From assembly GCA_934141245.1 (NCBI GenBank), contig CAKPCB010000001.1, forward strand, positions 21,259 through 85,258: 64,000 bases of DNA. The letters run 5' to 3'. Below, one piece after another: positions 1-64,000 of this stretch. The DNA is from an uncultured Bacilli bacterium (lineage in GTDB: Bacteria > Bacillota_I > Bacilli_A > RF39 > UBA660). The translations under genes and the position numbers were made by a program. Below the pieces are notes generated by a model. It had not been told where the DNA came from and made no database searches. It worked only from the letters and a program-made list of their open reading frames with translations. Numbering within the stretch: the stretch's first letter is position 1; each line of letters starts with the position of its first letter.

Positions 1-652
1 TATTTAAAAACCATAAGCTTGTTGTTCTCGCACATCTTCCATTGATATCAAAATAAGGATGTATAAATACCATATAAAAATGTATTATTTGTGATTTAAT
101 AAATAAGTCTACATCTGATAGATTATTATTTGTGTTGATATATTCAAATAATTCATTCATATGTGGCTCTATATTATTACAATTAAAACCTAAATCTGGT
201 TTTCTAGCCAAGTTAGTTGAATAAAAAATGTATACATCATCATGTCTATAATTCTTTCCTTCACGTAATAAGTCTGAGTCATTTAAAAGTCCGTAAGATA
301 ATATTTCATATAATTTACGAAGTGTATTTTTATTTATATTTTTTTCTTTAAGAATGTATTCATATCCATTAAATAAATTATATACTCTTTGATATTCATC
401 ATTAATTTTACTTGATCTTAAAAAAGGATTATTAATTATTTTTATTATTGAAGATAAATCTTCATTATATCCCTCTATAGAGTTATTATTTTTTAATTCA
501 TATGGAAAAAGTATTTCTTTTGGAAAAGAGGGTGAAGTAGAGAAAGTAGTTGATGATGTAAACTCTTCAAGTTCTTTCTTTATAGATTTTAAGGTTTCAC
601 TATTATAATATAAACGTCTATTGTTTTCAGTTGTTAACTTAAGTTCTTCCAT
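1..652 (-). CDS. Fic/Doc family protein (partial; 3' end lies beyond the window start)
   Basis: Minus-strand translation from the ATG at 650-652 gives MEELKLTTENNRRLYYNSE... Further on it reaches HPYFDINGRCAR, which matches the Fic core motif HPFx[D/E]GNGR. An AAAGGAG RBS lies just upstream on the minus strand. It is absent from the ORF track because no stop codon falls inside the window. Confidence 0.6.
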   Translation of the reverse strand, partial: MEELKLTTENNRRLYYNSETLKSIKKELEEFTSSTTFSTSPSFPKEILFPYELKNNNSIEGYNEDLSSIIKIINNPFLRSSKINDEYQRVYNLFNGYEYILKEKNINKNTLRKLYEILSYGLLNDSDLLREGKNYRHDDVYIFYSTNLARKPDLGFNCNNIEPHMNELFEYINTNNNLSDVDLFIKSQIIHFYMVFIHPYFDINGRCARTTSLWFLN

Positions 653-756
653 AAAACCACTCCTTTGATAACCAAGTATTATATACTATAGAGATATTTT
701 TGTAAATTGAATATTTTTTGTAGGTTTTGTTCTTAATATAATGAAAGGAGAAAACA

Positions 757-1548
757 ATGTCACGTCATAAAGTAGAAATTACTGGCGTGAACACAGCAAA
801 TATTCAAGTATTAACATCTGAAGAGATGGAAAATTTATTTAAGGAATTAAAAAGTGAAAATAAAGCTAAAGCATCACTAGCTAGGGAGAAGTTAGTTAAT
901 GGTAATTTAAAACTTGTTTTAAGTATATTGAAAAGATTTAATAAGCAAGCTGATAATATGGATGATTTATTTCAAATTGGATGTGTAGGGCTCTTAAAAG
1001 CTATTGATAATTTTGATTTATCATATGATGTTAAATTTTCAACATATTGTGTACCTATGATTTTAGGTGAGGTAAAAAGATATTTAAGAGATAATAATAA
1101 TAGTATTAGAGTTAGTAGATCATTAAGAGATTTGTCATATAAGATACTAAAACAAAAAGAAGAAATAATAATGAAGACAGGAAGAGAGCCACAAATAGAA
1201 GAACTTGCTAAAATACTAGAAGTAGAACCTTATAATATTATTAATGCTATAGAATCTATGAGAGATCCAATAAGTATTTTTAAGCCTATTTATAATGATG
1301 GTGGAGATACTATATATTTATTTGATCAAATAGAGGATAAAAATCTTAACAAGTCAAACATTGACATCAAATTATCACTAAATGATGCAATTGATGATCT
1401 AACTAAAAGAGAAAGATATATATTAGATGAAAGGTTCATAATGGGTAAAACTCAAATGGAAATTTCAGAAGAACTTGGAATTTCTCAAGCGCAAGTATCT
1501 AGAATTGAAAAGGGGATAATAAGGAATTTAAGAGAGCAAATGAAATAG
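757..1548 (+). CDS. sigG: Sporulation sigma factor SigG (sigma-70 family, group 3)
   Basis: 263 aa. The N-terminus MSRHKVEITGVNT...EEM, then LVNGNLKLVLSILKRF, DLFQIGCVGLLKAIDNFD, VKFSTYCVPMI...RYLRDNN, IRVSRS and the C-terminal GKTQMEISEELGISQAQVSRIEK are near-colinear with Bacillus subtilis SigG. Length also matches (260 aa). RBS GAAAGGAG precedes the ATG. Confidence 0.85.
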   Translation: MSRHKVEITGVNTANIQVLTSEEMENLFKELKSENKAKASLAREKLVNGNLKLVLSILKRFNKQADNMDDLFQIGCVGLLKAIDNFDLSYDVKFSTYCVPMILGEVKRYLRDNNNSIRVSRSLRDLSYKILKQKEEIIMKTGREPQIEELAKILEVEPYNIINAIESMRDPISIFKPIYNDGGDTIYLFDQIEDKNLNKSNIDIKLSLNDAIDDLTKRERYILDERFIMGKTQMEISEELGISQAQVSRIEKGIIRNLREQMK

Positions 1549-1623
1549 TAAAATATTATTTTATTGCTTTTTTAAATTTTTCACATTATAATATAGACGT
1601 CAATTAGTGGGAGTTGTATTATA

Positions 1624-2442
1624 ATGAATAAATCTATAAGTCAAGTGATTAGAGAAATTAGAAGTGGGGATTTAACTGAATTAGGAAATTTATATGAGCA
1701 CTATTATAATGTGTTTAGTCGATACATTGACGAAAATCAAGATGTTGAAAATATAATAGAGAAATATAAAGAACTTGTAAAAATAAGGATAATTTTATAT
1801 TTTAAAAATAATTGTACTGCTTCTATTTATTCCTATATTTGGTATACACTTGAACTGGCAAATAAATTTAAAACATGGGATTATGATGAATTAATTAATG
1901 TTAAGACAAAAAAGACATCTATAAAAGAATTTATTAATGAGGCATCAACTAATAAAGAAGCAAGAAAAGAATTAATAGAAAAGTACATGTATATAATAGA
2001 AAAATCATTAAGTAACTACAAAATTGATATTGAATACGAGGATGCCTTACAAATTGGATATTTACTTTTGATAGAAGTAACAAATGAATATTTTGATAAT
2101 TATGAGTATAATAAAAAATATTATTTTTCATCATATATTGAAGCACATATCTCAAGATATTATCCTATTTTACTTAATGATGCAAATAGAAGTCTTATAA
2201 GTTTTAATTCACAAAAAGAAGAAAAAATTGATACATCATTTGAAGATGGTTTATTCCAAGTAGAGTATTTAGATTATATTGAAAGAAATATATCTGAAAG
2301 TATTAGAGATGTGTTTGTTGTCCTACTTGAACAAGATAAAAAGATTGATATTGCAAATGAATTAGGAATAGGAAATAAACTTGTTTCTACTAGAATTTAT
2401 CAAAAAAGAAAAGTACTTGATAAGTTTTTTAAGATAAAATAG
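1624..2442 (+). CDS. Hypothetical protein with C-terminal HTH resembling sigma-70 region 4 (possible divergent sigma-like regulator)
   Basis: 272 aa ORF 76 nt downstream of sigG with RBS GGGAG. The C-terminal IDIANELGIGNKLVSTRIYQKRKVL resembles a region-4-type HTH. The N-terminal half is rich in aromatics, like sigma region 2, but no firm family assignment was possible by eye. Confidence 0.5.
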   Translation: MNKSISQVIREIRSGDLTELGNLYEHYYNVFSRYIDENQDVENIIEKYKELVKIRIILYFKNNCTASIYSYIWYTLELANKFKTWDYDELINVKTKKTSIKEFINEASTNKEARKELIEKYMYIIEKSLSNYKIDIEYEDALQIGYLLLIEVTNEYFDNYEYNKKYYFSSYIEAHISRYYPILLNDANRSLISFNSQKEEKIDTSFEDGLFQVEYLDYIERNISESIRDVFVVLLEQDKKIDIANELGIGNKLVSTRIYQKRKVLDKFFKIK

Positions 2443-2470
2443 TAAAATCTACATATAATAAAAATGTATA

Positions 2471-2499
2471 TTGACAATAAATAAAGAATTTACTATAAT
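2471..2499 (+). promoter_or_regulatory. Sigma-A type promoter (TTGACA-17-TATAAT) driving the asnS T-box leader
   Basis: Perfect -35 TTGACA at 2471-2476, a 17-nt spacer and a perfect -10 TATAAT at 2494-2499. Confidence 0.7.
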
Positions 2500-2748
2500 C
2501 TATTCAAACGATGAGCAAAAGAAGTAACAATAGATTCTTTTATAGAGAGTTAGTGATTGGTGTAAACTAATAAAGATATATTGTGAATAACATTTGTGAG
2601 TGCTTAAAGAAATTAAGTAGACTAAGCCGTATATCTACGTTACAGATAAGAGTGATCAATTTTGATAACTAGGGTGGTACCGCGGATTCAACAGTTATTC
2701 GTCCCTTATGGGATGTTTAACTGTTTTTTTAATTTTAGGAGGGTAAAT
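2500..2748 (+). promoter_or_regulatory. T-box riboswitch leader (tRNA-sensing antitermination) upstream of asnS
   Basis: Canonical T-box sequence AACTAGGGTGGTACCGCGG at ~2668-2686. It is followed by a terminator hairpin (aacagtt...aactgtt with inner gtccc/gggat) and a T-run ending at ~2738. AGAGA/AGTGA-type stem I elements lie upstream, and the leader sits between the promoter and the RBS GGAGGG. Confidence 0.75.
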
Positions 2749-4131
2749 ATGTTAGATGTAAAAGATTTATATGAAAAATTAGATGAATATTTAGGCAAAG
2801 AAGTGACATTGCAAGGATGGATAAAAAATCATAGAAAACAAAAAGAATTTGGATTTATAGACTTCTCAGATGGTACATATTTTAAACATGTTCAACTAGT
2901 ATATGATAACAAATTAAGTGATTTTGATACTATTCAAAAATATCATATTGGATGTGCAATAACTGTAGTAGGAGAAGTAGTAACATCAGAAGGTGCTGGT
3001 CAAGAATTTGAAATTAAGGTAAAATCTATTAAACTAGAAGGAGATTGTCCAGAAGATTATCCAATGCAACCAAAACGTCATTCAATGGAATTTTTAAGAG
3101 AACAGGCTTATTTAAGACCAAGAGTAAATATATTTCAAGCAGTATTTCGTATAAGAAGTATTGCAGCTCAAGCAATACATGAATATTTTCAATCAAATAA
3201 TTATGTATATGTTCATACTCCATTGATAACTACTGCTGATTGTGAAGGCTCAGATCAAATGTTTAAAATAACTACACTAAATATGAATAATTTACCTAAA
3301 GATAAAGATGGTAATGTAGATATGTCAAAAGATTTATTTGGAAAAACAGCTTTTGTAACAGGTACAGGTCAATTACATGGAGAAGCTTTTGCAATGGCAT
3401 TTAAAAAGATTTATACGTTTGGACCAACTTTCAGAACAGAAAAATCAAATACAAAAACACACGCAAATGAATTTTGGATGATAGAACCAGAAATAGGATT
3501 TTGTGATTTAAATGGATTGATGGATATAGAGGAACAAATGTTAAAATTTATTGTAAATTATGTATTAGAGCATTGTAAAAATGAAATAGATTTTTTAGAT
3601 AAATTTGTTCAAAAAGGTTTAAGAGAAAAATTAGAAAAACTAGTTAATTCTAAATTTACAAGAATTACTCATCATGATGTTATAGATATATTAAAAAAAT
3701 CAGATATAAAATGGGAATTTACTCCAGATTATTCTTCTGATATTGCTAAAGAACATGAAAGATATATAACTGAATATTTTAATGGACCAGTATTTATAAC
3801 AGATTGGCCAAAAGATATAAAAGCTTGGTATATGAAAGTTAATCCAGATAATAAAACGGTTGCCGCAGTTGACTTAGAAGTTCCTGGTGCTGGAGAATTA
3901 ATGGGTGGATCACAACGTGAAGAAGATTATGATAAATTAATCAAAAGATGTAAAGAAATGGGCGTTGATTTTGACACAGTTGATTGGTTCTGTAATCTAA
4001 GAAAGTTTGGAGGATGCTATCACTCTGGATTTGGTATGGGATTTGAAAGATTATTAATTTATCTAACAGGAGTAGAAAATATTCGTGATGTAATTCCATT
4101 CCCAAGAACACCTGGATGTTGTGATTTTTAA
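2749..4131 (+). CDS. asnS: Asparagine--tRNA ligase
   Basis: True start is probably the ATG at 2749 (MLDVKDLYEK...) after RBS AGGAGGG. The ORF-track start at 2662 lies inside the T-box leader. Class IIb aaRS motifs are present: FRTE, GAGELMGGSQRE and GFGMGFERL. 461 aa, typical for AsnS. Confidence 0.9.
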   Translation: MLDVKDLYEKLDEYLGKEVTLQGWIKNHRKQKEFGFIDFSDGTYFKHVQLVYDNKLSDFDTIQKYHIGCAITVVGEVVTSEGAGQEFEIKVKSIKLEGDCPEDYPMQPKRHSMEFLREQAYLRPRVNIFQAVFRIRSIAAQAIHEYFQSNNYVYVHTPLITTADCEGSDQMFKITTLNMNNLPKDKDGNVDMSKDLFGKTAFVTGTGQLHGEAFAMAFKKIYTFGPTFRTEKSNTKTHANEFWMIEPEIGFCDLNGLMDIEEQMLKFIVNYVLEHCKNEIDFLDKFVQKGLREKLEKLVNSKFTRITHHDVIDILKKSDIKWEFTPDYSSDIAKEHERYITEYFNGPVFITDWPKDIKAWYMKVNPDNKTVAAVDLEVPGAGELMGGSQREEDYDKLIKRCKEMGVDFDTVDWFCNLRKFGGCYHSGFGMGFERLLIYLTGVENIRDVIPFPRTPGCCDF

Positions 4132-4183
4132 AAAATTGTATAAAAATATAAATAATGTAAAGAATACTACTGAGGAGGCAAAA

Positions 4184-4729
4184 ATGAAAAAATTTGTTTT
4201 TATAGTAGTTTCTTTATTATTATTAACTTGTGGTTGTGACAGTATGATGAATACACCAACTAAAAGAGTAGAAGAGTTTTTGAATAAGTATCAGAGACAG
4301 GATTCAGAGGTATTATCACAATTAGATACCGCAATAAAAGATGGAAATTATAATTTCACAGATGCTCAAATGAAGTCATATAAGGAACTAATGAAAAATC
4401 AATATAAGAATTTAACTTATACTATTAAAGAAGAGTTGATTGATGGAAATAATGCTACTGTAACAGTAGAAATAGAGGTATTTGATTATAATAAAGTTAT
4501 GAATGAAGCAGAAACATATTATACTACACATGCTGATGAGTTTAAAAATGAATCTGGTGAATTAGATAATTCAAAATATATGGATTATAAGCTTGAAAAG
4601 TTAAAAGATGCTAAAGATAAAATAAAATATACATTAAATCTAACTCTTACTAAAAGTAATAAAAGATGGATACTAAATGATATAACTGAAACTGATAGAC
4701 AAAAAATTCATGGTTTATACAATTCATAA
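4184..4729 (+). CDS. Lipoprotein (hypothetical)
   Basis: The internal ATG at 4184 follows RBS GAGGAGG. The signal peptide with lipobox MKKFVFIVVSLLLLTCGCD is followed by a hydrophilic domain. A terminator hairpin follows at ~4749-4780. Confidence 0.65.
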   Translation: MKKFVFIVVSLLLLTCGCDSMMNTPTKRVEEFLNKYQRQDSEVLSQLDTAIKDGNYNFTDAQMKSYKELMKNQYKNLTYTIKEELIDGNNATVTVEIEVFDYNKVMNEAETYYTTHADEFKNESGELDNSKYMDYKLEKLKDAKDKIKYTLNLTLTKSNKRWILNDITETDRQKIHGLYNS

Positions 4730-4748
4730 TATATGTAAACTATTGTAA

Positions 4749-4780
4749 AGAAGAGATAATCAAGATGTCTCTTCTTTTTC
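4749..4780 (+). terminator. Rho-independent terminator after the lipoprotein gene
   Basis: Hairpin aagaagagat...gtctcttctt followed by TTTTT. Confidence 0.55.
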
Positions 4781-4811
4781 CTTATGATAAAATATAATTG
4801 GAGGATTTTAT

Positions 4812-5513
4812 ATGGAATATAAAAGAGTACTATTAAAGTTAAGTGGTGAAGCATTAAAAAATGGAAAAGATGATATTGTTGACTTTGATTATGTTTTAAA
4901 ACTATGCAATGAAATTTCAAAGTTAAATAAAAAGTTCATAAGTATTGGAATTGTAGTAGGTGGAGGTAATATTTGGAGAGGAAGAGAAAACACCTATATT
5001 GATAGTGAATCATCGGACAGAATAGGAATACTTGGAACTAGTATAAATGCACTTATTTTAAAATCTGCTTTTGATAAATTGAAAATAAATGCTTGTGTAT
5101 ATAATTCATTTGATGCAAAAAATATTATTGATAAAGTACCAAGCAAAGAAAAATTGTCTATATTGAATAAGGAAAACATAATTATATTTGGTGGTGGAAC
5201 AGGTAAAGTGGGTTGCTCAACTGATACTGCTGCTGCATTATATGCAAATTTAATTGATGCAGATGTAATAATAAAGTTAACAAATGTAGACGGAATATAT
5301 AATATGGATCCCAATAAGTATACAAATGCAAAAAAGTATGACAATATTTCTTTTGATGAGGTAATAGATAAAAATTTAAGTGTTATGGATTTAAGTGCCA
5401 TTAAAATATGCAGAGATAATAATATTGAAATATTAGTAACAAATATTAATAGTTTATTTAACGTGGAAGATGCTATAAGCAAGAAATCTTATAGTATTGT
5501 AAAAAACAAATGA
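4812..5513 (+). CDS. pyrH: UMP kinase (PyrH) family amino-acid-kinase-fold protein, orphan copy
   Basis: KRVLLKLSGEAL, GGGNIWRG and TDTAAALYANLIDADVIIKLTNVDGIYNMDP match PyrH signature regions. It is not flanked by tsf or frr, so it may be a paralogue rather than the housekeeping copy. Confidence 0.7.
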   Translation: MEYKRVLLKLSGEALKNGKDDIVDFDYVLKLCNEISKLNKKFISIGIVVGGGNIWRGRENTYIDSESSDRIGILGTSINALILKSAFDKLKINACVYNSFDAKNIIDKVPSKEKLSILNKENIIIFGGGTGKVGCSTDTAAALYANLIDADVIIKLTNVDGIYNMDPNKYTNAKKYDNISFDEVIDKNLSVMDLSAIKICRDNNIEILVTNINSLFNVEDAISKKSYSIVKNK

Positions 5514-5639
5514 GTGATTTTTTAATGAAAAATTTATCAAAAAATGATATAATTAATAAAAATAGGGGCTAGATATTTAAGTTATTATATAAATGTTGTA
5601 ATTTAAATTAAGAAAATCTAATAACAGGAGACATTATTT

Positions 5640-7826
5640 ATGGAGTTAATGGAATTATATCAACAAATAAAAAATCCAATTGATGATCCAAAAGTAATAG
5701 AAAAATTAATAAATGTATATGCTAATATTCCCAATGGATATGAAGGATATTACACTCAATTATTAAGCACTGTACAAAAGGAACATAATAATGGTCAATA
5801 CTATACTGCTGATGCTGATAAGTTTTATTCAATGTTGTTTAATAAATGGAAGAACAATATAATTGCATTAAATAGTGAAGAATTTAGAAAATTATATAGT
5901 CAGGGTAGTTATGGACAAGACTTTATTGAAATGAGGAATTATCTAAAAAGTGTTCCTGATGTAACAACAATGAATGAAGCAGATGCTATACTAAGTGGAA
6001 ATACAAATAATAAAGATATAAATAATGCAATTAGAAAGTATAGTTGGAAAGCATTGGGTGAAGATAGTGATTGGATTCATGTTTGTTCTAAATATTTAAC
6101 AGCACAAAAAGAGGACTATCCAAATGTAGAGCATAGACTATACTTGGATACTGAATCTTTAGATACCTATAAAATGGCAGAACTTTTTGTTGAAAAATGT
6201 GATCAGCATAAGCTACCATATTATTTTAAATTCGATGAACTTGCTAACAGGGATGATACTATTGTAATTTATTCATCAACAGAAAATCTAACTAAGTATG
6301 TTGAAATTTTAAAAGAAATACAAAAAGAGCATCCTGAATTAGTTTCAAGATTAAAAGAACCCCCAGTACTTGCTGGAAGAATTGATGGTTGGATTGGATA
6401 TGGTTCTGAACCACAAAAAACACCTGATGGTAAACCTCAATCATTTAATAAAACTAGGACTAAAATTTTGGAAAATGCAATAGGAAATACTACAAAGCAA
6501 TGGATTATGGATCATAGAATGATGTTGGTTACATATCAAGGCCAAGAATTGAGTTTTCAAGATTATATTGCTATGAAAGGAACAGAAAAATTAATATCTA
6601 GTTTAGAACATAAATATAATTATTGGGAAAAAGATGGATCGTTTAATCCCACTATGATTAGTAATATGTTAGGATATACACTACAAGATATTAAATCAGG
6701 TCAGTTTAAGAAAAATGTATATGAAGTATTAAAAAGTAGTATATCTTCATCATTATCAACTGTATGTAATGGAAATGCAAAAGATATGGAATTCATTAAT
6801 ATGGGAGTAAGGAATGGTAAAAAAATACATTTTACTGGTTATGACTTAGAAAAAACAATTCAAGAAGTATCTGTGATTATTTCAAAAATCGATTCAAATT
6901 TCATACCTACAATTCAATCTGAAATAAAAAATTCTGCAAAACAATATGGCATCGATAGTGAAAAATTTTGCTTTGATATCAAATCAAAAGAAAGAATGAT
7001 GGAAGTAGCAACACAGCTAGACAATCAAAATATATCAGTGTCTATAAACGATAATAAAGAAAAAACAATTTTGACAAATGATTCGACAAATCCAAATGCT
7101 AATTTAGGATCTTCGGGTGAAGATTACTATGAAATGATAGATAGAATAAAAAGTTTAGGAAGTTTAAAAGATATTTTAAAAAACGAAAATTTAGTTATGG
7201 CTATAATCGCATATAATGGAGATAGACATTTCTTTGCAGCATTTATAGATCTAATTAATGAAGGCCTTGCAAAGCATGAAATTTCCAGTGATGATTTAGA
7301 GGTTTTCACTTCTGGTAAAGTTGCAGAAGCAATTATAAATATTAATGAAACAGCAAAGCAATATGGAAATAGGAATGCATATCCAAATGAGTCACAAGAT
7401 AAGTTGAATTATTTATCAGAAATAACTGATAGTAAAGCATATGCGGCTAGTTTCACACATCCAGAAATTTTAAATGCAATGGCTGGTAATGGAAATACTG
7501 AATTAACCGAATGGTCAAGAAAAACTACAAAGCCTCCAGTAGGGGGATTTGCAACTGTAATATCAGAAATGCTTGCACGAGGTAATGTTGAACAGGCAAA
7601 AAATTTTATAGATAGAGTATGTTATTATGAAAAAGAGTATTCTTTAGCAAAACATGTGAATAATAGGAAGGAACAAACTGATTTTGAACAACATTTAGTT
7701 ACTACTCAAAAAAAATTATCCAATAAAACAGGAAATATAAGGATTACTAAAGTGAATTTACATAAAATGAAGGAATCATTAACAACAACTAAGTCTGAAC
7801 AAAGAATGAATAGTACTAAAAAATAG
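5640..7826 (+). CDS. Large hypothetical protein (728 aa), no recognisable family
   Basis: Long ORF with a good RBS (ACAGGAGA), codon usage like its neighbours, and no TM segments. A conserved-looking block is HRLYLDTESLDTYKMAELFVEKCDQHKLPYYFKFDELANRDDTIVIYSS, with GRIDGWIGYG further downstream. Confidence 0.7.
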   Translation: MELMELYQQIKNPIDDPKVIEKLINVYANIPNGYEGYYTQLLSTVQKEHNNGQYYTADADKFYSMLFNKWKNNIIALNSEEFRKLYSQGSYGQDFIEMRNYLKSVPDVTTMNEADAILSGNTNNKDINNAIRKYSWKALGEDSDWIHVCSKYLTAQKEDYPNVEHRLYLDTESLDTYKMAELFVEKCDQHKLPYYFKFDELANRDDTIVIYSSTENLTKYVEILKEIQKEHPELVSRLKEPPVLAGRIDGWIGYGSEPQKTPDGKPQSFNKTRTKILENAIGNTTKQWIMDHRMMLVTYQGQELSFQDYIAMKGTEKLISSLEHKYNYWEKDGSFNPTMISNMLGYTLQDIKSGQFKKNVYEVLKSSISSSLSTVCNGNAKDMEFINMGVRNGKKIHFTGYDLEKTIQEVSVIISKIDSNFIPTIQSEIKNSAKQYGIDSEKFCFDIKSKERMMEVATQLDNQNISVSINDNKEKTILTNDSTNPNANLGSSGEDYYEMIDRIKSLGSLKDILKNENLVMAIIAYNGDRHFFAAFIDLINEGLAKHEISSDDLEVFTSGKVAEAIININETAKQYGNRNAYPNESQDKLNYLSEITDSKAYAASFTHPEILNAMAGNGNTELTEWSRKTTKPPVGGFATVISEMLARGNVEQAKNFIDRVCYYEKEYSLAKHVNNRKEQTDFEQHLVTTQKKLSNKTGNIRITKVNLHKMKESLTTTKSEQRMNSTKK

Positions 7827-7902
7827 TATGAAATACTAAAAGCAACATATAAAAAAATAAATAAGAGAACTAATTTTAGCATATAATTGTTTAGGTGAAG
7901 AT

Positions 7903-8982
7903 ATGAAAAAAATAGTTCTTTTTTTATTTGTTTTATTATTACCAATAAATATTTATGCAATAAGTGATACAGCAAAATCAACAATCGTAATGGATATGGA
8001 TAGTGGGAGAATACTATATCAAAAGAATGCAAATGAGCAGAGATTAATTGCATCAACAACAAAAATAATGACCGCAGTAATTGCAATAGAAAACGGAAAC
8101 TTAGATGAAGAAGTCACGGTTGGAGAAGAAGTGCTTAAAATGTATGGTTCTAATATATATATTGAATTAGGTGAAGTAATGACACTTAGAAATCTTTTAT
8201 ATGGATTACTTTTAAGAAGTGGTAATGATGCAGCAATGGTTATCGCATGTAACATAGGAAAAACAGAAGAAAAGTTTGTAGAAATGATGAATGCTAAAGC
8301 AAAAGAAATAGGTATGAAAAATACCATCTTTAGAAATAGTCACGGTCTAGATGAAGAAACTAAAAATTATTCAACAGCAAAAGATATGGCAATACTTTCA
8401 AGTTATGCAAATAAGCTAGATGTTTATAAACAGATATCAAAAACAAAAAAGTGGACTGTTCAAACTGATAAGAAAAGTTATGTTTGGAATAATAGAAATA
8501 AACTTCTTTATTCTTATAAAAATGCAACAGGTGGAAAAACTGGATATACCCCAAGTGCAGGAAGAACATTAGTTACAACTGCATCAAAAGATAATTTAAA
8601 TCTTACAATTGCTACATTAAATGATGCTAATGAATATACAACACATGAATCACTATATGAATATTGCTTTAATAAATATACAAATTATTTAATTGTTGAT
8701 AGAAATAACTTTCAAATAGATGATAACTTTTTTAAGGACAAATTATATATTAAAAAATCTTTTACATATCCATTAACTACTAGTGAAGAAAAAAATATAA
8801 ATGTAGTTGTTAAGTTAGAAAAAGTAAAAAAGTATAATGATAATGATAAAGTAGGTAACGTCATAGTTACATTAAACGAAGAAGAAATATTTAATACTCC
8901 TGTATATGTCAAAAAAAAGGAAAGCAAAATAACTTTCATTAAAAAGCTTAAAAATATAATTAAGAAAGTATTTGGTAAATAA
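7903..8982 (+). CDS. dacB: D-alanyl-D-alanine carboxypeptidase (sporulation-specific PBP5*-like, DacB)
   Basis: Signal peptide, then SxxK (ASTTKIMTA), SGN (LRSGNDAA) and KTG (GGKTGYT) motifs. It lies immediately upstream of spmA-spmB, as in the B. subtilis dacB-spmA-spmB operon. Confidence 0.85.
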   Translation: MKKIVLFLFVLLLPINIYAISDTAKSTIVMDMDSGRILYQKNANEQRLIASTTKIMTAVIAIENGNLDEEVTVGEEVLKMYGSNIYIELGEVMTLRNLLYGLLLRSGNDAAMVIACNIGKTEEKFVEMMNAKAKEIGMKNTIFRNSHGLDEETKNYSTAKDMAILSSYANKLDVYKQISKTKKWTVQTDKKSYVWNNRNKLLYSYKNATGGKTGYTPSAGRTLVTTASKDNLNLTIATLNDANEYTTHESLYEYCFNKYTNYLIVDRNNFQIDDNFFKDKLYIKKSFTYPLTTSEEKNINVVVKLEKVKKYNDNDKVGNVIVTLNEEEIFNTPVYVKKKESKITFIKKLKNIIKKVFGK

Positions 8983-8984
8983 TT

Positions 8985-9572
8985 ATGATGAATAAAATAT
9001 GGGGTATGTTTATTATAATTGGAATTATATTTTCTATTACAACTAGAAATATAGAGATTATAAATAATGAAATGATTACGTTTCCAAATGAAATTTTGGA
9101 TATATTTTTATCCATGTTACCACTTATGATTATATGGAGTGGTATTATGAACATTGCAAAGGATGCTGGAATATTAAAAAAATTAACAAATTTTTTAAGT
9201 CCAGTTTTTTCTAAAATATTTCCTGATATACCAAAAAATCATGAATCTTTAGGGTATATTGCATCAAATTTAATAATAAATATGCTTGGAATACATAATG
9301 CATCAACACCATTTGGACTTAAGGCAATGAAATCATTAGATGATTTAAATGAAAATAAAAAGGTTGCTAGTAGAAGCATGATAACTTTTTTAGTTTTAAA
9401 TACAAGTGGAGTTACAATAATAGCAACAGATATAATTGCAATAAGAGCTAAATATGGTGCTGTAGAGCCTACAATGATTTTGTCTACGACTATAACTGCA
9501 ACTATTTTAACAACCATTTTTGGGTTAATTGTTGATAGAATATTTTATAACATCAAGGGGAAAAAGTCATGA
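8985..9572 (+). CDS. spmA: Spore maturation protein A (nucleoside-recognition domain membrane protein)
   Basis: 195 aa polytopic membrane protein. Position after dacB and size match SpmA (196 aa). Its end overlaps the start of the next gene. Confidence 0.8.
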   Translation: MMNKIWGMFIIIGIIFSITTRNIEIINNEMITFPNEILDIFLSMLPLMIIWSGIMNIAKDAGILKKLTNFLSPVFSKIFPDIPKNHESLGYIASNLIINMLGIHNASTPFGLKAMKSLDDLNENKKVASRSMITFLVLNTSGVTIIATDIIAIRAKYGAVEPTMILSTTITATILTTIFGLIVDRIFYNIKGKKS

Positions 9573-10093
9573 ATCTAATAAAAATTGGTAATATTCTTAT
9601 ACCAATTGTAGTTCTTGCAATCATAATATATGGTATAAGTAAAAAAGTGAATATTTATGATAGTTTTATAAATGGTTGCAAGGAAGGATTAGAACTTTCA
9701 ATATCAATATTTCCATATTTAATTGCTATGTTATTTGCTACTAATATTTTAATTAAAAGTGGTTTTCTGAATAGTATATTTATGTTCTTTAAACCTATAT
9801 TTGATGTTTTAAAAGTTCCAATAGAAATATTACCTATGGCAATATTAAGACCAATATCTGGTAATGCATCATTTGCAATTATGATAGATTTAATAAAAGA
9901 ATATGGCGTAGATTCATATATAGGTAAAATAGCTGCAACACTTCAAGGATCAACTGACACAACAATTTATGTGTTGTCCTTATATTTCGGAAGTATAGGT
10001 ATAAAAAAGATAAGATATTCTTTATATGCAGGTTTATTAACTGATTTGTTTGCAATTATTGTAAGTATAATATTAGTTAATTTAATATTTTAA
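9569..10093 (+). CDS. spmB: Spore maturation protein B
   Basis: 174 aa membrane protein, overlapping spmA in an ATGA-type junction. Size and position match SpmB. Confidence 0.8.
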   Translation: MNLIKIGNILIPIVVLAIIIYGISKKVNIYDSFINGCKEGLELSISIFPYLIAMLFATNILIKSGFLNSIFMFFKPIFDVLKVPIEILPMAILRPISGNASFAIMIDLIKEYGVDSYIGKIAATLQGSTDTTIYVLSLYFGSIGIKKIRYSLYAGLLTDLFAIIVSIILVNLIF

Positions 10094-10134
10094 ATATTTA
10101 ACTATTTATGTTATAATTTTTGCAGGTGATATAA

Positions 10135-10878
10135 ATGGAACGTTTACAAAAAGTACTTGCAAATAGTGGTGTTGCATCAAGAAGAAAATCAGAAGAATTA
10201 ATAAGACAAGGAAAAGTTAAAGTTAATGGTAAGGTAGTTACTGAGATGGGATTTAAAGTTTCACATTCTAGTTTAATTGAAGTAAACAATGTCAAAATAC
10301 AACAAGAAGATAAGGTGTATTTTTTACTTAATAAACCAAGAGGCGTAGTAACTACATCTAGTGATGAACATGGTAGAAAAACTGTAGTAGATCTAATTAA
10401 TTGTGATAAAAGAATTTATCCAGTAGGAAGGCTTGATTATGATACAACAGGTCTTATTATACTTACAAATGATGGAGAGTTTACTAATAATATAATTCAT
10501 CCTAAAAATGAAATAAATAAGACATATGTTGCTAAGATTAATGGTATATTAACTATATCTGATATTATGGCATTAAAACGTGGTGTTAATTTAGAAGATG
10601 GAAAAACTTCACCTGCAAAGGTAAAAGTTAGAAAAATTGATAATAAAACTAAGACTTCAATCATAGAGTTAACTATTCATGAAGGAAGAAATCATCAAGT
10701 CAAAAGAATGTTTGAATCGCTAGGATATGAAGTATTAAAACTAAAAAGAGAAAAAATTGCTTTTTTAACTTTAAAGGGATTAAATTCTGGGGATTATAGA
10801 ACACTTACTCCAAAAGAAGTAAATCAGTTATATGCATTATCGCAAAATATAGAATCAAATGGTATAAAAAAAGTATAG
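10135..10878 (+). CDS. rluB: 23S rRNA pseudouridine synthase RluB (S4 domain + RsuA/RluB catalytic domain)
   Basis: N-terminal S4 motif ERLQKVLANSGVASRRKSEELIRQGKVKVNG. Catalytic region YPVGRLDYDTTGLIILTNDG carries the catalytic Asp. The dacB-spmA-spmB-rluB synteny matches B. subtilis. Confidence 0.85.
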   Translation: MERLQKVLANSGVASRRKSEELIRQGKVKVNGKVVTEMGFKVSHSSLIEVNNVKIQQEDKVYFLLNKPRGVVTTSSDEHGRKTVVDLINCDKRIYPVGRLDYDTTGLIILTNDGEFTNNIIHPKNEINKTYVAKINGILTISDIMALKRGVNLEDGKTSPAKVKVRKIDNKTKTSIIELTIHEGRNHQVKRMFESLGYEVLKLKREKIAFLTLKGLNSGDYRTLTPKEVNQLYALSQNIESNGIKKV

Positions 10879-10901
10879 TGATCACTATACTTTTTTAAGT
10901 G

Positions 10902-11090
10902 TTATTCTTCTGTAGTAATTGCTCCAGTAGGACAACTTTCAACAGCTTCAACAACATCATTTTTGTTTTCTTCTGTAATATTACCACTTGCACATGCTAA
11001 TCCATCATCTTCAATTTCAAATACATCAGGAACTATTGCAGCACAAGCACCACAGCCTATACATTGATCTTTGTTAACATTAACTTTCAT
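10902..11090 (-). CDS. 4Fe-4S ferredoxin
   Basis: 62 aa with CIGCGAC and CxxxxC...CP cysteine clusters typical of small clostridial-type ferredoxins. Confidence 0.8.
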   Translation of the reverse strand: MKVNVNKDQCIGCGACAAIVPDVFEIEDDGLACASGNITEENKNDVVEAVESCPTGAITTEE

Positions 11091-11239
11091 TATTTAAACA
11101 CCTCAATATAATTATATAATAAAATATTTGTTAATACAATTAATATACATAACTTTACATATCTTATAGGTCTTATAAGCTGAGTACTTTAGTTTTTTTT
11201 AATAATATGATAAAATACTTATAGAATTGAGGTGTACTT

Positions 11240-12037
11240 ATGGAAAAAAGAGTGCAAAGATATACTGAAAATGAACAAACATATCCAAAAACTAGAACTT
11301 CAAAGAATAAATATTTATATGATGAATTAAATAACAAAATAGGATATGAAGAGTTAACAAATTTAGATACACAAACTAAAATAGATTTATCAGAAATAAC
11401 CGGTAAGTCTATTAGTAGAGAAGAATACCAAAAAACAAAGGATTATCAACAATTGTTTAATAAACAAGATGAAAAAGAAGAAGAAGAAGTTCAGGAAAAA
11501 GAAGAAAAAATATATGATATTAATGCAATACTTGAAGAAGCAAGAAAAAGTAGAGAAAAGTTTGATGAGTTAGAAAGTAAACGTAGATTAAAAGAAAATG
11601 ATTATATAACCTTAGCGGATATAAATAAAAAAGATGAGTACAAAAAAGAAACTCAAAATAATATAGATGAAAAAGAACTTACTGATCTTATAAATACAAT
11701 AACATCACATAATTTAGTAAATGATATAAAAAATGCTGAAGCTAAAGAAGGATCTGAGTCAGAAGATTTATTTTCTGAGCTTATGGCAACTAGTGCAGTT
11801 GACTTAGAAGGAATTGCAAGTGAATCTAATAAAAAAGAAGACGATGAAGAGGAAATAGATAGCTCATTTTATACTAAATCTATGGATTTGTCGGAGCAAG
11901 ATTTTGAATTAAGTGAAGAATTTGAAAATGATAGAAAGTCAAAAGTAAAAGCATTAGTTATTTTCTTAGTAATTTTAATACTCATTATATTAGGTGTATT
12001 TGGTTATTTATATTTAAAAAATAAAGGAATTATTTAA
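11240..12037 (+). CDS. Acidic, coiled-coil-rich protein with C-terminal transmembrane anchor (hypothetical)
   Basis: 265 aa, E/K-rich, with a single C-terminal TM helix ALVIFLVILILIILGVFGYLYL. RBS GAGGTG upstream. Confidence 0.6.
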   Translation: MEKRVQRYTENEQTYPKTRTSKNKYLYDELNNKIGYEELTNLDTQTKIDLSEITGKSISREEYQKTKDYQQLFNKQDEKEEEEVQEKEEKIYDINAILEEARKSREKFDELESKRRLKENDYITLADINKKDEYKKETQNNIDEKELTDLINTITSHNLVNDIKNAEAKEGSESEDLFSELMATSAVDLEGIASESNKKEDDEEEIDSSFYTKSMDLSEQDFELSEEFENDRKSKVKALVIFLVILILIILGVFGYLYLKNKGII

Positions 12038-12155
12038 CATATCAATTAAATAATTCTTTTTTTATCTTATAGGAATGTTGGAATCGGCGACGACCAATTT
12101 CAAATAAAAATTTTAATTTTTATTCTTTTGTCCCATATAATTAATTGGTGATATT

Positions 12156-12914
12156 GTGAAGAGAATTAAATTAAAAAAAAGAAAACAACATTTAACTAAG
12201 TTTAATAAAATTATTATTATATTAATACTTATAATTACTTTATCACTATTTTCTATAAAAAAATTAGGGGAACTAATTAATGATAAAATAATGGATTTTG
12301 CAATAATTGAGGTAAATAAACTATCTAGGAATATTATAAATAAAGCTGTTAATGAGACTGTACTAAAGGAATTAGAAACAGATAAATTATTTATTATAGA
12401 AAAAAACTCAAAGGGAGATATTCAACTTATAGATTTTGATGCTTTATATGTGAATAAAATATTATCATTGATAACAGAAAATATAGAAAAATATTTTTAT
12501 GAATTAGAAAGTGGATATAGTAGTATTATTGATATAAAAAGCAATTTGGTTACTAATACAGATATAACATCTAAAAAGAAAGGTGTTATATTTGAAATAC
12601 CAATGGGGGTAGCAACTAAAAATCCAATATTTTCAAATGTCGGCCCTAAAATCCCAATTAAATTATCATTAAGTGGAGATTTAGAATCTTGTGTTAAAAC
12701 TATGACGCAATCATATGGAATTAATAATTCAGTTATAACAGTTTATGTGAATATTAAAGTTAATGAGCAAGTATTACTACCATTATCAACAAAAAGGAAT
12801 ACCGTTTCAAACGATATTCCAATTGCAATAAAAGTTATTCAGGGAAACATCCCAAATTATTATTTTAATGGAGTAGAGTCAAACTCTAGTTTATATAATA
12901 TACCAACTAATTAA
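12156..12914 (+). CDS. yunB: Sporulation protein YunB
   Basis: N-terminal TM segment. IPMGVATKNPIFSNVGPKIPIKLSLSGDLES...IPIAIKVIQGNIPNYYFNG aligns with the B. subtilis YunB core IPLGQVTGNTLLANLGPKVPVQFSLIGDVHS...VPIAMGMIQGDVPSFYNG. Confidence 0.8.
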   Translation: MKRIKLKKRKQHLTKFNKIIIILILIITLSLFSIKKLGELINDKIMDFAIIEVNKLSRNIINKAVNETVLKELETDKLFIIEKNSKGDIQLIDFDALYVNKILSLITENIEKYFYELESGYSSIIDIKSNLVTNTDITSKKKGVIFEIPMGVATKNPIFSNVGPKIPIKLSLSGDLESCVKTMTQSYGINNSVITVYVNIKVNEQVLLPLSTKRNTVSNDIPIAIKVIQGNIPNYYFNGVESNSSLYNIPTN

Positions 12915-12922
12915 TATATGTT

Positions 12923-13444
12923 TTATCCTAGAAGCCCATCAAATAGACCAATAGATAAGATAGACATAATTATACCAGCCATAAGTACTCCAATACAAGC
13001 TGCAATAAATGATTTTTTCTTATCCATATCAAGCATAGCTGCAATTAAACAACCAGTCCAAGCACCTGTTCCAGGTAATGGAATTCCTATAAAAAGTACT
13101 AATCCCCAAAAACCATATTTTTCTATTTGTCCTTTTTTGTCTTCTACTTTTTTATCTATCCATTTTACAAACTTATTTAAAAAATTTACTTTACTATCAC
13201 GTAATTTATTTATTATTCCTTTTATTAATAAAATGATAAATGGAACAGGTAATATATTTCCAATATAACAAATTATAAAAGATGCTATAGGATTTAATCC
13301 AAGTGCCCTAGCAGCAAGAATACCACCACGAAGTTCTAGTATTGGACACATAGAAATAACAAACGAAATTATTTCTCTTCCTAAAGGTATTGATTTAATA
13401 CCCCCAAGTATTCCTAATAAAAAACCAACAAGTTTCTCTGTCAT
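12923..13444 (-). CDS. Small multidrug export protein family (COG2426-like) membrane protein
   Basis: 173 aa, 4 TM segments, motif PILELRGGILAA characteristic of the family. The + strand ORF at 12918-13268 overlaps it and is judged spurious. Confidence 0.7.
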   Translation of the reverse strand: MTEKLVGFLLGILGGIKSIPLGREIISFVISMCPILELRGGILAARALGLNPIASFIICYIGNILPVPFIILLIKGIINKLRDSKVNFLNKFVKWIDKKVEDKKGQIEKYGFWGLVLFIGIPLPGTGAWTGCLIAAMLDMDKKKSFIAACIGVLMAGIIMSILSIGLFDGLLG

Positions 13445-13540
13445 AATTTTAACCTCCGTTAATTTTATTCAATTATATTAAATAAAATGTATATGGTCAA
13501 TTCTTTCATATAAAAAAATTAATATAATATACTTTTATAG

Positions 13541-14161
13541 GTGAGAAGAATGGCACAATATGTTCTTAATTTAATAGATAATTATGGATATTTAGGAATG
13601 TTTTTAGGAATGATATTAGAAGCTGTAATAATAATAATACCAAGTGAGGTTATACTAGCAACAGGTGGAATTCTTGCAGGGCAAGGGATTTTTAGTTTTT
13701 GGGGAGCATTCTTTGTTGGACTTTTTGGAAGTTGTTTTTGTGCTATTATTATATATATCATGGGATATTATGGTGGAAAAGGGTTTGTGAAAAGATATGG
13801 AAAATATTTTTTTATGAAGGAAGAAGATCTTGATAAGACAGATACTTGGTTTGAAAAATATGGATTAATTGCAGCCTGTATAGGAAGAAATGTTCCAATA
13901 ATAAGAACTTTAATTTCCCTTCCTGTTGGAATAACTAGATTATCATTTAAAAAGTTTTTAGTATATACATTTATTGGTAGTATACCATGGACATTTGTCT
14001 TTGTATATTTTGGATACGCATTAGGGAATAATTGGACTATTCTTTCTGATATAACATCTAAGTTTAAAACCCCAATTAGAATATTATTAATAATATTAGT
14101 GTTAAGTTTTTTAATATCAAAAATCAAGAAAATAAAAAAAAGAAAAACTTATTCTATATAA
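13541..14161 (+). CDS. DedA/SNARE-associated family membrane protein
   Basis: Polytopic membrane protein. GYYGGKGFVKRYGKYF, EKYGLIAACIGRNVPIIRTLISLPVGI and FLVYTFIGSIPWTFVFVYFGYALG are typical DedA family blocks. Confidence 0.8.
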   Translation: MRRMAQYVLNLIDNYGYLGMFLGMILEAVIIIIPSEVILATGGILAGQGIFSFWGAFFVGLFGSCFCAIIIYIMGYYGGKGFVKRYGKYFFMKEEDLDKTDTWFEKYGLIAACIGRNVPIIRTLISLPVGITRLSFKKFLVYTFIGSIPWTFVFVYFGYALGNNWTILSDITSKFKTPIRILLIILVLSFLISKIKKIKKRKTYSI

Positions 14162-14583
14162 AATTTTTCTTCTAAAAAACAATCAATTGTTTTTCTTGAT
14201 GCTGAAAATATATTATCAGGTAGGCTGTTTATGTTAAACCATTTCCACTGTGTTATTTCGTCAGGCTCCATTACTTTAATTTCACCACTATACTTGTTAG
14301 CAATCATTCCAACTGAAACATAATGAGCAAATTCATTTAAATCTGTTTGTACACATATAACTTCTAAATCATCTACATCTAGATTTGTTTCTTCTTTTAC
14401 CTCACGTTTTCCAGCTTCATAAAATGTTTCACCATATTCAATATTTCCACCAGGTAATGTCCAAGTGCCTTCTTCATGCATTTCACTATCTGCTTTTTCT
14501 ATATCTTTACCACGTTTTCCAAGTAGTATCATATTATCATTTTTAATGATCACACCACATCCACATCCGATGTGTTTTTTCAT
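14149..14583 (-). CDS. NUDIX hydrolase
   Basis: Nudix box GGNIEYGETFYEAGKREVKEETNLDV (GX5EX7REUXEEXGU). Confidence 0.8.
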   Translation of the reverse strand: MKKHIGCGCGVIIKNDNMILLGKRGKDIEKADSEMHEEGTWTLPGGNIEYGETFYEAGKREVKEETNLDVDDLEVICVQTDLNEFAHYVSVGMIANKYSGEIKVMEPDEITQWKWFNINSLPDNIFSASRKTIDCFLEEKFYIE

Positions 14584-14611
14584 AAAATCACCATCCTAGA
14601 TAATTATACAT

Positions 14612-16105
14612 TTATTCTGGTGTTTTTTCAATTTTAATATCATATGTACTAGGACCTTTTATAACTTTTCCATTTATATCAAATCTAGAACCATGACATG
14701 GGCAATCCCAAGTCTTATCTACTTCATTAAAAATTAAATTACATTTCATATGTGGACATAAATTAGATACAATATATTCACGACCATTATCATCTGTATA
14801 AACCCCATATGTTTTTCCATTTTCTTCACGAATCTCAACGCTTTTATAAAATTTAGGCTTTTTATAGATTTTTGATAAAACATAATTATAACCATTAATT
14901 AGATTAAAACTAAAGTAATTAACAAGTTTATTTACATTAAATAGCCTGTTAGGATCAAATAATTCACTATATTTGTTGGGCCTTTCTTGAATTAAATCAC
15001 TTATTATTTTTCCTGCAATAGTACCATTTGTCATTCCCCATAAGTTATAGCCAGTTCCAATTAATAAGTTTTTATTATCTTTTTCTAAATATCCAATTAT
15101 AGGAAGTGAATCATTTGTTACTATATCGTAGTTGAACCAATAATATTTTATTTTATCACTTAATGTAGTTTTCATCTGCCAAAATAAATTTTGAAAATTA
15201 GTTTCATTATCTATATTTTTTCCCATTATTCTTTCTTCACCGGCATATATTATATAGCTTCTAGAATCAGAATGGTATCTTATAGAGTGAATATTATCAT
15301 CTTCACTAATAGCATTAAATCTTTTGCTTTTATCAATCAATGATGCACATAAATATCCTTTTTTTAGTGTTGTTCTAAATGGGAAAAAATATGGTTTTAG
15401 AAAAAATGGATAATGACATGCTAGTACAACTTTTTTTGCCTTTATTTCATGTTTGTCAGTTTGTGCAATGTAATAATCATCTTTTTTTTCTAAACAATTA
15501 ATTTTTGTGTTTTCATATATATTTATATCATCTTTTAAAATTCTTTTTAATTCAAGTAAATATTTAACTGGATGAAAAACAGCAGTATCATCTACTTTTA
15601 TTCCAAATGATGATTGGTAGTTGATTGGTAAATTTTTAACAATTTTATAATTTGATTTACTATATTTAAGTATTTTGGCAGTTTGATTTAATTTTGATAT
15701 ATTCATATTCTTATCTGTAAATATAAAAGAATTATTACTTTCAAAATCACATTTAATATTATTTTCTATAATAATATCTTTAACTATATCAATTGCTTCT
15801 TTTTGTGATTTTAAGTATTTTTTTGCGGTTTCCTTATCATAAATGTTTTCTATTTTGTTATATATAGTTCCTTGTAAATAGCTTAATTTTCCTGTTGAAT
15901 TTGATGTTTGCCCAGTTCCAATTTTATTTTGTTCGACTAACGTAACATCTAAATTAGAGTCTTTAAGAAAATATGCAGTGGTAATACCTGTTATACCACC
16001 ACCAATAATTAATACATCAGTTTCTATATTTTGTTTTAATTGTGGATAAGCTTTGTCTTTTATCCCTTTTAGCCATAAGCTTTTATTATTCAATATAATC
16101 ACCAT
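14612..16105 (-). CDS. FAD-dependent oxidoreductase with C-terminal Rieske [2Fe-2S] domain (YhfW-like)
   Basis: N-terminal dinucleotide-binding motif VLIIGGGITGITTAYFL. C-terminal Rieske motifs CPHMKC and CPCHGSRF. Confidence 0.8.
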   Translation of the reverse strand: MVIILNNKSLWLKGIKDKAYPQLKQNIETDVLIIGGGITGITTAYFLKDSNLDVTLVEQNKIGTGQTSNSTGKLSYLQGTIYNKIENIYDKETAKKYLKSQKEAIDIVKDIIIENNIKCDFESNNSFIFTDKNMNISKLNQTAKILKYSKSNYKIVKNLPINYQSSFGIKVDDTAVFHPVKYLLELKRILKDDINIYENTKINCLEKKDDYYIAQTDKHEIKAKKVVLACHYPFFLKPYFFPFRTTLKKGYLCASLIDKSKRFNAISEDDNIHSIRYHSDSRSYIIYAGEERIMGKNIDNETNFQNLFWQMKTTLSDKIKYYWFNYDIVTNDSLPIIGYLEKDNKNLLIGTGYNLWGMTNGTIAGKIISDLIQERPNKYSELFDPNRLFNVNKLVNYFSFNLINGYNYVLSKIYKKPKFYKSVEIREENGKTYGVYTDDNGREYIVSNLCPHMKCNLIFNEVDKTWDCPCHGSRFDINGKVIKGPSTYDIKIEKTPE

Positions 16106-16174
16106 TATATTATGAATTAATATGGATTTTTTTAAACATGATTGATATAATTGTTTTATTATAGGAGAGATATT

Positions 16175-16780
16175 ATGAAATGTACTAATTGTGGTGCTAA
16201 TTTAAAAGATGATGCTAGTTATTGTATTAGATGTGGAAGTAAAATAAATAGTGATGGGATAAGTATTAGTAATAATGTAAATAAAAATAGGAAAAGTCTT
16301 AATAATTATGACTTGGATAATTTATTAAAAGCATATGTTGGAAATAATTATAATAAATTTATTTATAGTAGTTTTTCTATTTTATATTTTTTACTTGGTC
16401 CTATATATGGATTTGCTAGAAGAATGTATTCATTTTCTATAATTCATATTATAGTTAATTCTATTGTTATTTATATAAGTAGTAAAATAGATCAAACATT
16501 ACCAATTGTTTTATCATTTATTTTATTAATTATATTTTCACTTAATTTTAAAAAGCAATATATTAATACAGCAAAAGTAAGAGTAAATAAGATAATTGAT
16601 AATAATTTAGACTCAGATATTGTTATGTTACAAAATAAATGTGGTAAAAAGGGTGGATTAAATATTTTATTTGTTATTTTACCTATATTAATTATTATAA
16701 TTAGTGTAATAGTTATAGCGTTTTTAATAATTAATGGTAAAATATCTATTTCACAGTTATATAATTTAAAAAATATGTAA
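16175..16780 (+). CDS. Zinc-ribbon domain membrane protein (hypothetical)
   Basis: The ATG at 16175 follows RBS AGGAGAG. N-terminal CTNCGANL...CIRCGSKI zinc ribbon, then three hydrophobic segments. Confidence 0.6.
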   Translation: MKCTNCGANLKDDASYCIRCGSKINSDGISISNNVNKNRKSLNNYDLDNLLKAYVGNNYNKFIYSSFSILYFLLGPIYGFARRMYSFSIIHIIVNSIVIYISSKIDQTLPIVLSFILLIIFSLNFKKQYINTAKVRVNKIIDNNLDSDIVMLQNKCGKKGGLNILFVILPILIIIISVIVIAFLIINGKISISQLYNLKNM

Positions 16781-16860
16781 ATTAATATAAAAAATTTCTT
16801 GATTTTTATTACGTTTGTGCTATAATTTAGAAAGTTTATTTAAGGAAGTGTCATATAATT

Positions 16861-18675
16861 ATGAAAAAAAGAAATATTGCTATTATAGCGCATGTAGACC
16901 ATGGTAAAACAACTTTAGTAGATGAAATACTAAAATCAAGTGGTACATTTAGAGAAAATGAGGATTTAACTAATGTAAGTATGGACTCTAATCAATTAGA
17001 AAGAGAAAGAGGAATTACTATATTAGCTAAAACTACTGCTATTGACTATAATGGCTATAGGATTAATATATTGGATACACCAGGACATGCTGATTTTGGT
17101 GGAGAAGTAGAACGTATAATGAATATGGTTGATGGTGTATTGCTTGTTGTTGATGCATATGAAGGAACAATGCCTCAAACAAGATTTGTTTTAAAGAAAG
17201 CACTAGAAGCTCATGTTAAACCAATAGTTGTTGTTAATAAAGTTGATAAACCAAGTGCAAGATGCTTAGAAGTTGTTGATGAGGTATTAGATTTATTCAT
17301 AGAATTAGGTGCAGAAGAAGATTGGTTAGATTTTAAAGTGGTTTATGCATCTGCTATAAATGGAACTTCTAGTTTAGATCCTGATGTATCAACACAAGAA
17401 AAAGGATTTAAGAAATTATTAGATTTAATAATAGATGAGATTCCAGCACCTAGTGGAAATCCAAATGAAGATTTACAATTTCAGCCAGCATTATTAGATT
17501 ATAATGATTACGTTGGAAGAATTGGTGTTGGTAGAGTTCACAATGGAAAAATAAAAGTTGGTCAAATGGTAGATTGTTTAAGATTAGATGGCAGTATTAA
17601 ACAATTTAGAGTTCAAAAATTATTTGGATATTTAGGTCTTAAAAGAATTGAAATAGAAGAGGCAGAAGCAGGAGATATTTGTGCTGTCGCAGGACTTCCT
17701 GATATCTCGGTTGGTGAGACACTATGTGAAGTTAATAAACATAAACCATTACCTATACTTCATGTTGATGAACCAACACTACAAATGACTATAGGAGTTA
17801 ATACTTCACCTTTTGTTGGAAGAGATGGTAAACTTCTTACTGCAAGAAAGATAGAGGAAAGACTTAATAAAGAGTTGCAAAAAGATGTTAGCTTAAGGGT
17901 AGAACCAAATGATAGTGAATCATGGATTGTGTCAGGACGTGGAGAGCTTCATTTATCTATTTTGATTGAAAATATGAGACGTGAAGGATTTGAACTTCAA
18001 GTAAGCAAACCTGCTGTAATTATAAAAGAAATAGATGGCATTAAAATGGAACCATATGAGGAACTTCAAATTGAATGTCCTGATGATACAATAGGTAGTG
18101 TTATTGAACAATTAGGAACACGTGGAGCTATAATGGAGTCTATGACTAATTTAAATGGACAAACAAGAGTTATATATACAATTCCATCACGTGGATTAAT
18201 TGGGTTTACAACTAACTTCATGACTTTAACTAAAGGATATGGAATTATAAATCATTCATTTAAAGAATATAGACCTATGGCAACTGTTGATGTTGGTGAA
18301 AGATCTTTAGGCGTTTTAGTATCAATGGAGAATGGTAAATCAACCGCATATGCATTAGGTGGACTAGAAGATCGTGGAGTTATGTTTATAGAACCTGGTG
18401 TTGAAGTATATGAAGGTATGATTGTTGGTGAGCATAATAGAGACAATGATTTAGCTGTTAATGTTGTAAAAGGAAAGAATTTAACAAATGTAAGAGCATC
18501 TGGATCAGACCATACAGTTGTATTAAAAAGACCAAGACCAATCACACTAGAATATGCACTTGATTATATAAATAGTGATGAATTAGTAGAAGTGACACCA
18601 CATAATATAAGATTACGTAAAAAAATACTTGATTCTATTGAAAGAAAAAAATTTGATGCTAAAAAGCAAAACTAG
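16861..18675 (+). CDS. typA: Translational GTPase TypA/BipA
   Basis: G-domain motifs [18 protein letters not shown] and NKVDK. 604 aa, with a full-length EF-G-like domain structure. Confidence 0.9.
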
Positions 18676-18688
18676 TTAATTTAAAAAA

Positions 18689-18722
18689 ATGATAGATATT
18701 TGTTGGTCTATCATTTTTTTTA
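18689..18722 (+). terminator. Rho-independent terminator after typA
   Basis: 9-bp stem aatgataga/tctatcatt followed by TTTTTTT. Confidence 0.6.
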
Positions 18723-18768
18723 TGCTATAATAATACTGAATTATAGTCTAAAAGGAGAATTTAATTTT

Positions 18769-19998
18769 ATGAAAAAAAAGTCAATACTATATATTTTTAT
18801 ATTTATTATAGGACTATGCTTGATAGATAATGTTAATGCAGATCAGGGATGTAGCTACAAAGCAACACTTTATGATTATAATAATCAATCGTATTATAAT
18901 GCAATAAAAAGTGGAACGGAATTGCCAGAACCTAGAGCAACATATGAGTATACAATAGAGATAACCAAAAACGATAAAAACGAGATTAGCATTAAATCTT
19001 TGGCAGACAAAGTTGGAATTAGAGAATTAAAAATACCAGATGATTATGCTAGTACAATGTTTGTGACAGATAATGATAATTTGTACTGTCCTGATCAAAT
19101 ATATATGAATTTTGAAAATAGTAAAAAAAATAGTGTAAAATATTCTTTTTCAACAAATAAAAGAACTGATGTGACTAAAACAAGCGGGCCAGTTAGCTAT
19201 ACATTAACCAATCCTGAAGCTGTAAATGGAGCCAAAGTATATACTCCGCAAAAAAGAGGAAGTACATTGGTTCCATGTAAAACTGGTGGATTTCAAATTG
19301 CAAATGATATAAAAACTAAGGCTGATGATTATAAGAAAAAAGTCGATGATGCAACCGGTGAGCAACTATTAATTATGCAAGGAAATTTGAAAAATTTATC
19401 ATCAAATATTTCGTCAGGATTAAATCAGCAATATTGTGAAGTAGATGAATTTAGAAAAGCCTCAAAATCAGTTGAGAATGCAAACAGTGTAATTGCCAAA
19501 AAGATAGCTGATAGCAGTATGACTAACTCCGAGAAAGAAATATCAAAAGCAAATGAAAGTGCAATTTCAAATGAGATAGAAAAGGCAAATGAAATTATAG
19601 CATCTAAAGTTAATCAAATTACTATTAAAGAGGGAAACATTTTAAATTGTGAGGAATTACTTGATAAAGACCTAAAAGATGTAATTAAATGGGTATTAAA
19701 AATTGTTAGAATAGCAGTACCAATTTTATTGATAGTATTAGTAACAATTGATTTTTCATCTGCAGTTATTTCTCAAGATCAAGACTCAATAAAGAAGGCT
19801 ACTTCAAAAGCTATAAAAAGAGGTATTGCAGCACTTGCATTCTTCTTTATACCTTTATTTGTTAATGTCATGTTAGATTGGTTATTGAAATATTCACCAA
19901 TAACTGTTACAAAAACAAATGAAGCTGGTGAAACTGTTAAGGTTGAAATGAGAGATATATCTTGTGAGGAGGTGTTGAAAGGTGATTCTGACATTTGA
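18769..19998 (+). CDS. Secreted protein with C-terminal double hydrophobic hairpin (possible VirB2/TrbC pilin-like module)
   Basis: True start is the ATG at 18769 after RBS AAAGGAGAA. Sec signal MKKKSILYIFIFIIGLCLIDNVNA is followed by a ~330 aa soluble domain. Two C-terminal TM helices (IAVPILLIVLVTI... and GIAALAFFFIPLFVNVML) have VirB2-like topology. It is the first gene of the T4SS-like cluster. Confidence 0.6.
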   Translation: MKKKSILYIFIFIIGLCLIDNVNADQGCSYKATLYDYNNQSYYNAIKSGTELPEPRATYEYTIEITKNDKNEISIKSLADKVGIRELKIPDDYASTMFVTDNDNLYCPDQIYMNFENSKKNSVKYSFSTNKRTDVTKTSGPVSYTLTNPEAVNGAKVYTPQKRGSTLVPCKTGGFQIANDIKTKADDYKKKVDDATGEQLLIMQGNLKNLSSNISSGLNQQYCEVDEFRKASKSVENANSVIAKKIADSSMTNSEKEISKANESAISNEIEKANEIIASKVNQITIKEGNILNCEELLDKDLKDVIKWVLKIVRIAVPILLIVLVTIDFSSAVISQDQDSIKKATSKAIKRGIAALAFFFIPLFVNVMLDWLLKYSPITVTKTNEAGETVKVEMRDISCEEVLKGDSDI

Positions 19999-22009
19999 TA
20001 GTGTAAATTGGTTTACCCAAATGATAAGGCCATTCTTTGGCGCAATAGATTGGCTAATATACTCATTAATCGGATGGATAATGGAAGGAATTTTCAATTT
20101 ATCAAATTTGATGATTGATCCCGCATTTGTGAAAAATGTATACAATAGAGTTTATGTTATAATTGCGATATTTATGGTTTTTAAACTTGCGTTTTCTTTT
20201 CTTAAATATATGGTATCTCCTGATAGTCTTACTGATAAAAACGATGGTATTGGAAAATTAGTTGTAAGAGCAATTACTATGCTTGCCATTTTGATTTTTC
20301 TTCCTGTTATATTTTTTAATCAAGACTTAATTGGAGAAGGTAGAGGTCCAGTACTAACCGTTCTACAATCTGGATTAATTAAAACAGTACCTAAAATCGT
20401 TCTTGGAATAGATGATGGGACAGACAATACGGATGGAACATATACAAACTCGGTAGTTGACAAAGCTGATGAATATGGGGAAGCGATGGCCGTAAATATG
20501 CTGTCTGCTTTCTTCTTTCCTGAGGAATGTCGTAAAAATGAAGATTCAAATACTTGTAATGCAGATACCAAATATATTGAAAGTATAGATGACTTTTTAG
20601 ACAAGATAAATGAGCATAATTTTGCTGATGATACATTTAACTATCAATACATGTGGCCACTTACTACTGTTGCAGGTGTACTACTAATTTTAACATTAGT
20701 TGGAATGGCTATAGAAATTGCTATAAGGACATTTAAATTGATTATTTTACAAATGATGGCACCTATACCGGTAATGACTTATATAGATCCAAAGTCATCG
20801 AAAGATGGTGCATTTAGTTCATGGCTAAAAACATTTGTATCGACATATATAGATATTTTTATAAAATTAGCAACGGTATATTTACTATTATTATTAGTTT
20901 CTAAGGTTTTTGCTGGAGATGGAAATAGTATATTTAAAAATACTGCCCAAGGCTTTATGTCAAAAAATCTTGTTATGGTTTTCTTGGTAATTGGATTATT
21001 TAAGTTTGCTAAGGAGGCCCCACAATTTATTAAAGATGCATTGGGTATTAAAAGTAAAGGTGGTTCAGGCTTTGGATTTGGTAAAACACTTGCTGCTGCA
21101 GGTGGTGCACTAGTTGGTGGAGCTGCTGGACTTGCAGGTGGATTTGCCTCTGCAAAAGCAGGAGGAGCAAGTACTGCCGGTGCACTTTTAAGAGCAGCTG
21201 GTGGGGGTGCCGCTGGATTGTTTAGAGGTGGTTCAAGTGCCTTGTCTGCTGCTGGTAAAGATGGAAAGGTTATGAAAGGCCTAGGGGCTGCAGCTCAGGC
21301 ACAAGCCAATATGAATCAAAGAAAAGTTGCAGCCGCTGCTGCGGGTTCAACAATGCTTGGAAGAATGGGATCGAAATTTGACAGTTTATTTACTGGACAA
21401 ACTAAAGCGGATAAAGATAAACAAAATATTGATAACTATAAAGATGCAATAGATAAAGCTAAAAACTTTAAAACTGTACTTTCAGATTCTGCTGCAAAGA
21501 GCGATGCAGCACTTGATGTTAACGGCTTAAGCGGTGTTAACTTGAAACAATTCAAAGGTACATTAGCAGCTGCTAATGCCGGTGACAAGAATGCTATTAA
21601 GAAATTGGCTCAATATGGATTTGGTAGAACTGTTACTACAACAACAACTGATGCATCAGGAAGAACTATTACTACGAGTGCAACAGTCGGCGATTTATCT
21701 GCTGCTAATGCTGGTGCTGTTGGGTTTGAAAAGGATTGGCAAAAAGCTTATTATGCTGCGATTAAAGATGAGAAAATCGATAAAGATGATGATGGCGCAG
21801 TTGCTGTAATGTCGGCTAAAAGTCTTGCTGATTCAACTATTAAATCATTGGATTTGACTGATAAAAAAGGTAATAGAATTACTGAGGTTGATGCATCTAC
21901 TGCTGGTGCAGTTCAAGGAGCAGCTACAATTAAAATTAACAATATTCAACGAGACTCTAGCTATAAAGCAAACAAAGCAAATGCAGATTTTGCAAAAAAA
22001 GGGAAATAA
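19982..22009 (+). CDS. VirB6/TrbL-like polytopic membrane protein with long Gly/Ala-rich C-terminal region
   Basis: GTG start at 19982 after RBS GAGGAGG. At least 6 TM segments in the N-terminal 380 aa. A low-complexity G/A-rich tail follows (GGSGFGFGKTLAAAGGALVGGAAGLAGG...), as seen in TrbL/ConG-type proteins. It lies upstream of the VirB3/VirB4-like genes. Confidence 0.65.
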   Translation: MILTFDSVNWFTQMIRPFFGAIDWLIYSLIGWIMEGIFNLSNLMIDPAFVKNVYNRVYVIIAIFMVFKLAFSFLKYMVSPDSLTDKNDGIGKLVVRAITMLAILIFLPVIFFNQDLIGEGRGPVLTVLQSGLIKTVPKIVLGIDDGTDNTDGTYTNSVVDKADEYGEAMAVNMLSAFFFPEECRKNEDSNTCNADTKYIESIDDFLDKINEHNFADDTFNYQYMWPLTTVAGVLLILTLVGMAIEIAIRTFKLIILQMMAPIPVMTYIDPKSSKDGAFSSWLKTFVSTYIDIFIKLATVYLLLLLVSKVFAGDGNSIFKNTAQGFMSKNLVMVFLVIGLFKFAKEAPQFIKDALGIKSKGGSGFGFGKTLAAAGGALVGGAAGLAGGFASAKAGGASTAGALLRAAGGGAAGLFRGGSSALSAAGKDGKVMKGLGAAAQAQANMNQRKVAAAAAGSTMLGRMGSKFDSLFTGQTKADKDKQNIDNYKDAIDKAKNFKTVLSDSAAKSDAALDVNGLSGVNLKQFKGTLAAANAGDKNAIKKLAQYGFGRTVTTTTTDASGRTITTSATVGDLSAANAGAVGFEKDWQKAYYAAIKDEKIDKDDDGAVAVMSAKSLADSTIKSLDLTDKKGNRITEVDASTAGAVQGAATIKINNIQRDSSYKANKANADFAKKGK

Positions 22010-22026
22010 TTGGAGTGTGATATTAG

Positions 22027-22353
22027 ATGAATGAATATTTAATCCCCGCTAATGCAAATAGGGGAAAACTTATACTTGGATTTTTTAGGAAAATAGATGC
22101 AATTGTATTTGGATGTGGAATTCTAACAACACTACTTTTACTATTTGTCTTTCAAAACAGTTTAAGCTCTGGTGCAGTGGCATTTGCTGTTTTATCTCCG
22201 GCGTTGTTCACTGGTTTCTTAATTCTACCAGTTCCTAATCAGCATAACGTTATGGTGGTAATTGGCAATGTGTATAAATTTTATTTTGTAAATAGAAACA
22301 GATTTGTATGGAAAGGTTGGTGTTCATTAGATGGCGAAGAAAATGACAAGTAA
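22027..22353 (+). CDS. PrgI/VirB3-like small membrane protein
   Basis: 108 aa, two TM helices, immediately upstream of and overlapping the VirB4-like gene. This is the typical VirB3-VirB4 arrangement in Gram-positive T4SS. Confidence 0.55.
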   Translation: MNEYLIPANANRGKLILGFFRKIDAIVFGCGILTTLLLLFVFQNSLSSGAVAFAVLSPALFTGFLILPVPNQHNVMVVIGNVYKFYFVNRNRFVWKGWCSLDGEENDK

Positions 22354-22879
22354 ATATACTGAGGATTGGATCCCAGTAAAATCAATTAATAATGGTGTTA
22401 TAATACTTGAAAATAATCTTAATGTATCAGGTGTAAAAATAATGCCTAGAAATATTTTTATACTTGATGAGACTGAACAAGCTAGTGTGTTAACAGGTTT
22501 GAAAAACTTTTATAATCAAATAGATTTTGAATTTTGGTTAATTTGTGCAGATAGACCTGTTGATATAACTGTTTACTTATCTCAACTACAATTGCAATAT
22601 AATAAAACTCAGTCACCTGCTATAAGAAAACTTATAATGGAAGACATAAACAAAGGAAATAGTTTTATGAATAACAATGTTGTTGATACTGAGTATTACA
22701 TATTAATAAAAGAAAAAAATCCTGATATTCTTCAGAAGAAAATAAGACTTCTTATTAATGGATTGTCTAGTTGTAGATTAATAGCTAGTCAAACAACTAA
22801 TGAGGATTTAAGAATAATATTAGATAACTTCTTAAATGGAGGTTCAACAACAGAATTTGGAACGGTGGTGGCACTATGA
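22331..22879 (+). CDS. VirB4/ConE-like conjugation ATPase, N-terminal domain (encoded as a separate ORF)
   Basis: 182 aa. WIPVKSINNGVIILENNLNVSGVKIMPRNIFILDETEQASVLTGL resembles the N-terminal domain of Gram-positive VirB4 homologues. It ends with a TGA that overlaps the ATG of the next ORF (ATGA). Confidence 0.65.
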   Translation: MAKKMTSKYTEDWIPVKSINNGVIILENNLNVSGVKIMPRNIFILDETEQASVLTGLKNFYNQIDFEFWLICADRPVDITVYLSQLQLQYNKTQSPAIRKLIMEDINKGNSFMNNNVVDTEYYILIKEKNPDILQKKIRLLINGLSSCRLIASQTTNEDLRIILDNFLNGGSTTEFGTVVAL

Positions 22880-24666
22880 GTACAATGAAATTTAAATCTC
22901 AAATTGCACCAAAAGGATTGCAATTTAATCCAAGTGATTTCTTTATAAGTGATAAGTATGCAACACTTTTGTCTGTTGTATCATATCCTAAGTTTATAAC
23001 ACCTGGTTATTTATCAACATTAACAACAATGCCAGGAATTAAAGTAGTTATAAAGCATATTCCTGTTCCATTTTCAACTGTTTCAAAAATGTTGAATAAA
23101 CAAATTGCTGAGTTAAAATCACAATATCAGAATGAAAATGATAGAACTATTCAGGAAAGAATAAGAATTGACTATGAATCATTAGAGTACTTTGTTTCTA
23201 TGTTAGCAAGCAGTCAATCCAGAATTTTTGATTTTCAAATGCACATTATGATTACTGCGGATACTAAAGAGGAATTGGAAATAAAAAAAGTTAACGTAAA
23301 AAACTATTTAGATGCAATGGAACTAAGGGCTGTATCATTAAGATTTGAGCAAGAAAAGGTTCTTAAATCAATATTACCAATATTTCCTAAGCAGGATATT
23401 GAAGATAGAATAGGTACACCAATACCATCAATAACAATTGGTGCTATGTATCCATTTATCTTTGACAGTATTAAAGATCCAGGATTATCGACTTTACTAG
23501 GAGTGGACTTTTCTGGTGGTGTAATACTATTCAATCAATTCTTATATAAGATAGCAAATAATAATGATAATAGAAATAATGCTAATATGATTTTACTTGG
23601 TACTTCTGGTTCTGGTAAATCAACTGCAGCTAAATTAATTTTGCGTGGTCATATAAGAAACGGTTGTCAGATAGTAGCGATTGACCCAGAAGATGAAATT
23701 GGTGAAATGGCTAGAGCATACGGCGGAGACACTATAGACTTAGGAAATGGTGGGGAGTATGGTCTTATAAATCCATTACAAATCATGGTAGATGCAGATG
23801 ATAATGGTGTACAAAACAGTAGAACAAGTATTTCACTTACTACACAGTTTTTAAAAGCATTTATGAGATATTACGATCCATCTATTCAAGAAGATGTACT
23901 AACGTTATTTATTGAGACAGTTCGTTCAACCTATAGACGTTTTGGTATAGATGATGATAAAGATTTTTCACATTTTACTAATGAAGATTATCCTACATTC
24001 TCTGATGTATATGAGACAATAAAAGCAATTTTAATATCTCTTCCTGAACATACAAATGAAAGAGATTTAATGGAAAGATTGGAGTTAAAAGTTAGACCTT
24101 TAATAGATGACTTAAAGTATTATTTTAATGGACATACAACTATTGAGCATAACAGCGATTTTATAGTATTTAACATAAAACAATTAATGAATACTGACTC
24201 CACAATTAAAAATGCATTATTCTTTAACACTTTAAAATATGCATGGGGATTATGTCTAGATAAAGATATTGATACAGTATTTATGATTGATGAGGCACAT
24301 GTAATATTAGGTGATCATAATAGATTAGGAGCAGATTTCTTAGCACAACTTCAAAGACGTGCTAGAAAGTATAACACTGGTACTATTATAATTACTCAAC
24401 AACCAAGTGACTTTGCAGCTCCAGAAGTTATAATGCAAGGTAAAGCTATATTTGATAATGCATCATATTATTTGATTATGGGCTTAAAGAAACAAGCTGT
24501 TGAAGATTTGGCTCAACTAATAGACTTAAATGATAATGAGAAGGAAAGTATTAAACAATATAATCAAGGTGAAGCCTTGTTTGTATGTGGTAGACGTAGA
24601 ATGAGAATTAATGTTGTAGTTACTCCAGAAGAATTATCTTCGTTTGGAAGTGGCGGAGGACTATAA
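22876..24666 (+). CDS. VirB4/ConE/TcpF-like T4SS ATPase, ATPase domain
   Basis: Walker A LLGTSGSGKST and Walker B VFMIDEAHVIL. The C-terminal region with IIITQQPSDF is typical of VirB4/TraE-family ATPases. 182 + 596 aa is close to the ~800 aa of an intact VirB4. Confidence 0.85.
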   Translation: MSTMKFKSQIAPKGLQFNPSDFFISDKYATLLSVVSYPKFITPGYLSTLTTMPGIKVVIKHIPVPFSTVSKMLNKQIAELKSQYQNENDRTIQERIRIDYESLEYFVSMLASSQSRIFDFQMHIMITADTKEELEIKKVNVKNYLDAMELRAVSLRFEQEKVLKSILPIFPKQDIEDRIGTPIPSITIGAMYPFIFDSIKDPGLSTLLGVDFSGGVILFNQFLYKIANNNDNRNNANMILLGTSGSGKSTAAKLILRGHIRNGCQIVAIDPEDEIGEMARAYGGDTIDLGNGGEYGLINPLQIMVDADDNGVQNSRTSISLTTQFLKAFMRYYDPSIQEDVLTLFIETVRSTYRRFGIDDDKDFSHFTNEDYPTFSDVYETIKAILISLPEHTNERDLMERLELKVRPLIDDLKYYFNGHTTIEHNSDFIVFNIKQLMNTDSTIKNALFFNTLKYAWGLCLDKDIDTVFMIDEAHVILGDHNRLGADFLAQLQRRARKYNTGTIIITQQPSDFAAPEVIMQGKAIFDNASYYLIMGLKKQAVEDLAQLIDLNDNEKESIKQYNQGEALFVCGRRRMRINVVVTPEELSSFGSGGGL

Positions 24667-24697
24667 CAGTTAATAAGTATTAAATTTTTGATGTAAG

Positions 24698-27598
24698 GTG
24701 GTGATATTTGTGGACGATAATAATAGTAATAATAATAGTAATATAAATGAAAATGCTCCAGAAGCAGAACATCCTGAAAAACCAAGCCTTGGTTCACGAA
24801 TATCATCAGGCCTATCTAAAGCAAGTGATATTATAAATCAATATCAAGATGGTGGATTATCATCTGTTGTCAAAAATGCGGCTAGTAAAAAGATAGGCGA
24901 AAAGGTAGATAAAGTAAAAGACAATGTAAAAAATAAAGCAAATGATAAAATAAATAATATTAAAAACAATGCTAAAGATAAAATTAATTCAAAAATACCC
25001 GATTCGGTAAAGCAAAAAAAACAGGCATTAAATAATAAAGCTAATAATGTTAAAAACAAACTTAATGCTCCTAAGAGAAAATCAGATGAGTTAAAAAACA
25101 AATTGAATGCTGTAAGAGAAAATACAAATAAAAAAGTTTTTAAAAGTGCAGTAAAATCTGCTGTTAATATGGCTGCACCGGGTGCCGGAGTAGCTGCAGA
25201 AAAAATTCTTGAAACTCCAATTGGAAAACCAGCAATGGATGCAGCCGCTAAGGCATCTAATCCTATTTCTGCAATAAAAGAAGGAACTAAAAAATTATTA
25301 AAAATAGTACTATCCAAAGAAGTTAAAAAGAAAATAATTGCTATAATGCTACCTACATTAACTGCAATCTTTTTAATAGTAATTGTAGTATTAGGCATAA
25401 TGTCAAAATTCACTGATAGTCAAACATTCGCTAAAGGTAATGTTGAAGGTGCAGGTAAGGGTAGTGCAGAAGAACTTGATGAAAAATATAAAGCATTCTA
25501 TGAAAATGTAGAAAAATATTCACAAAAATATGGAACAGGGCAAGCAATGATAATTGCTGCGTTAACTAGTTATAAAGATAATGATGTATATTCAGATATG
25601 ACTAAAGAAAGTGAAGATACATCTGAAGATGAAGATGATGACAACGATGAAACCATTATTGATGAGTATTCAAAGAGTGCTATGAAAAAATACATAAAAA
25701 AAGTAGCAAAAAAGCTTAAAGAAAGTAATAATGATATTACACAAGGTGATTATAAAGATCGTAATACTGGTAGTATTTTCTTTTGGTGGTTGTATGATGA
25801 TTTTGTAGATGATTATTATAAAGATTATGTTGGTAAAGACTCTAAAAATCATGAGGAAAAGAAAAAAGAAATAATAGATTTTATTTACTTATATTATAAA
25901 GATATAGCAGATATGGATGAAAATATACTGAATTGTAAAAATTCTTATTATAATGCAACTTGTCCTAGTGTAACAGTTACTGGTGGAAAAGGCGCTGGTA
26001 CTTATAATTTAGAGGAATATATAACAGCTGTTGTTGCACAAGAGATGGGTTATTCAGGATCAAAGGGAGAATATATGGAAGCAAAGAAAGCACAGGCTAT
26101 TGCTGCTAGAACTTATTTGCTTTCTGTTACAAATAATTGTAAAAACTCTATAGAGAATAGTACCAATGCTCAAACTGTTGACTTTGAGAAAGCTAAAAAT
26201 GATAAAGAAGCTCAAGAAGCGGCAAATGCCACTGCTGGTATCGTTTTACTTGATCAAAATAATGATATTTTTACGTCTCAGTATTCATCTATATCACCAA
26301 CATCTACATGCAGTAATGGTATATGTAAAGCAACTTTTCAAACACAGCCTAATAAAACTAATAAAGTTCAAGATATTGAACAGACTTGGTTGACTACTAA
26401 AGGGTTTAGCTTAAAAGGCGGGCATAAATACGGTATGAGTCAATATGGTGCTATGTATTTGTCTGAAAAAGGATATAAATATGATGAAATATTAAAATAT
26501 TATTATGAGGGTTCAAAGATTAGTGCAACTTCTACTACAACAGGAGAAACAACTACTGATCATAAGGATTCTGGTGAAAAAGTTAGAATAACAATGTATG
26601 AAGATGATTCGTTAGGGGCAGGAGGATTAAACAAAGATAGTAAAGAAATATCAACCGATTCTAAAGGATGGAGATATTATACCGATCCCTCAAATGGACA
26701 GAAGTATTTAGTTGTTGCAACATCAACCGAAGAATGTTTAAAAAGTAATTCCTGTGCTAGTAGTGAATCAAGACACGATGGCATGAAATATTATAAATAC
26801 TATGATAAATTAGTTGTTAAAATAGATGGAGTCGAGTATAACTCAATTGTTTTAGATAGTTGTGGAGCTTGTATGAAGGCACCTAGTGATAGGGGAGATA
26901 CAACTAATATGAGAATTGATGTTTGGCGTTCCAAAAATGGAACAAGTTATAAAAATGATTATGGTGAGTATTATGATGATGGTAGTGTTGCTTCATCAAA
27001 CAATGGTGCAATCTGTGGATATAGTGGTAACGGTTTAGTAAGTGTTGATGGCTTTGAGCAAAGAGTATCTAGAGCACCAAGAACTAATTCATATTATTAT
27101 AATCAAGAAACTAATACAGCAGCAAATGGATGGCTTGAAGGTGAATGTGCTTGGTATGCATCAGCAAGAGCCCAAGAAATACTTGCAACACTAAATAATG
27201 GTGCAACATGGAACTATAATGGAAATGGTAATACATATTGTCGAAGTTCAGATGCTAAGAAATTTGTAAATAGCACAGATTCTAAAAAACCACAACAAGG
27301 TGCAATTGTTTCATGGTCTTCTGGAAAATATGGACATGTTGCAATAGTGGAAAATGTTGAAGGTGACACTGTTACCATATCAGAAGCCGGTTTATCCTTT
27401 GGATCTAAAGCAAGTTATGGATGTAGTACTGGTGAATGTGTAAGAAAGAAACTAAAAAATGGTGCAGAAGGTAGAAGAAGTTACTGTGAGTTAAATAATA
27501 CTGGATGTTTTAACACTAGAAAAGTTAGTATAGAGCGAATGAAGAAATTGGAAGGTTCATTTAATTGCTACATATATTTAGCACAACCAATTAAATAA
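24698..27598 (+). CDS. Membrane-anchored cell-wall hydrolase with SpoIID/LytB domain and C-terminal CHAP domain (T4SS VirB1-like function)
   Basis: N-terminal K-rich coiled coil, then TM helix IIAIMLPTLTAIFLIVIVVLGIM. SpoIID/LytB signature EYITAVVAQEMGYSGSKGEYMEAKKAQAIAARTYLL. C-terminal CHAP motifs GECAWYASARA (Cys) and GKYGHVAIVENV (His). Confidence 0.8.
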   Translation: MVIFVDDNNSNNNSNINENAPEAEHPEKPSLGSRISSGLSKASDIINQYQDGGLSSVVKNAASKKIGEKVDKVKDNVKNKANDKINNIKNNAKDKINSKIPDSVKQKKQALNNKANNVKNKLNAPKRKSDELKNKLNAVRENTNKKVFKSAVKSAVNMAAPGAGVAAEKILETPIGKPAMDAAAKASNPISAIKEGTKKLLKIVLSKEVKKKIIAIMLPTLTAIFLIVIVVLGIMSKFTDSQTFAKGNVEGAGKGSAEELDEKYKAFYENVEKYSQKYGTGQAMIIAALTSYKDNDVYSDMTKESEDTSEDEDDDNDETIIDEYSKSAMKKYIKKVAKKLKESNNDITQGDYKDRNTGSIFFWWLYDDFVDDYYKDYVGKDSKNHEEKKKEIIDFIYLYYKDIADMDENILNCKNSYYNATCPSVTVTGGKGAGTYNLEEYITAVVAQEMGYSGSKGEYMEAKKAQAIAARTYLLSVTNNCKNSIENSTNAQTVDFEKAKNDKEAQEAANATAGIVLLDQNNDIFTSQYSSISPTSTCSNGICKATFQTQPNKTNKVQDIEQTWLTTKGFSLKGGHKYGMSQYGAMYLSEKGYKYDEILKYYYEGSKISATSTTTGETTTDHKDSGEKVRITMYEDDSLGAGGLNKDSKEISTDSKGWRYYTDPSNGQKYLVVATSTEECLKSNSCASSESRHDGMKYYKYYDKLVVKIDGVEYNSIVLDSCGACMKAPSDRGDTTNMRIDVWRSKNGTSYKNDYGEYYDDGSVASSNNGAICGYSGNGLVSVDGFEQRVSRAPRTNSYYYNQETNTAANGWLEGECAWYASARAQEILATLNNGATWNYNGNGNTYCRSSDAKKFVNSTDSKKPQQGAIVSWSSGKYGHVAIVENVEGDTVTISEAGLSFGSKASYGCSTGECVRKKLKNGAEGRRSYCELNNTGCFNTRKVSIERMKKLEGSFNCYIYLAQPIK

Positions 27599-27607
27599 GG
27601 AGGATTT

Positions 27608-28309
27608 ATGAAAAAAAGAAAAATAATATTATTGATATTAGTATTAATTCCCTTATTATTTGGTTGTAATGCTAATGCTGAATATAGTTTAGTTGTTTAT
27701 GATAATGAAATTTCAGAAAATGTTAATTTGCTTTTAATGAATAATACGGATAATTCAAGTAAAATAACTGATGAACTAGAATATCCTACTATAGCACTAG
27801 ACAATGAAGTATTTGATACATATACTGATGAAAAAATAGATGGAGTTCCATATTATACTAAAAAAAGAATTGATAAAAATGGCTTAATAGGAATTAATTA
27901 TTTTTACAAGTTTGATACTGATAATTATAAGGATTCATCTGCATTTAATTTTTGTTATGATAACGCATCATTTATAAAAGAGGATAAATATCTTATTTTA
28001 TCAACAAATAAGTTTAATAAATGTATTGAAAATTATGATGTTGATGAAATTAAAATTCATTTGAAGACAAATCATAAAGTAAAACAAAATAATGCAGATG
28101 AGGTTGATGGATATAATTATTATTGGAGAATTAATAAAGGTAATTATGATGATAAAAACATTTACATAATGTTATATAAGGATAAATACGTATTTAATTA
28201 CGAAGGTGAAGCTATACCATATATAATTGGTTCAATTATTATTGCAATTTTAGTTTTAACTGTTATAATAGTTTTGAGGAAAAAGTCTAAAAAAAATAAT
28301 AACGTGTAG
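27608..28309 (+). CDS. Lipoprotein with C-terminal TM anchor (hypothetical T4SS-associated)
   Basis: Lipobox LLFGC after an N-terminal signal. C-terminal TM IIGSIIIAILVLTVIIVL followed by a basic tail. RBS AAGGAGG. Confidence 0.55.
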   Translation: MKKRKIILLILVLIPLLFGCNANAEYSLVVYDNEISENVNLLLMNNTDNSSKITDELEYPTIALDNEVFDTYTDEKIDGVPYYTKKRIDKNGLIGINYFYKFDTDNYKDSSAFNFCYDNASFIKEDKYLILSTNKFNKCIENYDVDEIKIHLKTNHKVKQNNADEVDGYNYYWRINKGNYDDKNIYIMLYKDKYVFNYEGEAIPYIIGSIIIAILVLTVIIVLRKKSKKNNNV

Positions 28310-28323
28310 GAAGAGGGTAGACT

Positions 28324-30570
28324 ATGAAATTTAGATTTAGAGCAGATTCACAAGATGTAATAATATTTGTAATATTTGTAATATTTTTATTATATGTAAT
28401 TTCACTTGGAGTAATTAATATACCAACATTAATTGGAGAAGGTCACTTTGTAGGACTAAATCCATTACCTGCTTTTTCAAAGGATAATATAACAGTAACT
28501 CTTGTTTTTTTCCTTTTGTTTTTAGGGGGAATAATAGCATCTGTTAGTTCATATTTCTTTGAGAGGGAAGAAGGTATTGGTTTTACAGTTGGTAAAAAAG
28601 ATAAGGGTTATTCTAGATGGGCTAAAGAAAAAGAAATTAAATCTGAATTAAAGTATGTTGATCCAACCGCACAAAAAACTAATGTTGGTGGAGTACCATT
28701 AATATTAAAAGATAATGAAATATGGGTAGATGATGGTGAATATCATAACTTAGTTATTGGTGCAACTGGTTCAGGTAAGACACAAACAGTAATTTTTCCA
28801 ACAGTTGAACTTTTAGCTAAAAACAGAGAATCAATGATTATAACTGACCCTAAGGGCGAAATATATGAAAATACCGCAAATATGCTTAGGGATAAGGGAT
28901 ATGAGATTTTATTACTTAACTTCCGTGATCCACAACAAGGTAATAGTTGGAATCCACTTACATTGCCATATGAAATTTATAAATCAGGAAATCAAGATAA
29001 AGCTATAGAGCTTTTGGATGACTTGGCTGCTAATATTTTGTATGAGGAAAACAATGGAAATGCAGATCCTTTTTGGGAAAAAACATCTGCGGACTATTTT
29101 TCTGGACTTGCACTAGGAATGTTTGAGGATGCAGAACCAGATCAAATAAATATAAATACAATAAGTTTAATGACAACCGTTGGTGAAGAAAAATGTGGCG
29201 GTTCAACATATGCTAAGGAGTATTTTAGTTATAAGGATCCAGAGTCTCCTGCTTATGTAAATGCAAGTGGTACAATTATGGCCCCAAGTGATACAAAGGG
29301 TAGTATTATTGCAGTATTTAAGCAAAAGATTAAACTTTTCGCATCACGTGAAAATTTGTCTGAAATGTTATCCTATAGTGATATAAATTTGGAATCTATT
29401 GGTGAGAAACCAACTGCTTTATTTATAGTAATACAAGATGAAAAAAAGACATATCATTCACTTGTTACAATTTTATTAAAGCAATGTTATGAAACACTTA
29501 TTAGTGTTGCACAAAAAAATGGTGGTAAATTACCTGTTAGAACAAACTTTTTGTTGGATGAGTTTGCAAATATGCCACCACTAAAAGATATTACAACAAT
29601 GATAACAGCTGCTCGTTCAAGAAGAATTAGGTTTACAATGATTATCCAAAACTTTGCGCAATTGGATCAAGTTTATGGGGATAAGAATGCTGAAACAATA
29701 CGTGGTAACTGTGGAAATATTATTTATCTTATTACAACAGAGTTAAAGGCTCTTGAGGAAATAAGTAAAATGTGTGGTGAAGTTAAATCTAAGAAAGATG
29801 ATAAAACAGCATCAACACCACTTGTTACTGTTTCGGATTTACAACGTATGAAGCAATTTGAAACAATAATTCTTAGAATACGTATGCAACCATTTAAAAC
29901 AAAATTTACACCTTATTATAAAATGAAATCTAAATTTGGAAAAGAATTTGCTAAAGCAGAATATCCTACTAGAGAAAAAAGAGAAGTAAAAGTATTTGAT
30001 ATCAGGAATTTTGTAAAGGCAAAAAAACAAGAGAAAATTAATAAAATGATGGAAGGTGGAGGTATGCCACCTAGTGGTGGAATGAACCCATTCGAATCAG
30101 GTATGCCACCAATATTTGGTGGAATGAATCCTCAAAGTATGAATGGTTCTATGCCAAGACAACGTCCACAATCTAATAGGATGCCAAATAATGATTTTAA
30201 TATTGAGGATTTAGTTAAAAAGATAGATGCAAAAATAGCTGAACTTGAAAATGAAGAAAAGCAAGAAAAAGAAAGAATAGAAAAAGATGAAAAGATAATA
30301 GAAGCTAAAATTGAATCTAAGCCAAAAGAGGTAACCGGTCCAAGAAATGAAGATATAAAAATTGATGAAAGACTTATGGAAGATAAGTTAAATAAAATAT
30401 TGAATAGTGATATAAGTAAGGTAAGTCAAGAAAAGGCATCCGAATTTAAACCAGTTAAAAAGGTAGAAGATGTAAAAGAAATTAAAGTTGAAAAGAATGA
30501 TAATCGTCCATCAATTAGTTTAGATGATATTAGTGAAGATAAATTCTTTGATGATTTCTTCGATGATTAA
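28324..30570 (+). CDS. VirD4/TraG-family type IV coupling protein (T4CP)
   Basis: Two N-terminal TM helices. Walker A VIGATGSGKTQTV. TraG/VirD4-like blocks ITDPKGE and FLLDEFANMP. Met/Pro/Gly-rich repeats and an acidic FFDDFFDD tail at the C-terminus. Confidence 0.85.
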   Translation: MKFRFRADSQDVIIFVIFVIFLLYVISLGVINIPTLIGEGHFVGLNPLPAFSKDNITVTLVFFLLFLGGIIASVSSYFFEREEGIGFTVGKKDKGYSRWAKEKEIKSELKYVDPTAQKTNVGGVPLILKDNEIWVDDGEYHNLVIGATGSGKTQTVIFPTVELLAKNRESMIITDPKGEIYENTANMLRDKGYEILLLNFRDPQQGNSWNPLTLPYEIYKSGNQDKAIELLDDLAANILYEENNGNADPFWEKTSADYFSGLALGMFEDAEPDQININTISLMTTVGEEKCGGSTYAKEYFSYKDPESPAYVNASGTIMAPSDTKGSIIAVFKQKIKLFASRENLSEMLSYSDINLESIGEKPTALFIVIQDEKKTYHSLVTILLKQCYETLISVAQKNGGKLPVRTNFLLDEFANMPPLKDITTMITAARSRRIRFTMIIQNFAQLDQVYGDKNAETIRGNCGNIIYLITTELKALEEISKMCGEVKSKKDDKTASTPLVTVSDLQRMKQFETIILRIRMQPFKTKFTPYYKMKSKFGKEFAKAEYPTREKREVKVFDIRNFVKAKKQEKINKMMEGGGMPPSGGMNPFESGMPPIFGGMNPQSMNGSMPRQRPQSNRMPNNDFNIEDLVKKIDAKIAELENEEKQEKERIEKDEKIIEAKIESKPKEVTGPRNEDIKIDERLMEDKLNKILNSDISKVSQEKASEFKPVKKVEDVKEIKVEKNDNRPSISLDDISEDKFFDDFFDD

Positions 30571-30584
30571 AGGAAAAATTTCAC

Positions 30585-31061
30585 ATGTTTTTTAATGGAA
30601 TTGTTCTTCGAATAATAATATTTATATCAATTATATTTTTTGCTTTTATTAGTTGCACTAGTTTAGATAAAACTATAGAAAAACAAATAGGTATTGATGT
30701 TAGCAAGTGTACTATATCTGAAGAAAAAGATACACATGGCGGATTTCTTGGTGATGGTGATTATTATGCAATATTTGATTGCTCTAAAAATAAGGACTAT
30801 ATCTTAGAACATTTAAATACATGGAATAAGTTGCCATTATCTAAAAATATTGAATTTGCTGTATCTAAATATACTGATATTGATATTTCCAAAATTAATA
30901 ATGGCTATTATTACTTTATTGATAGGTATGCCGTTGAATATAAAGATATAAAAGATATTCACAGTGATGAAAAACTTCTTGATAGATATGCTTTTAATTT
31001 TACAATAGCTATATATGATAGTGATACTAATATGCTTCATTATTATGAACTTGACACATAA
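30585..31061 (+). CDS. Small putative lipoprotein (hypothetical)
   Basis: 158 aa, N-terminal hydrophobic segment ending AFISC (lipobox-like). RBS AAAGGAAAA. Confidence 0.5.
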   Translation: MFFNGIVLRIIIFISIIFFAFISCTSLDKTIEKQIGIDVSKCTISEEKDTHGGFLGDGDYYAIFDCSKNKDYILEHLNTWNKLPLSKNIEFAVSKYTDIDISKINNGYYYFIDRYAVEYKDIKDIHSDEKLLDRYAFNFTIAIYDSDTNMLHYYELDT

Positions 31062-31085
31062 AAACCACCATTAAGGCGGTTTTTT
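31058..31085. terminator. Putative bidirectional terminator between convergent genes
   Basis: aaaccacc...ggcggttt hairpin flanked by A-run/T-run, between the stop of the 30585-31061 gene and the stop of the minus-strand regulator. Confidence 0.45.
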
Positions 31086-32817
31086 AATTTTCATTTACTA
31101 ATGGAGTAAAATTAGATATTGCATTAATTAATTTTGGATGTTTAATTATAAAATGTATAATTGGATCTCCACTCTTTGAAATTATAACACTATTATTTTC
31201 AATAATAGATATTGAAATGTTTTTAAATGTTTTATTGCTACTAGTTATTAATTTATAATGATTATTATTAAGTTGATAGTTTTTTGTAGATTTTAAATGT
31301 AATATATATTCATCATAATTATAGTTTATTTTTTTATTATAAAATATATCTTCTAAAGATAAACTAAGCGGTTCTAAATTAAATTCATCCTTGGTTGGTA
31401 TATATATATTATCAGTAATTATATTTGTTTCAAGTATTTCATTTATGCATTTTTCATTTTCATTCTTATAATTAAGTATTTTCTTTATATCTTCTTTTGA
31501 AATTTTATTTCTCTTTAGTATTTTTATAAGAAGTTCATTATCAATTGTAAATAGTGGTAAAGAATTTAGAAATCTTTTTCTATTAGCATCAATACTATTG
31601 TTTTTTTGCAAAGCAAAACTAAATTTAATTGAATCATTTTCTCTATAAATTTCCATTAATGGACTGGCATTTTTAAGCATAAATTGTGCTTTTTCTTTAT
31701 AATAAGCTATTTCCTTACTATTACTAGATAAATAATACATTCCATTACTATGATGATTTTTAATACATTCACCAGTTAAAGCAGCAACTCCAGAAACATA
31801 ATTAAAGTGATGATAAATACTATTTTTAACTTCTTTTAAATAAAATGGTGAAACCTGACCAGTCATATAAATTGGTAACCAACTTTCAAGACCAAGCATC
31901 ATTTCATTAAATGGTCTATCCAAGTTATGAATTATATTTAGATGTAATCCTTTTTTTAGACACATTGCTATTGCAAACATCCATTTTTTTCCAAATTCAA
32001 CATCCTTTGCCATATCTTCCATTGGCATATCACTACACATAAAAATGTCCTCTTTAGATTTTGATAAAACAGTTGCTTTAAAAAAGTCTAATTCTCCGTT
32101 TTTCATTTCTTCAATACCATAATATCGTTTAGATTTAATTATATAAAATGGAATATTAGGAACTTTGAGTTTATCAAATTTAATTGCTTTTATGTAATCA
32201 TTTAAATCAAATTTATCTAAATTGTCTAAAAAATCATTTATATAATTTTTCTTATTTGAATTATTAGCACTAGTTAACCATTTAAATAGAAAATTAAATA
32301 AATCAGTATTTGTTGAAATATTGCTATTAGCCTCTATTATATTTAAAAGTGCCTCTCTTTTTTCAGGATCATTATATTTTAGAACAATGTAATTGCATAT
32401 TTTCTTAGAAAATTCAATTGGTTCAGATGGTCTTGATTTTCCATATCTTATTCTTGAAATATGTGATGCATCAAATATAATATGTTTTGACATTTCTCTT
32501 ATATTTATATTTAAAAGAGTTATTAAAGTATTTAAATTGTTACTAAAACTTGTATAGTCAAATTGTTCATTTACATTTATAGAGTTTTTAAGCTCATTCA
32601 TTATTTCTTCTTTTGTGTAATTAACACCCTTATCAATAGATATCTCAAAGATTGCATTTGCAATTTTTTCTAATTGAATGCTTTCAATTCTAGGAGTTCT
32701 TTCACCATTTCTATATCTACTTATAACAGCTTGAGAAATATGGGATTTATTTGATAAGTCTTTAGGCGAACAATTAAGTTCATTTAAGTAAAAATTTAGT
32801 TTTTTATTAAAGTTCAT
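31084..32817 (-). CDS. Large transcriptional regulator with two N-terminal XRE-type HTH domains
   Basis: 577 aa. The first HTH is LNFYLNELNCSPKDLSNKSHISQAVISRYRNGERTP and the second is LNTLITLLNINIREMSKHIIFDASHISRIRYGKSRP. A ~430 aa C-terminal domain of unknown family follows. It is divergently transcribed from the 32934-35987 operon. Confidence 0.7.
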   Translation of the reverse strand: MNFNKKLNFYLNELNCSPKDLSNKSHISQAVISRYRNGERTPRIESIQLEKIANAIFEISIDKGVNYTKEEIMNELKNSINVNEQFDYTSFSNNLNTLITLLNINIREMSKHIIFDASHISRIRYGKSRPSEPIEFSKKICNYIVLKYNDPEKREALLNIIEANSNISTNTDLFNFLFKWLTSANNSNKKNYINDFLDNLDKFDLNDYIKAIKFDKLKVPNIPFYIIKSKRYYGIEEMKNGELDFFKATVLSKSKEDIFMCSDMPMEDMAKDVEFGKKWMFAIAMCLKKGLHLNIIHNLDRPFNEMMLGLESWLPIYMTGQVSPFYLKEVKNSIYHHFNYVSGVAALTGECIKNHHSNGMYYLSSNSKEIAYYKEKAQFMLKNASPLMEIYRENDSIKFSFALQKNNSIDANRKRFLNSLPLFTIDNELLIKILKRNKISKEDIKKILNYKNENEKCINEILETNIITDNIYIPTKDEFNLEPLSLSLEDIFYNKKINYNYDEYILHLKSTKNYQLNNNHYKLITSSNKTFKNISISIIENNSVIISKSGDPIIHFIIKHPKLINAISNFTPLVNEN

Positions 32818-32933
32818 TAAGAATCACTCCCTAGTTAATTATAACAGTAATTGTCATTGAAAGCAATGATTTAAATGGTAAGTGGATTGTTATATATCAT
32901 ATTTTTAATTATAATTAAATAAGGATAAGTGAG

Positions 32934-34034
32934 GTGTATTTATTGAAAACAGTATTTTCAAAATATAAAAATTATATATTTGGATTAATAATTTTGTTAA
33001 TTATTATTGGATTGGCCATTGCATTTTCTAAAAAAGATTTTATTAAAACTGGTACTGATAAAAAAGTAAGAATACGAAAAAGTGAAGTAGCAGAGTTAAA
33101 ATTGGAAGAATATAAAAATGATGTATTTTCAATGAAAAGGCCTAAAGGATGGCAGGTAGAATCTGGTGGAGCGGGAATATATTATGCGATTAGGGCATAT
33201 GATCCTGCTGATACAAATAATGGAATATTTTTGATGTTAAAAATGCAACCATTATTAAAAAATAATGCTGCAAAGAAACAATGGCAAGATTACTATAAAT
33301 TGGCAGGTGAACAGTATAAACTATTTGCAGATGCTGTTGTATTAAATAATGCAACTACTGAAGGATTTTACCAAAAGTTTAATGACATCACTACTTATAT
33401 GAATAATATTGAATCAACACTAGCAACTTTTAAATTCCCAAAATATACAAATTTTACTGTGAATGAAAAGTTTGAGAGTTCTGCATCTATGAAGGCACAT
33501 GCAATAGATAGTAAAGTATTAAGAGCAACATTTACTGGTGATAATAATAAAGATGGTGAAGGATTGTTCATGGCTTCAGTAGTTAATTTTGGTAATCAGT
33601 ATACCAATGGTATAGATATTCTTTATTACATGGTATATGACATAATGGCTATTACTTCTAATAAAGATATGTTTATTAATTATGAAGATATTTTGACTAA
33701 GTGTATTAATTCAATTGAATTTACTGATAGCTATGTTAAAAAAACTATTGATGATGGAAATGCTCAAACAAAAAGAGCATTGGAACTAAATGCATCAGTT
33801 CAAAAAGCATTTGATTCGTATATGAGTGCATGGGAAAGCAGAAATAAAACATATGACATTATGAGTCAAAAACAAAGTGATGCAACTCTTGGATACGAAA
33901 GAGTATATGATACAGATACTGGAGAAGTCTATAAAGCATATAATGGATTTACGGATGACTATGATGGTTCAAAATATAAGAGTATAACAGATGATATGTA
34001 TACAACAGGAATATCTGGTTATATTGAAAAATAG
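32934..34034 (+). CDS. N-terminally membrane-anchored extracytoplasmic protein (hypothetical)
   Basis: GTG start, TM IFGLIILLIIIGLAIAF, then a ~330 aa hydrophilic domain. Confidence 0.55.
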   Translation: MYLLKTVFSKYKNYIFGLIILLIIIGLAIAFSKKDFIKTGTDKKVRIRKSEVAELKLEEYKNDVFSMKRPKGWQVESGGAGIYYAIRAYDPADTNNGIFLMLKMQPLLKNNAAKKQWQDYYKLAGEQYKLFADAVVLNNATTEGFYQKFNDITTYMNNIESTLATFKFPKYTNFTVNEKFESSASMKAHAIDSKVLRATFTGDNNKDGEGLFMASVVNFGNQYTNGIDILYYMVYDIMAITSNKDMFINYEDILTKCINSIEFTDSYVKKTIDDGNAQTKRALELNASVQKAFDSYMSAWESRNKTYDIMSQKQSDATLGYERVYDTDTGEVYKAYNGFTDDYDGSKYKSITDDMYTTGISGYIEK

Positions 34035-34057
34035 ATAGTTATGTAAAGGAGAAATTT

Positions 34058-34801
34058 ATGGCATTAATAAAATGCCCCGAATGTGGGCATAAAATAAGTG
34101 ATCAATGTGATAGATGTCCACATTGTGGTTATGAAGTAAATAAAAAGACATCAGATAAAATTACTGATAAGGTTAATGAAACATTAAAAAATAAAAATTT
34201 TAACTCTAAATATTTACTAATTATAGCAGTTGTTGTTATAGCATTTTTAGTGTTATTCAATCAAAAAGGTAGTAATTCAAATAATAATCAAAATAACAAT
34301 CAAAATCCACAACAAAATCAAAATAATAATGTTACGCCTTCTACTAATAATGGATATTCTATTTATAAAGATAGTAGTATGGGTGTTTCATTTGAAATAC
34401 CTAATAATTATAAGGTATTTAATGATGGTCAAGAAAATATATATGTTGGTCAAAATATAGACCAGCAGGGTGCTTTAATTCCGTATATCATTATTAATAG
34501 ATATACTAAATATAGTAATGCTGTGCAACTTTTAAATGATTTTACTGATTCATTAAGAAGTCAATATGGTGATGTAAAAATAACTATTAATTTAACTTCA
34601 GCTTATATTGGAAATAACTTAGTCTATGGAATTTGCTATAATTATACATCTAGTGGTCATTTAGTTGTTGATAATAGATATGCTGTAGCAATAAACAATA
34701 AATTGTATATGATTGGTACAAGAGAAGAAAATGTAAATACTCAAGAAATAAACAATGTAACACGTCACATCTTAGAAACATTAAAAGAAGGAGGTAATTA
34801 A
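34058..34801 (+). CDS. Zinc-ribbon / single-TM / extracytoplasmic domain protein
   Basis: MALIKCPECGHKIS...CDRCPHCG zinc ribbon, TM YLLIIAVVVIAFLVLF, and an Asn/Gln-rich linker. The N-terminus is paralogous to the next gene. Confidence 0.6.
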   Translation: MALIKCPECGHKISDQCDRCPHCGYEVNKKTSDKITDKVNETLKNKNFNSKYLLIIAVVVIAFLVLFNQKGSNSNNNQNNNQNPQQNQNNNVTPSTNNGYSIYKDSSMGVSFEIPNNYKVFNDGQENIYVGQNIDQQGALIPYIIINRYTKYSNAVQLLNDFTDSLRSQYGDVKITINLTSAYIGNNLVYGICYNYTSSGHLVVDNRYAVAINNKLYMIGTREENVNTQEINNVTRHILETLKEGGN

Positions 34802-34802
34802 T

Positions 34803-35987
34803 ATGGCTTTAATTAAATGTAGTGAATGTGGTAAGGAAGTATCATCTAGTGCTAAAACATGTCCACATTGTGGTATAAAAATTAATTCACAAACTTGCCC
34901 TGAATGTGGAAAAAAGTTAAAAGGTGATGAGACAAATTGTCCTGAGTGTGGATTTCCACTTGTGAAAAAGTCTTCAACAAATATAATAACTGAAAACTTA
35001 GATAAAATTACAGGTGCTAAATCTAAAAGTTATGTCACATTTAAAGATTTATTTAAAAATACTTTTAAAAAACATACAGATGAAGAATTAGATGAAGTGT
35101 TTGTATGCGGTTCAAAGGAAACAACTCCTGATTTAAAAAATGTTAATCCAAATAAAGCAACTGCATGGGTATATTTTAAAATTCTTGTTTTCTTCATAAT
35201 TGCTTATATTCCAACATATTTAGGATATGTACAGTATCAAAATAATAACTTTTTACCAAATATGATAATATTAGCAGCTTTTGCTGTACCTGTTACAGTA
35301 CTTGTATTTTTCTTTGAAATTAATATATTTAGAAATATACCATTTTATAAAGTGTTAAAATACTTTATTATAGGTGGCGGATTATCTTTATTTGTAGCTA
35401 TTTTGTATTTTTCAATTCCTTTCTTTGAACAAAGAACTGCAGTATTAGATTTTGAAGGGGCTTTCTTTGTAGGATTAATTGAAGAAACAGCTAAAGCTTG
35501 TATTATTGCTTTCTTCTTATTTAGAAATAAAAAGTGTAAATATATATTGAATGGATTACTAATTGGTGCTGCTGTAGGAGCAGGTTTTGGTGCATTTGAA
35601 ACAGCAGGATACATATTAAGATATGGACTTAGCAGTAATAGTTTGACTCAAATGTTAGAGGTCGCAAAATGGCGTGCATTATTAGCACCTGGTATGCATG
35701 TGGCTTGGGCTACTATTGAAGGTGCAGCATTAATGTATGTTAAGGGATTTGAAAAATTAGATAAAAAACATTTAAATGATAAGAGATTCTTACTAATATG
35801 TTTAATTCCAATAGTACTACACTGGGCATGGGATTTGCCAATTTCAACACCTTTTGAAATATATAGAATTGGTTTAACTGTTGCAGCTTGGGTAGTAATT
35901 ATATATTTTATAAATTTAGGCTTGAAGCAAATAGATGATGCAAAAGAATTAGAAAAGTCAAAATCAAAGGAACCGGCAAAAAGCTAG
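34803..35987 (+). CDS. PrsW-family intramembrane protease with N-terminal tandem zinc ribbons
   Basis: MALIKCSECGKEV...CPHCG, then CPECGKKL...CPECG (two ribbons). The polytopic domain carries GLIEETAKACIIAFFLF (the EExxK motif of PrsW/CPBP-like proteases) and conserved His in HVAWATIEG and LHWAWD. Confidence 0.65.
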   Translation: MALIKCSECGKEVSSSAKTCPHCGIKINSQTCPECGKKLKGDETNCPECGFPLVKKSSTNIITENLDKITGAKSKSYVTFKDLFKNTFKKHTDEELDEVFVCGSKETTPDLKNVNPNKATAWVYFKILVFFIIAYIPTYLGYVQYQNNNFLPNMIILAAFAVPVTVLVFFFEINIFRNIPFYKVLKYFIIGGGLSLFVAILYFSIPFFEQRTAVLDFEGAFFVGLIEETAKACIIAFFLFRNKKCKYILNGLLIGAAVGAGFGAFETAGYILRYGLSSNSLTQMLEVAKWRALLAPGMHVAWATIEGAALMYVKGFEKLDKKHLNDKRFLLICLIPIVLHWAWDLPISTPFEIYRIGLTVAAWVVIIYFINLGLKQIDDAKELEKSKSKEPAKS

Positions 35988-36078
35988 TTCTTTTTTTATG
36001 ACCTGTTTTTAAATATAATTTTTTTTAATTTTTCTTCTTTTAACGAACTATTACTCGTATATTTATATAGGTGATACT

Positions 36079-37986
36079 ATGTTTTTTAAAAAAATAGATA
36101 TGCGTATTAAAATTGTTTTGGTTGCACTTATTATTATGTTTGTAGTAATTATACTTAAAGTTGCATATATACAGCTTATTGACTATGGCAAATTAAAAAA
36201 ACTTGCTGATGATTTATGGAGTAGAAATCTCCCAATTGCGGCAAATAGGGGTGTAATAACAGATAGAAATGGTATTGTGTTGGCGGATAATATAACTACG
36301 ACATCATTAGTTTTAATACCAAATCAAATTAAAAATCCAGATGATGTATCTGAAAAACTATCAAAAATACTAGGCGTTACAAAAGAAGAAATGGATAAAC
36401 ATGTAAAAAAGAAAACATCTATAGAAAGAGTTCATCCAGAGGGGAGACAGTTATCATATGAGGTTGCAGATAAAATAGAGGCTTTAAAGCTTGATGGTGT
36501 TTATTTAGTTAAGGAGTCTAAAAGATATTACCCATATGATAAAACATTGTCTCATGTACTTGGTTATGTAGGAATTGATAATCAAGGATTATCTGGAATA
36601 GAACTTCAATATGATAAGTACTTAACAGGTGAAGCTGGGGCGATAAAATATTTTTCAGATGCAAAAGGTAATAAATTAGAGTTATCAGATGTATATGTAA
36701 AGCCACAAGATGGTATGAACATACAATTAACAATAGATTATAATATTCAAAAATCATTGGAAAGAGAGCTTGATAATGTTACTGATATGTTTGATCCCAA
36801 TATGGCTTTAGCTATAGTGATGGATCCTAATACAGGTGAAGTTTTAGCAATGAGTTCTAGACCTAATTATGATCCAAATAATTATAAGAATTATACTATG
36901 GAGGAATTAAGTAGAAATTTACCAATTTGGGCATCATATGAACCTGGTAGTACGTTTAAGATAATAACAACTGCTGCATCGGTTGAAGAAAAAATAATTG
37001 ACTTAGAAAAGGATACATTTTTTGATTCTGGTTCTGTAATAGTAAGTGGTGCTAGAATTGGTTGCTGGAAAGCTGGTGGACATGGACAACAAACATTTTT
37101 ACAGGTGTTTGAGAATTCATGTAACCCAGGATTTGTAAAAATGGGGTTGACTTTAGGAAAAAATAAATTGTTTTCTTACTTAGATTTATTTGGTTTTGGC
37201 AAAAAAACAGGAATAGATCTAAATGGAGAAGGAACTGGTATAATATTTAATCTAGATAAAGTAAAAGATTTGGAGCTTGCAACAACAGCATTTGGTCAAG
37301 GGGTGAGTGTTACACCAATTCAACAAGCAACTGCAGTTAGTGCAGTTGTAAATGGAGGTAAGCTTTACACACCGTATATTGTTAAAAGCTTTTCTGAACC
37401 TGAGACAAACACTATTTTGAAAGAAAATAAACCTAAACTTGTAAGAAATACAATTAGTGAGGGAACATCAAAAACTATGAGATATGCTTTGGAAAGTGTT
37501 GTTGCAAGAGGTGGTGGAAAATATGCATATATTGATGGCTATAGAGTTGGTGGAAAAACAGGTACTGCACAAAAAGTTCAAAATGGAAAATATCTTGTAA
37601 ATAATTATATAATGAGTTTTATGGCCGTTGTTCCTGCAAATAATCCAAAAGCAGTTCTATATATAGCAATTGATAATCCTAAAAATACAGCACTTTTATC
37701 AAGTTATACAACAGCACCTGTTGCAAGAAGAATATTACTTGATATAATTGATGCACTAAATATAGAAAAACAAGAGGGAGGAATTGAAAAGGTTCATCAA
37801 TGGACTGATCCAAATTATGTTTATGTTTCAAATGTCATTGGTTTAACTGCAAAGGAAGCATCTAGAAAACTATATCCATTAAATGTAGAATATTCTGGTA
37901 CTGGTGATAAAGTTGTAGAACAATCACCATCAGCAGGTACAAAAGTTGAATCAACTTCTACTGTAAGGTTAATGCTAGGAAAGTAA
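36079..37986 (+). CDS. Class B penicillin-binding protein (FtsI/SpoVD-like transpeptidase with C-terminal PASTA domain)
   Basis: N-terminal TM. SxxK (GSTFKIIT), SxN (ENSCNPGF) and KTG (GGKTGTA) motifs. PASTA-like C-terminus (VIGLTAKEASRKL...VESTSTVRLMLGK). It lies immediately upstream of mraY. Confidence 0.85.
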   Translation: MFFKKIDMRIKIVLVALIIMFVVIILKVAYIQLIDYGKLKKLADDLWSRNLPIAANRGVITDRNGIVLADNITTTSLVLIPNQIKNPDDVSEKLSKILGVTKEEMDKHVKKKTSIERVHPEGRQLSYEVADKIEALKLDGVYLVKESKRYYPYDKTLSHVLGYVGIDNQGLSGIELQYDKYLTGEAGAIKYFSDAKGNKLELSDVYVKPQDGMNIQLTIDYNIQKSLERELDNVTDMFDPNMALAIVMDPNTGEVLAMSSRPNYDPNNYKNYTMEELSRNLPIWASYEPGSTFKIITTAASVEEKIIDLEKDTFFDSGSVIVSGARIGCWKAGGHGQQTFLQVFENSCNPGFVKMGLTLGKNKLFSYLDLFGFGKKTGIDLNGEGTGIIFNLDKVKDLELATTAFGQGVSVTPIQQATAVSAVVNGGKLYTPYIVKSFSEPETNTILKENKPKLVRNTISEGTSKTMRYALESVVARGGGKYAYIDGYRVGGKTGTAQKVQNGKYLVNNYIMSFMAVVPANNPKAVLYIAIDNPKNTALLSSYTTAPVARRILLDIIDALNIEKQEGGIEKVHQWTDPNYVYVSNVIGLTAKEASRKLYPLNVEYSGTGDKVVEQSPSAGTKVESTSTVRLMLGK

Positions 37987-38071
37987 AGTAAGATGTAAAA
38001 AAGTAAACAATTATCAAATTTTTAGACAAAAATTCATATATTTATAGTATAATGTATATTACAGATTTGGA

Positions 38072-39067
38072 GTGATTTATTTGGGAATACTTTTATTAAC
38101 AAAATCTATATTTGCGATTATGATTGGTTTTTTATCATCTGTTGTATTAGGATTGATTATGATACCAATGTTGAAGAGAATGCATGTAGGTCAAAAAATT
38201 AGTATATTTGTTGGAGAAAATCACAAGAAAAAAGAGGGTACACCTACAATGGGTGGGTTGATATTTATACTTTCAACATTTTTTACAACTCTTTGTCTTT
38301 TAGTCACTAAAAAAATTGAACTTACTAACAATCTAATTATTATTTTACTTGTGTTTTTAGGATATGCTTTAATTGGATTTTTAGATGATTATATTAGTCT
38401 TAAAAGAGGAAATAATGAAGGATTAACGTCTTTTCAAAAATTATTTTTGCAACTTATAATTGCACTTGGCTTTTTCTATTTATATATGAAAAATGGTGGA
38501 CAAACTGCACTTATTGTCTCGACTTTAGGAATTCATATTGAGATGGGATGGTTTTATGGGGTATTCTTACTATTTGTTTTGGTAGGGGCATCAAATGCAG
38601 TTAACCTAACTGATGGCTTAGATGGTTTAGCTGGTGGATTGTCAGCAATTGCGTTTATTGCATTTAGCTTAATTTCTTTAATGGTTGGTTTTGAAGAAAT
38701 AGGAATATTTACATTTATATTAACCGGTTCAATAATGGGATTTTTAATATTTAATACATATCCTGCAAAGGTGTTTATGGGAGACACAGGTAGTTTAGCA
38801 CTAGGTGCTGTTATGGCCGCTGTTGCAATATTAACACACAGAGAGGTTACTTTACTTATTGTAGCTAGTGTGTTCGTAATAGAGACATTAAGTGTCATCT
38901 TGCAAGTAATTTGGTTAAGGCTATTTAAGAAAAAGTTGTTCTTAATGACACCATTACACCATCATTTTGAAAAACTTGGTTGGAGTGAACAAGATATTGT
39001 AAAATTATTCTGGGTTGTTGGATTGATTTTAACAATGGCAGGTATATTTTTTGGAGTTTGGTTATAA
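38072..39067 (+). CDS. mraY: Phospho-N-acetylmuramoyl-pentapeptide transferase
   Basis: GTG start. 10-TM protein with MraY signature blocks NAVNLTDGLDGLAGG, YPAKVFMGDTGSLALG and PLHHHFE. An extended -10 promoter (tagTATAATg) lies in the upstream intergenic region. Confidence 0.9.
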   Translation: MIYLGILLLTKSIFAIMIGFLSSVVLGLIMIPMLKRMHVGQKISIFVGENHKKKEGTPTMGGLIFILSTFFTTLCLLVTKKIELTNNLIIILLVFLGYALIGFLDDYISLKRGNNEGLTSFQKLFLQLIIALGFFYLYMKNGGQTALIVSTLGIHIEMGWFYGVFLLFVLVGASNAVNLTDGLDGLAGGLSAIAFIAFSLISLMVGFEEIGIFTFILTGSIMGFLIFNTYPAKVFMGDTGSLALGAVMAAVAILTHREVTLLIVASVFVIETLSVILQVIWLRLFKKKLFLMTPLHHHFEKLGWSEQDIVKLFWVVGLILTMAGIFFGVWL

Positions 39068-39090
39068 GGCTATTTTAAGCCTTTTTTTCT
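39064..39090 (+). terminator. Rho-independent terminator after mraY
   Basis: Stem ataaggct/agcctttt with loop ATTTTA, followed by a T-run. Confidence 0.6.
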
Positions 39091-39162
39091 TGCTTTTTCA
39101 TTTACTTAATTATTTAATTTTGCTATAATTACTATAGTTTATAATAAGGAAGTGATTAACAT

Positions 39163-41058
39163 ATGCTAAATAGCATTGGCTTAACTATATCTGGCTTTGT
39201 TTTTATACTTTTAATCGCAATTGTTTATTTATCAAAGAAAAAGTATAATAATTTACAAAACGTTATATACAGATTTTTGTTATTTACAACGATAGCAGTT
39301 TTAATATTAGAATTTATATGTGTTTTTACAATGTATAATAGTGTTGAGTTTGGAAAATTAGTTATACTAAATGAGTTTTTATGCAGAATCTATATTCTAA
39401 CTTATATTGCATTATTTGTAGGAATAATAGGTTATGTAAGAAGTCTTACTATAGATAAAACTTATAATAAACCTATAGAATTTTTTCAAGAAAAATTTAT
39501 GGGTACACTAATTGTAATAGCTTCAGTTTTGTACTTTATATCTTGCTTTTTTGAATTTAAATTTACATCAGGAACTGGAATAAATAAAGTTTATGTAACT
39601 GGAGGTCTACCTGTATATGTTTTATATATTGCTTTTGCTTTTGCGGGCGTATATATGACAGTTGCTCTTTTAAAGGATATTAATAAGGAAAATGTTTCAA
39701 AAAGAGTTCCATTAATACTTTTTTTGATTATTTACTTTTTTATAGGAGTTATTCAACTATATACAATTGATATAAATGATCTTACTTATTTATTTGCTTT
39801 TAGTATAATTGCAATTTATTTTACACTTGAAAACCAAGATGTAATATTAGTAAATGAACTAGAAATAGCTAAGAGCGAAGCAGAACGTGCAGATAAAGCC
39901 AAGACAGCATTTTTATCAAAAATGTCGCATGAGATAAGAACTCCTATGAATGCAATAATGGGATTTAGTGAAACACTTCTAAATAATAATAAACTAACTA
40001 CTAAAGAGTTAAAAGAAGATGTCGGTAATATTTATAAAGCAGGTAATGATTTATTAGAAATAATTAATAATATATTAAATTTATCAAGAATTGAGTCCGG
40101 AAAAGAAAAATTGGAAAATCTTGAGTATTATATTGGTGACATAGTATTTGAACTAAATAGTTTTATATATGCAAGAATAGATAAAACCAAAGTTAAATTT
40201 ATAATTGATATTGATCAAGATATTCCATCTAAGCTACTTGGAGATAGATTAAAGATATATACAGTTTTATCAAATATTTTGGAAAATTCAGTACAATTTA
40301 CTTCAAAAGGTGAAATAAAACTTTCTATAAGATGTAAAAATGAAGGAAATATTTCGCACTTGTTATTTGAAGTGTCAGATACTGGTCAAGGAATAAAGAA
40401 AGAAGATTTTGAAAAAGTATTCAATTCATTTACTATGTCAGAAGTAACTGGAGACAATTATAGTGGAATTGGGCTAGGATTAGTTATATCAAAAAAACTT
40501 GTAGAAATGATGAATGGTACTATTTCTTTTGATAGTGAATATGGTGTTGGAACTAAGTTTTATGTAAAGATAGATCAACAAATAATTGATAAAACAGAAA
40601 TTGGTAACATTTTAAAAGAAGAAGAAATTTCTTCGAAGGTAAAAGAAAAAGAATTTTACTTTGATTGTTCTAAATATAGTGTGTTAATAGTGGATGATAA
40701 TAAATTGAATTTGAAAGTAGTTAATAGACTATTAGAACCATACAATATAAAATGTGAAAATGTAGAGAGTGGCAAAGAATGCATTGAGAAGGTAAAGTCT
40801 GGAAAGAAATATGACTTAATCTTTCTAGATCACATGATGCCAGATTTAGACGGTATTGAAACAATTAGAATATTGAAAAAAATGACAGAGAAAACTCTTC
40901 CACCTATAGTTGCCATGACAGCTAATGTTGTTACTGAATTTAGAGAAAAGTATATAAAAGAAGGGTTTGATGATTATATATCTAAACCTATTGATATAAA
41001 AAGACTTAACAAATTATTAAAAAAATACTTTTATAAAGAGAAGAAAAAGAGGAAGTAG
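39163..41058 (+). CDS. Hybrid sensor histidine kinase (6-TM sensor, HisKA, HATPase_c, C-terminal receiver)
   Basis: H-box [19 protein letters not shown]-box [13 protein letters not shown]1 DTGQGI, G2 [12 protein letters not shown]. Receiver with [11 protein letters not shown] and [13 protein letters not shown]. Confidence 0.8.
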
Positions 41059-41066
41059 GTGATTTT

Positions 41067-42920
41067 ATGTTAGGTGAGATATTAGTATCTGTTGGTGCAT
41101 TAATTTTTGCTATGCTTTTAACAGTTATATACTTTGTAAAGGCAAAGAAAACACAAGTTAATAACATATTTTATAAAATTGCATTGATTCTCATAAGTGT
41201 TACTATAGTTAGTGAATTATCTACAGTTTGTTCAATGTTCTTTTTGAAAGATATGCCTAATATAGGTAATACTTTAGCAAGAATTAATGGGTTATTAACT
41301 ATAACTTGGGTTGTTTCTATCGCTTGCTATATAGTGACACTTGGTGAGGCATATGTTAAAAAAAGTGTATTTGAATATATTAAAGAAAATAGGAATATAA
41401 AAAACATAATAATACTATATGTTATAATTGTTATTGTATACTTTTTTATAAAGTTTGATAACGTTGTTACTGATCGATATGCATACATTTCTGGACCAGC
41501 ACTGTATTATATATATATAGTTGGTGTATTTACTACAATAGTAGCAATATTAACAGTTGTTAGAAATAAAGCAAATCTTACAATTGGAAAGAGAATTCCA
41601 ATATTTGCGGGTATAGTTGAAACAATATTGTCTATGATATTTCAACTTATGTTTCCAAATGTTTTAGTTATATCGGGAAGCTTTGTGTTTAAATTATATT
41701 TGGTATATTTTATGTTTGAAAATCCAGATTTATATTTAATTGATGAACTTAATAAAGCAAAGAAAAAAGCTGAGGATTCTAACAAGGCTAAATCAGATTT
41801 CTTATCTAATATGTCACATGAAATAAGAACTCCTATGAATGCAATAATGGGATTTAGTGAGACAATACTAAATGATAAAAAAGTAAATGTAGAAAATGCA
41901 AAAAAAGATATAGAACACATTTATATAGCATCTTCTAATCTTTTAGAGATAATGAATAACATACTTGATATTTCTAGAATTGAAACTGGTGAAGAAAAAT
42001 TAGATAATAAAGATTATAGTATTGGAAATATAGTATTAGAATTAAAAAGTATAATAGACGCTAGACTTAATAATCCTAAAGTTAAATTTATTACTAATGT
42101 AGATGAAAATATTCCATCAAAATTATTTGGTGATAAAACTAAAGTTTTTCAAATATTACTTAACATATTGAGTAATTCAGTTAAATATACAGAAGTTGGT
42201 AAGATTGAACTTTATGTTACTGCAGATGTAAAAGGAAATAATGCTAATTTGCATTTTAAAGTTTCTGATACTGGCTTTGGTATAAAAGAAGAAGACTATG
42301 ATAAAATATTTGAAAAGTTTTCTAGATTAGATAATGCAACTAGGAATGAAATAGAGGGTACCGGTTTGGGACTTGTTATAACAAAAAAATTAGTTAATTT
42401 ACTAGGTGGAAAAATTTGGTTTGAAAGTCAATATGGTGCTGGTACAACATTTTATGTTGATATTACACAGCAAATTGTTGATAGTTCTAAATTAGGTAAC
42501 ATATTAACCGAAAAAGGTATAACAAGCGAAAGAAATTATCTTGATTGTTCAAAATATAAAGTTTTAATTGTAGATGATAATAAATTGAATTTGAAAGTTG
42601 CAGAAAAAATTCTTACTCCATATAAATTTTCAATCACTACATTAAACGGAGGAAGGGAATGTGTAGATAATATCAAAGAGGGTAATAAATATGACATGAT
42701 TTTTCTAGATCATATGATGCCAGAATTAGATGGAATTGAAGTTTTACATATATTAGAAAAATTAGATAGTTATGACATTCCACCAGTTGTTGCATTAACA
42801 GCAAACGCAATAACAGGAATGAAAGAAATGTATTTAAATGAAGGGTTTGATGAGTATTTAGCAAAACCTATAAATATAAGTGAACTTGATAAAATCATAA
42901 ATAAGTATTTTAAGAAATAA
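41067..42920 (+). CDS. Hybrid sensor histidine kinase, tandem paralogue of the preceding gene
   Basis: Same architecture as the preceding kinase, with near-identical H-box [18 protein letters not shown] and receiver [11 protein letters not shown]...[12 protein letters not shown]. The N-terminal 6-TM domain is divergent but colinear. Confidence 0.8.
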
Positions 42921-43298
42921 ATGGAGGTTATAAAGATGGAAAATAAAATGGAATTTTTAAAACAAAATGGAATGGATATGGATTCAGCATTATCATATTT
43001 AGGTGACTATGAAACTATTGATGAAATAATTAGAGATTTTTATGATGGTTTAGATTCACAATTACAGCAATTAGAAGATTTGAAAAATCAAAAAGATATG
43101 GCAAATTATGCAATATATGTACATGCATTAAAAAGTAATTACAGATCTTTAGGATTAAAAGAATATGCGGAAGATGCTTATCAACATGAATTACAGAGTA
43201 AGGCAAATAATATAGAATTTGTAGAAAATAATTTCAACACTTTAATTAATGATAAAGAAAGAATTAAAAGAATAATAGAAAAATATAAAACTATGTAA
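42921..43298 (+). CDS. Hpt (histidine phosphotransfer) domain protein
   Basis: 125 aa, starting 1 nt after the kinase stop. Hpt consensus HALKSNYRSLG (HxxKGxxxxxG with the phospho-accepting His). Confidence 0.6.
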   Translation: MEVIKMENKMEFLKQNGMDMDSALSYLGDYETIDEIIRDFYDGLDSQLQQLEDLKNQKDMANYAIYVHALKSNYRSLGLKEYAEDAYQHELQSKANNIEFVENNFNTLINDKERIKRIIEKYKTM

Positions 43299-43311
43299 AA
43301 GGGGACTGTGT

Positions 43312-44883
43312 ATGATTGATGAAAACATTAAACTAATACATTCTGAAATTTTGAATTGCTTTAACAGTATACATGTAATTAACATTGATTTGGATAAAGT
43401 GTATACATATAATATCATTGATGGAAAAATAAATAATACTAGCTCTGTCTCATTTTTTGATTTTATGCAAGATATATCATCAAAAATAGAACCAAATGAT
43501 GTAAATGGATATTTTGATAGTATTTCTGCAAATAAAATAGAGAAAAATAATGGAGTTGTTGTATATAACTATAAAATTAAGGAAAATGATAAATATAAAA
43601 AGTGCATAAATATTTCTAAACTTATAACAAATCAATATGGAAAAATAGTTATATCAGCATCAATGTATGACAATTCTATTGATCATGAAAACACTGAATT
43701 AAATGATTTAAAAGCTAAATTTTCAAATGTAACAAATAGAGTTTCAGATATTATATTAAAGGTATTTAATGCATTGGATTCAAATTCACTTAATATGAAT
43801 ACTAGTAATTATATAACTACATTACTTCAAGAATTAGTAAAAGAATTTCCTGATTTTGATAAAGAACTTGAAAAAAATATGATATCTCAAGTTAGCAAAA
43901 CACAAAATGCATTATTAATAGTCGATGATGATCCAATGACTAGAAATTTAATTAAGAAAACTTTTAATGACAAGTATGAAATAATAATGGCAACTAATGG
44001 AAAAGAAGCAATGGAAACTTTAGATAGAATTGGATTTGATAATATAGTTGGTATATTTCTTGATTTAATGATGCCAGTTGTTGATGGTTTTGCAGTGCTA
44101 GAGTATTTAAGAAATAAGAACGTATTATCAAGAATACCCGTTATAATAATAAGCGGTACTGAAGAAAAAGAAACAAGACAAAAAGTTTACAAGTATAATA
44201 TTGCAGATTTACTAGAAAAACCATTTAATCTTGATATAATCAAATATAGAACTAAAAATTTAATAAATTTATACAAAACAAGCAATGCATTAAACAATAT
44301 GGTTTTTTCACAACACAATGATTTAATGTCTATTATAAAAGAAATTGAGAAGTCATATAAATATGATAATAAATCTGATTTTGATAACATTAAAAAATAT
44401 TTTGATATTATCATAAAACAAGTTTTAAGTGATTGGCCAGAGTATAGACTTTCTGACTATGAAATAAATAATATAAAGAAATCAATTGAATTTTATAACA
44501 TAGGTCTTTACTTATTACCTAGATATTTAGGAAAAAATGGAAATATATCAAAAGAAGAAGTTGAAATAATAAAGAAACATCCTATTTTAGGTAGTAAAAT
44601 AGTAAGTAAGATATTAATTACTACAAAGGATGAAGATTTAATTGATTGTGCCACTAAATTAACTAGTATGTGTTATGAAAGATATGATGGAAGTGGATAT
44701 CCTGAGGGTATTAGTGGAGATAACATTCCATTTTGGATACAATGTGTATCTTTATCTATAGATATTAATATAGCTTTAAAGCAAAATATAGACATGAATG
44801 TATTTATTCAAAAATCATCAGCCAAATATAATCCAAAGATAATTGATAGTTTAAAAAAAGTAATAGAGCAACTAAAAAGATAA
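43312..44883 (+). CDS. Response regulator: unknown N-terminal domain + receiver + HD-GYP-like (apparently degenerate) output domain
   Basis: Receiver ALLIVDDDPMTRN and FLDLMMPVVDG. C-terminal ERYDGSGYPEG is the GYP signature. The HD position reads YNIG and HHE reads CYE, suggesting loss of the catalytic metal ligands. Confidence 0.7.
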   Translation: MIDENIKLIHSEILNCFNSIHVINIDLDKVYTYNIIDGKINNTSSVSFFDFMQDISSKIEPNDVNGYFDSISANKIEKNNGVVVYNYKIKENDKYKKCINISKLITNQYGKIVISASMYDNSIDHENTELNDLKAKFSNVTNRVSDIILKVFNALDSNSLNMNTSNYITTLLQELVKEFPDFDKELEKNMISQVSKTQNALLIVDDDPMTRNLIKKTFNDKYEIIMATNGKEAMETLDRIGFDNIVGIFLDLMMPVVDGFAVLEYLRNKNVLSRIPVIIISGTEEKETRQKVYKYNIADLLEKPFNLDIIKYRTKNLINLYKTSNALNNMVFSQHNDLMSIIKEIEKSYKYDNKSDFDNIKKYFDIIIKQVLSDWPEYRLSDYEINNIKKSIEFYNIGLYLLPRYLGKNGNISKEEVEIIKKHPILGSKIVSKILITTKDEDLIDCATKLTSMCYERYDGSGYPEGISGDNIPFWIQCVSLSIDINIALKQNIDMNVFIQKSSAKYNPKIIDSLKKVIEQLKR

Positions 44884-44915
44884 TAAATTTTAAAATTTAT
44901 TGTCTTTTTTTTAGG
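44883..44915 (+). terminator. Weak AT-only hairpin + T-run after the response regulator gene
   Basis: Palindrome ataaattttaaaatttat followed by gtcTTTTTTTT. Confidence 0.4.
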
Positions 44916-44925
44916 ATTAATCAAA

Positions 44926-47040
44926 TTGACTTACTATATTTATAAATGTAAGGAGGTGAGATTAATAAGGCGTTATGAATGCGTCTATCAGGAATGTGAA
45001 AATGATTGTGCAGTTGCAGCACTCTTAACTATTATTAAAACTTATGGTGGTAGAGTTTCGAAAGAATATTTGAGAGTTTTGACAAATACAAGTAAAACTG
45101 GTACTAATGCTTATTATATATTAGAAGCAGCAAAGTACTTAGGTTTTGATACAAGGGCATTAACTGGAAATGTTAAAAATTTAAAGAAAACTATGCTTCC
45201 TTGTATAGCACACGTTATTTTAGAATCAAAATATAAGCATTTCGTTGTTATACATAGCATTGGTAATAATAGTATTGTAATCGCGGATCCATCAAAAGGA
45301 ATATTAAAAATGAGTATAGAGGAGTTTCAAAAGATAAGTACAAGTAATTATTTAATATTAATACCTAAAAAACAGCTCCCATACATTAAAGATGATAAAA
45401 CCTTAATAATTAATATAAAAGAATATATTTACAAAAATAAAAAAATAATTATTAGTATATTATTCTTTTCGATTGTTTATACTTTTATTAATATTTTAAC
45501 ATCATATGGATTTCAATTTGTAATAGAAGATTCTATTAACATACAATCAAAGAACAATTTATATTTTATAATTATATTGTTACTAGTATTATCCTTTATG
45601 AAACATTTAACAGATTTTGTAAGATTTAACTTGTTTAATTATATAAATCACAAATTAGATTTTTTACTTACTATAGATGTATTTAAACACTTATTATCAC
45701 TTCCTTATCAATATTATAAAACCAGAACAAGAGGAGATATTATATTTAGAATTAATGATTTAAGTAATATTAGACAGTCTTTATCCAATATTTTTATGTG
45801 TATTTTTGTTGATGGGTTATTAGCGGTATTCATGTTTATTTCATTATTAAAAATAAATAAATACCTAAGTGCTTTGTCACTAATTGTAATAGTTTTATAC
45901 TATTTTGTTATTAAAACATTTTCATATCCAAATAGTATTAATTTATTAGAAAGTAAAAAAAGTGCATCTAGTATTAATAATGACTTTATTGAAACACTTA
46001 CTTCGATTGATACAATTAAAAACTTAAAACTAGAAGAAGAGTTTAAAGATAAAATAAATGACTCTTATCTAAACTATTTAAGAAAGAGTTTTAACTTTAA
46101 TAAGACAATTAATATAGAAATCTTATTTAAAAATTTAATTGATAGTTTTGGAAAGTATTTTATATTATTTTTAGGTAGCATATTCGTGTTAAAAGAAGAA
46201 ATAACATTAACACAACTAATAACATATAATTCATTAATTATATATTTTTTAGAACCTATAAAAAATATTATTAATTTAGATGTTGATATTAAAAATATGA
46301 AAATATCGATAAAGAGAATAATAGAATTGTATAACGTTGGTAAAGAATTTAATAAAATAGATGAAAAATATACAAATAAAGAACTAATTGGAAATATAAA
46401 AATTAATGATTTAAATTATTCTTATAATGGTCGGAATAAAGTATTAAATAAAGTTAATTTAGATATTAAATCAGGTGAAAAAATATTTATTTGTGGAAAT
46501 AGTGGAAGTGGAAAGAGTACACTAGTGAAAATATTAATGAAGTATTTAAATGTTGAAAATGAAAAAGTATTATTAGATGATAAAGACATAAATAATTATA
46601 ATATTTTAGAAATAAGGCGTGACATTTGTTATGTATCACAAAATGAATCATTATTTACAGATTCAATATATAATAATATTATTTTAAATAGAAACATTGA
46701 TTACGATTCATTTTTATCTATTTGTAAAAAACTTGGAATTGACAAAATAGCAAATAAAAATATAAACGGATATAATATGACTTTGGAAGAAAATGGATTT
46801 AATTTAAGTGGTGGAGAAAGACAAAGAATTATAATGGCTAGAGCATTACTAAAAAATAGTAGTATATATATTTTTGATGAAAGTTTAAGTCAAATTGATA
46901 TAGAATCAGAAAGAAATATACTAGGCAAAATATTTAAACTTTATAGTAATAAAACAATTATAATGATATCCCATAGATTTGATAATCAAGACTTGTTTGA
47001 CAAAAGCTATAAACTAGAAGGAGGGATATTATATAACTGA
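44926..47040 (+). CDS. Bacteriocin-processing ABC exporter with N-terminal C39 peptidase domain (LagD/ComA-like)
   Basis: C39 motif YQECENDCAVAALLTIIKTYGG (Cys active site) and downstream His region HFVVIH. 6-TM domain. Walker A GNSGSGKST, signature LSGGERQRIIMARAL, Walker B IYIFDES. The true start may be the GTG at 44957 after RBS AAGGAGG. Confidence 0.85.
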   Translation: MTYYIYKCKEVRLIRRYECVYQECENDCAVAALLTIIKTYGGRVSKEYLRVLTNTSKTGTNAYYILEAAKYLGFDTRALTGNVKNLKKTMLPCIAHVILESKYKHFVVIHSIGNNSIVIADPSKGILKMSIEEFQKISTSNYLILIPKKQLPYIKDDKTLIINIKEYIYKNKKIIISILFFSIVYTFINILTSYGFQFVIEDSINIQSKNNLYFIIILLLVLSFMKHLTDFVRFNLFNYINHKLDFLLTIDVFKHLLSLPYQYYKTRTRGDIIFRINDLSNIRQSLSNIFMCIFVDGLLAVFMFISLLKINKYLSALSLIVIVLYYFVIKTFSYPNSINLLESKKSASSINNDFIETLTSIDTIKNLKLEEEFKDKINDSYLNYLRKSFNFNKTINIEILFKNLIDSFGKYFILFLGSIFVLKEEITLTQLITYNSLIIYFLEPIKNIINLDVDIKNMKISIKRIIELYNVGKEFNKIDEKYTNKELIGNIKINDLNYSYNGRNKVLNKVNLDIKSGEKIFICGNSGSGKSTLVKILMKYLNVENEKVLLDDKDINNYNILEIRRDICYVSQNESLFTDSIYNNIILNRNIDYDSFLSICKKLGIDKIANKNINGYNMTLEENGFNLSGGERQRIIMARALLKNSSIYIFDESLSQIDIESERNILGKIFKLYSNKTIIMISHRFDNQDLFDKSYKLEGGILYN

Positions 47041-47041
47041 A

Positions 47042-47458
47042 ATTGTTAATTATAATTCTATTTATAAGCATGATTTTTCTTTAGCAAGAATCTGGTTTTG
47101 GTTTATAATTATTGTATTTATTATAAGCTTTGTAATTTTTAAAAATATAAAATATTATGTATACTTTAGTGATTATGGTATTGTAACAGAAGAAGGTAAT
47201 ATAAAGATATCAATTAATAAGGCTGATTTAAATAAAATTGTTAATAATACTCAAATAAAAATAAATAATAAATATTTTGCTTACACAATTAAGAGTATTA
47301 ATGAAAGTTTAGATTCAATAAATAATAAGGTAGAAATTATATTAGAAGTTAAGTTGCCAACTAATATTAAAGTTAAAAATAATATATTAGAGTTTAAAAT
47401 ATTACTCAGTGATAAGACCATTTTAGAATATATTGTACATAAGATAGGAGAATTATGA
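47042..47458 (+). CDS. Membrane-anchored protein encoded by an ORF without canonical ATG/GTG start (possible bacteriocin accessory or immunity protein)
   Basis: Hand translation in the frame ending at the TGA at 47456-47458 is stop-free from ~46967. It encodes ...ARIWFWFIIIVFIISFVIFKNIKYYVYFSDYGIVTEEGNIKISINKADLNK...ILEYIVHKIGEL, a TM helix plus a ~100 aa domain. A GGAGGG RBS lies at 47022-47027. Its stop overlaps the ATG of the first GG-leader peptide (ATGA). It is absent from the ORF track; the frame contains in-frame TTG codons at 46979 and 46997 but no in-frame ATG/GTG. Confidence 0.4.
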   Translation: MVNYNSIYKHDFSLARIWFWFIIIVFIISFVIFKNIKYYVYFSDYGIVTEEGNIKISINKADLNKIVNNTQIKINNKYFAYTIKSINESLDSINNKVEIILEVKLPTNIKVKNNILEFKILLSDKTILEYIVHKIGEL

Positions 47459-47592
47459 GTGAATTAAAAAAAGAACAATTAATGAAAATAGAGGGTGGAA
47501 TGTCAACTTGGGCTGCTATAGGAATAGGTGCCGGAATTGTATTCTTGATAGGGGTACTAGATGGATTTTTTAGACCATTGAAATGTAATTAA
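47455..47592 (+). CDS. Double-glycine-leader bacteriocin precursor peptide A (class II, GxxxG-type)
   Basis: 45 aa: MSELKKEQLMKIEGG | MSTWAAIGIGAGIVFLIGVLDGFFRPLKCN. The leader ends in GG with the LxxIxGG pattern recognised by C39 peptidases. The mature peptide is hydrophobic with a GIGAG (GxxxG) motif. It is shorter than any ORF reported in the track. Confidence 0.6.
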   Translation: MSELKKEQLMKIEGGMSTWAAIGIGAGIVFLIGVLDGFFRPLKCN

Positions 47593-47601
47593 GGAGGATG
47601 C

Positions 47602-47769
47602 ATGAGAGAAATAAATATAAAAGATTTAAGTCTTATCGAGGGAGGTATGAATGTATCGGGGACTTTAATTAATGCATTAACATCAGGTATAAAAATTATA
47701 CTTGAGGTTGGAAGATGCTTGGGTTCCGTAATAAGAAGGGGAAGCAATGGTGATGTTTGTAAAATATGA
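47602..47769 (+). CDS. Double-glycine-leader bacteriocin precursor peptide B
   Basis: 55 aa: MREINIKDLSLIEGG | MNVSGTLINALTSGIKIILEVGRCLGSVIRRGSNGDVCKI. RBS AAGGAGGA lies 4 nt upstream. The GG leader matches peptide A in pattern. The mature part has two Cys. Confidence 0.6.
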   Translation: MREINIKDLSLIEGGMNVSGTLINALTSGIKIILEVGRCLGSVIRRGSNGDVCKI

Positions 47770-47924
47770 TGGATAGAATAATTAGAATCAATAAAAGAAA
47801 TTTAAAAGATACTAAAACACTGTTGTATATGATGCTTCTAACACTTTTATCAATTACTATTTTACTAATTGCATTTAATATAGGAACATATTTAGGTTCA
47901 TATTTACAATGTGTTTTTAATTAA
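47766..47924 (+). CDS. Small membrane peptide (52 aa), candidate immunity protein
   Basis: MMDRIIRINKRNLKDTKTLLYMMLLTLLSITILLIAFNIGTYLGSYLQCVFN. One TM helix. Its ATG overlaps the stop of peptide B (ATGA). A strong terminator follows. Confidence 0.4.
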   Translation: MMDRIIRINKRNLKDTKTLLYMMLLTLLSITILLIAFNIGTYLGSYLQCVFN

Positions 47925-47929
47925 TAAAA

Positions 47930-47972
47930 AGCATGATATATAATCACAGTAATTATATCATGCTCTTTTATA
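47930..47972 (+). terminator. Rho-independent terminator closing the bacteriocin locus
   Basis: ~11-bp stem agcatgatata/tatatcatgct with a 13-nt loop, followed by CTTTT. A TTGAAA-16-TATAAT promoter for ftsA follows. Confidence 0.6.
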
Positions 47973-48063
47973 TATATTTATAACTATAAAAACACTTTGA
48001 AATAAAACAAAGATATAGTATAATGTTCTATAGAAGGATAATAAATAGAGGTGAAGTCCTTAT

Positions 48064-49314
48064 ATGAGAAATATTTATACTGGAATAGATTTTGCGAGTG
48101 ATGGAATTAAAATTGTTGTTAGTGAAATAATAAATAATAAATTTTATATATTAGCTTCAACTTCTACTGATTTTAAATCATCAGGTATTAGAAAAGGAAT
48201 AATTGTAGATAGACAAAAGACTGTAGAGTCATTAAATGAAGCTATAAAAAATATAGAATCTACGATTGGAATGAGGATTAAAGAAGCTGTAGTTACTATT
48301 GCATCTAATTCTCCACAATTAAGTGTTGTATCTGGTACAGTTAATGTTTTAAACGATGAAATAACAGGTGATGATATTTCTAATTCGTTATCAGAAGCAA
48401 CAGTTAATAAAGTTCCTGAAGGTATGGAATTACTAAATGTGATTCCAATAACTTTTGAAATTGATAATACTTCAAGTGTTACAAATCCTAAAGGAAGAAG
48501 AGGACAGTATTTAACGGCAAAAGCTGTTATGATTACTGTTCCAAGAGAAAATTTGTATAGTGTATTAGAAGTGTGTAACATATGTGACGTAAAAGTAAGT
48601 GATGCAACGTTTAGAACTATTGGTGATTATTATGAGGCAAGGGATAATAATACAGACAAAGAGGTTGGAGTAATTATAGACATAGGTGAGGACATAACAG
48701 AGATTTCAATATTTAATAAGGGTATAATAATTAAGAGTGATATTATAAATTTAGGAAATAGGAATATTGATAAAGATATTTCATATATATATGGATTAGA
48801 TTTATCTACATCAAAAGAAATAAAAGAAAATTTTGCAGTTTGTAGTAGAAAATATGCAGACATAAATGATATAATAAATATTGATATTAATTCTGAAGGC
48901 AAAGAACAGTTAAAAATAAATCAGTATGAAGTATCAGAAGTTGTAGAGGCTAGAGTATCAGAACTGCTAAAACTTGCAAAAAAAAGCATAAATAACTTAA
49001 CAAACCGAAAAATTAGTTATATAATTGTTACAGGTAGTGTTAGTGAATTGACTGGATTTAGCTATATAGTCGAAAATGTTTTAGGAATTAATTCATCTAC
49101 ACTTAATATTACAAATTTAGGTATTAGAAATAATAAATATTCTAGTGCTTTTGGAATTATAAAATATTATAGTGATAAACTAAAATTTAAGAATACAAAC
49201 TCAAGTATGTTTGATGAATCAAAAATAGATAGTTTAACAAATAAGAAAAACGCAGTTACTGCAAGTGAACCTAAACTTGTTAGTAAGATTTTTGATTATT
49301 TTACTGGTGATTAA
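48064..49314 (+). CDS. ftsA: Cell division protein FtsA (actin-like ATPase)
   Basis: 416 aa. N-terminal [15 protein letters not shown] (phosphate-1-like), [12 protein letters not shown] and [11 protein letters not shown] actin-fold blocks. Immediately upstream of ftsZ. Confidence 0.8.
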
Positions 49315-49325
49315 GGAGGAATATT

Positions 49326-50417
49326 ATGTTTGGCACATTAGAAATGGATCAGTTAGCAAAAATAAAAGTTATAGGTATAGGTGGTGGCGGTGGTAATGCC
49401 GTTAATAGAATGATAGAGTCTGGGGTTAAAGGTGTAGAGTTTATTGTTGCCAATACTGACTTGCAAGTTTTAAACAATTCTAAAGCTGAGAAGAAAATAC
49501 AAATTGGAGCCACTTTAACTGATGGATTAGGAGCTGGAGCTAAACCTGAAATAGGTAGAGAAGCTGCTGTAGAATCAAAAAAAGAGATAGAAGAAGCATT
49601 AACTGGTGCTGATATGGTATTTATCACTTGTGGTATGGGTGGAGGTACAGGTTCTGGTGCCGCTCCTGTTGTTGCTGAAATTGCACAAGCTTTAGGTGCA
49701 TTAACTGTTGCTATTGTTACTAAACCATTTACATTTGAAGGAAAAAAGAGAATGGAAAATGCTTTAGTAGGACTTGAAGAATTAAAAAAACATGTTGATA
49801 CACTAATCGTTATTCCAAATGATAGATTAAGAGAAATAATTGATAAATCCACTCCAATGCTAGAGGCATTTAAGGAAGTAGATAATGTATTGAGACGTGG
49901 TGTTCAATCAATATCTGATTTAATTGCTGTTGTTGGTTTAGTTAACTTGGATTTTGCTGACGTAAAAGCAGTAATGGAAAAATCTGGTAATGCTATAATA
50001 GGTATAGGTATAGGCATGGGAGAAGATAGAGCAATAGAAGCTGCAAAGCAAGCTGTTTCAAGTCCACTTCTTGAAACTAGTATTTCTGGTGCAACAGATG
50101 CAATAATCAATATTACCGGTGGATTAAATTTAACTTTGTTTGAAGCAGAACAAGCTGCAGAGGTTGTAAGAGCTGCTGCAAATACTGATATTAACACTAT
50201 ATTTGGATCTGTAATTAATGAAAACTTAACAGATGAAGTAATCGTTACAGTAATTGCAACTGGATTTGATAAAGCTAAGAAAGAACCATTATATAATAAT
50301 GCTCAACAAATCCCTACAAGAAGAACAAGAGAACAAGAAATAATTGGTGAAGATGATGATGATTCAAGTGATGATGGCGAATATGAATATCCACCATTTA
50401 TGAGAAGAAATTTCTAA
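49326..50417 (+). CDS. ftsZ: Cell division GTPase FtsZ
   Basis: Tubulin signature [12 protein letters not shown]-terminal [17 protein letters not shown], and T7 loop region NLDFADV. Acidic C-terminal tail. Confidence 0.9.
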
Positions 50418-50482
50418 AAGTCCTAGTGACTTTTTTTTCTTTATAAGGTATAATTATTTTATCAGTATAGAGTAGCATAGAG

Positions 50483-52744
50483 GTGATTTCATTGGCAAAA
50501 AAGAAAAAAAGAAAAGAAGATAAAAAAAAGAAATTTGCATATGCAACTGAACTTTATGGAGTAGGTTTTATATTATTAGCAATTTTAGGTATTGGAATAG
50601 GATCACCACTTGGAATGGTTGGAAAGTTAGTAAAAGCATTTTCTGTATTCCTTTTTGGAACTTGGAATATAGTTTTTATGATAGCATTATTTGTTTTAGG
50701 CTCTTATATGATTATAAAAAGAGAAAAGCCATCATTACTAACTTCACATTTGGTAGGAATTTACATAATTTTAATTGGTATATTAGTTTATTCACATTTA
50801 AATTATGTTTTGTTAAATGGTGGTGATGTAGTTTACACCTTAAAAGCAACTACAAATGATTTAATTAATAATTTTAATTCGATTATGTCATCAGGAAAGT
50901 TTAATCCTAGTGGTGGTGGAATACTAGGATGCTTATTTTCAATGTTGTTTAATAAACTTTTTGATAATTCAGGTACTAAAATTGTTTCGATTGTATTAAT
51001 TGTTACAGGAGTATGTTTATTTACTGGTGTTTCTATTTTTGACTTAATAAGAAAAAGTTATCAGAAGGGTAAAAGCATGTTACCTAAGCACAATAAGGAT
51101 AGTTCGTATAAAGAAACTGCTTCAGTTAAGCAAGTCATAATAAACAATGGTGATGATGATGAAGAACCACATGATAAAAAGGTTGTAATTTCTAGTATTG
51201 ATGAATTAACGCACAATATTGAAAAATCTAATAATGAAGTTGTAAACAAAACAGATGTTAGTATAAATACTACAAATAAGAATTATAAACTACCACCAAT
51301 TTCATTATTGAATCCACCTGTAAAATCAAAAGGAAACAAAAATCAAGCTGTTATTGAAAAAAATATAATGATACTTGAAAAGGTCTTAAAAGATTTTGGT
51401 ATTATTGGAAAAGTAGTTGAAGTTAATAGTGGCCCAAGCGTAACACAATATGAGCTAGAAGTTCAAAGTGGTACTAAATTAAGTAAAATTCTTAGTATAA
51501 ATAGGGAAATATCTTTAGCACTTGCTAAAAGGGACGTACGTATACAGGCACCTATTCCCGGAAAAAGTACTGTAGGTATTGAAATGGCTAATGAGGAAAC
51601 AAAACCTGTTTCATTAAGAGAAATATTGGATGCAGTACCACAAAACAAAGCAAATTCAAAATTATTAGTGGCTTTAGGTAAAAACATTATGGGAAAAAGT
51701 GTTTTTGCAGAAATAGATAAGACACCGCACCTTTTAGTTGCTGGTGCAACTGGTTCAGGTAAATCGGTTTGTATTAACTGTATTATCGCATCTATACTTA
51801 TGAGGACAAAACCTGATGAAGTAAAACTAATGATGGTGGATCCAAAAAAAGTAGAACTTAGTATGTACAATGGTATTCCTCATTTAATGATGCCAGTTGT
51901 AACCGATCCAAAAAAAGCAAGCATCGCACTTCAAAAAGTCGTTGCCGAAATGGAATCACGTTATGATTTATTTAGTGAAAAAAACGTAAAAAACATATCT
52001 ACATATAATGAATGGGTGGAAAAAGAAAATGCTCATTTACCAGATGACGCAAAAATTAAAAAGATGCATTATATTGTCGTAATTGTAGATGAACTTGCAG
52101 ATTTAATGCTTGTTGCATCAAAAGAAGTAGAAGATTCTATTATGAGAATTACTCAAATGGCTCGTGCCGCAGGAATTCATTTAATTATTGCAACTCAAAG
52201 ACCTTCAACAGATGTAATTACAGGTGTTGTAAAAGCAAATATTCCATCTCGTATATCATTTGCTGTTTCATCTAATATTGATTCTCGTACTATACTAGAC
52301 CAAAGTGGTGCAGAAAAATTGCTTGGTAGAGGAGATATGCTTTTCTTACCAATGGGTGAAAATGCACCAGAACGTGTACAGGGAGCATATGTTTCTGATG
52401 AAGAATTACAAAAAATAGTAGATTACACTGTGTCACAACAAAAAGCAATGTATGATGAAAGATTTATGAATTTAACGACAGCTGCTGAATCTCAAGGAAA
52501 TGCAGGAGGAGAAGTTAAAACAGTCGAAGAGGAATATGATGATCCATTATATAACGATATAGTTGAATTCGTAATTACACAAGGAAAGGCAAGTGCATCA
52601 CTTCTTCAAAGAAGGTTTAAACTTGGATATAATAGGGCGGCTAGAATAGTTGACTTATTAGAAGAAAGAGGTATAATTGGACCACAAAATGGCTCTAAGC
52701 CAAGGGAAGTACTAGTTAAATTAGAAGAAAGCGAAGAAGAATAA
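50483..52744 (+). CDS. ftsK: DNA translocase FtsK/SpoIIIE
   Basis: GTG start. 4-5 N-terminal TM helices. Motor domain with Walker A VAGATGSGKSV and Walker B IVVIVDELADLM. C-terminal gamma (winged-helix) domain LYNDIVEFVITQGKASASLLQRRFKLGYNRAARIVDLLEERGIIG. Confidence 0.9.
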   Translation: MISLAKKKKRKEDKKKKFAYATELYGVGFILLAILGIGIGSPLGMVGKLVKAFSVFLFGTWNIVFMIALFVLGSYMIIKREKPSLLTSHLVGIYIILIGILVYSHLNYVLLNGGDVVYTLKATTNDLINNFNSIMSSGKFNPSGGGILGCLFSMLFNKLFDNSGTKIVSIVLIVTGVCLFTGVSIFDLIRKSYQKGKSMLPKHNKDSSYKETASVKQVIINNGDDDEEPHDKKVVISSIDELTHNIEKSNNEVVNKTDVSINTTNKNYKLPPISLLNPPVKSKGNKNQAVIEKNIMILEKVLKDFGIIGKVVEVNSGPSVTQYELEVQSGTKLSKILSINREISLALAKRDVRIQAPIPGKSTVGIEMANEETKPVSLREILDAVPQNKANSKLLVALGKNIMGKSVFAEIDKTPHLLVAGATGSGKSVCINCIIASILMRTKPDEVKLMMVDPKKVELSMYNGIPHLMMPVVTDPKKASIALQKVVAEMESRYDLFSEKNVKNISTYNEWVEKENAHLPDDAKIKKMHYIVVIVDELADLMLVASKEVEDSIMRITQMARAAGIHLIIATQRPSTDVITGVVKANIPSRISFAVSSNIDSRTILDQSGAEKLLGRGDMLFLPMGENAPERVQGAYVSDEELQKIVDYTVSQQKAMYDERFMNLTTAAESQGNAGGEVKTVEEEYDDPLYNDIVEFVITQGKASASLLQRRFKLGYNRAARIVDLLEERGIIGPQNGSKPREVLVKLEESEEE

Positions 52745-52764
52745 GAAGTTTAGGAGAATAATTT

Positions 52765-53271
52765 ATGAACAATAATAGGAAAAAACTTAACGTTATAATT
52801 ATTGTATTATCAGTTATGATATTATTTATGGGAGTTGGCTATTCTATTCTTGCTACAAGATTGAGTATAAAAGGTGTCGCAAAGACAACCGGTAAATGGC
52901 AAATTGAGATAGTGGGAATAGAACCCATTGAAAATAATACTAGTGCAGTATCAAGAGATGCAAAAATCATAAATCCAACAACTGTTGAATTTATTTCTGA
53001 TTTATATGCACCAGGTGATTATATACAATATAAAATTACTATTGCTAATAGTGGAAATATAGATGCAAAACTTTCATCTATTCAAGAAGTTATATCAAAT
53101 AAATATGAATATGTTAAATTTAGCACTAATGCAGAAGAAAACTTTGTTTTAGAGTCTAATGCTAAGCAAGAGTTAATAGTTACAATAGAATTTGAAAAAG
53201 ATGCACAAGAAGTTCCACAAGAGGTAATTACTTCAAATTATATTTTAAATTTAACCTATGTACAAAAATAG
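52765..53271 (+). CDS. Small secreted/anchored protein with weak resemblance to TasA/camelysin (peptidase M73) family
   Basis: N-terminal K-rich hydrophobic signal MNNNRKKLNVIIIVLSVMILFMGVGYSILA. LYAPGDYIQYKITIANSGNIDAKL resembles the LKPGDSVKKEFLLQNSGSL block of CalY/TasA. It is shorter than typical family members, so the assignment is tentative. Confidence 0.45.
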   Translation: MNNNRKKLNVIIIVLSVMILFMGVGYSILATRLSIKGVAKTTGKWQIEIVGIEPIENNTSAVSRDAKIINPTTVEFISDLYAPGDYIQYKITIANSGNIDAKLSSIQEVISNKYEYVKFSTNAEENFVLESNAKQELIVTIEFEKDAQEVPQEVITSNYILNLTYVQK

Positions 53272-53317
53272 CTATAGAACTTATCTCTATAGCTATTTTT
53301 TTAAATAAATTTTAATC

Positions 53318-53872
53318 TTATTCAAATGTTGTAGTTATTTCATCTGACATTAATCCGTTATCATTCAACCATTTAGCAAAGTAATTCATAATTTTATATT
53401 TTGTTAAATTACTCATGTTAGAGTCATCTTTGTATGAGATGCAACTTAATTTATTATTATTGTCATAGAATGTAATTTTTCCATTATTATCAATTTTATA
53501 TCGAATAGTTACTAATTTGTTTTTATAACTTAATTTTAAATTGTTTAAAGAGTTTTCTGATTCAAATTCAATATAATAGTTTTCTGGATTTTGAGTATAA
53601 GGACTTATAAGTAATAAATAACCAGAAACACATATTCCACTCAAGCATACAAATATAAGCTCAATATTGAAATTCAATATTGAAGGGATGAGCCCTATTA
53701 GTGATGCAATAAAAATTATAATCATTATAACAATACCAATAATCCCTTTTTTATCAAATTTAAGCTTAATTTTCCCATTCACTAGTTTAATACCTAATGC
53801 TATTCCAACAATGTTTACCATTTTATTATAGTTAGTATAACATAAAAGTTTTGTTATCGCATTAAAATGCAA
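53318..53872 (-). CDS. Hypothetical membrane protein
   Basis: 184 aa with two adjacent TM helices in the first half and a hydrophilic C-terminal domain. Confidence 0.5.
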   Translation of the reverse strand: MHFNAITKLLCYTNYNKMVNIVGIALGIKLVNGKIKLKFDKKGIIGIVIMIIIFIASLIGLIPSILNFNIELIFVCLSGICVSGYLLLISPYTQNPENYYIEFESENSLNNLKLSYKNKLVTIRYKIDNNGKITFYDNNNKLSCISYKDDSNMSNLTKYKIMNYFAKWLNDNGLMSDEITTTFE

Positions 53873-53928
53873 AAAATGACAAGATGTACAAGTAATTTTT
53901 GCTTGTATTTATTGTCATTTTATTTATC

Positions 53929-55104
53929 TCAATCAAGTTTTAGCTTTTTAACTTTAGTATTATTATACCTATTATAAGACTCTCTTACATATTCTTCCAT
54001 AATTGTAATTTTAGATTCTATGTCTTCAACTAGTTTTAATTGATTTCTAGCTCTATCTAAATTATGATTATCATAACTAGTTTTAAAGTATGTATCTTTA
54101 TTTAGATAATCATCTAAAAATCTAATAGCAAGTTCAAGTGTTATTACTCTTACAGAATTTGCCATATTATTGACTTCTAACTCATTTAAATAAGGGGCCA
54201 TTTCACTTAGGTAACCATCGGTATATGCTTTGAAAAGTTCCATATTAATAGACACTTTAGATAAATCAGTTTCATCTTCACTTGCAGTTGATGTAGCACT
54301 TCTTATACCATCGCCATAATCATATAAACCTGAGCCTTTCATTACGGTATCTAAGTCTATAACCGCTATTGGTTTTCCTGTTTTAGGATCCATTAATACA
54401 TTATTAACTTTTGTATCGTTATGAGTTACTCTGTATGGAATCATATTTGTATCTAATAAATCTGTTATAGAACAACATACATCTTTCCTTTTTATTATTT
54501 TGTCTATTTCAGCTTTTGCAAATTTATTCCTCAACACAGGATCTAATTTACAGGTTTCTATAAAGTTTTCATATCTTTTTTTAGTGTTGTGAAAGTTTTC
54601 TATAGTATCTTCAAGCATATCTATTGGATAATCTCTTAATACTTTTCCAAAATGTCCAAAGGCTTTTCCTGTATTAAATACAACTGAACTATCCAATGAA
54701 ACATTATATGAAACAGTATCATCTATATAATTATAAATTCTATAGTATTCTTTATGAGAAAATAAGTCTTCATCAACATAAAGGGATGAACCATCTTTTG
54801 TCTTTATAACACTTATAACTTCCTTAGATTCAGTATCATTATCCTTTATATACTTTGTCACATTTTCAATATTTTTCATCAGTTTAAAAGGTTCTTTAAA
54901 TGCTCTAGTATTTATTTTTTGAAGTAAATATTTGATTATTTCTCCATCATTATTTACACTTATAACATATGTATTATTTATTATTCCACTACTTATAACA
55001 TCGATACTAAATATATCTCCCTTTATATCAAAATTATCTATTATTTTAATTAATCTAGTATAATCATTTAGCATATCTATAACCCTCCATAAATATATTA
55101 TCAT
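53929..55104 (-). CDS. Phosphotransferase (APH/ChoK/CotS-like kinase fold) family protein
   Basis: Catalytic loop VTHNDTKVNNVLMD (HxDxxxxN) and metal-binding IAVIDLDTV (DxD). The family includes spore coat CotS-type kinases. Confidence 0.7.
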   Translation of the reverse strand: MIIYLWRVIDMLNDYTRLIKIIDNFDIKGDIFSIDVISSGIINNTYVISVNNDGEIIKYLLQKINTRAFKEPFKLMKNIENVTKYIKDNDTESKEVISVIKTKDGSSLYVDEDLFSHKEYYRIYNYIDDTVSYNVSLDSSVVFNTGKAFGHFGKVLRDYPIDMLEDTIENFHNTKKRYENFIETCKLDPVLRNKFAKAEIDKIIKRKDVCCSITDLLDTNMIPYRVTHNDTKVNNVLMDPKTGKPIAVIDLDTVMKGSGLYDYGDGIRSATSTASEDETDLSKVSINMELFKAYTDGYLSEMAPYLNELEVNNMANSVRVITLELAIRFLDDYLNKDTYFKTSYDNHNLDRARNQLKLVEDIESKITIMEEYVRESYNRYNNTKVKKLKLD

Positions 55105-55185
55105 TAATTAATTTTTTAAGCAATTTATGTTAGAGTAACACTAAACATAGGTGTAATTATATAATATAAAAGCAAAAGATAAATT

Positions 55186-56232
55186 CTAAATTTTTTGCCA
55201 TTTTAGTTTTTTCATTATTCTCTTTATATTTTTAAACTCATCGCTTATAAAAGTCATTTCATTATTTAACAATTCTTTCTCAATATTATTACCAGTTAAA
55301 GATGAAATTTTCTTTAAATAAAAGAGTGCTTTTTCTGGATCTTTTTCATAAATTGAAAACAAATCTAATCCTACTAAATATGAAAATGCATCTGACACTA
55401 ATTCGCCTTTTTCGTTATCATCAATATAATTTGACATTATAGTTTTAGCAGTAACAACAAAATTATTAAAGTCACAATATATAGTTTGACTAAATAAATC
55501 CTCTTTAAATATTTTTTTACTTAGATAATCGGTTATAAAGTTTGCAAAATATCCCTCTGATTCACAATATATGTTTGAAGGGCTTTTATTAAAATTACTA
55601 TTTTCATATTTTCTTATGTATGAATGAAAGAATTCATGAATAATGCATAGTATGTCAATCACACTGTTATTTCTAAATATTGCTATGTATGGAATATTAT
55701 TATTAAAATCAACTGTACAAATTCCATGAATTGGGTTTATGTTATATTTGTTGAATACTATATTTGTTTGATTACTTGAATAAAAAAGCTTTTTAAACTC
55801 ATTCAAAATCTCTTTGCTTGGTATTTGAGCAATTATTTCCTCAGCAATACTTATAATATCATCATTACTTAATTTAATAGCTAATTTATAATAATTAGTA
55901 TCTATAACATCAATGTTATTAATTTTGCCTAATTTGTTTTTTAATAATACTAGTGCATCAGAATTTAGATTAGGAAATTTATATTCATAGGATTCATCAT
56001 CATAATCCGTGTAGCAACTAACAGTTCTATTAATGTCATATGCCGAAAATAAAGTTTCATAAAATGCTTTAGTACTGCTTAATAAATCTTGATTATTTAA
56101 AATGTTTGGATTTTTAAGATCCATATTCATTTGATTACGAATAGCTTTTATATTCCATCTATATTTATTCATAAATCCCCCTAAATATTTGAGATTATTG
56201 ATTATTATATTTGTGTTGTAATTATATGTCAA
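55186..56232 (-). CDS. Hypothetical protein with HExxH zinc-metallopeptidase motif
   Basis: ILCIIHEFFHSYI contains HEFFH, with a Glu further downstream. No signal peptide. Confidence 0.5.
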   Translation of the reverse strand: MTYNYNTNIIINNLKYLGGFMNKYRWNIKAIRNQMNMDLKNPNILNNQDLLSSTKAFYETLFSAYDINRTVSCYTDYDDESYEYKFPNLNSDALVLLKNKLGKINNIDVIDTNYYKLAIKLSNDDIISIAEEIIAQIPSKEILNEFKKLFYSSNQTNIVFNKYNINPIHGICTVDFNNNIPYIAIFRNNSVIDILCIIHEFFHSYIRKYENSNFNKSPSNIYCESEGYFANFITDYLSKKIFKEDLFSQTIYCDFNNFVVTAKTIMSNYIDDNEKGELVSDAFSYLVGLDLFSIYEKDPEKALFYLKKISSLTGNNIEKELLNNEMTFISDEFKNIKRIMKKLKWQKI

Positions 56233-56301
56233 GTTAGATTTAATTCATTGTATCAATAACTACTAATATGTTAAAATATTTATATAGAAAGAAGTGATAA
56301 T

Positions 56302-57012
56302 ATGGCAACACCACATATAGAAGCAAGTAAAGGAGAAATTGCAAAAACAGTTATAATGTCTGGAGATCCATTAAGAGCAAAATTTATTGCAGAAAATTAT
56401 TTAAAAGATTATAAATTAGTAAATAAAGTAAGAAATATGTTTATGTACACTGGTTACTATAATGGAAAAGAAGTAACAATTGCATCACATGGAATGGGAA
56501 TGCCAAGTGCAGGTATTTATTTTTATGAATTATTTAATTTTTATGATGTAGATACCATAATTAGAATTGGTACATGTGGAACATCAAATAAAGATATTGA
56601 CTTATTACAAACAATATTAATTGATAGTTCATATACTGAATCTAATTATGCATATATGTTCAATAAAGAAAAAATAAGCTTTGAAAAAGCTGATGAAGAA
56701 CTTACAAATGAACTTGACAAAATTGCACATACTAAAAATAAAAATATTTTAAGAGGAACAATAATGACATGTGATGTTTTTGATCCTTATGTAGATTGGA
56801 AAGCGATTAATGAAAGAATTCCAAAAGATATAAATGTTTTAGGAACAGAGATGGAAGCTTTTGCATTGTTTCACATAGCTAGAGTATTAAACAAAAAAGC
56901 TGCATGTTTGGCAACTGTTGTAGATTCGAAATATAGAACTGAAGTAATAAATAGTAGTGACAGAGAAAAATCATTGACTGATATGATAGAAATATCACTT
57001 GAAGTATTATAA
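56302..57012 (+). CDS. deoD: Purine nucleoside phosphorylase DeoD-type (PNP/UDP family 1)
   Basis: MATPHIEASKGEIAKTVIMSGDPLRAKFIAENYL matches the DeoD N-terminus. GTCG and MEA blocks of the NP-I family are present. 236 aa. Confidence 0.85.
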   Translation: MATPHIEASKGEIAKTVIMSGDPLRAKFIAENYLKDYKLVNKVRNMFMYTGYYNGKEVTIASHGMGMPSAGIYFYELFNFYDVDTIIRIGTCGTSNKDIDLLQTILIDSSYTESNYAYMFNKEKISFEKADEELTNELDKIAHTKNKNILRGTIMTCDVFDPYVDWKAINERIPKDINVLGTEMEAFALFHIARVLNKKAACLATVVDSKYRTEVINSSDREKSLTDMIEISLEVL

Positions 57013-57046
57013 ATTATATTTTATAGAACATAATAATTAGAGGTGA

Positions 57047-58312
57047 ATGAATATGGAATATCGTAGTGAAGACTTTTTGTCATATAAATTACATATGATA
57101 AAAACAAATAAATTTAAAACTATTAATGTAAAGGTTGTTTTTAGTAATGAAATAAAAAAAGATGAAATTACTATAAGAAATGTATTATCAGATATTCTTA
57201 CTTATTCTAGTAAGAAATATGATACAAATAAAAAACTAATTACAAAAATGCAAGATTTATATGCGGCAAAAATATTCTCAAGTAGTTATAGGATTGGTAA
57301 ACTATATAATACCGATATAAATGCTGTTTTTCTTAATGAAAAGTACACCGAAGAAGGTATGTTCGAAGAAACCTTAGAACTTTTAAGTGAAATCATATTT
57401 AATCCAAATGTTAAAGACTTTGAGTTTGATTCTAAAAGTTTTAGTATTGTTAAAGATATAAATAAAGTACAATTACAAAGTATAAAAGAGAACTTAAGAA
57501 AATATGGCCTTATAAGAATGCTTGATGAAATGGGACGTGATGAGGATTATTCATTACATAGTTATGGATATAGTGATGATTTAGAAAAATTAGATGCAAA
57601 GTCACTATACGAATATTATTTGAAATTTTTAAAAACAAGTAATGTAGATATATATATACTAGGAAATATAGACTTTGAAAAGACAAAAAAATTGGTAAAT
57701 AAATTATTTAAGTTTAACACTATAAAAATGAAAAGAAAAAATATTATCATAGAACATAAAAAGATTAATAATAGAGTAAAAAAATATGTTGAAGAAATGA
57801 ACATATCACAATCTAAGTTAAGTATTGGTTGTAAAATAAGTAATATTAATGATTTTGATAGAAACTATGTTTTACCAATTTACAGTATTATTTTAGGAGG
57901 TGGTTCATCTTCTAAATTGTTTAACAATGTAAGAGAAAAAAATTCGCTATGTTATTATATTTCGGCATCAGGTAATAAACTTGACAATATACTATTTATC
58001 ACATCTGGTATAAATGCTAAAAACTATGATAAATGTCTTTTACTTATAAAAAAAGAGTTAAAGAATATGCAAAAAGGTAATTTTACTGAGGATGATATAG
58101 AAAAGGCTAAGACACAATATATTACAATGTTAGATGAATTATGGGAAGATCCTTTCCAAATAATATCATTTTATTACTCGATTGGTATATTAAATAAAGA
58201 TGATTACGATACAAGAAAGAAAAATATAATGTCTGTTAAATATGAAGATATAAAAAGAATAAGTAATAATATACATATGGATACAATATTTTTGTTGAAA
58301 GGAAATGAGTAA
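57047..58312 (+). CDS. M16 (pitrilysin) family peptidase homologue lacking the HxxEH motif (likely non-catalytic partner subunit)
   Basis: 421 aa with the size and gene pairing of an M16 two-gene system. No HxxEH was found. It abuts the next gene (3-nt gap). Confidence 0.6.
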   Translation: MNMEYRSEDFLSYKLHMIKTNKFKTINVKVVFSNEIKKDEITIRNVLSDILTYSSKKYDTNKKLITKMQDLYAAKIFSSSYRIGKLYNTDINAVFLNEKYTEEGMFEETLELLSEIIFNPNVKDFEFDSKSFSIVKDINKVQLQSIKENLRKYGLIRMLDEMGRDEDYSLHSYGYSDDLEKLDAKSLYEYYLKFLKTSNVDIYILGNIDFEKTKKLVNKLFKFNTIKMKRKNIIIEHKKINNRVKKYVEEMNISQSKLSIGCKISNINDFDRNYVLPIYSIILGGGSSSKLFNNVREKNSLCYYISASGNKLDNILFITSGINAKNYDKCLLLIKKELKNMQKGNFTEDDIEKAKTQYITMLDELWEDPFQIISFYYSIGILNKDDYDTRKKNIMSVKYEDIKRISNNIHMDTIFLLKGNE

Positions 58313-58314
58313 TT

Positions 58315-59586
58315 ATGGAAATTATAAATAATTATGGAACAGATCAAAAAATTTATGTTGAAACTCTAGAAAATGGTTTGAAAGTTGTTTTACTTCCTTT
58401 TGAAAACAAAAAAAATTACTATGTATCTTATACAGCAAAATATGGTTCAGTTGATTTGGATTTTATAGATTCTGATGGAAATAAAGTTTCATCTAATAAA
58501 GGAATTGCACATTTTTTGGAACACAAACTATTTGAAACAGAAAGCGGTGAAGATCCATTTGAGTTTTTCTCTAAAACTGGTACTGGATGTAATGCTGGAA
58601 CAAGTTATAAAAAAACATCATACTTTATATATGGTGTAAATTCTATAGAAGAAAATTTAAATTATTTAATAGATTTTGTGAATACTCCATATTTTACGGA
58701 TGAAAACGTAGAAAAGGAAAAGGGTATAATAATAGAAGAAATAAAAATGTATGATGATAATCCGGAGTGGATAATAACAGAGCAAATACAAAATTCAACA
58801 TTCAAAAATCATCCGATCAAATATGATATTGCAGGTTATGTAGATACAGTTGAATCAATAACTAAAGAAGATTTATATACATGCTATAACACGTTTTATC
58901 AACCAAGCAACATGTTTCTTGTTGTGTCAGGTGGATTTGATGTTGATAAAGTAATGAATGTAATAAAAAATAATACTGTGTTATCATCAAGAAACAGTAA
59001 GTTTAGTATAACTAAAAAGAAAGTAAAAGAGCCGGTTGAAATAACAGAAAAATTTAGAATAATAAAACATCCTAGCATAGAGACACCAAAGATATCTATA
59101 AATATTAAATTAAGTTTTTCTAATGAAAAAGACAAATATGAATACTATTTATATATTAATGCACTAATGTCTATTTTATTTGGTTCATCATCAGACTTTA
59201 AAGAAGAAATGATTAGTAATGGATATATAACTTATTTAAGTACGGGAAGATTAATAATAGATGATTACTTAATACTTGAATTTTATGCAGAAGGAACAAA
59301 TTATGAAAAATTCGTAAAAGGAATAGAAGAATGTATAGAAAATAAAGAAATAACAGAAGAAGAATTTGAGAGATATAAAAAAGTATTAATTGCATCTATT
59401 GTTATGACAAGTGATGATGTATCATCATCTGCAGATGAAATAATTGATGATATTATTACATGGAAAGATATAATAAATAATAAAGTAGAATTGATCAAAA
59501 AAATGGATTTTAAAAAATTTAAATCAATTAGAGAAAATACTGATTTTTCTAATATGGCAACAGTGGTATTAACAAAAGAAGACTAG
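58315..59586 (+). CDS. M16 family zinc peptidase (HxxEH)
   Basis: Inverzincin motif AHFLEHKLFE (HxxEH) near the N-terminus. 423 aa, paired with the upstream homologue. Confidence 0.75.
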   Translation: MEIINNYGTDQKIYVETLENGLKVVLLPFENKKNYYVSYTAKYGSVDLDFIDSDGNKVSSNKGIAHFLEHKLFETESGEDPFEFFSKTGTGCNAGTSYKKTSYFIYGVNSIEENLNYLIDFVNTPYFTDENVEKEKGIIIEEIKMYDDNPEWIITEQIQNSTFKNHPIKYDIAGYVDTVESITKEDLYTCYNTFYQPSNMFLVVSGGFDVDKVMNVIKNNTVLSSRNSKFSITKKKVKEPVEITEKFRIIKHPSIETPKISINIKLSFSNEKDKYEYYLYINALMSILFGSSSDFKEEMISNGYITYLSTGRLIIDDYLILEFYAEGTNYEKFVKGIEECIENKEITEEEFERYKKVLIASIVMTSDDVSSSADEIIDDIITWKDIINNKVELIKKMDFKKFKSIRENTDFSNMATVVLTKED

Positions 59587-59606
59587 TAATTGTAAGGAAT
59601 TTAATA

Positions 59607-60206
59607 ATGATTAATAAAGTATATATAGATTTTGATTCAACACTATTTGATACACATAGTTTTTATAATGATTTTATAAATATTTGTAATAATTATGGAA
59701 TAGAGACCAATAAAATAGAGTTATTAAAGAAAAAACTATTTAATGATGAAAAATTATTTAATTTAGATGTTCTAATAAATAATATAGTTAATAAATATAA
59801 TATAGATAGTTCAATTTATTTAGATGTAGATAAGCTATACTCAAATAAATATGTATATAGTGATTCTTTATGGTTCTTAAAAAAACTAAAAAACAACTAC
59901 AACTTAGTATTATTAACGTATGGGGATATTATATATCAAGCTAAAAAGATAAAGGCATCAAAACTAGAAAAATATTTTGATAATGTTATTATAACTAATA
60001 AACATAAAGGAAATTTAGATTTAGATTATAAGGATTCGATATTTATAGATGATAGTTTAGATGAAATAAATAATATACGTAATAGAAATCCTAAAAAAAT
60101 TATAAGAATAAAAAGAAATAGTTTAAATATTAAAAACGAATTGAAATTGAATAATGTCTTAGTGTATACTAATTTTAAACAGATTTTTGAAAATGAATTT
60201 AAATAA
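59607..60206 (+). CDS. HAD-superfamily hydrolase-like protein
   Basis: Motif I VYIDFDSTLFDT (DxDxT). Possible motif IV FIDDS. 199 aa. Confidence 0.6.
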   Translation: MINKVYIDFDSTLFDTHSFYNDFINICNNYGIETNKIELLKKKLFNDEKLFNLDVLINNIVNKYNIDSSIYLDVDKLYSNKYVYSDSLWFLKKLKNNYNLVLLTYGDIIYQAKKIKASKLEKYFDNVIITNKHKGNLDLDYKDSIFIDDSLDEINNIRNRNPKKIIRIKRNSLNIKNELKLNNVLVYTNFKQIFENEFK

Positions 60207-61281
60207 TGTGGGGGAAAATAAAGTGGAAGATGTAAACAATGAGAAGATTTTAGTTTTTGGTGGGGGAACTGGAATGAGTTGCCTTCTAAGAGGATTAAAA
60301 ACTGAGGTAGAAAATTCTAACATTTCTATAACCTCTGTAGTATCGGTATGTGATGATGGAGGATCAACCGGAATTCTCAGAAATGAATTAGATATGCTTG
60401 CAGTAGGTGATATAAGAAAAGTACTTGTTGCATTAAGCAAAACAGAATTAACCGTTGAAAAACTATTAAACTATAGATTTAAAACTAACGGAACATTAAA
60501 TAAACACACAGTAGGTAATATAATGCTTGCTGCATTAACTGAAATGACAGGTAGTGTACAAAGTGGAATAGAGTTACTAAGTAAAATACTTAATTTAGAG
60601 GGTAGAGTTATGCCCGTTACTGAATCAAATGTTACTTTAGTTGCTGAAATGGAGGATTCATCTTTTGTTGAAGGAGAACACTATATCACTACAAGTAATA
60701 AAAAAATAAAAAAGGTTTTTTATAAAGAAAAACCTATAATAAATGATGAACTTGTAGAACAAATTAATCAAGCTGGTTTAATTGTTTTAAGCATGGGAAG
60801 TTTATATACTAGTTTGATTCCTTGTTTATTATCTGAGGAGGTAATAAGTGCAATAGATAATTCAAATGCACCAATTGTTTATGTTTGCAATTTGTTTACT
60901 CAGCCAGGGGAAACGGATAAATTTAAGGTTAGTGATCATATAAATACAGTTAATAGTTATCTTGGTAAAAGAAAAATAAATACTGTTATTGCTAATAATG
61001 GTGAAATAGATAAGGAATTAGCTTTAAAATATTCTGTTGCAGAGCAAAAAGATCCGGTTGAATTAGATTTAAATTATGTTGCAACATTAGTTGATAGAAT
61101 AATAGTTGATAATTTAGTGACTATAGAGAATAATGTATTCAGACATGATACTGATGAATTAGGACCATTATTAGTTTCTGAGCTTAGAAAAAGTATAAGA
61201 GATAGAGATAACTATCAAAATAGAGTTAAAGCGAAAAGAAAGATGATAATTGAAACTAATAAGAGTGTTAACAATAACTAA
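60187..61281 (+). CDS. yvcK: Gluconeogenesis factor YvcK (UPF0052/CofD-like)
   Basis: ILVFGGGTGMSCLLRGLK matches the YvcK N-terminal nucleotide-binding signature. Further matches are VVSVCDDGGSTG and ALTEMTGS. Confidence 0.8.
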   Translation: MKMNLNNVGENKVEDVNNEKILVFGGGTGMSCLLRGLKTEVENSNISITSVVSVCDDGGSTGILRNELDMLAVGDIRKVLVALSKTELTVEKLLNYRFKTNGTLNKHTVGNIMLAALTEMTGSVQSGIELLSKILNLEGRVMPVTESNVTLVAEMEDSSFVEGEHYITTSNKKIKKVFYKEKPIINDELVEQINQAGLIVLSMGSLYTSLIPCLLSEEVISAIDNSNAPIVYVCNLFTQPGETDKFKVSDHINTVNSYLGKRKINTVIANNGEIDKELALKYSVAEQKDPVELDLNYVATLVDRIIVDNLVTIENNVFRHDTDELGPLLVSELRKSIRDRDNYQNRVKAKRKMIIETNKSVNNN

Positions 61282-61311
61282 AAAGGCCATCCAAAAATAA
61301 TGGATGACCTT

Positions 61312-62265
61312 TTAAATTACCTCTATTTCTTCATCAACTGTTTCTTCTTGTTTGTTTGTGGATATTTTATTAATAGCAGTTTTTAGTGTATCGATTGAAT
61401 TTTGTAATTTTTCAGTTTCAATTTCTGTTAATCTTACATATATTCTTTCTTTTGCACCTCGTTCATTTATAATAGTAGGTCCACCAACAAATACATCATT
61501 ATTTTTATCATAAGATGAAACAGTTAGTACTGCATTTTCATTACTTAATATTGCATTTGTAATTCTAATCATACTCATACCAATACCATAACTAGTATTG
61601 CCTTTTTTTTCTATAATTTCATATGCAGCATTTTTAACTTTTGTACATATTTCTTCTAACTTGTCATTTTCTAAAAAATCTCTTATGTTTTGTAATCCTA
61701 CAGTTGCATTACTCCATGGCACAAATTCGGTATCGCCATGTTCTCCTAAAACATATGCATGAATATTTTTTGTATTAATATTTATTTCCTTTGAAATTTC
61801 ATATCTTAATCTTGCAGTATCAAGAGTTGTGCCAGTACCAATTACTTTTTCTGGTTGTGTTTTAGAATGTTTCCAAGTTATATAACTCATAACATCAACT
61901 GGATTAGTTGCGACTAAAAAAATTCCTTTAAATGAAGTATCCATAACTTGTTTTATAATACTTTCAAATACTTTGTTATTCTTTTCTATTAAATCCATTC
62001 TGGTTTCACCAATATCTTGATTAGCTCCAGCAGCAATGGCAACTATTTTAGCATCTTTACAATCACTATAATCCCCAGCTTTAATATCTATTTTTGTAGG
62101 TGCAAAAGCCAAGCAATGATTTAAGTCCATTGCCTCACCAATAGCTTTATCTTTATTTATATCTATAAGAACTAATTCAGAAACCGCTGTTCTTTGATTA
62201 AGTAATGCATATGCATAACTCATTCCAACATTTCCACAACCGATTATAACAACTTTATTTTTCAT
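61312..62265 (-). CDS. ldh: L-lactate dehydrogenase
   Basis: NAD-binding KVVIIGCGNVGMSYAYAL, catalytic-loop region GANQDIGETRMDL, and the LDH signature LGEHGDTEFVPWS. 317 aa. Confidence 0.85.
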   Translation of the reverse strand: MKNKVVIIGCGNVGMSYAYALLNQRTAVSELVLIDINKDKAIGEAMDLNHCLAFAPTKIDIKAGDYSDCKDAKIVAIAAGANQDIGETRMDLIEKNNKVFESIIKQVMDTSFKGIFLVATNPVDVMSYITWKHSKTQPEKVIGTGTTLDTARLRYEISKEININTKNIHAYVLGEHGDTEFVPWSNATVGLQNIRDFLENDKLEEICTKVKNAAYEIIEKKGNTSYGIGMSMIRITNAILSNENAVLTVSSYDKNNDVFVGGPTIINERGAKERIYVRLTEIETEKLQNSIDTLKTAINKISTNKQEETVDEEIEVI

Positions 62266-62386
62266 TTAATCACGTCCTATTCTTATAAGATTATATCAAA
62301 TATTTTTATATCTGTACATTTAAAATAATAAAGAAATAAAAATCTTTAAAAAAGTTATAAAATGTGATAGTCTATTATTTAGATAG

Positions 62387-63145
62387 GTGAATATAATGAG
62401 TGAAGATAAAAATAATAGAATTAAAACATCATTAGTTATCGCAATTTTTATTATAATAATATTACTTAGTGCATATGTAGTAATAGATAAGGTAATAAGT
62501 AAAGAAAAATTAGTAAATTTAGACGAAATAAAAATAAATAAAACTAATAACAATAAAATAACTAATGATTATTTAGAAGTTAATAACTATGATGATACTT
62601 TTTATAAGCTAAGTAATTATATAGATGATGATACATTAAGCAAGTTATATAAATATAAAAATAAAGCACTTGATTTTGATGTAAAATCATACATAACTAC
62701 AAAAAATATAAGCGAATCAGATAAAATAATTGAGGAAATATCTTATATAGATAAGGAAATCTTTGAAAAAAAGTATAGTGAAATATTTGGTAATATTGAC
62801 TCAAATAAAACAACAAATATGTGTAATGCATCTAGTTATGACAATAATTCCGATTCATATATTATAAACAGTAGTTGTAGTGATAATAATTATTTGTTTT
62901 TAACATTTTTTAAGAATGCAACTCATGATTTTAAAGAGCAAAATTTAACAATAAACAAGTACTATGTTTTTGTAAATAAAACATCTTCGGGATATGTATT
63001 ATATAAAGATGAGGACTTTAAAAGTATAATAGTAGAAAGTATTAAGTATGAAGATATAAAAAATTATATTTATAAAATGAATATTATATCTACTAATTTT
63101 AAAAAAGATAAATTAGGTAATTACTATATAGATTCTGTAAAATAG
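62387..63145 (+). CDS. N-terminally anchored hypothetical protein
   Basis: 252 aa. TM SLVIAIFIIIILLSAYVVI, then an Asn/Lys/Tyr-rich domain. Confidence 0.5.
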   Translation: MNIMSEDKNNRIKTSLVIAIFIIIILLSAYVVIDKVISKEKLVNLDEIKINKTNNNKITNDYLEVNNYDDTFYKLSNYIDDDTLSKLYKYKNKALDFDVKSYITTKNISESDKIIEEISYIDKEIFEKKYSEIFGNIDSNKTTNMCNASSYDNNSDSYIINSSCSDNNYLFLTFFKNATHDFKEQNLTINKYYVFVNKTSSGYVLYKDEDFKSIIVESIKYEDIKNYIYKMNIISTNFKKDKLGNYYIDSVK

Positions 63146-63179
63146 TATAGGATTACAATAAAGTTATATATTGACTTTT

Positions 63180-63330
63180 AGATACTAATTTACTATAATC
63201 TAGTTAATTAATGCGATGATGGCCTTGGAAAAGTCGGAGTAATATAATAAAAGTGATCTTCTGGATAAATAAGGTGGAACCGCGGTGAATCGTCCTTATA
63301 TGCTCTAGAAGATTTTTTAATTTATAGGAG
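63180..63330 (+). promoter_or_regulatory. T-box riboswitch leader upstream of proS
   Basis: T-box sequence AAGGTGGAACCGCGG at ~63271-63285. A candidate terminator/antiterminator (gatcttctgg...ctagaagat + TTTTT) surrounds it. AGTA/GA-type stem I elements (aagtcggagtaa) lie upstream, and a -10-like TATAAT at 63194-63199. Confidence 0.65.
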
Positions 63331-63341
63331 GAAGGTTAATT

Positions 63342-64000
63342 ATGAAAAACGAAAAGATAACTTCAAGAGACGTTGATTTTGCTAAATGGTATACAGATGT
63401 TGTTAATGCTGCACATTTATCAAGTTATTCTAATGTAAAAGGCTGTATTATTCTTGAGCCAAATGGATATGCAATATGGGAGAAGATGCAACATGAAATG
63501 GATAAAATGTTTAAAAAAACAGGACATAAAAATGTTGCAATGCCTATGTTAATACCAGAAGGATTAATGAGAAAAGAAGGAGAACTTGTTAATGGCTTTG
63601 CACCTGAAGTTGCATGGGTTACTGAAGGTGGGTCTAAAAAGTTAGAAGAAAGACTTTGTATTAGGCCTACTAGTGAAACATTATTTAGTGATTATTATGC
63701 AAGTGTTGTTAAGTCATATAGAGATTTACCTTTAAAATATAATCAATGGTGTAGTGTGCTTCGTTGGGAAAAGGAAACAAGACCATTCTTAAGGAGTCGT
63801 GAATTTTGGTGGCAAGAGGGACATACTGTACATGCTACCAGTGAAGAAGCAGAAAAAGAAACAAGAGATATGTTAAATGTTTATGAAACATTTTTTGAAA
63901 AAATACTTGCTATTCCTGTTATAACTGGTAGAAAAACAGAAAAAGAAAAGTTTGCAGGTGCTGATTATACTTTAACAATAGAAGCTTTAATGCATAATGG
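63342..64000 (+). CDS. proS: Proline--tRNA ligase (archaeal/eukaryote-like class II ProRS), 5' part; continues beyond window end
   Basis: RBS GGAGGAAGG. The N-terminus [21 protein letters not shown] is typical of the short-type ProRS. Class II motif regions FAPEVAWVT and SRE are present. No stop occurs before the window end. Confidence 0.85.

Follow-up and report, generated by a model that had tools for sequence, protein, structure and literature searches.

What do four adjacent signalling genes of an uncultured Bacilli bacterium transmit, and to what? They lie between mraY and ftsA-ftsZ and are closely followed by a bacteriocin exporter gene. The locus was analysed within a window of 64 kb, which is the whole stretch of DNA under study, and alongside related loci (labelled L001 onwards). 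The best explanation, with a probability of about 0.55, is a self-contained multi-step phosphorelay with a pseudoenzyme output, maintained as a conserved module in uncultured, low-GC gut Bacilli.

Organisation of the Phosphorelay Operon

The features of the relay and of its upstream boundary are as follows:

39066..39092, + strand: intrinsic terminator after mraY (terminator scan, 39066-39083; fold dG -8.9 kcal/mol, then a T-run)
39101..39129, + strand: promoter-like site of the relay operon, TTTACT-17-TGnTATAAT (extended -10; 10/12 matches, TG present)
39163..41058, + strand: HK1, hybrid histidine kinase, 631 aa
41067..42920, + strand: HK2, paralogous hybrid kinase, 617 aa
42936..43298, + strand: Hpt protein, 120 aa (125 aa from the alternative start at 42921)
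43312..44883, + strand: response regulator, 523 aa

The terminator after mraY is the upstream boundary of the operon. The promoter-like site is a consensus match only, and this AT-rich DNA has hardly more such matches than expected (104 against 87). Within the relay, the intergenic gaps are 8, 0-15, and 13 nt, with an SD sequence at each. The Hpt gene probably starts at ATG 42936, 7 nt after GGAGGT, and public gene calls likewise give a protein of 120 aa. With this start, the stop codon of kinase 2 does not abut the Hpt gene, as had been stated, but lies 15 nt before it.

The first-pass annotation read the genes as a phosphorelay in the order HK-REC, HK-REC, Hpt, and response regulator. At the level of sequence, this is confirmed as genuine: the open reading frames are in that order, Pfam calls the expected domains in both kinases, the Hpt protein, and the regulator, and all phospho-acceptor residues are intact.

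Two Kinases and One Phosphotransfer Protein

Both kinases contain HisKA, HATPase_c, and Response_reg domains (Pfam, E 1e-16 to 1e-26). HK1 consists of a ~7-TM sensor (residues 1-225), HisKA (H256), HATPase_c, and REC (D556), and the corresponding phospho-sites of HK2 are H251 and D548. Conservation of the HK1 sites is nearly complete, with H256 kept in 85 of 86 relatives and D511, D512, D556, T586, and K608 each kept in all 86. The kinases are 42% identical overall, and the contrast between the core (~53%) and the sensor (~25%) bears out the view that they are paralogues with diverged membrane sensors, although the catalytic cores are not near-identical, contrary to the first description. Hydropathy and the positive-inside rule favour seven TM segments with the N-terminus outside, rather than the six originally counted. 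The duplication is ancient, and HK1-type and HK2-type kinases co-occur in ~33 related genomes.

The Hpt protein is a marginal Pfam match (25.8 bits, cut-off 24.6). Its phospho-accepting histidine is H68 (in the 125-aa numbering), within the motif VHALKSN, and H68, K71, S72, and N73 are invariant among 55 orthologues.

A Response Regulator with a Degenerate HD-GYP Domain

The regulator can be divided into four parts:

43312..43671, + strand: residues 1-120, divergent PAS domain (AF2 model, Foldseek, and profile matches)
43672..43908, + strand: residues 121-199, helical linker (low-confidence model, pLDDT 42-55)
43909..44241, + strand: residues ~200-310, REC domain (Pfam Response_reg at 202-310, E 7.9e-21)
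44371..44877, + strand: residues ~354-522, HD-GYP fold with a degenerate active site (Pfam HD_5 at residues 393-474)

The ~190-residue N-terminal region had been described as an uncharacterised domain, and is now assigned to a divergent PAS domain and a helical linker. The AF2 model of the PAS domain has a pLDDT of 93 and a pTM of 0.83, Foldseek matches it to PAS domains such as 6ph4 (TMq 0.61) and HIF2a/ARNT PAS-B, and its profile matches regions overlapping Pfam PAS_3 in GGDEF proteins. Helices at 128-156, 162-178, and 182-194 make up the modelled linker. In the REC domain, D206/D207, the phospho-acceptor D251, S281, and K303 are all invariant in the regulator alignment. Neither the Pfam scan nor the structure model reveals a DNA-binding domain in the regulator.

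The C-terminal domain is modelled with confidence (pLDDT about 90). Its profile aligns to PmGH 4MCW (E 8e-20), and Foldseek and HMM searches retrieve PA4781 4r8z and PmGH 4mcw. The alignment to 4MCW and a site table agree with the earlier reading of the motifs (HD to YN, HHE to CYE, GYP kept): H221/D222 are replaced by Y395/N396 and H276/H277 by C454/Y455, while E456 and G462-Y463-P464 are retained. Intact HD and HHE motifs are thus absent from the window regulator. At most two of the eight metal-ligand positions are still plausible, and the metal centre is lost in this protein and in all 120 relatives examined, so that hydrolysis of c-di-GMP would be impossible. The losses are systematic among these relatives: a tyrosine replaces H221 in 117 of the 120, H250 in 104, and H276 in 96, and the D305 position is A or I. 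On the other hand, D352, E456, and GYP are invariant or nearly so, and therefore purifying selection on a non-catalytic function is indicated.

The output had been described as non-catalytic and as binding either c-di-GMP or a protein. The first part stands. As for the second, the RxYK c-di-GMP motif is deleted in the window regulator and in 114 of the 120 relatives; because of this deletion and the loss of the metal centre across relatives, canonical c-di-GMP binding appears unlikely. By analogy with the regulators discussed below, interaction with a protein is the better guess.

Conservation and Proposed Signalling Pathway

Of 80 related loci, 53 have the combination of HK, Hpt, and response regulator, arranged in one of two gene orders, and the lineages that carry it are uncultured, low-GC gut Bacilli. 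Across these loci there is no universal neighbour besides the relay genes themselves, and no partner protein emerges. Stand-alone regulator paralogues, followed by whiA, occur in 16 loci, and in 19-23 loci the relay is followed by a lipoprotein gene and a gene for an NBD-FtsX (MacB-like) ABC fusion.

In the proposed pathway, HK1 and HK2 would each sense their own membrane-associated or small-molecule cue by means of ~7-TM sensors that differ between the two, are embedded in the membrane, and lack any sizeable extracellular domain. Each kinase would autophosphorylate on its histidine and hand the phosphoryl group on to the REC domain that it carries. Both would then converge on the single Hpt protein, at His68, from which the group would be transferred to Asp251 of the PAS-REC-(HD-GYP-like) regulator. 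The C-terminal domain of the latter, with its fold and GYP loop kept and its metal centre lost, is most likely a protein-protein interaction module switched by phosphorylation, i.e., a pseudoenzyme that functions in signalling. Dimerisation or a second cytoplasmic input may be provided by the N-terminal PAS domain. As far as the sequence shows, the Tyr-rich remnant pocket or the PAS domain may still bind a ligand.

Comparison with Known Systems

Inactive HD-GYP regulators have precedents. PA2572 (YN-GYP) of Pseudomonas aeruginosa does not hydrolyse c-di-GMP and appears to signal by protein interactions (PMC3411652), as do, apparently, the inactive regulators HnoD of Shewanella and ECA3548 of Pectobacterium (bioRxiv 10.1101/2021.11.05.467447). 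Like the window regulator, all three are response regulators in which the HD-GYP domain no longer contains its HD and HHE motifs, and PA2572 has exactly the same YN replacement. The window regulator differs from them in the extra PAS domain and helical linker before REC, in the missing RxYK motif and the systematic His-to-Tyr changes, and in its dedicated hybrid-kinase/Hpt relay in a Gram-positive gut lineage; beyond the shared domains, no close sequence kinship is detectable.

Two known relays resemble the upstream part. In DSF signalling in Xanthomonas, the multi-TM hybrid kinase RpfC directs His-Asp-His-Asp phosphotransfer to the REC-HD-GYP regulator RpfG, which keeps its HD and HHE ligands and signals via GYP-dependent protein interactions. 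There, a single kinase has a fused Hpt domain, whereas in the window two kinases converge on a separate Hpt gene product. In Vibrio, the parallel membrane hybrid kinases LuxN, LuxQ, and CqsS act through the free-standing Hpt protein LuxU on one regulator, LuxO, and the convergence of several hybrid kinases on one free-standing Hpt is shared. The sensors are unrelated, however, and LuxO, as a sigma-54 activator, has an output that binds DNA, in contrast to the pseudo-HD-GYP output here. The kinases match LuxQ below threshold, at 274 bits where 1200 are required, and the Hpt match to LuxU is weak; since all NCBIfam scores are far below their cut-offs, the window relay is not a member of the Vibrio family.

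Alternative Roles for the Relay

A less likely alternative is surveillance of the cell envelope, with the relay acting on the cell-wall or division machinery by protein-protein contacts. The membrane-embedded sensors would suit this role, as would the position between mraY and ftsA-ftsZ. In L046 and L048, two PBP genes flank the relay, which is next to mraY, and ~16 further genomes have mraZ-rsmH-ftsL-PBP a few kb upstream; the whiA-linked paralogues and the lipoprotein and ABC fusion described above point the same way. However, phylogenetic inertia may account for such synteny, as the genomes are small and related. L002, L003, L004, and the single-kinase lineages have no dcw genes within 10 kb, and in L045 the dcw genes and the relay have several genes unrelated to division between them.

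The first-pass annotation suggested that the relay may control the exporter. The downstream features are:

44876..44912, + strand: terminator-like hairpin, 14 bp, A/U-rich, overlapping the regulator stop codon and followed by a U-run (fold dG -10 kcal/mol, z -2.9)
44926..47040, + strand: C39-peptidase ABC bacteriocin exporter, neighbour of the relay (Pfam Peptidase_C39 + ABC_membrane + ABC_tran; NCBIfam TIGR01193, 455 bits)
47033..47458, + strand: exporter accessory protein, ~141 aa, one TM (tblastn to a 149-aa ORF of L001, 37% identity, E 4e-15)
47455-47592, + strand: GG-leader peptide 1 (NCBIfam TIGR03949, class IIb lactobin A/cerein 7B family, 28.1 bits vs 21.5)
47602-47769, + strand: GG-leader peptide 2 (GG leader)
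47766-47924, + strand: putative immunity protein, 52 aa, one TM
47924..47971, + strand: terminator hairpin ending the bacteriocin unit (fold dG -15.1 kcal/mol, z -5.4)
47997-48024, + strand: ftsA promoter-like site (promoter scan, 11/12)

The operon was said to end about 40 nt before the exporter. This is correct (42 nt) if translation begins at TTG 44926, while the distance is ~80 nt from the SD-proximal ATA at 44965, which is probably the true start and follows the SD sequence AAGGAGGTGA. The accessory protein, a weak match to the NCBIfam MAG1140 family, was omitted from the ORF list; its start is a probable ATA, because there is no canonical start codon in frame. Orthologues of the GG-leader peptides and the putative immunity protein are found in L001, L004, and L005.

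Control of this class IIb cluster would mean that the relay is a quorum- or peptide-sensing regulator that replaces the HPK10/LytTR three-component system and acts either transcriptionally, by read-through or autoregulation, or post-translationally. The genes are co-directional and close, and the vicinity of the cluster contains neither an HPK10 kinase nor a LytTR regulator nor a third GG-leader induction peptide. With their short loops, the multi-TM sensors are reminiscent of receptors for peptide or lipid autoinducers, and the HK2 sensor diverges fast between species while the core is conserved, as in pheromone receptors. Class II three-component systems also combine multi-TM sensors with a nearby C39 exporter and double-glycine peptides, but they use HPK10 kinases, whereas those of the window are HisKA-type hybrids, and the window relay has no LytTR domain, no induction-peptide gene, and no conserved linkage.

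Within 10 kb of the relay, only three of the 53 loci (L001, L004, and L005) have a C39 exporter with GG-leader peptides, the other 50 having neither, and in the close relatives L002 and L003 the HK-HK-Hpt-RR operon is followed by unrelated genes. In L005, the units are 5 kb apart and split by opposite-strand genes. Two lineages nevertheless show this co-location, namely the clade of the window, L001, and L004 and, separately, the distant L005; this exceeds naive random expectation and could reflect functional or ancestral linkage. Clear terminators occupy the place between regulator and exporter in L004 and L001, the equivalent of the window hairpin (missed by the terminator scan because this needs three G-C pairs), and the start-site alignment gives the exporter its own conserved -10/SD region. 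Since the window hairpin is A/U-rich, transcription may plausibly continue past it into the exporter to some extent. Together with the lack of a DNA-binding domain in the regulator, these observations remove the positive support for exporter control, short of strictly refuting it, and leave it unlikely. In the favoured explanation, the bacteriocin cluster is a separate transcription unit, adjacent only in this sub-lineage, and is not the dedicated target of the relay.

It is quite unlikely that the degenerate domain serves to bind c-di-GMP, pGpG, cGAMP, or c-di-AMP without hydrolysis, as a receptor with an affinity or downstream effect gated by REC phosphorylation. According to reviews, the ability to bind c-di-GMP may persist in HD-GYP domains that are inactive. 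Among the residues kept are the GYP tyrosine, which in PmGH forms hydrogen bonds to the ribose-phosphate ring, E456, and the K of KPG, and the nearest non-regulator relatives of the PAS domain are in GGDEF cyclases. Yet the deleted RxY[K/R] is largely responsible for guanine specificity, no ligands are left for the metal ions that bind the phosphate ring, and in most of the regulator family KPG reads K-D-S. The scanned ORFs of the window include no GGDEF, EAL, or PilZ gene, a weak argument for a stretch of this length.

A regulator that acts as a phosphate sink, its C-terminal domain decaying and without function, would fit the loss of all catalytic motifs, but is highly improbable. The domain is full length in every relative and combines its confident model with invariant D352, Y378, G398, Y400, P403, E456, G460, G462, and P473 and a near-invariant Y395, which is not a pattern of neutral decay.

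Organisation of the relay operon

Four co-directional open reading frames, separated by gaps of 8, 0-15 and 13 nt, occupy positions 39163-44883 of the window. The elements of this region are:

39066-39083, terminator 3' of mraY and upstream of the relay, from the terminator scan
39101-39129, promoter-like site with an extended -10, upstream of the relay
39163-41058, + strand, hybrid kinase HK1
41067-42920, + strand, hybrid kinase HK2
42936-43298, + strand, Hpt protein
43312-44883, + strand, response regulator

The promoter scan is uninformative in the 25% GC DNA of the window, where it found 104 sites against 87 expected. The Hpt gene most likely starts at the ATG at 42936, 7 nt after GGAGGT, and public gene calls, which give a protein of 120 aa, agree. 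The stop of HK2 and the start of Hpt, described in the first-pass annotation as abutting, are indeed close (0-15 nt), but with this likelier start they lie 15 nt apart.

The relay is flanked by division and cell-wall genes, with a PASTA-domain PBP and MraY upstream and FtsA, FtsZ and FtsK downstream. The four-gene layout, the Pfam calls and these flanks together establish that the relay is real, the E-values of the kinase and REC domains (1e-16 to 1e-26) being far beyond chance. The order first read from the DNA, HK-REC, HK-REC, Hpt and REC-HD-GYP, is recovered both as open reading frames and as Pfam domains.

The division and cell-wall cluster of the window (36079-52744) is itself fragmentary: PBP-MraY is followed by the relay and bacteriocin genes, and then by FtsA-FtsZ-FtsK. 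No murD, ftsW, murG or divIB is found between mraY and ftsA in the window.

Two hybrid kinases and a separate Hpt protein

Both kinases contain HisKA, HATPase_c and a C-terminal Response_reg domain in Pfam, with acceptor residues H256 and D556 in HK1 and H251 and D548 in HK2. The H-box histidine is kept in 85 of 86 kinases from related loci, and the receiver residues D511, D512, D556, T586 and K608 are kept in all 86. The Hpt domain passes its Pfam cut-off only marginally (25.8 bits against 24.6). Its phospho-accepting residue, His68 in a V-H-A-L-K-S-N motif, is invariant in 55 orthologues. The NCBIfam equivalogs TorS, BarA, LuxQ, ArcB and NosR were not adopted, since all scores were far below the cut-offs.

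HK1 and HK2 are 42% identical overall. Scored separately, the sensors are ~25% and the cores ~53% identical, so the cores are not near-identical, as had been proposed, while the sensors are as divergent as described. Both kinase types are present in ~33 loci, which makes the duplication old and is consistent with sensor diversification after it. The sensors were initially read as having six transmembrane segments. In a Kyte-Doolittle scan six hydrophobic segments stand out clearly, and a seventh lies near 205-222 (HK1) or 199-217 (HK2). The K/R-rich loops at 24-30, 95-111 and 170-183 fit a seven-segment (7-TM) topology with the N-terminus outside, in which the kinase core is cytoplasmic.

The HK2 core is 63-76% identical across genomes and is more conserved than that of HK1. 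The HK2 sensor evolves faster, being 24-30% identical in distant genomes compared with 31-41% for HK1. This asymmetry between core and sensor is reversed in HK1 (regions 41067-41730 versus 39163-39840, and orthologues). The HK2 pattern could reflect a species-specific ligand.

The regulator: receiver and N-terminal domain

Pfam identifies a Response_reg domain at residues 202-310 of the regulator and a partial HD_5 match at 393-474 (profile positions 47-125 of 170). The receiver active site of this terminal regulator is complete: an alignment of 18 sequences that are 37-68% identical shows no variation at D206, D207, D251, S281 and K303. Phosphotransfer would run from the kinases to Hpt and from Hpt to the regulator.

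An AlphaFold2 model of the regulator (pLDDT 79) consists of an alpha/beta domain (1-120), a poorly defined helical linker (128-194) and the REC domain (200-306), followed by a long helix with an all-alpha domain (354-522). Residues 1-125 modelled alone reach pLDDT 93 and pTM 0.83, and have the five-stranded antiparallel sheet with flanking helices that is typical of the PAS fold. Foldseek against the PDB matches this part to the PAS domain of Brucella LOV-HK (TMq 0.61), to PAS-B of HIF-2alpha/ARNT and to a dCache domain, the best PAS matches having TMq 0.5-0.6 and E about 1e-3. Pfam makes no PAS call in the window regulator.

A profile of the N-terminal domain found only 75 matches among 1.84 billion representative proteins, and most of these belong to the same family, as N-termini of its 520-555-aa proteins or as fragments of them. 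The exceptions scanned are multi-repeat proteins, including a PAS-rich hybrid kinase. In both GGDEF proteins that allow the comparison, the match overlaps Pfam PAS_3: 295-408 with PAS_3 at 335-404 in P0168, and 24-150 with PAS_3 at 80-124 in P0198. The model, the Foldseek matches and the profile overlaps suggest that the ~190-aa N-terminus, previously called uncharacterised, is probably a divergent PAS domain and a linker; the model is confident and the structural scores are moderate.

Among the non-regulator matches scanned (P0168, P0176, P0188 and P0198), the profile mostly finds tandem repeats of PAS-GGDEF diguanylate cyclases, whose Arg/Ala-rich composition suggests organisms of higher GC.

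The regulator: a degenerate HD-GYP domain

The C-terminal domain has the HD-GYP fold. The family profile matches the Persephonella enzyme PmGH (4MCW) with E 8e-20 and PA4781 (4R8Z) with E 2.6e-16, and Foldseek matches the domain to 4r8z (TMt 0.65-0.70) and 4mcw. The eight metal ligands of PmGH (Bellini et al.; Galperin and Chou) were mapped onto the window protein and 120 relatives.

Metal-ligand positions of PmGH in the window regulator and its family
PmGH; window protein; family
E185; D352; D invariant
H189; D356; mostly N
H221; Y395; Y in 117/120
D222; N396; D in 105, N in 15
H250; H423; Y in 104
H276; C454; Y in 96
H277; Y455; H in 104
D305; I483; A or I

In the window protein only H423, and perhaps also the acidic D352, is retained, and the family consensus is equally degenerate at these sites. 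Since the metal ligands are lost, the protein is not a catalytic HD-GYP phosphodiesterase. The replacement of HD and HHE by YNIG and CYE, noticed in the first-pass annotation, is borne out by this alignment with PmGH, which was the check proposed for it. The lysine of the catalytic HDxGK motif is Leu or Tyr. Three histidine ligands are specifically Tyr across the family (H221Y, H250Y and H276Y), leaving a Tyr-rich remnant pocket.

The GYP motif is preserved as G462-Y463-P464 (family G 120/120, Y 112/120, P 118/120), and E456 is likewise essentially invariant. A decaying pseudogene domain was considered and rejected because residues of the C-terminal domain are strongly conserved. As the replacement residues are themselves kept and every copy of the domain is full length, a selected non-catalytic role fits better than decay. 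Across the 120 relatives, the degeneracy is ancient and family-wide, in keeping with the non-catalytic output first suggested.

That output had also been suggested to bind c-di-GMP. The KPG motif reads K408-N409-G410 in the window protein, and most relatives have K-D-S there. The RxY[K/R] motif, to which c-di-GMP specificity has largely been ascribed, is deleted. Because neither the metals nor this guanine-recognition motif is present, binding in the canonical mode is unlikely. We infer that the regulator would lack phosphodiesterase activity and would act by protein-protein interaction. A literature search for RF39 plus c-di-GMP found nothing, and no source searched has a name for this regulator family.

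Distribution and genomic neighbours

A scan with one genome per species recovered 80 loci with regulator homologues. Their records carry the names uncultured Bacilli, Mollicutes or Tenericutes, or Clostridium sp. CAG:710, CAG:594 and CAG:914; in GTDB these CAG genera fall in the order RF39. By tblastn with the window proteins, 53 loci have kinase, Hpt and regulator together. Six (L001-L004, L046 and L048) share the window order HK-HK-Hpt-RR, and the remaining relay loci are arranged as Hpt-RR-HK-HK or Hpt-RR-HK. In ~20 further loci a regulator paralogue stands alone without kinases. Loci L058-L080 carry a paralogue subfamily of ~30% identity with no adjacent kinase or Hpt genes (e.g., L058 10001-13156), and whiA lies directly 3' of the stand-alone paralogue in 16 loci.

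When all open reading frames of the 80 loci were clustered, no universal neighbour other than the relay genes emerged as a partner for the regulator. The relay lies inside or beside mraZ-rsmH-ftsL-PBP ... PBP-mraY in ~17 other genomes (L011-L050, e.g., L045 181-20302; L046, L048), and its position relative to these genes differs from that in the window. In 19-23 loci a 148-aa lipoprotein without a Pfam family and a 760-1069-aa fused NBD-FtsX (MacB-like) ABC protein are directly 3' of the relay (L045 15370-18120), whereas in L003 (2081-5290) the NBD-FtsX transporter is 5' of it. The window has no homologues of either. Two close relatives have a ~375-aa membrane-anchored protein with five Listeria-Bacteroides repeats (Flg_new) directly 3' of the regulator (L001 5847-6974, L002 12380-13510); this protein is absent from the window.

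The adjoining bacteriocin cluster

Downstream of the regulator there are five genes, encoding a C39-ABC exporter, an accessory protein, two double-glycine (GG) leader peptides and a 52-aa one-TM protein that is a putative immunity protein. The exporter has the Pfam C39 and ABC domains and scores 455 bits on TIGR01193, below the cut-off of 524. The first peptide scores 28.1 bits on TIGR03949 (class IIb lactobin A/cerein 7B), above the cut-off of 21.5. The cluster thus has the exporter, accessory protein and leader peptides of a class IIb export locus. The accessory gene is:

47033-47458, exporter accessory protein, ~141 aa, single TM, 37% identical to a 149-aa open reading frame of L001

It matches the Mycoplasma MAG1140 family weakly, and the exporter in turn is picked up by the Mycoplasma 'Mbov_0121' peptidase-ABC model. 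The accessory gene was missed by the ORF lister because it has no ATG, GTG or TTG in frame. Both it and the exporter appear to start at ATA, 6-8 nt after a strong SD (AAGGAGGTGA, AAGGAGGGA; 44950-44970, 47018-47045). L005 has ATG at the aligned position, and L001 and L004 have an in-frame ATA after the SD and encode a conserved K-Y-x-C-V peptide upstream of the annotated ATG.

The relay is not an HPK10/LytTR bacteriocin regulator, since it has no defining feature of one: the kinases are HisKA hybrids, the regulator lacks a LytTR domain, and the only two GG-leader peptides of the cluster are both bacteriocin-like, leaving no induction peptide.

Control of the exporter by the relay, put forward on account of their proximity, is not supported. 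Firstly, among the related loci, only L001, L004 and L005 have a full-length C39 exporter with GG-leader peptides within 10 kb of the relay, and in L005 the unit is 5 kb away, past two opposite-strand genes and a MurC-like gene. L002 and L003 share the window operon order, and next to it stands either a gene for a Listeria-Bacteroides-repeat surface protein or a rhomboid-like gene with housekeeping genes; in L046 and L048, PBP-mraY is 3' of the relay. Secondly, terminators intervene. In the window, explicit folding gives a 14-bp hairpin with a U-run that overlaps the regulator stop codon (dG -10 kcal/mol, z -2.9); the terminator scan, which demands 3 G-C pairs, passed over this A/U-rich hairpin. 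A clear G-C terminator occupies the equivalent place in L004, and L001 has one just before its own exporter. Thirdly, the four aligned exporter upstream regions share a terminator, a -10-like TATATT/TAATATT and then GAGGAGGTGA; beyond the terminator, -10-like element and SD, no conserved repeats or regulator-binding site are common to the four genomes. Finally, no DNA-binding domain is present in the regulator. On these grounds the bacteriocin cluster looks independent, and is adjacent in one sub-lineage only. Given two separate occurrences of proximity, a weak link or ancestral linkage is possible.

Proposed mechanism and comparison with known systems

As proposed here, the two 7-TM hybrid kinases, which differ in their sensors, would feed one Hpt, which would feed one PAS-REC-pseudo-HD-GYP regulator. 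Once D251 is phosphorylated, the GYP-bearing domain would take on another conformation or oligomeric state, altering how it interacts with a putative partner. The topology resembles Vibrio LuxN/LuxQ/CqsS-LuxU-LuxO, with parallel hybrid kinases and a free Hpt, and the logic from kinase to HD-GYP resembles Xanthomonas RpfC-RpfG.

The output domain is like that of PA2572 and HnoD. PA2572 of P. aeruginosa is a "YN-GYP" protein with no detectable activity that signals via interactions (PMC3411652), and HnoD and ECA3548 are further inactive REC-HD-GYP regulators (bioRxiv 10.1101/2021.11.05.467447). With a REC domain followed by an HD-GYP domain in which HD and HHE are replaced and GYP is kept, the window regulator matches the definition of an inactive RpfG-type protein (PMC3411652); it differs from the PA2572 type in its additional N-terminal PAS domain. 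Inactive REC-HD-GYP regulators are already known, and the novelty lies in a PAS-REC-pseudo-HD-GYP order, a split Hpt, a pair of 7-TM kinases and a lineage of gut Bacilli.

A subsidiary hypothesis, drawn from synteny, is that the target of the regulator lies in the envelope or division machinery. It is suggested by dcw genes near the relay in ~20 loci, by the adjacency of whiA to regulator paralogues, and by the lipoprotein and MacB-like ABC genes 3' of many relays. A broader scheme, which we consider unlikely, is a lineage-wide pathway of reduced-genome gut Bacilli. Here, each of the two kinases would sense a diffusible or membrane cue of its own, perhaps a cell-cell signal. The information would reach neither DNA nor a nucleotide pool; it would go to a phosphorylation-gated HD-GYP pseudoenzyme, which would directly modulate envelope, division or export machinery; in the sub-lineage of the window this could include the bacteriocin exporter.

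Hybrid-kinase/Hpt relays and HD-GYP domains have been studied almost entirely in Proteobacteria. The relay described here is complete and conserved in dozens of uncultured low-GC gut Bacilli. It offers a clean natural signalling pseudoenzyme, whose catalytic centre was lost anciently in a domain that is still clearly under selection, with a defined input pathway made up of a kinase pair, a single Hpt and a single regulator. Reconstitution in vitro could ask what a GYP-only domain does. The unnamed family of ~520-550-aa proteins gains a testable annotation, and caution is advised against labelling its members c-di-GMP phosphodiesterases. Until a partner or a phenotype comes to light, its practical importance is limited.

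Other features of the window

A conjugative-element segment (22331-31061) lies ~8 kb upstream of the relay and includes:

22876-24666, VirB4/TraG-like ATPase
24698-27598, 966-aa cell-wall hydrolase with CHAP and SpoIID domains
28324-30570, T4SS coupling protein

The G+C content is 30-36% at 20-28 kb, overlapping this segment, compared with 24-27% elsewhere. The window also encodes a sigma-70-family factor (757-1548) and a homologue of the YunB sporulation protein (12156-12914), with relatives deposited as Bacilli, Mollicutes or Tenericutes. These two may be residual sporulation genes.

Follow-up and report, generated by a model that had tools for sequence, protein, structure and literature searches.

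The stretch of DNA analyzed here (64,000 nucleotides, hereafter the window) contains a five-gene operon that probably encodes a class IIb-type two-peptide bacteriocin. The genes are arranged in the order exporter, accessory gene, A, B and C, and are followed by a terminator (Table 1). The kind of system is well known, but the family to which the operon belongs is an uncharacterised one; its putative two-peptide bacteriocins are widespread among anaerobic bacteria of the Clostridia type. In class IIb systems, both preforms carry double-glycine leaders of 15-30 residues, a dedicated ABC transporter contains a leader-cleaving peptidase domain, both peptides contain a GxxxG or similar helix-packing motif, and the immunity gene is located in the same operon (PMC2850506). 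Here, the genes for A and B are adjacent, their leaders are 15 residues long, the exporter contains a C39 domain and GxxxG is found in both A and B. The two-peptide reading was put forward in a preliminary description of the window and is supported by our analysis, in that every class IIb feature that can be tested in the sequence of a locus was found.

According to the proposed mechanism, pre-A (45 aa) and pre-B (55 aa) would each be made as a precursor with a leader of the double-glycine type, 15 residues in length. Cleavage after Gly15 would be carried out by the C39 domain of the exporter, and the transporter would then export the mature peptides, probably assisted by the accessory protein of 141 aa, which is predicted to be membrane-anchored and to have a beta-barrel similar to that of membrane-fusion proteins. 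Mature A, a hydrophobic peptide of 30 aa, would be long enough to span a membrane. Mature A and B may pack helix-to-helix through the invariant GxxxG in the membrane of the target cell and thereby cause leakage, while C, placed in the membrane of the producer with its N-terminus inside, would protect the producer.

Table 1. Features of the operon, with positions in the window and the evidence or properties on which each assignment is based.
Feature	Position	Strand	Description	Evidence
Peptidase-containing ABC exporter (PCAT)	44926..47040	+	C39 peptidase, ABC membrane domain and ATPase	Pfam domains, PCAT1/ComA alignment
Accessory gene, unannotated	47033..47458	+	141 codons, putative ATA start	N-terminal TM helix and beta-barrel resembling membrane-fusion proteins (predicted fold)
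Peptide A precursor	47455..47592	+	45 aa	TIGR03949 match, conserved motif, substitution pattern
A leader	47455-47499	+	15 residues, MSELKKEQLMKIEGG	double-glycine pattern
Mature A (predicted)	47500-47589	+	30-aa hydrophobic peptide, 3167.8 Da, MSTWAAIGIGAGIVFLIGVLDGFFRPLKCN	
Peptide B precursor	47602..47769	+	55 aa	relatives, conserved motif, substitution pattern
B leader	47602-47646	+	15 residues, MREINIKDLSLIEGG	double-glycine pattern
Mature B (predicted)	47647-47766	+	40-aa cationic amphipathic peptide, 4158.9 Da, MNVSGTLINALTSGIKIILEVGRCLGSVIRRGSNGDVCKI	
Peptide C	47766..47924	+	52 aa; basic N-terminal region followed by a single TM helix and a short tail resembling B (NIGTYLGSYLQC)	candidate immunity protein
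Intrinsic terminator	47924..47971	+	hairpin with U-rich tail, closes the operon	-15.1 kcal/mol, z = -4.67 vs shuffles

Gene content and coding status of the operon

The Pfam domains Peptidase_C39 (2.9e-34), ABC_membrane (3.3e-31) and ABC_tran (7.5e-27) were identified in the product of the first gene. The protein aligned over its full length with PCAT1 of Clostridium thermocellum (4ry2, E 3.6e-104) and with ComA of Streptococcus (2.6e-91), with which it shares the predicted task of cutting after GG and exporting the product. The catalytic motifs were aligned at the Cys (NDCA vs TDCG), the His (KHFVVIHSI vs AHFVVIYSI) and the Asp (IADP vs VADP). The score against the NCBIfam model TIGR01193 (peptide cleavage/export ABC transporter) was 455.1 bits, which is under the curated cutoff of 523.85; despite this, the domain architecture and the catalytic motifs predict that the exporter works like a PCAT. 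Work on PCAT1 has involved one substrate of 90 aa and no accessory protein, whereas the exporter in the window is accompanied by two putative short substrates and an accessory protein. A comparison with species-representative genomes yielded only unrelated ABC transporters, with at most 31% identity.

Gene callers place the start of the exporter gene at TTG 44926. The true start is likely to be an in-frame ATA at 44965, which follows a Shine-Dalgarno (SD) sequence (AAGGAGGTGA, positions 44950-59) and matches the position of the initiator Met in the relatives. Such an SD-coupled ATA start of the exporter gene was apparent in four lineages.

The peptide genes had been described as lying directly downstream of the exporter. 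This was not confirmed, as the 415-nt gap contains an intact gene of 141 codons, with an overlap of 8 nt at the stop codon of the ABC transporter gene and one of 4 nt at the start of A. This accessory gene was missed by the gene callers because its start appears to be ATA, and the putative ATA starts of the accessory and exporter genes are a side result of wider use. The fold matches of the accessory protein to membrane-fusion proteins were moderate, and no HlyD match was obtained in Pfam or NCBIfam for the protein or any of its 21 homologues. The score against NF045999 (the MAG1140 family) was 22.5-22.7 bits over nearly the whole profile, with a cutoff of 35, and 7 of the 21 homologues matched this model (best 5.1e-6). 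On these scores the accessory protein is a remote relative of the MAG1140 family only. The exporter in turn matched NF045998, the Mbov_0121 family of C39 ABC transporters (4.2e-85, 286 bits vs a cutoff of 500). The Mycoplasma pair NF045998 and NF045999 is thus suggestive of the same module of an exporter and a small partner, with all scores below the curated cutoffs; a search for a published function of this pair found none.

Both the coordinates and the translations of the three small ORFs A, B and C agreed with the preliminary description. The ORFs were indeed absent from the ORF track supplied with the sequence, but this was a matter of a mere length threshold, and public gene callers already report all three. 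Their exact sequences are found as unnamed proteins on 131, 115 and 69 contigs, respectively, in the NCBI, ENA and Logan assemblies. At the base composition of the window, the probability of an open run by chance is 0.011 for 45 codons, 0.004 for 55 codons and 0.006 for 52 codons. Substitutions were counted between the window and L021, a relative that is about 90% identical in DNA. The ratio of synonymous to non-synonymous codon changes was 6:1 for A, 11:2 for B and 7:4 for C, and the changes at the first, second and third codon positions numbered 1, 0 and 7 in A, 3, 1 and 11 in B, and 4, 1 and 8 in C. Judged by these counts, the substitution patterns of A, B and C are of the coding type. Downstream of C, hairpins with a T-run that are unrelated in sequence were observed in about 15 diverged loci, and the terminator is structurally conserved.

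Two paired peptides with double-glycine leaders

The double-glycine-leader pattern was found in 2 of the 240 small ORFs (30-120 aa) of the window, which are A and B. The motif counts given here are based on 57 A variants, 56 B variants and 44 C variants. The agreement of the leaders with the double-glycine consensus, claimed for the window, was near-perfect across the variants. The GG was present in 56 of 57 A and 56 of 56 B leaders, Ile, Val or Leu at position -4 in 57 of 57 and 54 of 56, Leu at -7 in 52 of 57 and 44 of 56, and Glu or Asp at -8 in 48 of 57 and 49 of 56, respectively. Position -12 was occupied by L/I/M(V) in all variants of both peptides.

The genes for A and B are located 9 nt apart on the same strand. 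The sequence AGGAG precedes A at 47446-47450, and the ribosome-binding site noted for B was recovered as AAGGAGG at 47591-47597. In essentially every locus with room (80+ loci), A is directly followed by B, and no locus with A alone or B alone was found among them.

The motif IG[VI][IVL]DG..RP[LY].C is kept in 57 of 57 A variants. A GxxxG-type motif had been noted in A; this applies to G18xxxG22 of mature A (IGVLDG), which is invariant, but not to G8xxxG12, which is not conserved. The hydropathy of A is KD(19) = 2.13. In B, the motif G[RK]..G[STN] and a C-terminal Cys are kept in 56 of 56 variants, and relatives with a length of 55 aa are 60-69% identical to the window peptide. For B, the hydrophobic moment is 0.73 and the charge +3. 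The two Cys residues noted for B are present in the window but are confined to its lineage and L027, whereas 54 of the 56 variants have a single, C-terminal Cys; an intramolecular disulfide was rejected as a family feature of B.

The two peptides differ in how they relate to described families. Peptide A matched NCBIfam TIGR03949, the lactobin A/cerein 7B family, with 28.1 bits (cutoff 21.5), and 7 of 7 relatives also hit this model; the match of A spans residues 2-33 only, from the leader into the first, glycine-rich part of the core. The score of A was 20.6 bits against Pfam PF10439 (Bacteriocin_IIc), under the gathering score of 27.1, and 13.8 bits against NF038034 (lactococcin G and enterocin 1071 families), with a cutoff of 37. 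For the relatives of A, the best E-values against NF038034 and NF038035 were about 6e-5, and no printed score reached a cutoff. Peptide B did not match PF10439, is not a member of TIGR03949 (1 of 10 B sequences matched, weakly), and reached 14.6 bits against TIGR01847, under the cutoff of 15.7, so that the leader is all that identifies it. Neither B nor C could be assigned to a described family. The C-terminal hallmark of A, IGVIDGxxRPLKCN, was found in no paper text in a search that did not extend to the IIBacFinder atlas, and it was missing from the part of the Hungate1000 class IIb supplement that we examined. A search for solved structures of A or B found none. The predicted mature sequences and masses are precise enough for direct synthesis.

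The module of exporter, accessory gene, A, B and C recurs in diverged relatives. It was identified in 80 metagenome loci, of which 37 are complete and the remainder are mostly cut by contig ends, and a C39 ABC exporter was located upstream in 53 of 55 loci with room. Anaerobic metagenomes contained more than 80 loci in which the order of the peptide genes is unchanged, and the peptides are conserved at the protein level down to about 50% identity. Altogether, metagenomes of human gut, rumen-type, digester and sediment origin yielded at least 148 loci of the family. The producer, a human-gut bacterium that has not been cultured, was detected in Hadza and Nepali cohorts, among others. Competition among gut Clostridia may be shaped by the A and B peptides.

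Peptide C as a candidate immunity protein

Peptide C had been described as a 52-aa peptide with a single TM helix that overlaps B in an ATGA and is followed by a terminator, and all of these features are present. C begins within the last 4 nt of B (47766-47769), the hydrophobic segment covers residues 19-37 with KD(19) = 2.57, and the first 15 residues of the C variants have a mean net charge of +2.5. The motif G...G[STN] was found in 44 of 44 variants and a Cys within the last five residues in 41 of 44. A phmmer search of 1.84 billion representatives retrieved C itself only; its relatives were traced by synteny alone, by which C is kept in 53 of 69 loci with room.

Small immunity proteins of similar build have been proven for other bacteriocins. 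CbnZ (42 aa), BrcI (53 aa), EnkIaz (52 aa) and AbpIM (55 aa) have one TMD with the N-terminus inside and are encoded directly downstream of the peptide pair (PMC6957408). Peptide C resembles CbnZ (carnobacteriocin XY), BrcI (brochocin C) and AbpIM (ABP-118) in size, position and charge distribution, but no homology of C to a proven immunity protein was found. The earlier statement that C occupies the usual position of an immunity gene thus held, with size, place and predicted topology matching those of the proven proteins and a terminator located downstream. By analogy, C is likely to be the immunity protein of the producer, for which it is the candidate.

Peptide C has a tail that resembles its own partner B, a feature that we have not met in reports on CbnZ, BrcI and AbpIM. 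The C-terminal half of C aligned with that of mature B (hhalign P = 5.2e-8), and the segment common to the two is [hydrophobic]4-x-[LFM]-G-x-x-x-G-[ST]-x-[IV]-R...Cys. The resemblance holds at the family level only, as it was not significant for the window's own B-C pair alone (z = 1.1). Pair-specific co-evolution or gene conversion of B and C was considered but not supported, with scores of 21.97 for cognate and 21.99 for non-cognate pairs (p = 0.51). The C-terminal likeness of C and mature B suggests immunity by partner mimicry, which, if true, would be a bacteriocin immunity mechanism for which we found no description in the literature. In a tentative and rather doubtful version of this idea, C may be a membrane-anchored decoy of B that captures A or blocks the receptor site of B and so prevents the assembly of A and B. 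Since exactly one Cys near the C-terminus is kept in each of the three peptides, it is also conceivable within this version that the toxin is a disulfide-linked A-B heterodimer and that C neutralizes A via a mixed disulfide.

Comparison with lactococcin G-type systems and alternative readings

The lactococcin G-type operon contains genes for two peptides, an immunity protein, an ABC transporter and an accessory protein (PMC2850506). The operon in the window shares these five functional parts, including adjacent peptide genes followed by an immunity gene, here a candidate, and also the 15-residue double-glycine leaders and the GxxxG in both peptides. It differs in that the exporter gene comes first and in that C has one predicted TM helix, whereas LagC has four. 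The accessory protein of about 140 aa, with a TM helix and one predicted beta-barrel, takes the place of an HlyD-type protein of roughly 450 aa. The core sequences are unrelated, with scores against NF038034 and NF038035 far below the cutoffs.

A class IIb-type bacteriocin was weighed against other functions of the peptides. No similarity between mature A and mature B was detected outside the leader (hhalign P = 0.41), and cerein 7B, a member of the TIGR03949 family, is a one-peptide bacteriocin. Both observations would suit A and B as independent one-peptide (class IId-type) bacteriocins, or as one toxic peptide with a helper or inducer, sharing the exporter and the immunity gene. We consider this unlikely given the strict adjacency of A and B, neither of which was seen alone at any locus, the invariant GxxxG and single C-terminal Cys kept in both, and the fact that the two peptides are accompanied by no more than one small immunity candidate.

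In the window and its closest relatives, the module is embedded in the dcw cluster, with SpoVD and MraY upstream and ftsA and ftsZ downstream, and it was found in 7 of 7 ftsA-selected places of the species. The module thus appears to be fixed in the producer species. A spore-forming member of the Bacillota is suggested by SpoVD, which scored above the cutoff, by MraY and by a T-box leader; L028 carries CotZ. The fixed module, the strong purifying selection and the conservation of the mature peptides across environments are less typical of bacteriocin loci that vary between strains. Together with the dcw embedding and the apparent ability to form spores, they would fit exported peptides that act on the producer's own population, in sporulation, cannibalism, or cell-envelope or division physiology. 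However, of 53 wider loci, only 7 have ftsA downstream, which shows that the dcw position is clade-specific and led us to reject ftsA as a general part of the system, and in L030 the module adjoins rpsU. All parts, including the immunity-like gene, fit the bacteriocin paradigm, and an action on the producer's own population is similarly improbable. Relatives were found on neither plasmids nor viral contigs, and a mobile-element origin was rejected on this basis.

The genes immediately upstream, which share the strand and are separated by small gaps, encode two hybrid histidine kinases, an Hpt protein and an RR-HD protein, and A gave weak, sub-threshold matches to the EntF and ComC inducer models. 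One or both peptides might accordingly be ComC/BlpC-like quorum-sensing pheromones, processed by the exporter and sensed by the adjacent phosphorelay. This is very unlikely, as the phosphorelay was present in 0 of 36 wider loci and missing upstream in L022, L024, L025, L027 and L030, and the neighbouring kinases were rejected as part of the system. Moreover, the regulator has an HD output domain and not a DNA-binding LytTR domain, the kinases are of hybrid HisKA types and not AgrC/HPK10, the mature peptides of 30-40 aa have a TM-like or strongly amphipathic core, and the matches to the inducer models are confined to the leader. An origin of the small ORFs as open frames that arose by chance in AT-rich intergenic DNA is favoured by their size and nothing else. 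It is opposed by the open-frame probabilities of 0.004-0.011 each, and is refuted by the bias of substitutions to the third codon position and the protein-level conservation in more than 80 loci.

Some of the ENA calls read through TGA, such as a 59-aa version of B ending in CKIWWIE and P0049 ending in GELWVN. Genetic code 4 was considered and rejected, since table 11 gives uninterrupted long ORFs and TGG serves as the Trp codon.

Genes and signals of the module

The three small ORFs of the preliminary description were reproduced in coordinates and translation: A and B, precursors with double-glycine leaders, and C, a candidate immunity peptide. Shine-Dalgarno-like motifs were read from the window sequence upstream of A (AGGAG, 47446-50) and B (AAGGAGG, 47591-97), the latter being the strong ribosome-binding site claimed for B. 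The ATG of C shares bases with the TGA of B, as described, and the strong terminator reported after C was recovered as a stable hairpin. The genes are indeed missing from the ORF track, but solely through its length cutoff, since their exact sequences are already present as unnamed protein calls in NCBI, ENA and Logan assemblies.

Coordinates of the module and of other features (window positions unless a locus is named)
Feature	Position	Strand	Remarks
C39-peptidase ABC exporter	44926-47040	+	704 aa, called from TTG 44926; upstream of accessory gene
Accessory gene	47033-47458	+	intact, 141 codons; ATA 47033 only plausible start
Peptide A ORF	47455-47592	+	45 aa
Peptide B ORF	47602-47769	+	55 aa
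Peptide C ORF	47766-47924	+	52 aa
Terminator hairpin	47924-47971	+	U-rich tail; -15.1 kcal/mol, z = -4.67
Third double-glycine peptide and 45-aa hydrophobic ORF, L098/L099 subgroup	L098 4316-4453, 4519-4656; L099 1029-1166, 1232-1369
Phosphorelay genes	39163-44883	+	two tandem hybrid kinases, Hpt, response regulator with HD_5 output
VirD4-like coupling protein, CD1115 family	28324-30570	+	307.7, cutoff 250
T-box leader	2502-2709	+	137.9 bits, E 1.3e-30; overlaps TTG start 2662
ORF overlapped by T-box leader	2662-4131		489 aa
Four ORFs 3' of ftsK	52765-56232		168, 183, 390 and 347 aa; no NCBIfam match at E <= 1e-5

In three same-species loci (L001, L006 and L010, positions 6312-6470), C is intact and identical yet uncalled; their ftsA start is displaced 19 nt downstream relative to the other seven loci, which suggests an indel in the spacer between C and ftsA. 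The relative L021 has an 18-nt insertion in this spacer. Some public calls on short contigs (P0010, P0016 and P0049; ENA/Logan) read TGA as Trp, with B ending in ...CKIWWIE and the accessory protein in ...GELWVN, indicating that genetic code 4 is sometimes applied when short AT-rich contigs of this organism are annotated; this code is ruled out by the long ORFs, and table 11 is correct.

Upstream on the same strand lie genes for SpoVD, MraY, two paralogous hybrid histidine kinases, Hpt, an HD-domain response regulator and the exporter; ftsA, ftsZ and ftsK follow the module. The phosphorelay genes are located between mraY and the module, inside an apparent dcw cluster. Further upstream, the VirD4-like gene suggests an integrated conjugative element approximately 15-20 kb from the module, and the overlap with the T-box leader indicates that the real start of the 2662-4131 ORF is probably further downstream.

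A conserved unit of probable class IIb type

By all criteria testable on sequence, the system belongs to the class IIb bacteriocins. The two-peptide reading was supported by gene content, leaders and the class IIb model TIGR03949, and required corrections such as the accessory gene in the gap before A. Peptide A is a member of TIGR03949, which was matched by A, above its cutoff, and by all seven relatives tested. The family set comprised distinct sequences of A (57), B (56) and C (44), and confirmed the double-glycine leaders, with GG ends in 56/57 A and 56/56 B and a modal length of 15. Position -4 is I/V/L (57/57 A, 54/56 B), -7 is Leu (52/57, 44/56), -8 is Glu/Asp (48/57, 49/56) and -12 is L/I/M(V) in all A and B. 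Mature A (29-32 aa) contains IG[VI][IVL]DG..RP[LY].C in every sequence (57/57), mature B (38-41 aa) G[RK]..G[STN] (56/56) and C G...G[STN] (44/44). The GxxxG motif noted in A is an invariant face of that peptide, and B carries one as well. Essentially one Cys near the C-terminus is kept in each peptide, within the last four residues of all 57 A and 56 B and the last five of 41 of the 44 C. In the window, mature A is hydrophobic (KD 2.13 over 19 residues, charge +1), and mature B is cationic (charge +3) and, as a helix, amphipathic (moment 0.73).

Recognition of pre-A and pre-B would occur through their leaders, the C39 domain would cleave behind Gly15, and the mature peptides would be exported. 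Mature A is hydrophobic enough to span a membrane, where A and B would pair via their GxxxG faces in target cells, with killing and synergy as the predicted outcome; GxxxG has been proposed to drive such helix-helix pairing of two-peptide bacteriocins (PMC2850506). C, which has the position and single transmembrane segment ascribed to it, with a basic N-terminus and directly after A-B, would shield the producer. We consider this mechanism as a whole moderately probable. The lactococcin G-type class IIb operon has the same parts list (PMC2850506), and the layout of C is that of CbnZ, BrcI, EnkIaz and AbpIM; the 42-aa CbnZ confers experimentally shown immunity and is oriented N-in/C-out (PMC6957408).

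Contigs of the species, an uncultured bacterium of the human gut, come from Hadza, Nepali and other cohorts, and the module was present on every contig chosen via ftsA instead of via the peptides. Relatives with B at 60-69% identity keep the order exporter-accessory-A (45)-B (55)-C (53-59) with different upstream genes, and in L030 the module occupies another chromosomal site. The search for homologous double-glycine-leader peptides that had been proposed was made in JGI metagenomes with the A alignment, giving 148 loci, 80 of which were kept. HMM dissection of these yielded 37 complete accessory-A-B-C sets, most incomplete ones being accounted for by contig ends. Where there was room, 53 of 55 loci had an exporter upstream; ftsA is downstream in 7/53, the regulator-HD gene upstream in 0/36, and in approximately 15 diverged loci C is followed by a hairpin with T-run whose sequence is unrelated. 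Thus, the conserved unit is exporter-accessory-A-B-C-terminator, and the kinases and ftsA are its neighbours in the window's clade only. In L028/L029, a 119-aa gene and a regulator-HD_5 gene precede the exporter.

Two independent one-peptide bacteriocins are a possible reading, but neither A nor B was ever found on its own. A physiological role directed at the producer itself is suggested by the dcw position and by fixation of the module in the species, and is weakened by the scarcity of ftsA downstream. That A and B are pheromones sensed by the adjacent kinases is contradicted by the missing upstream regulator (0/36), the domain types of the kinases and regulator, and the peptide chemistry. 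Chance ORFs are refuted: at the 27% G+C of the window, random frames stay open for 45, 55 and 52 codons with probabilities of 0.011, 0.004 and 0.006; only A and B, among 240 small ORFs in the window, show the leader pattern; and changes relative to L021 (~90% identical in DNA) are mostly synonymous, at third positions (synonymous:non-synonymous 6:1 for A, 11:2 for B and 7:4 for C; 73:22 and 42:13 for the flanking ABC and ftsA genes).

Double-glycine precursors have already been reported by the thousand from gut Clostridia in large mining studies (PMC12648112), so another such family is unsurprising. B, C and the accessory protein belong to no described family, and the signature motifs were absent from searchable paper text. 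Three details are unusual: the mini accessory protein, the probable ATA starts and the B-like immunity candidate.

The exporter, its accessory gene and their start codons

The exporter aligned over its full length with the solved transporters PCAT1 (E 3.6e-104) and ComA (2.6e-91), with the Cys, His and Asp motifs in register. Its G+C content is 19-21% (45000-47500) as compared to 25-34% in the flanks, a drop that could stem from the composition of membrane proteins or from a foreign source.

Contrary to the preliminary description, the peptides are not immediately downstream of the exporter: the 415 nt before A hold an open frame of 146 codons. No gene caller annotated this frame in ten strains of the species, and it is intact in all strains and L021. 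In distant relatives it is a called gene (138-147 aa) with an ordinary ATG, which aligns exactly with ATA 47033. This ATA lies 7 nt after AAGGAGGG, overlaps the exporter stop by 8 nt and is followed by 107 codons without ATG, GTG or TTG; L024 shows the same geometry. No canonical start is available to the window's gene, and the remaining 45 distinct accessory genes all begin at normal codons. Judged by alignment and SD spacing, the basis for both proposed ATA starts, ATA 47033 is the probable start and the sole candidate that fits the initiator Met of the relatives. For the exporter, a strong SD (AAGGAGGTGA, 44950-59) precedes in-frame ATA 44965, which coincides exactly with the first codon of the relatives' proteins and is probably the start, not the called TTG. 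Four lineages (window, L024, L025, L028) have ATA at the homologous codon after the SD, and three (L022, L027, L030) have ATG; in L024, L025 and L028 callers choose an ATG seven codons 3' of SD+ATA.

The accessory protein showed no sequence-level match to HlyD. Its match to the Mycoplasma model MAG1140, whose partner, the Mbov_0121 C39 ABC transporter model, is matched by the exporter, stayed below threshold but spanned nearly the whole model; the protein is likely to be a cut-down accessory/adaptor protein.

Resemblance between B and C

The C-terminal ~27 residues of C and of mature B can be aligned, and in both the aligned stretch ends at the conserved Cys. The hhalign P-value was 4.3e-6 with the first, small alignments and 5.2e-8 (95% probability) with large ones. 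Controls were non-significant for mature A against C (0.66) and mature B (0.41), and non-significant or marginal for reversed sequences (0.066 and 0.023). Shuffle tests of cognate pairs gave z = 6.4 and 8.7 in two lineages and ~2.5 in four others; the pair in the window reached only 1.1, so the resemblance is claimed for the family, not for that pair alone. Similarity was no higher within cognate pairs than between non-cognate partners (p = 0.51), which speaks against recent gene conversion and for an old, family-wide resemblance. It suggests that C may protect by mimicking the surface of B.

In L098/L099, the C-type segment LGRRIGTYF lies behind a GG leader with no transmembrane anchor, indicating that leader and anchor forms interconvert. 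The core that carries it belongs to a third peptide with a double-glycine leader, encoded after B; a distinct hydrophobic ORF of 45 aa comes next and may be the immunity gene in a variant with three peptides.
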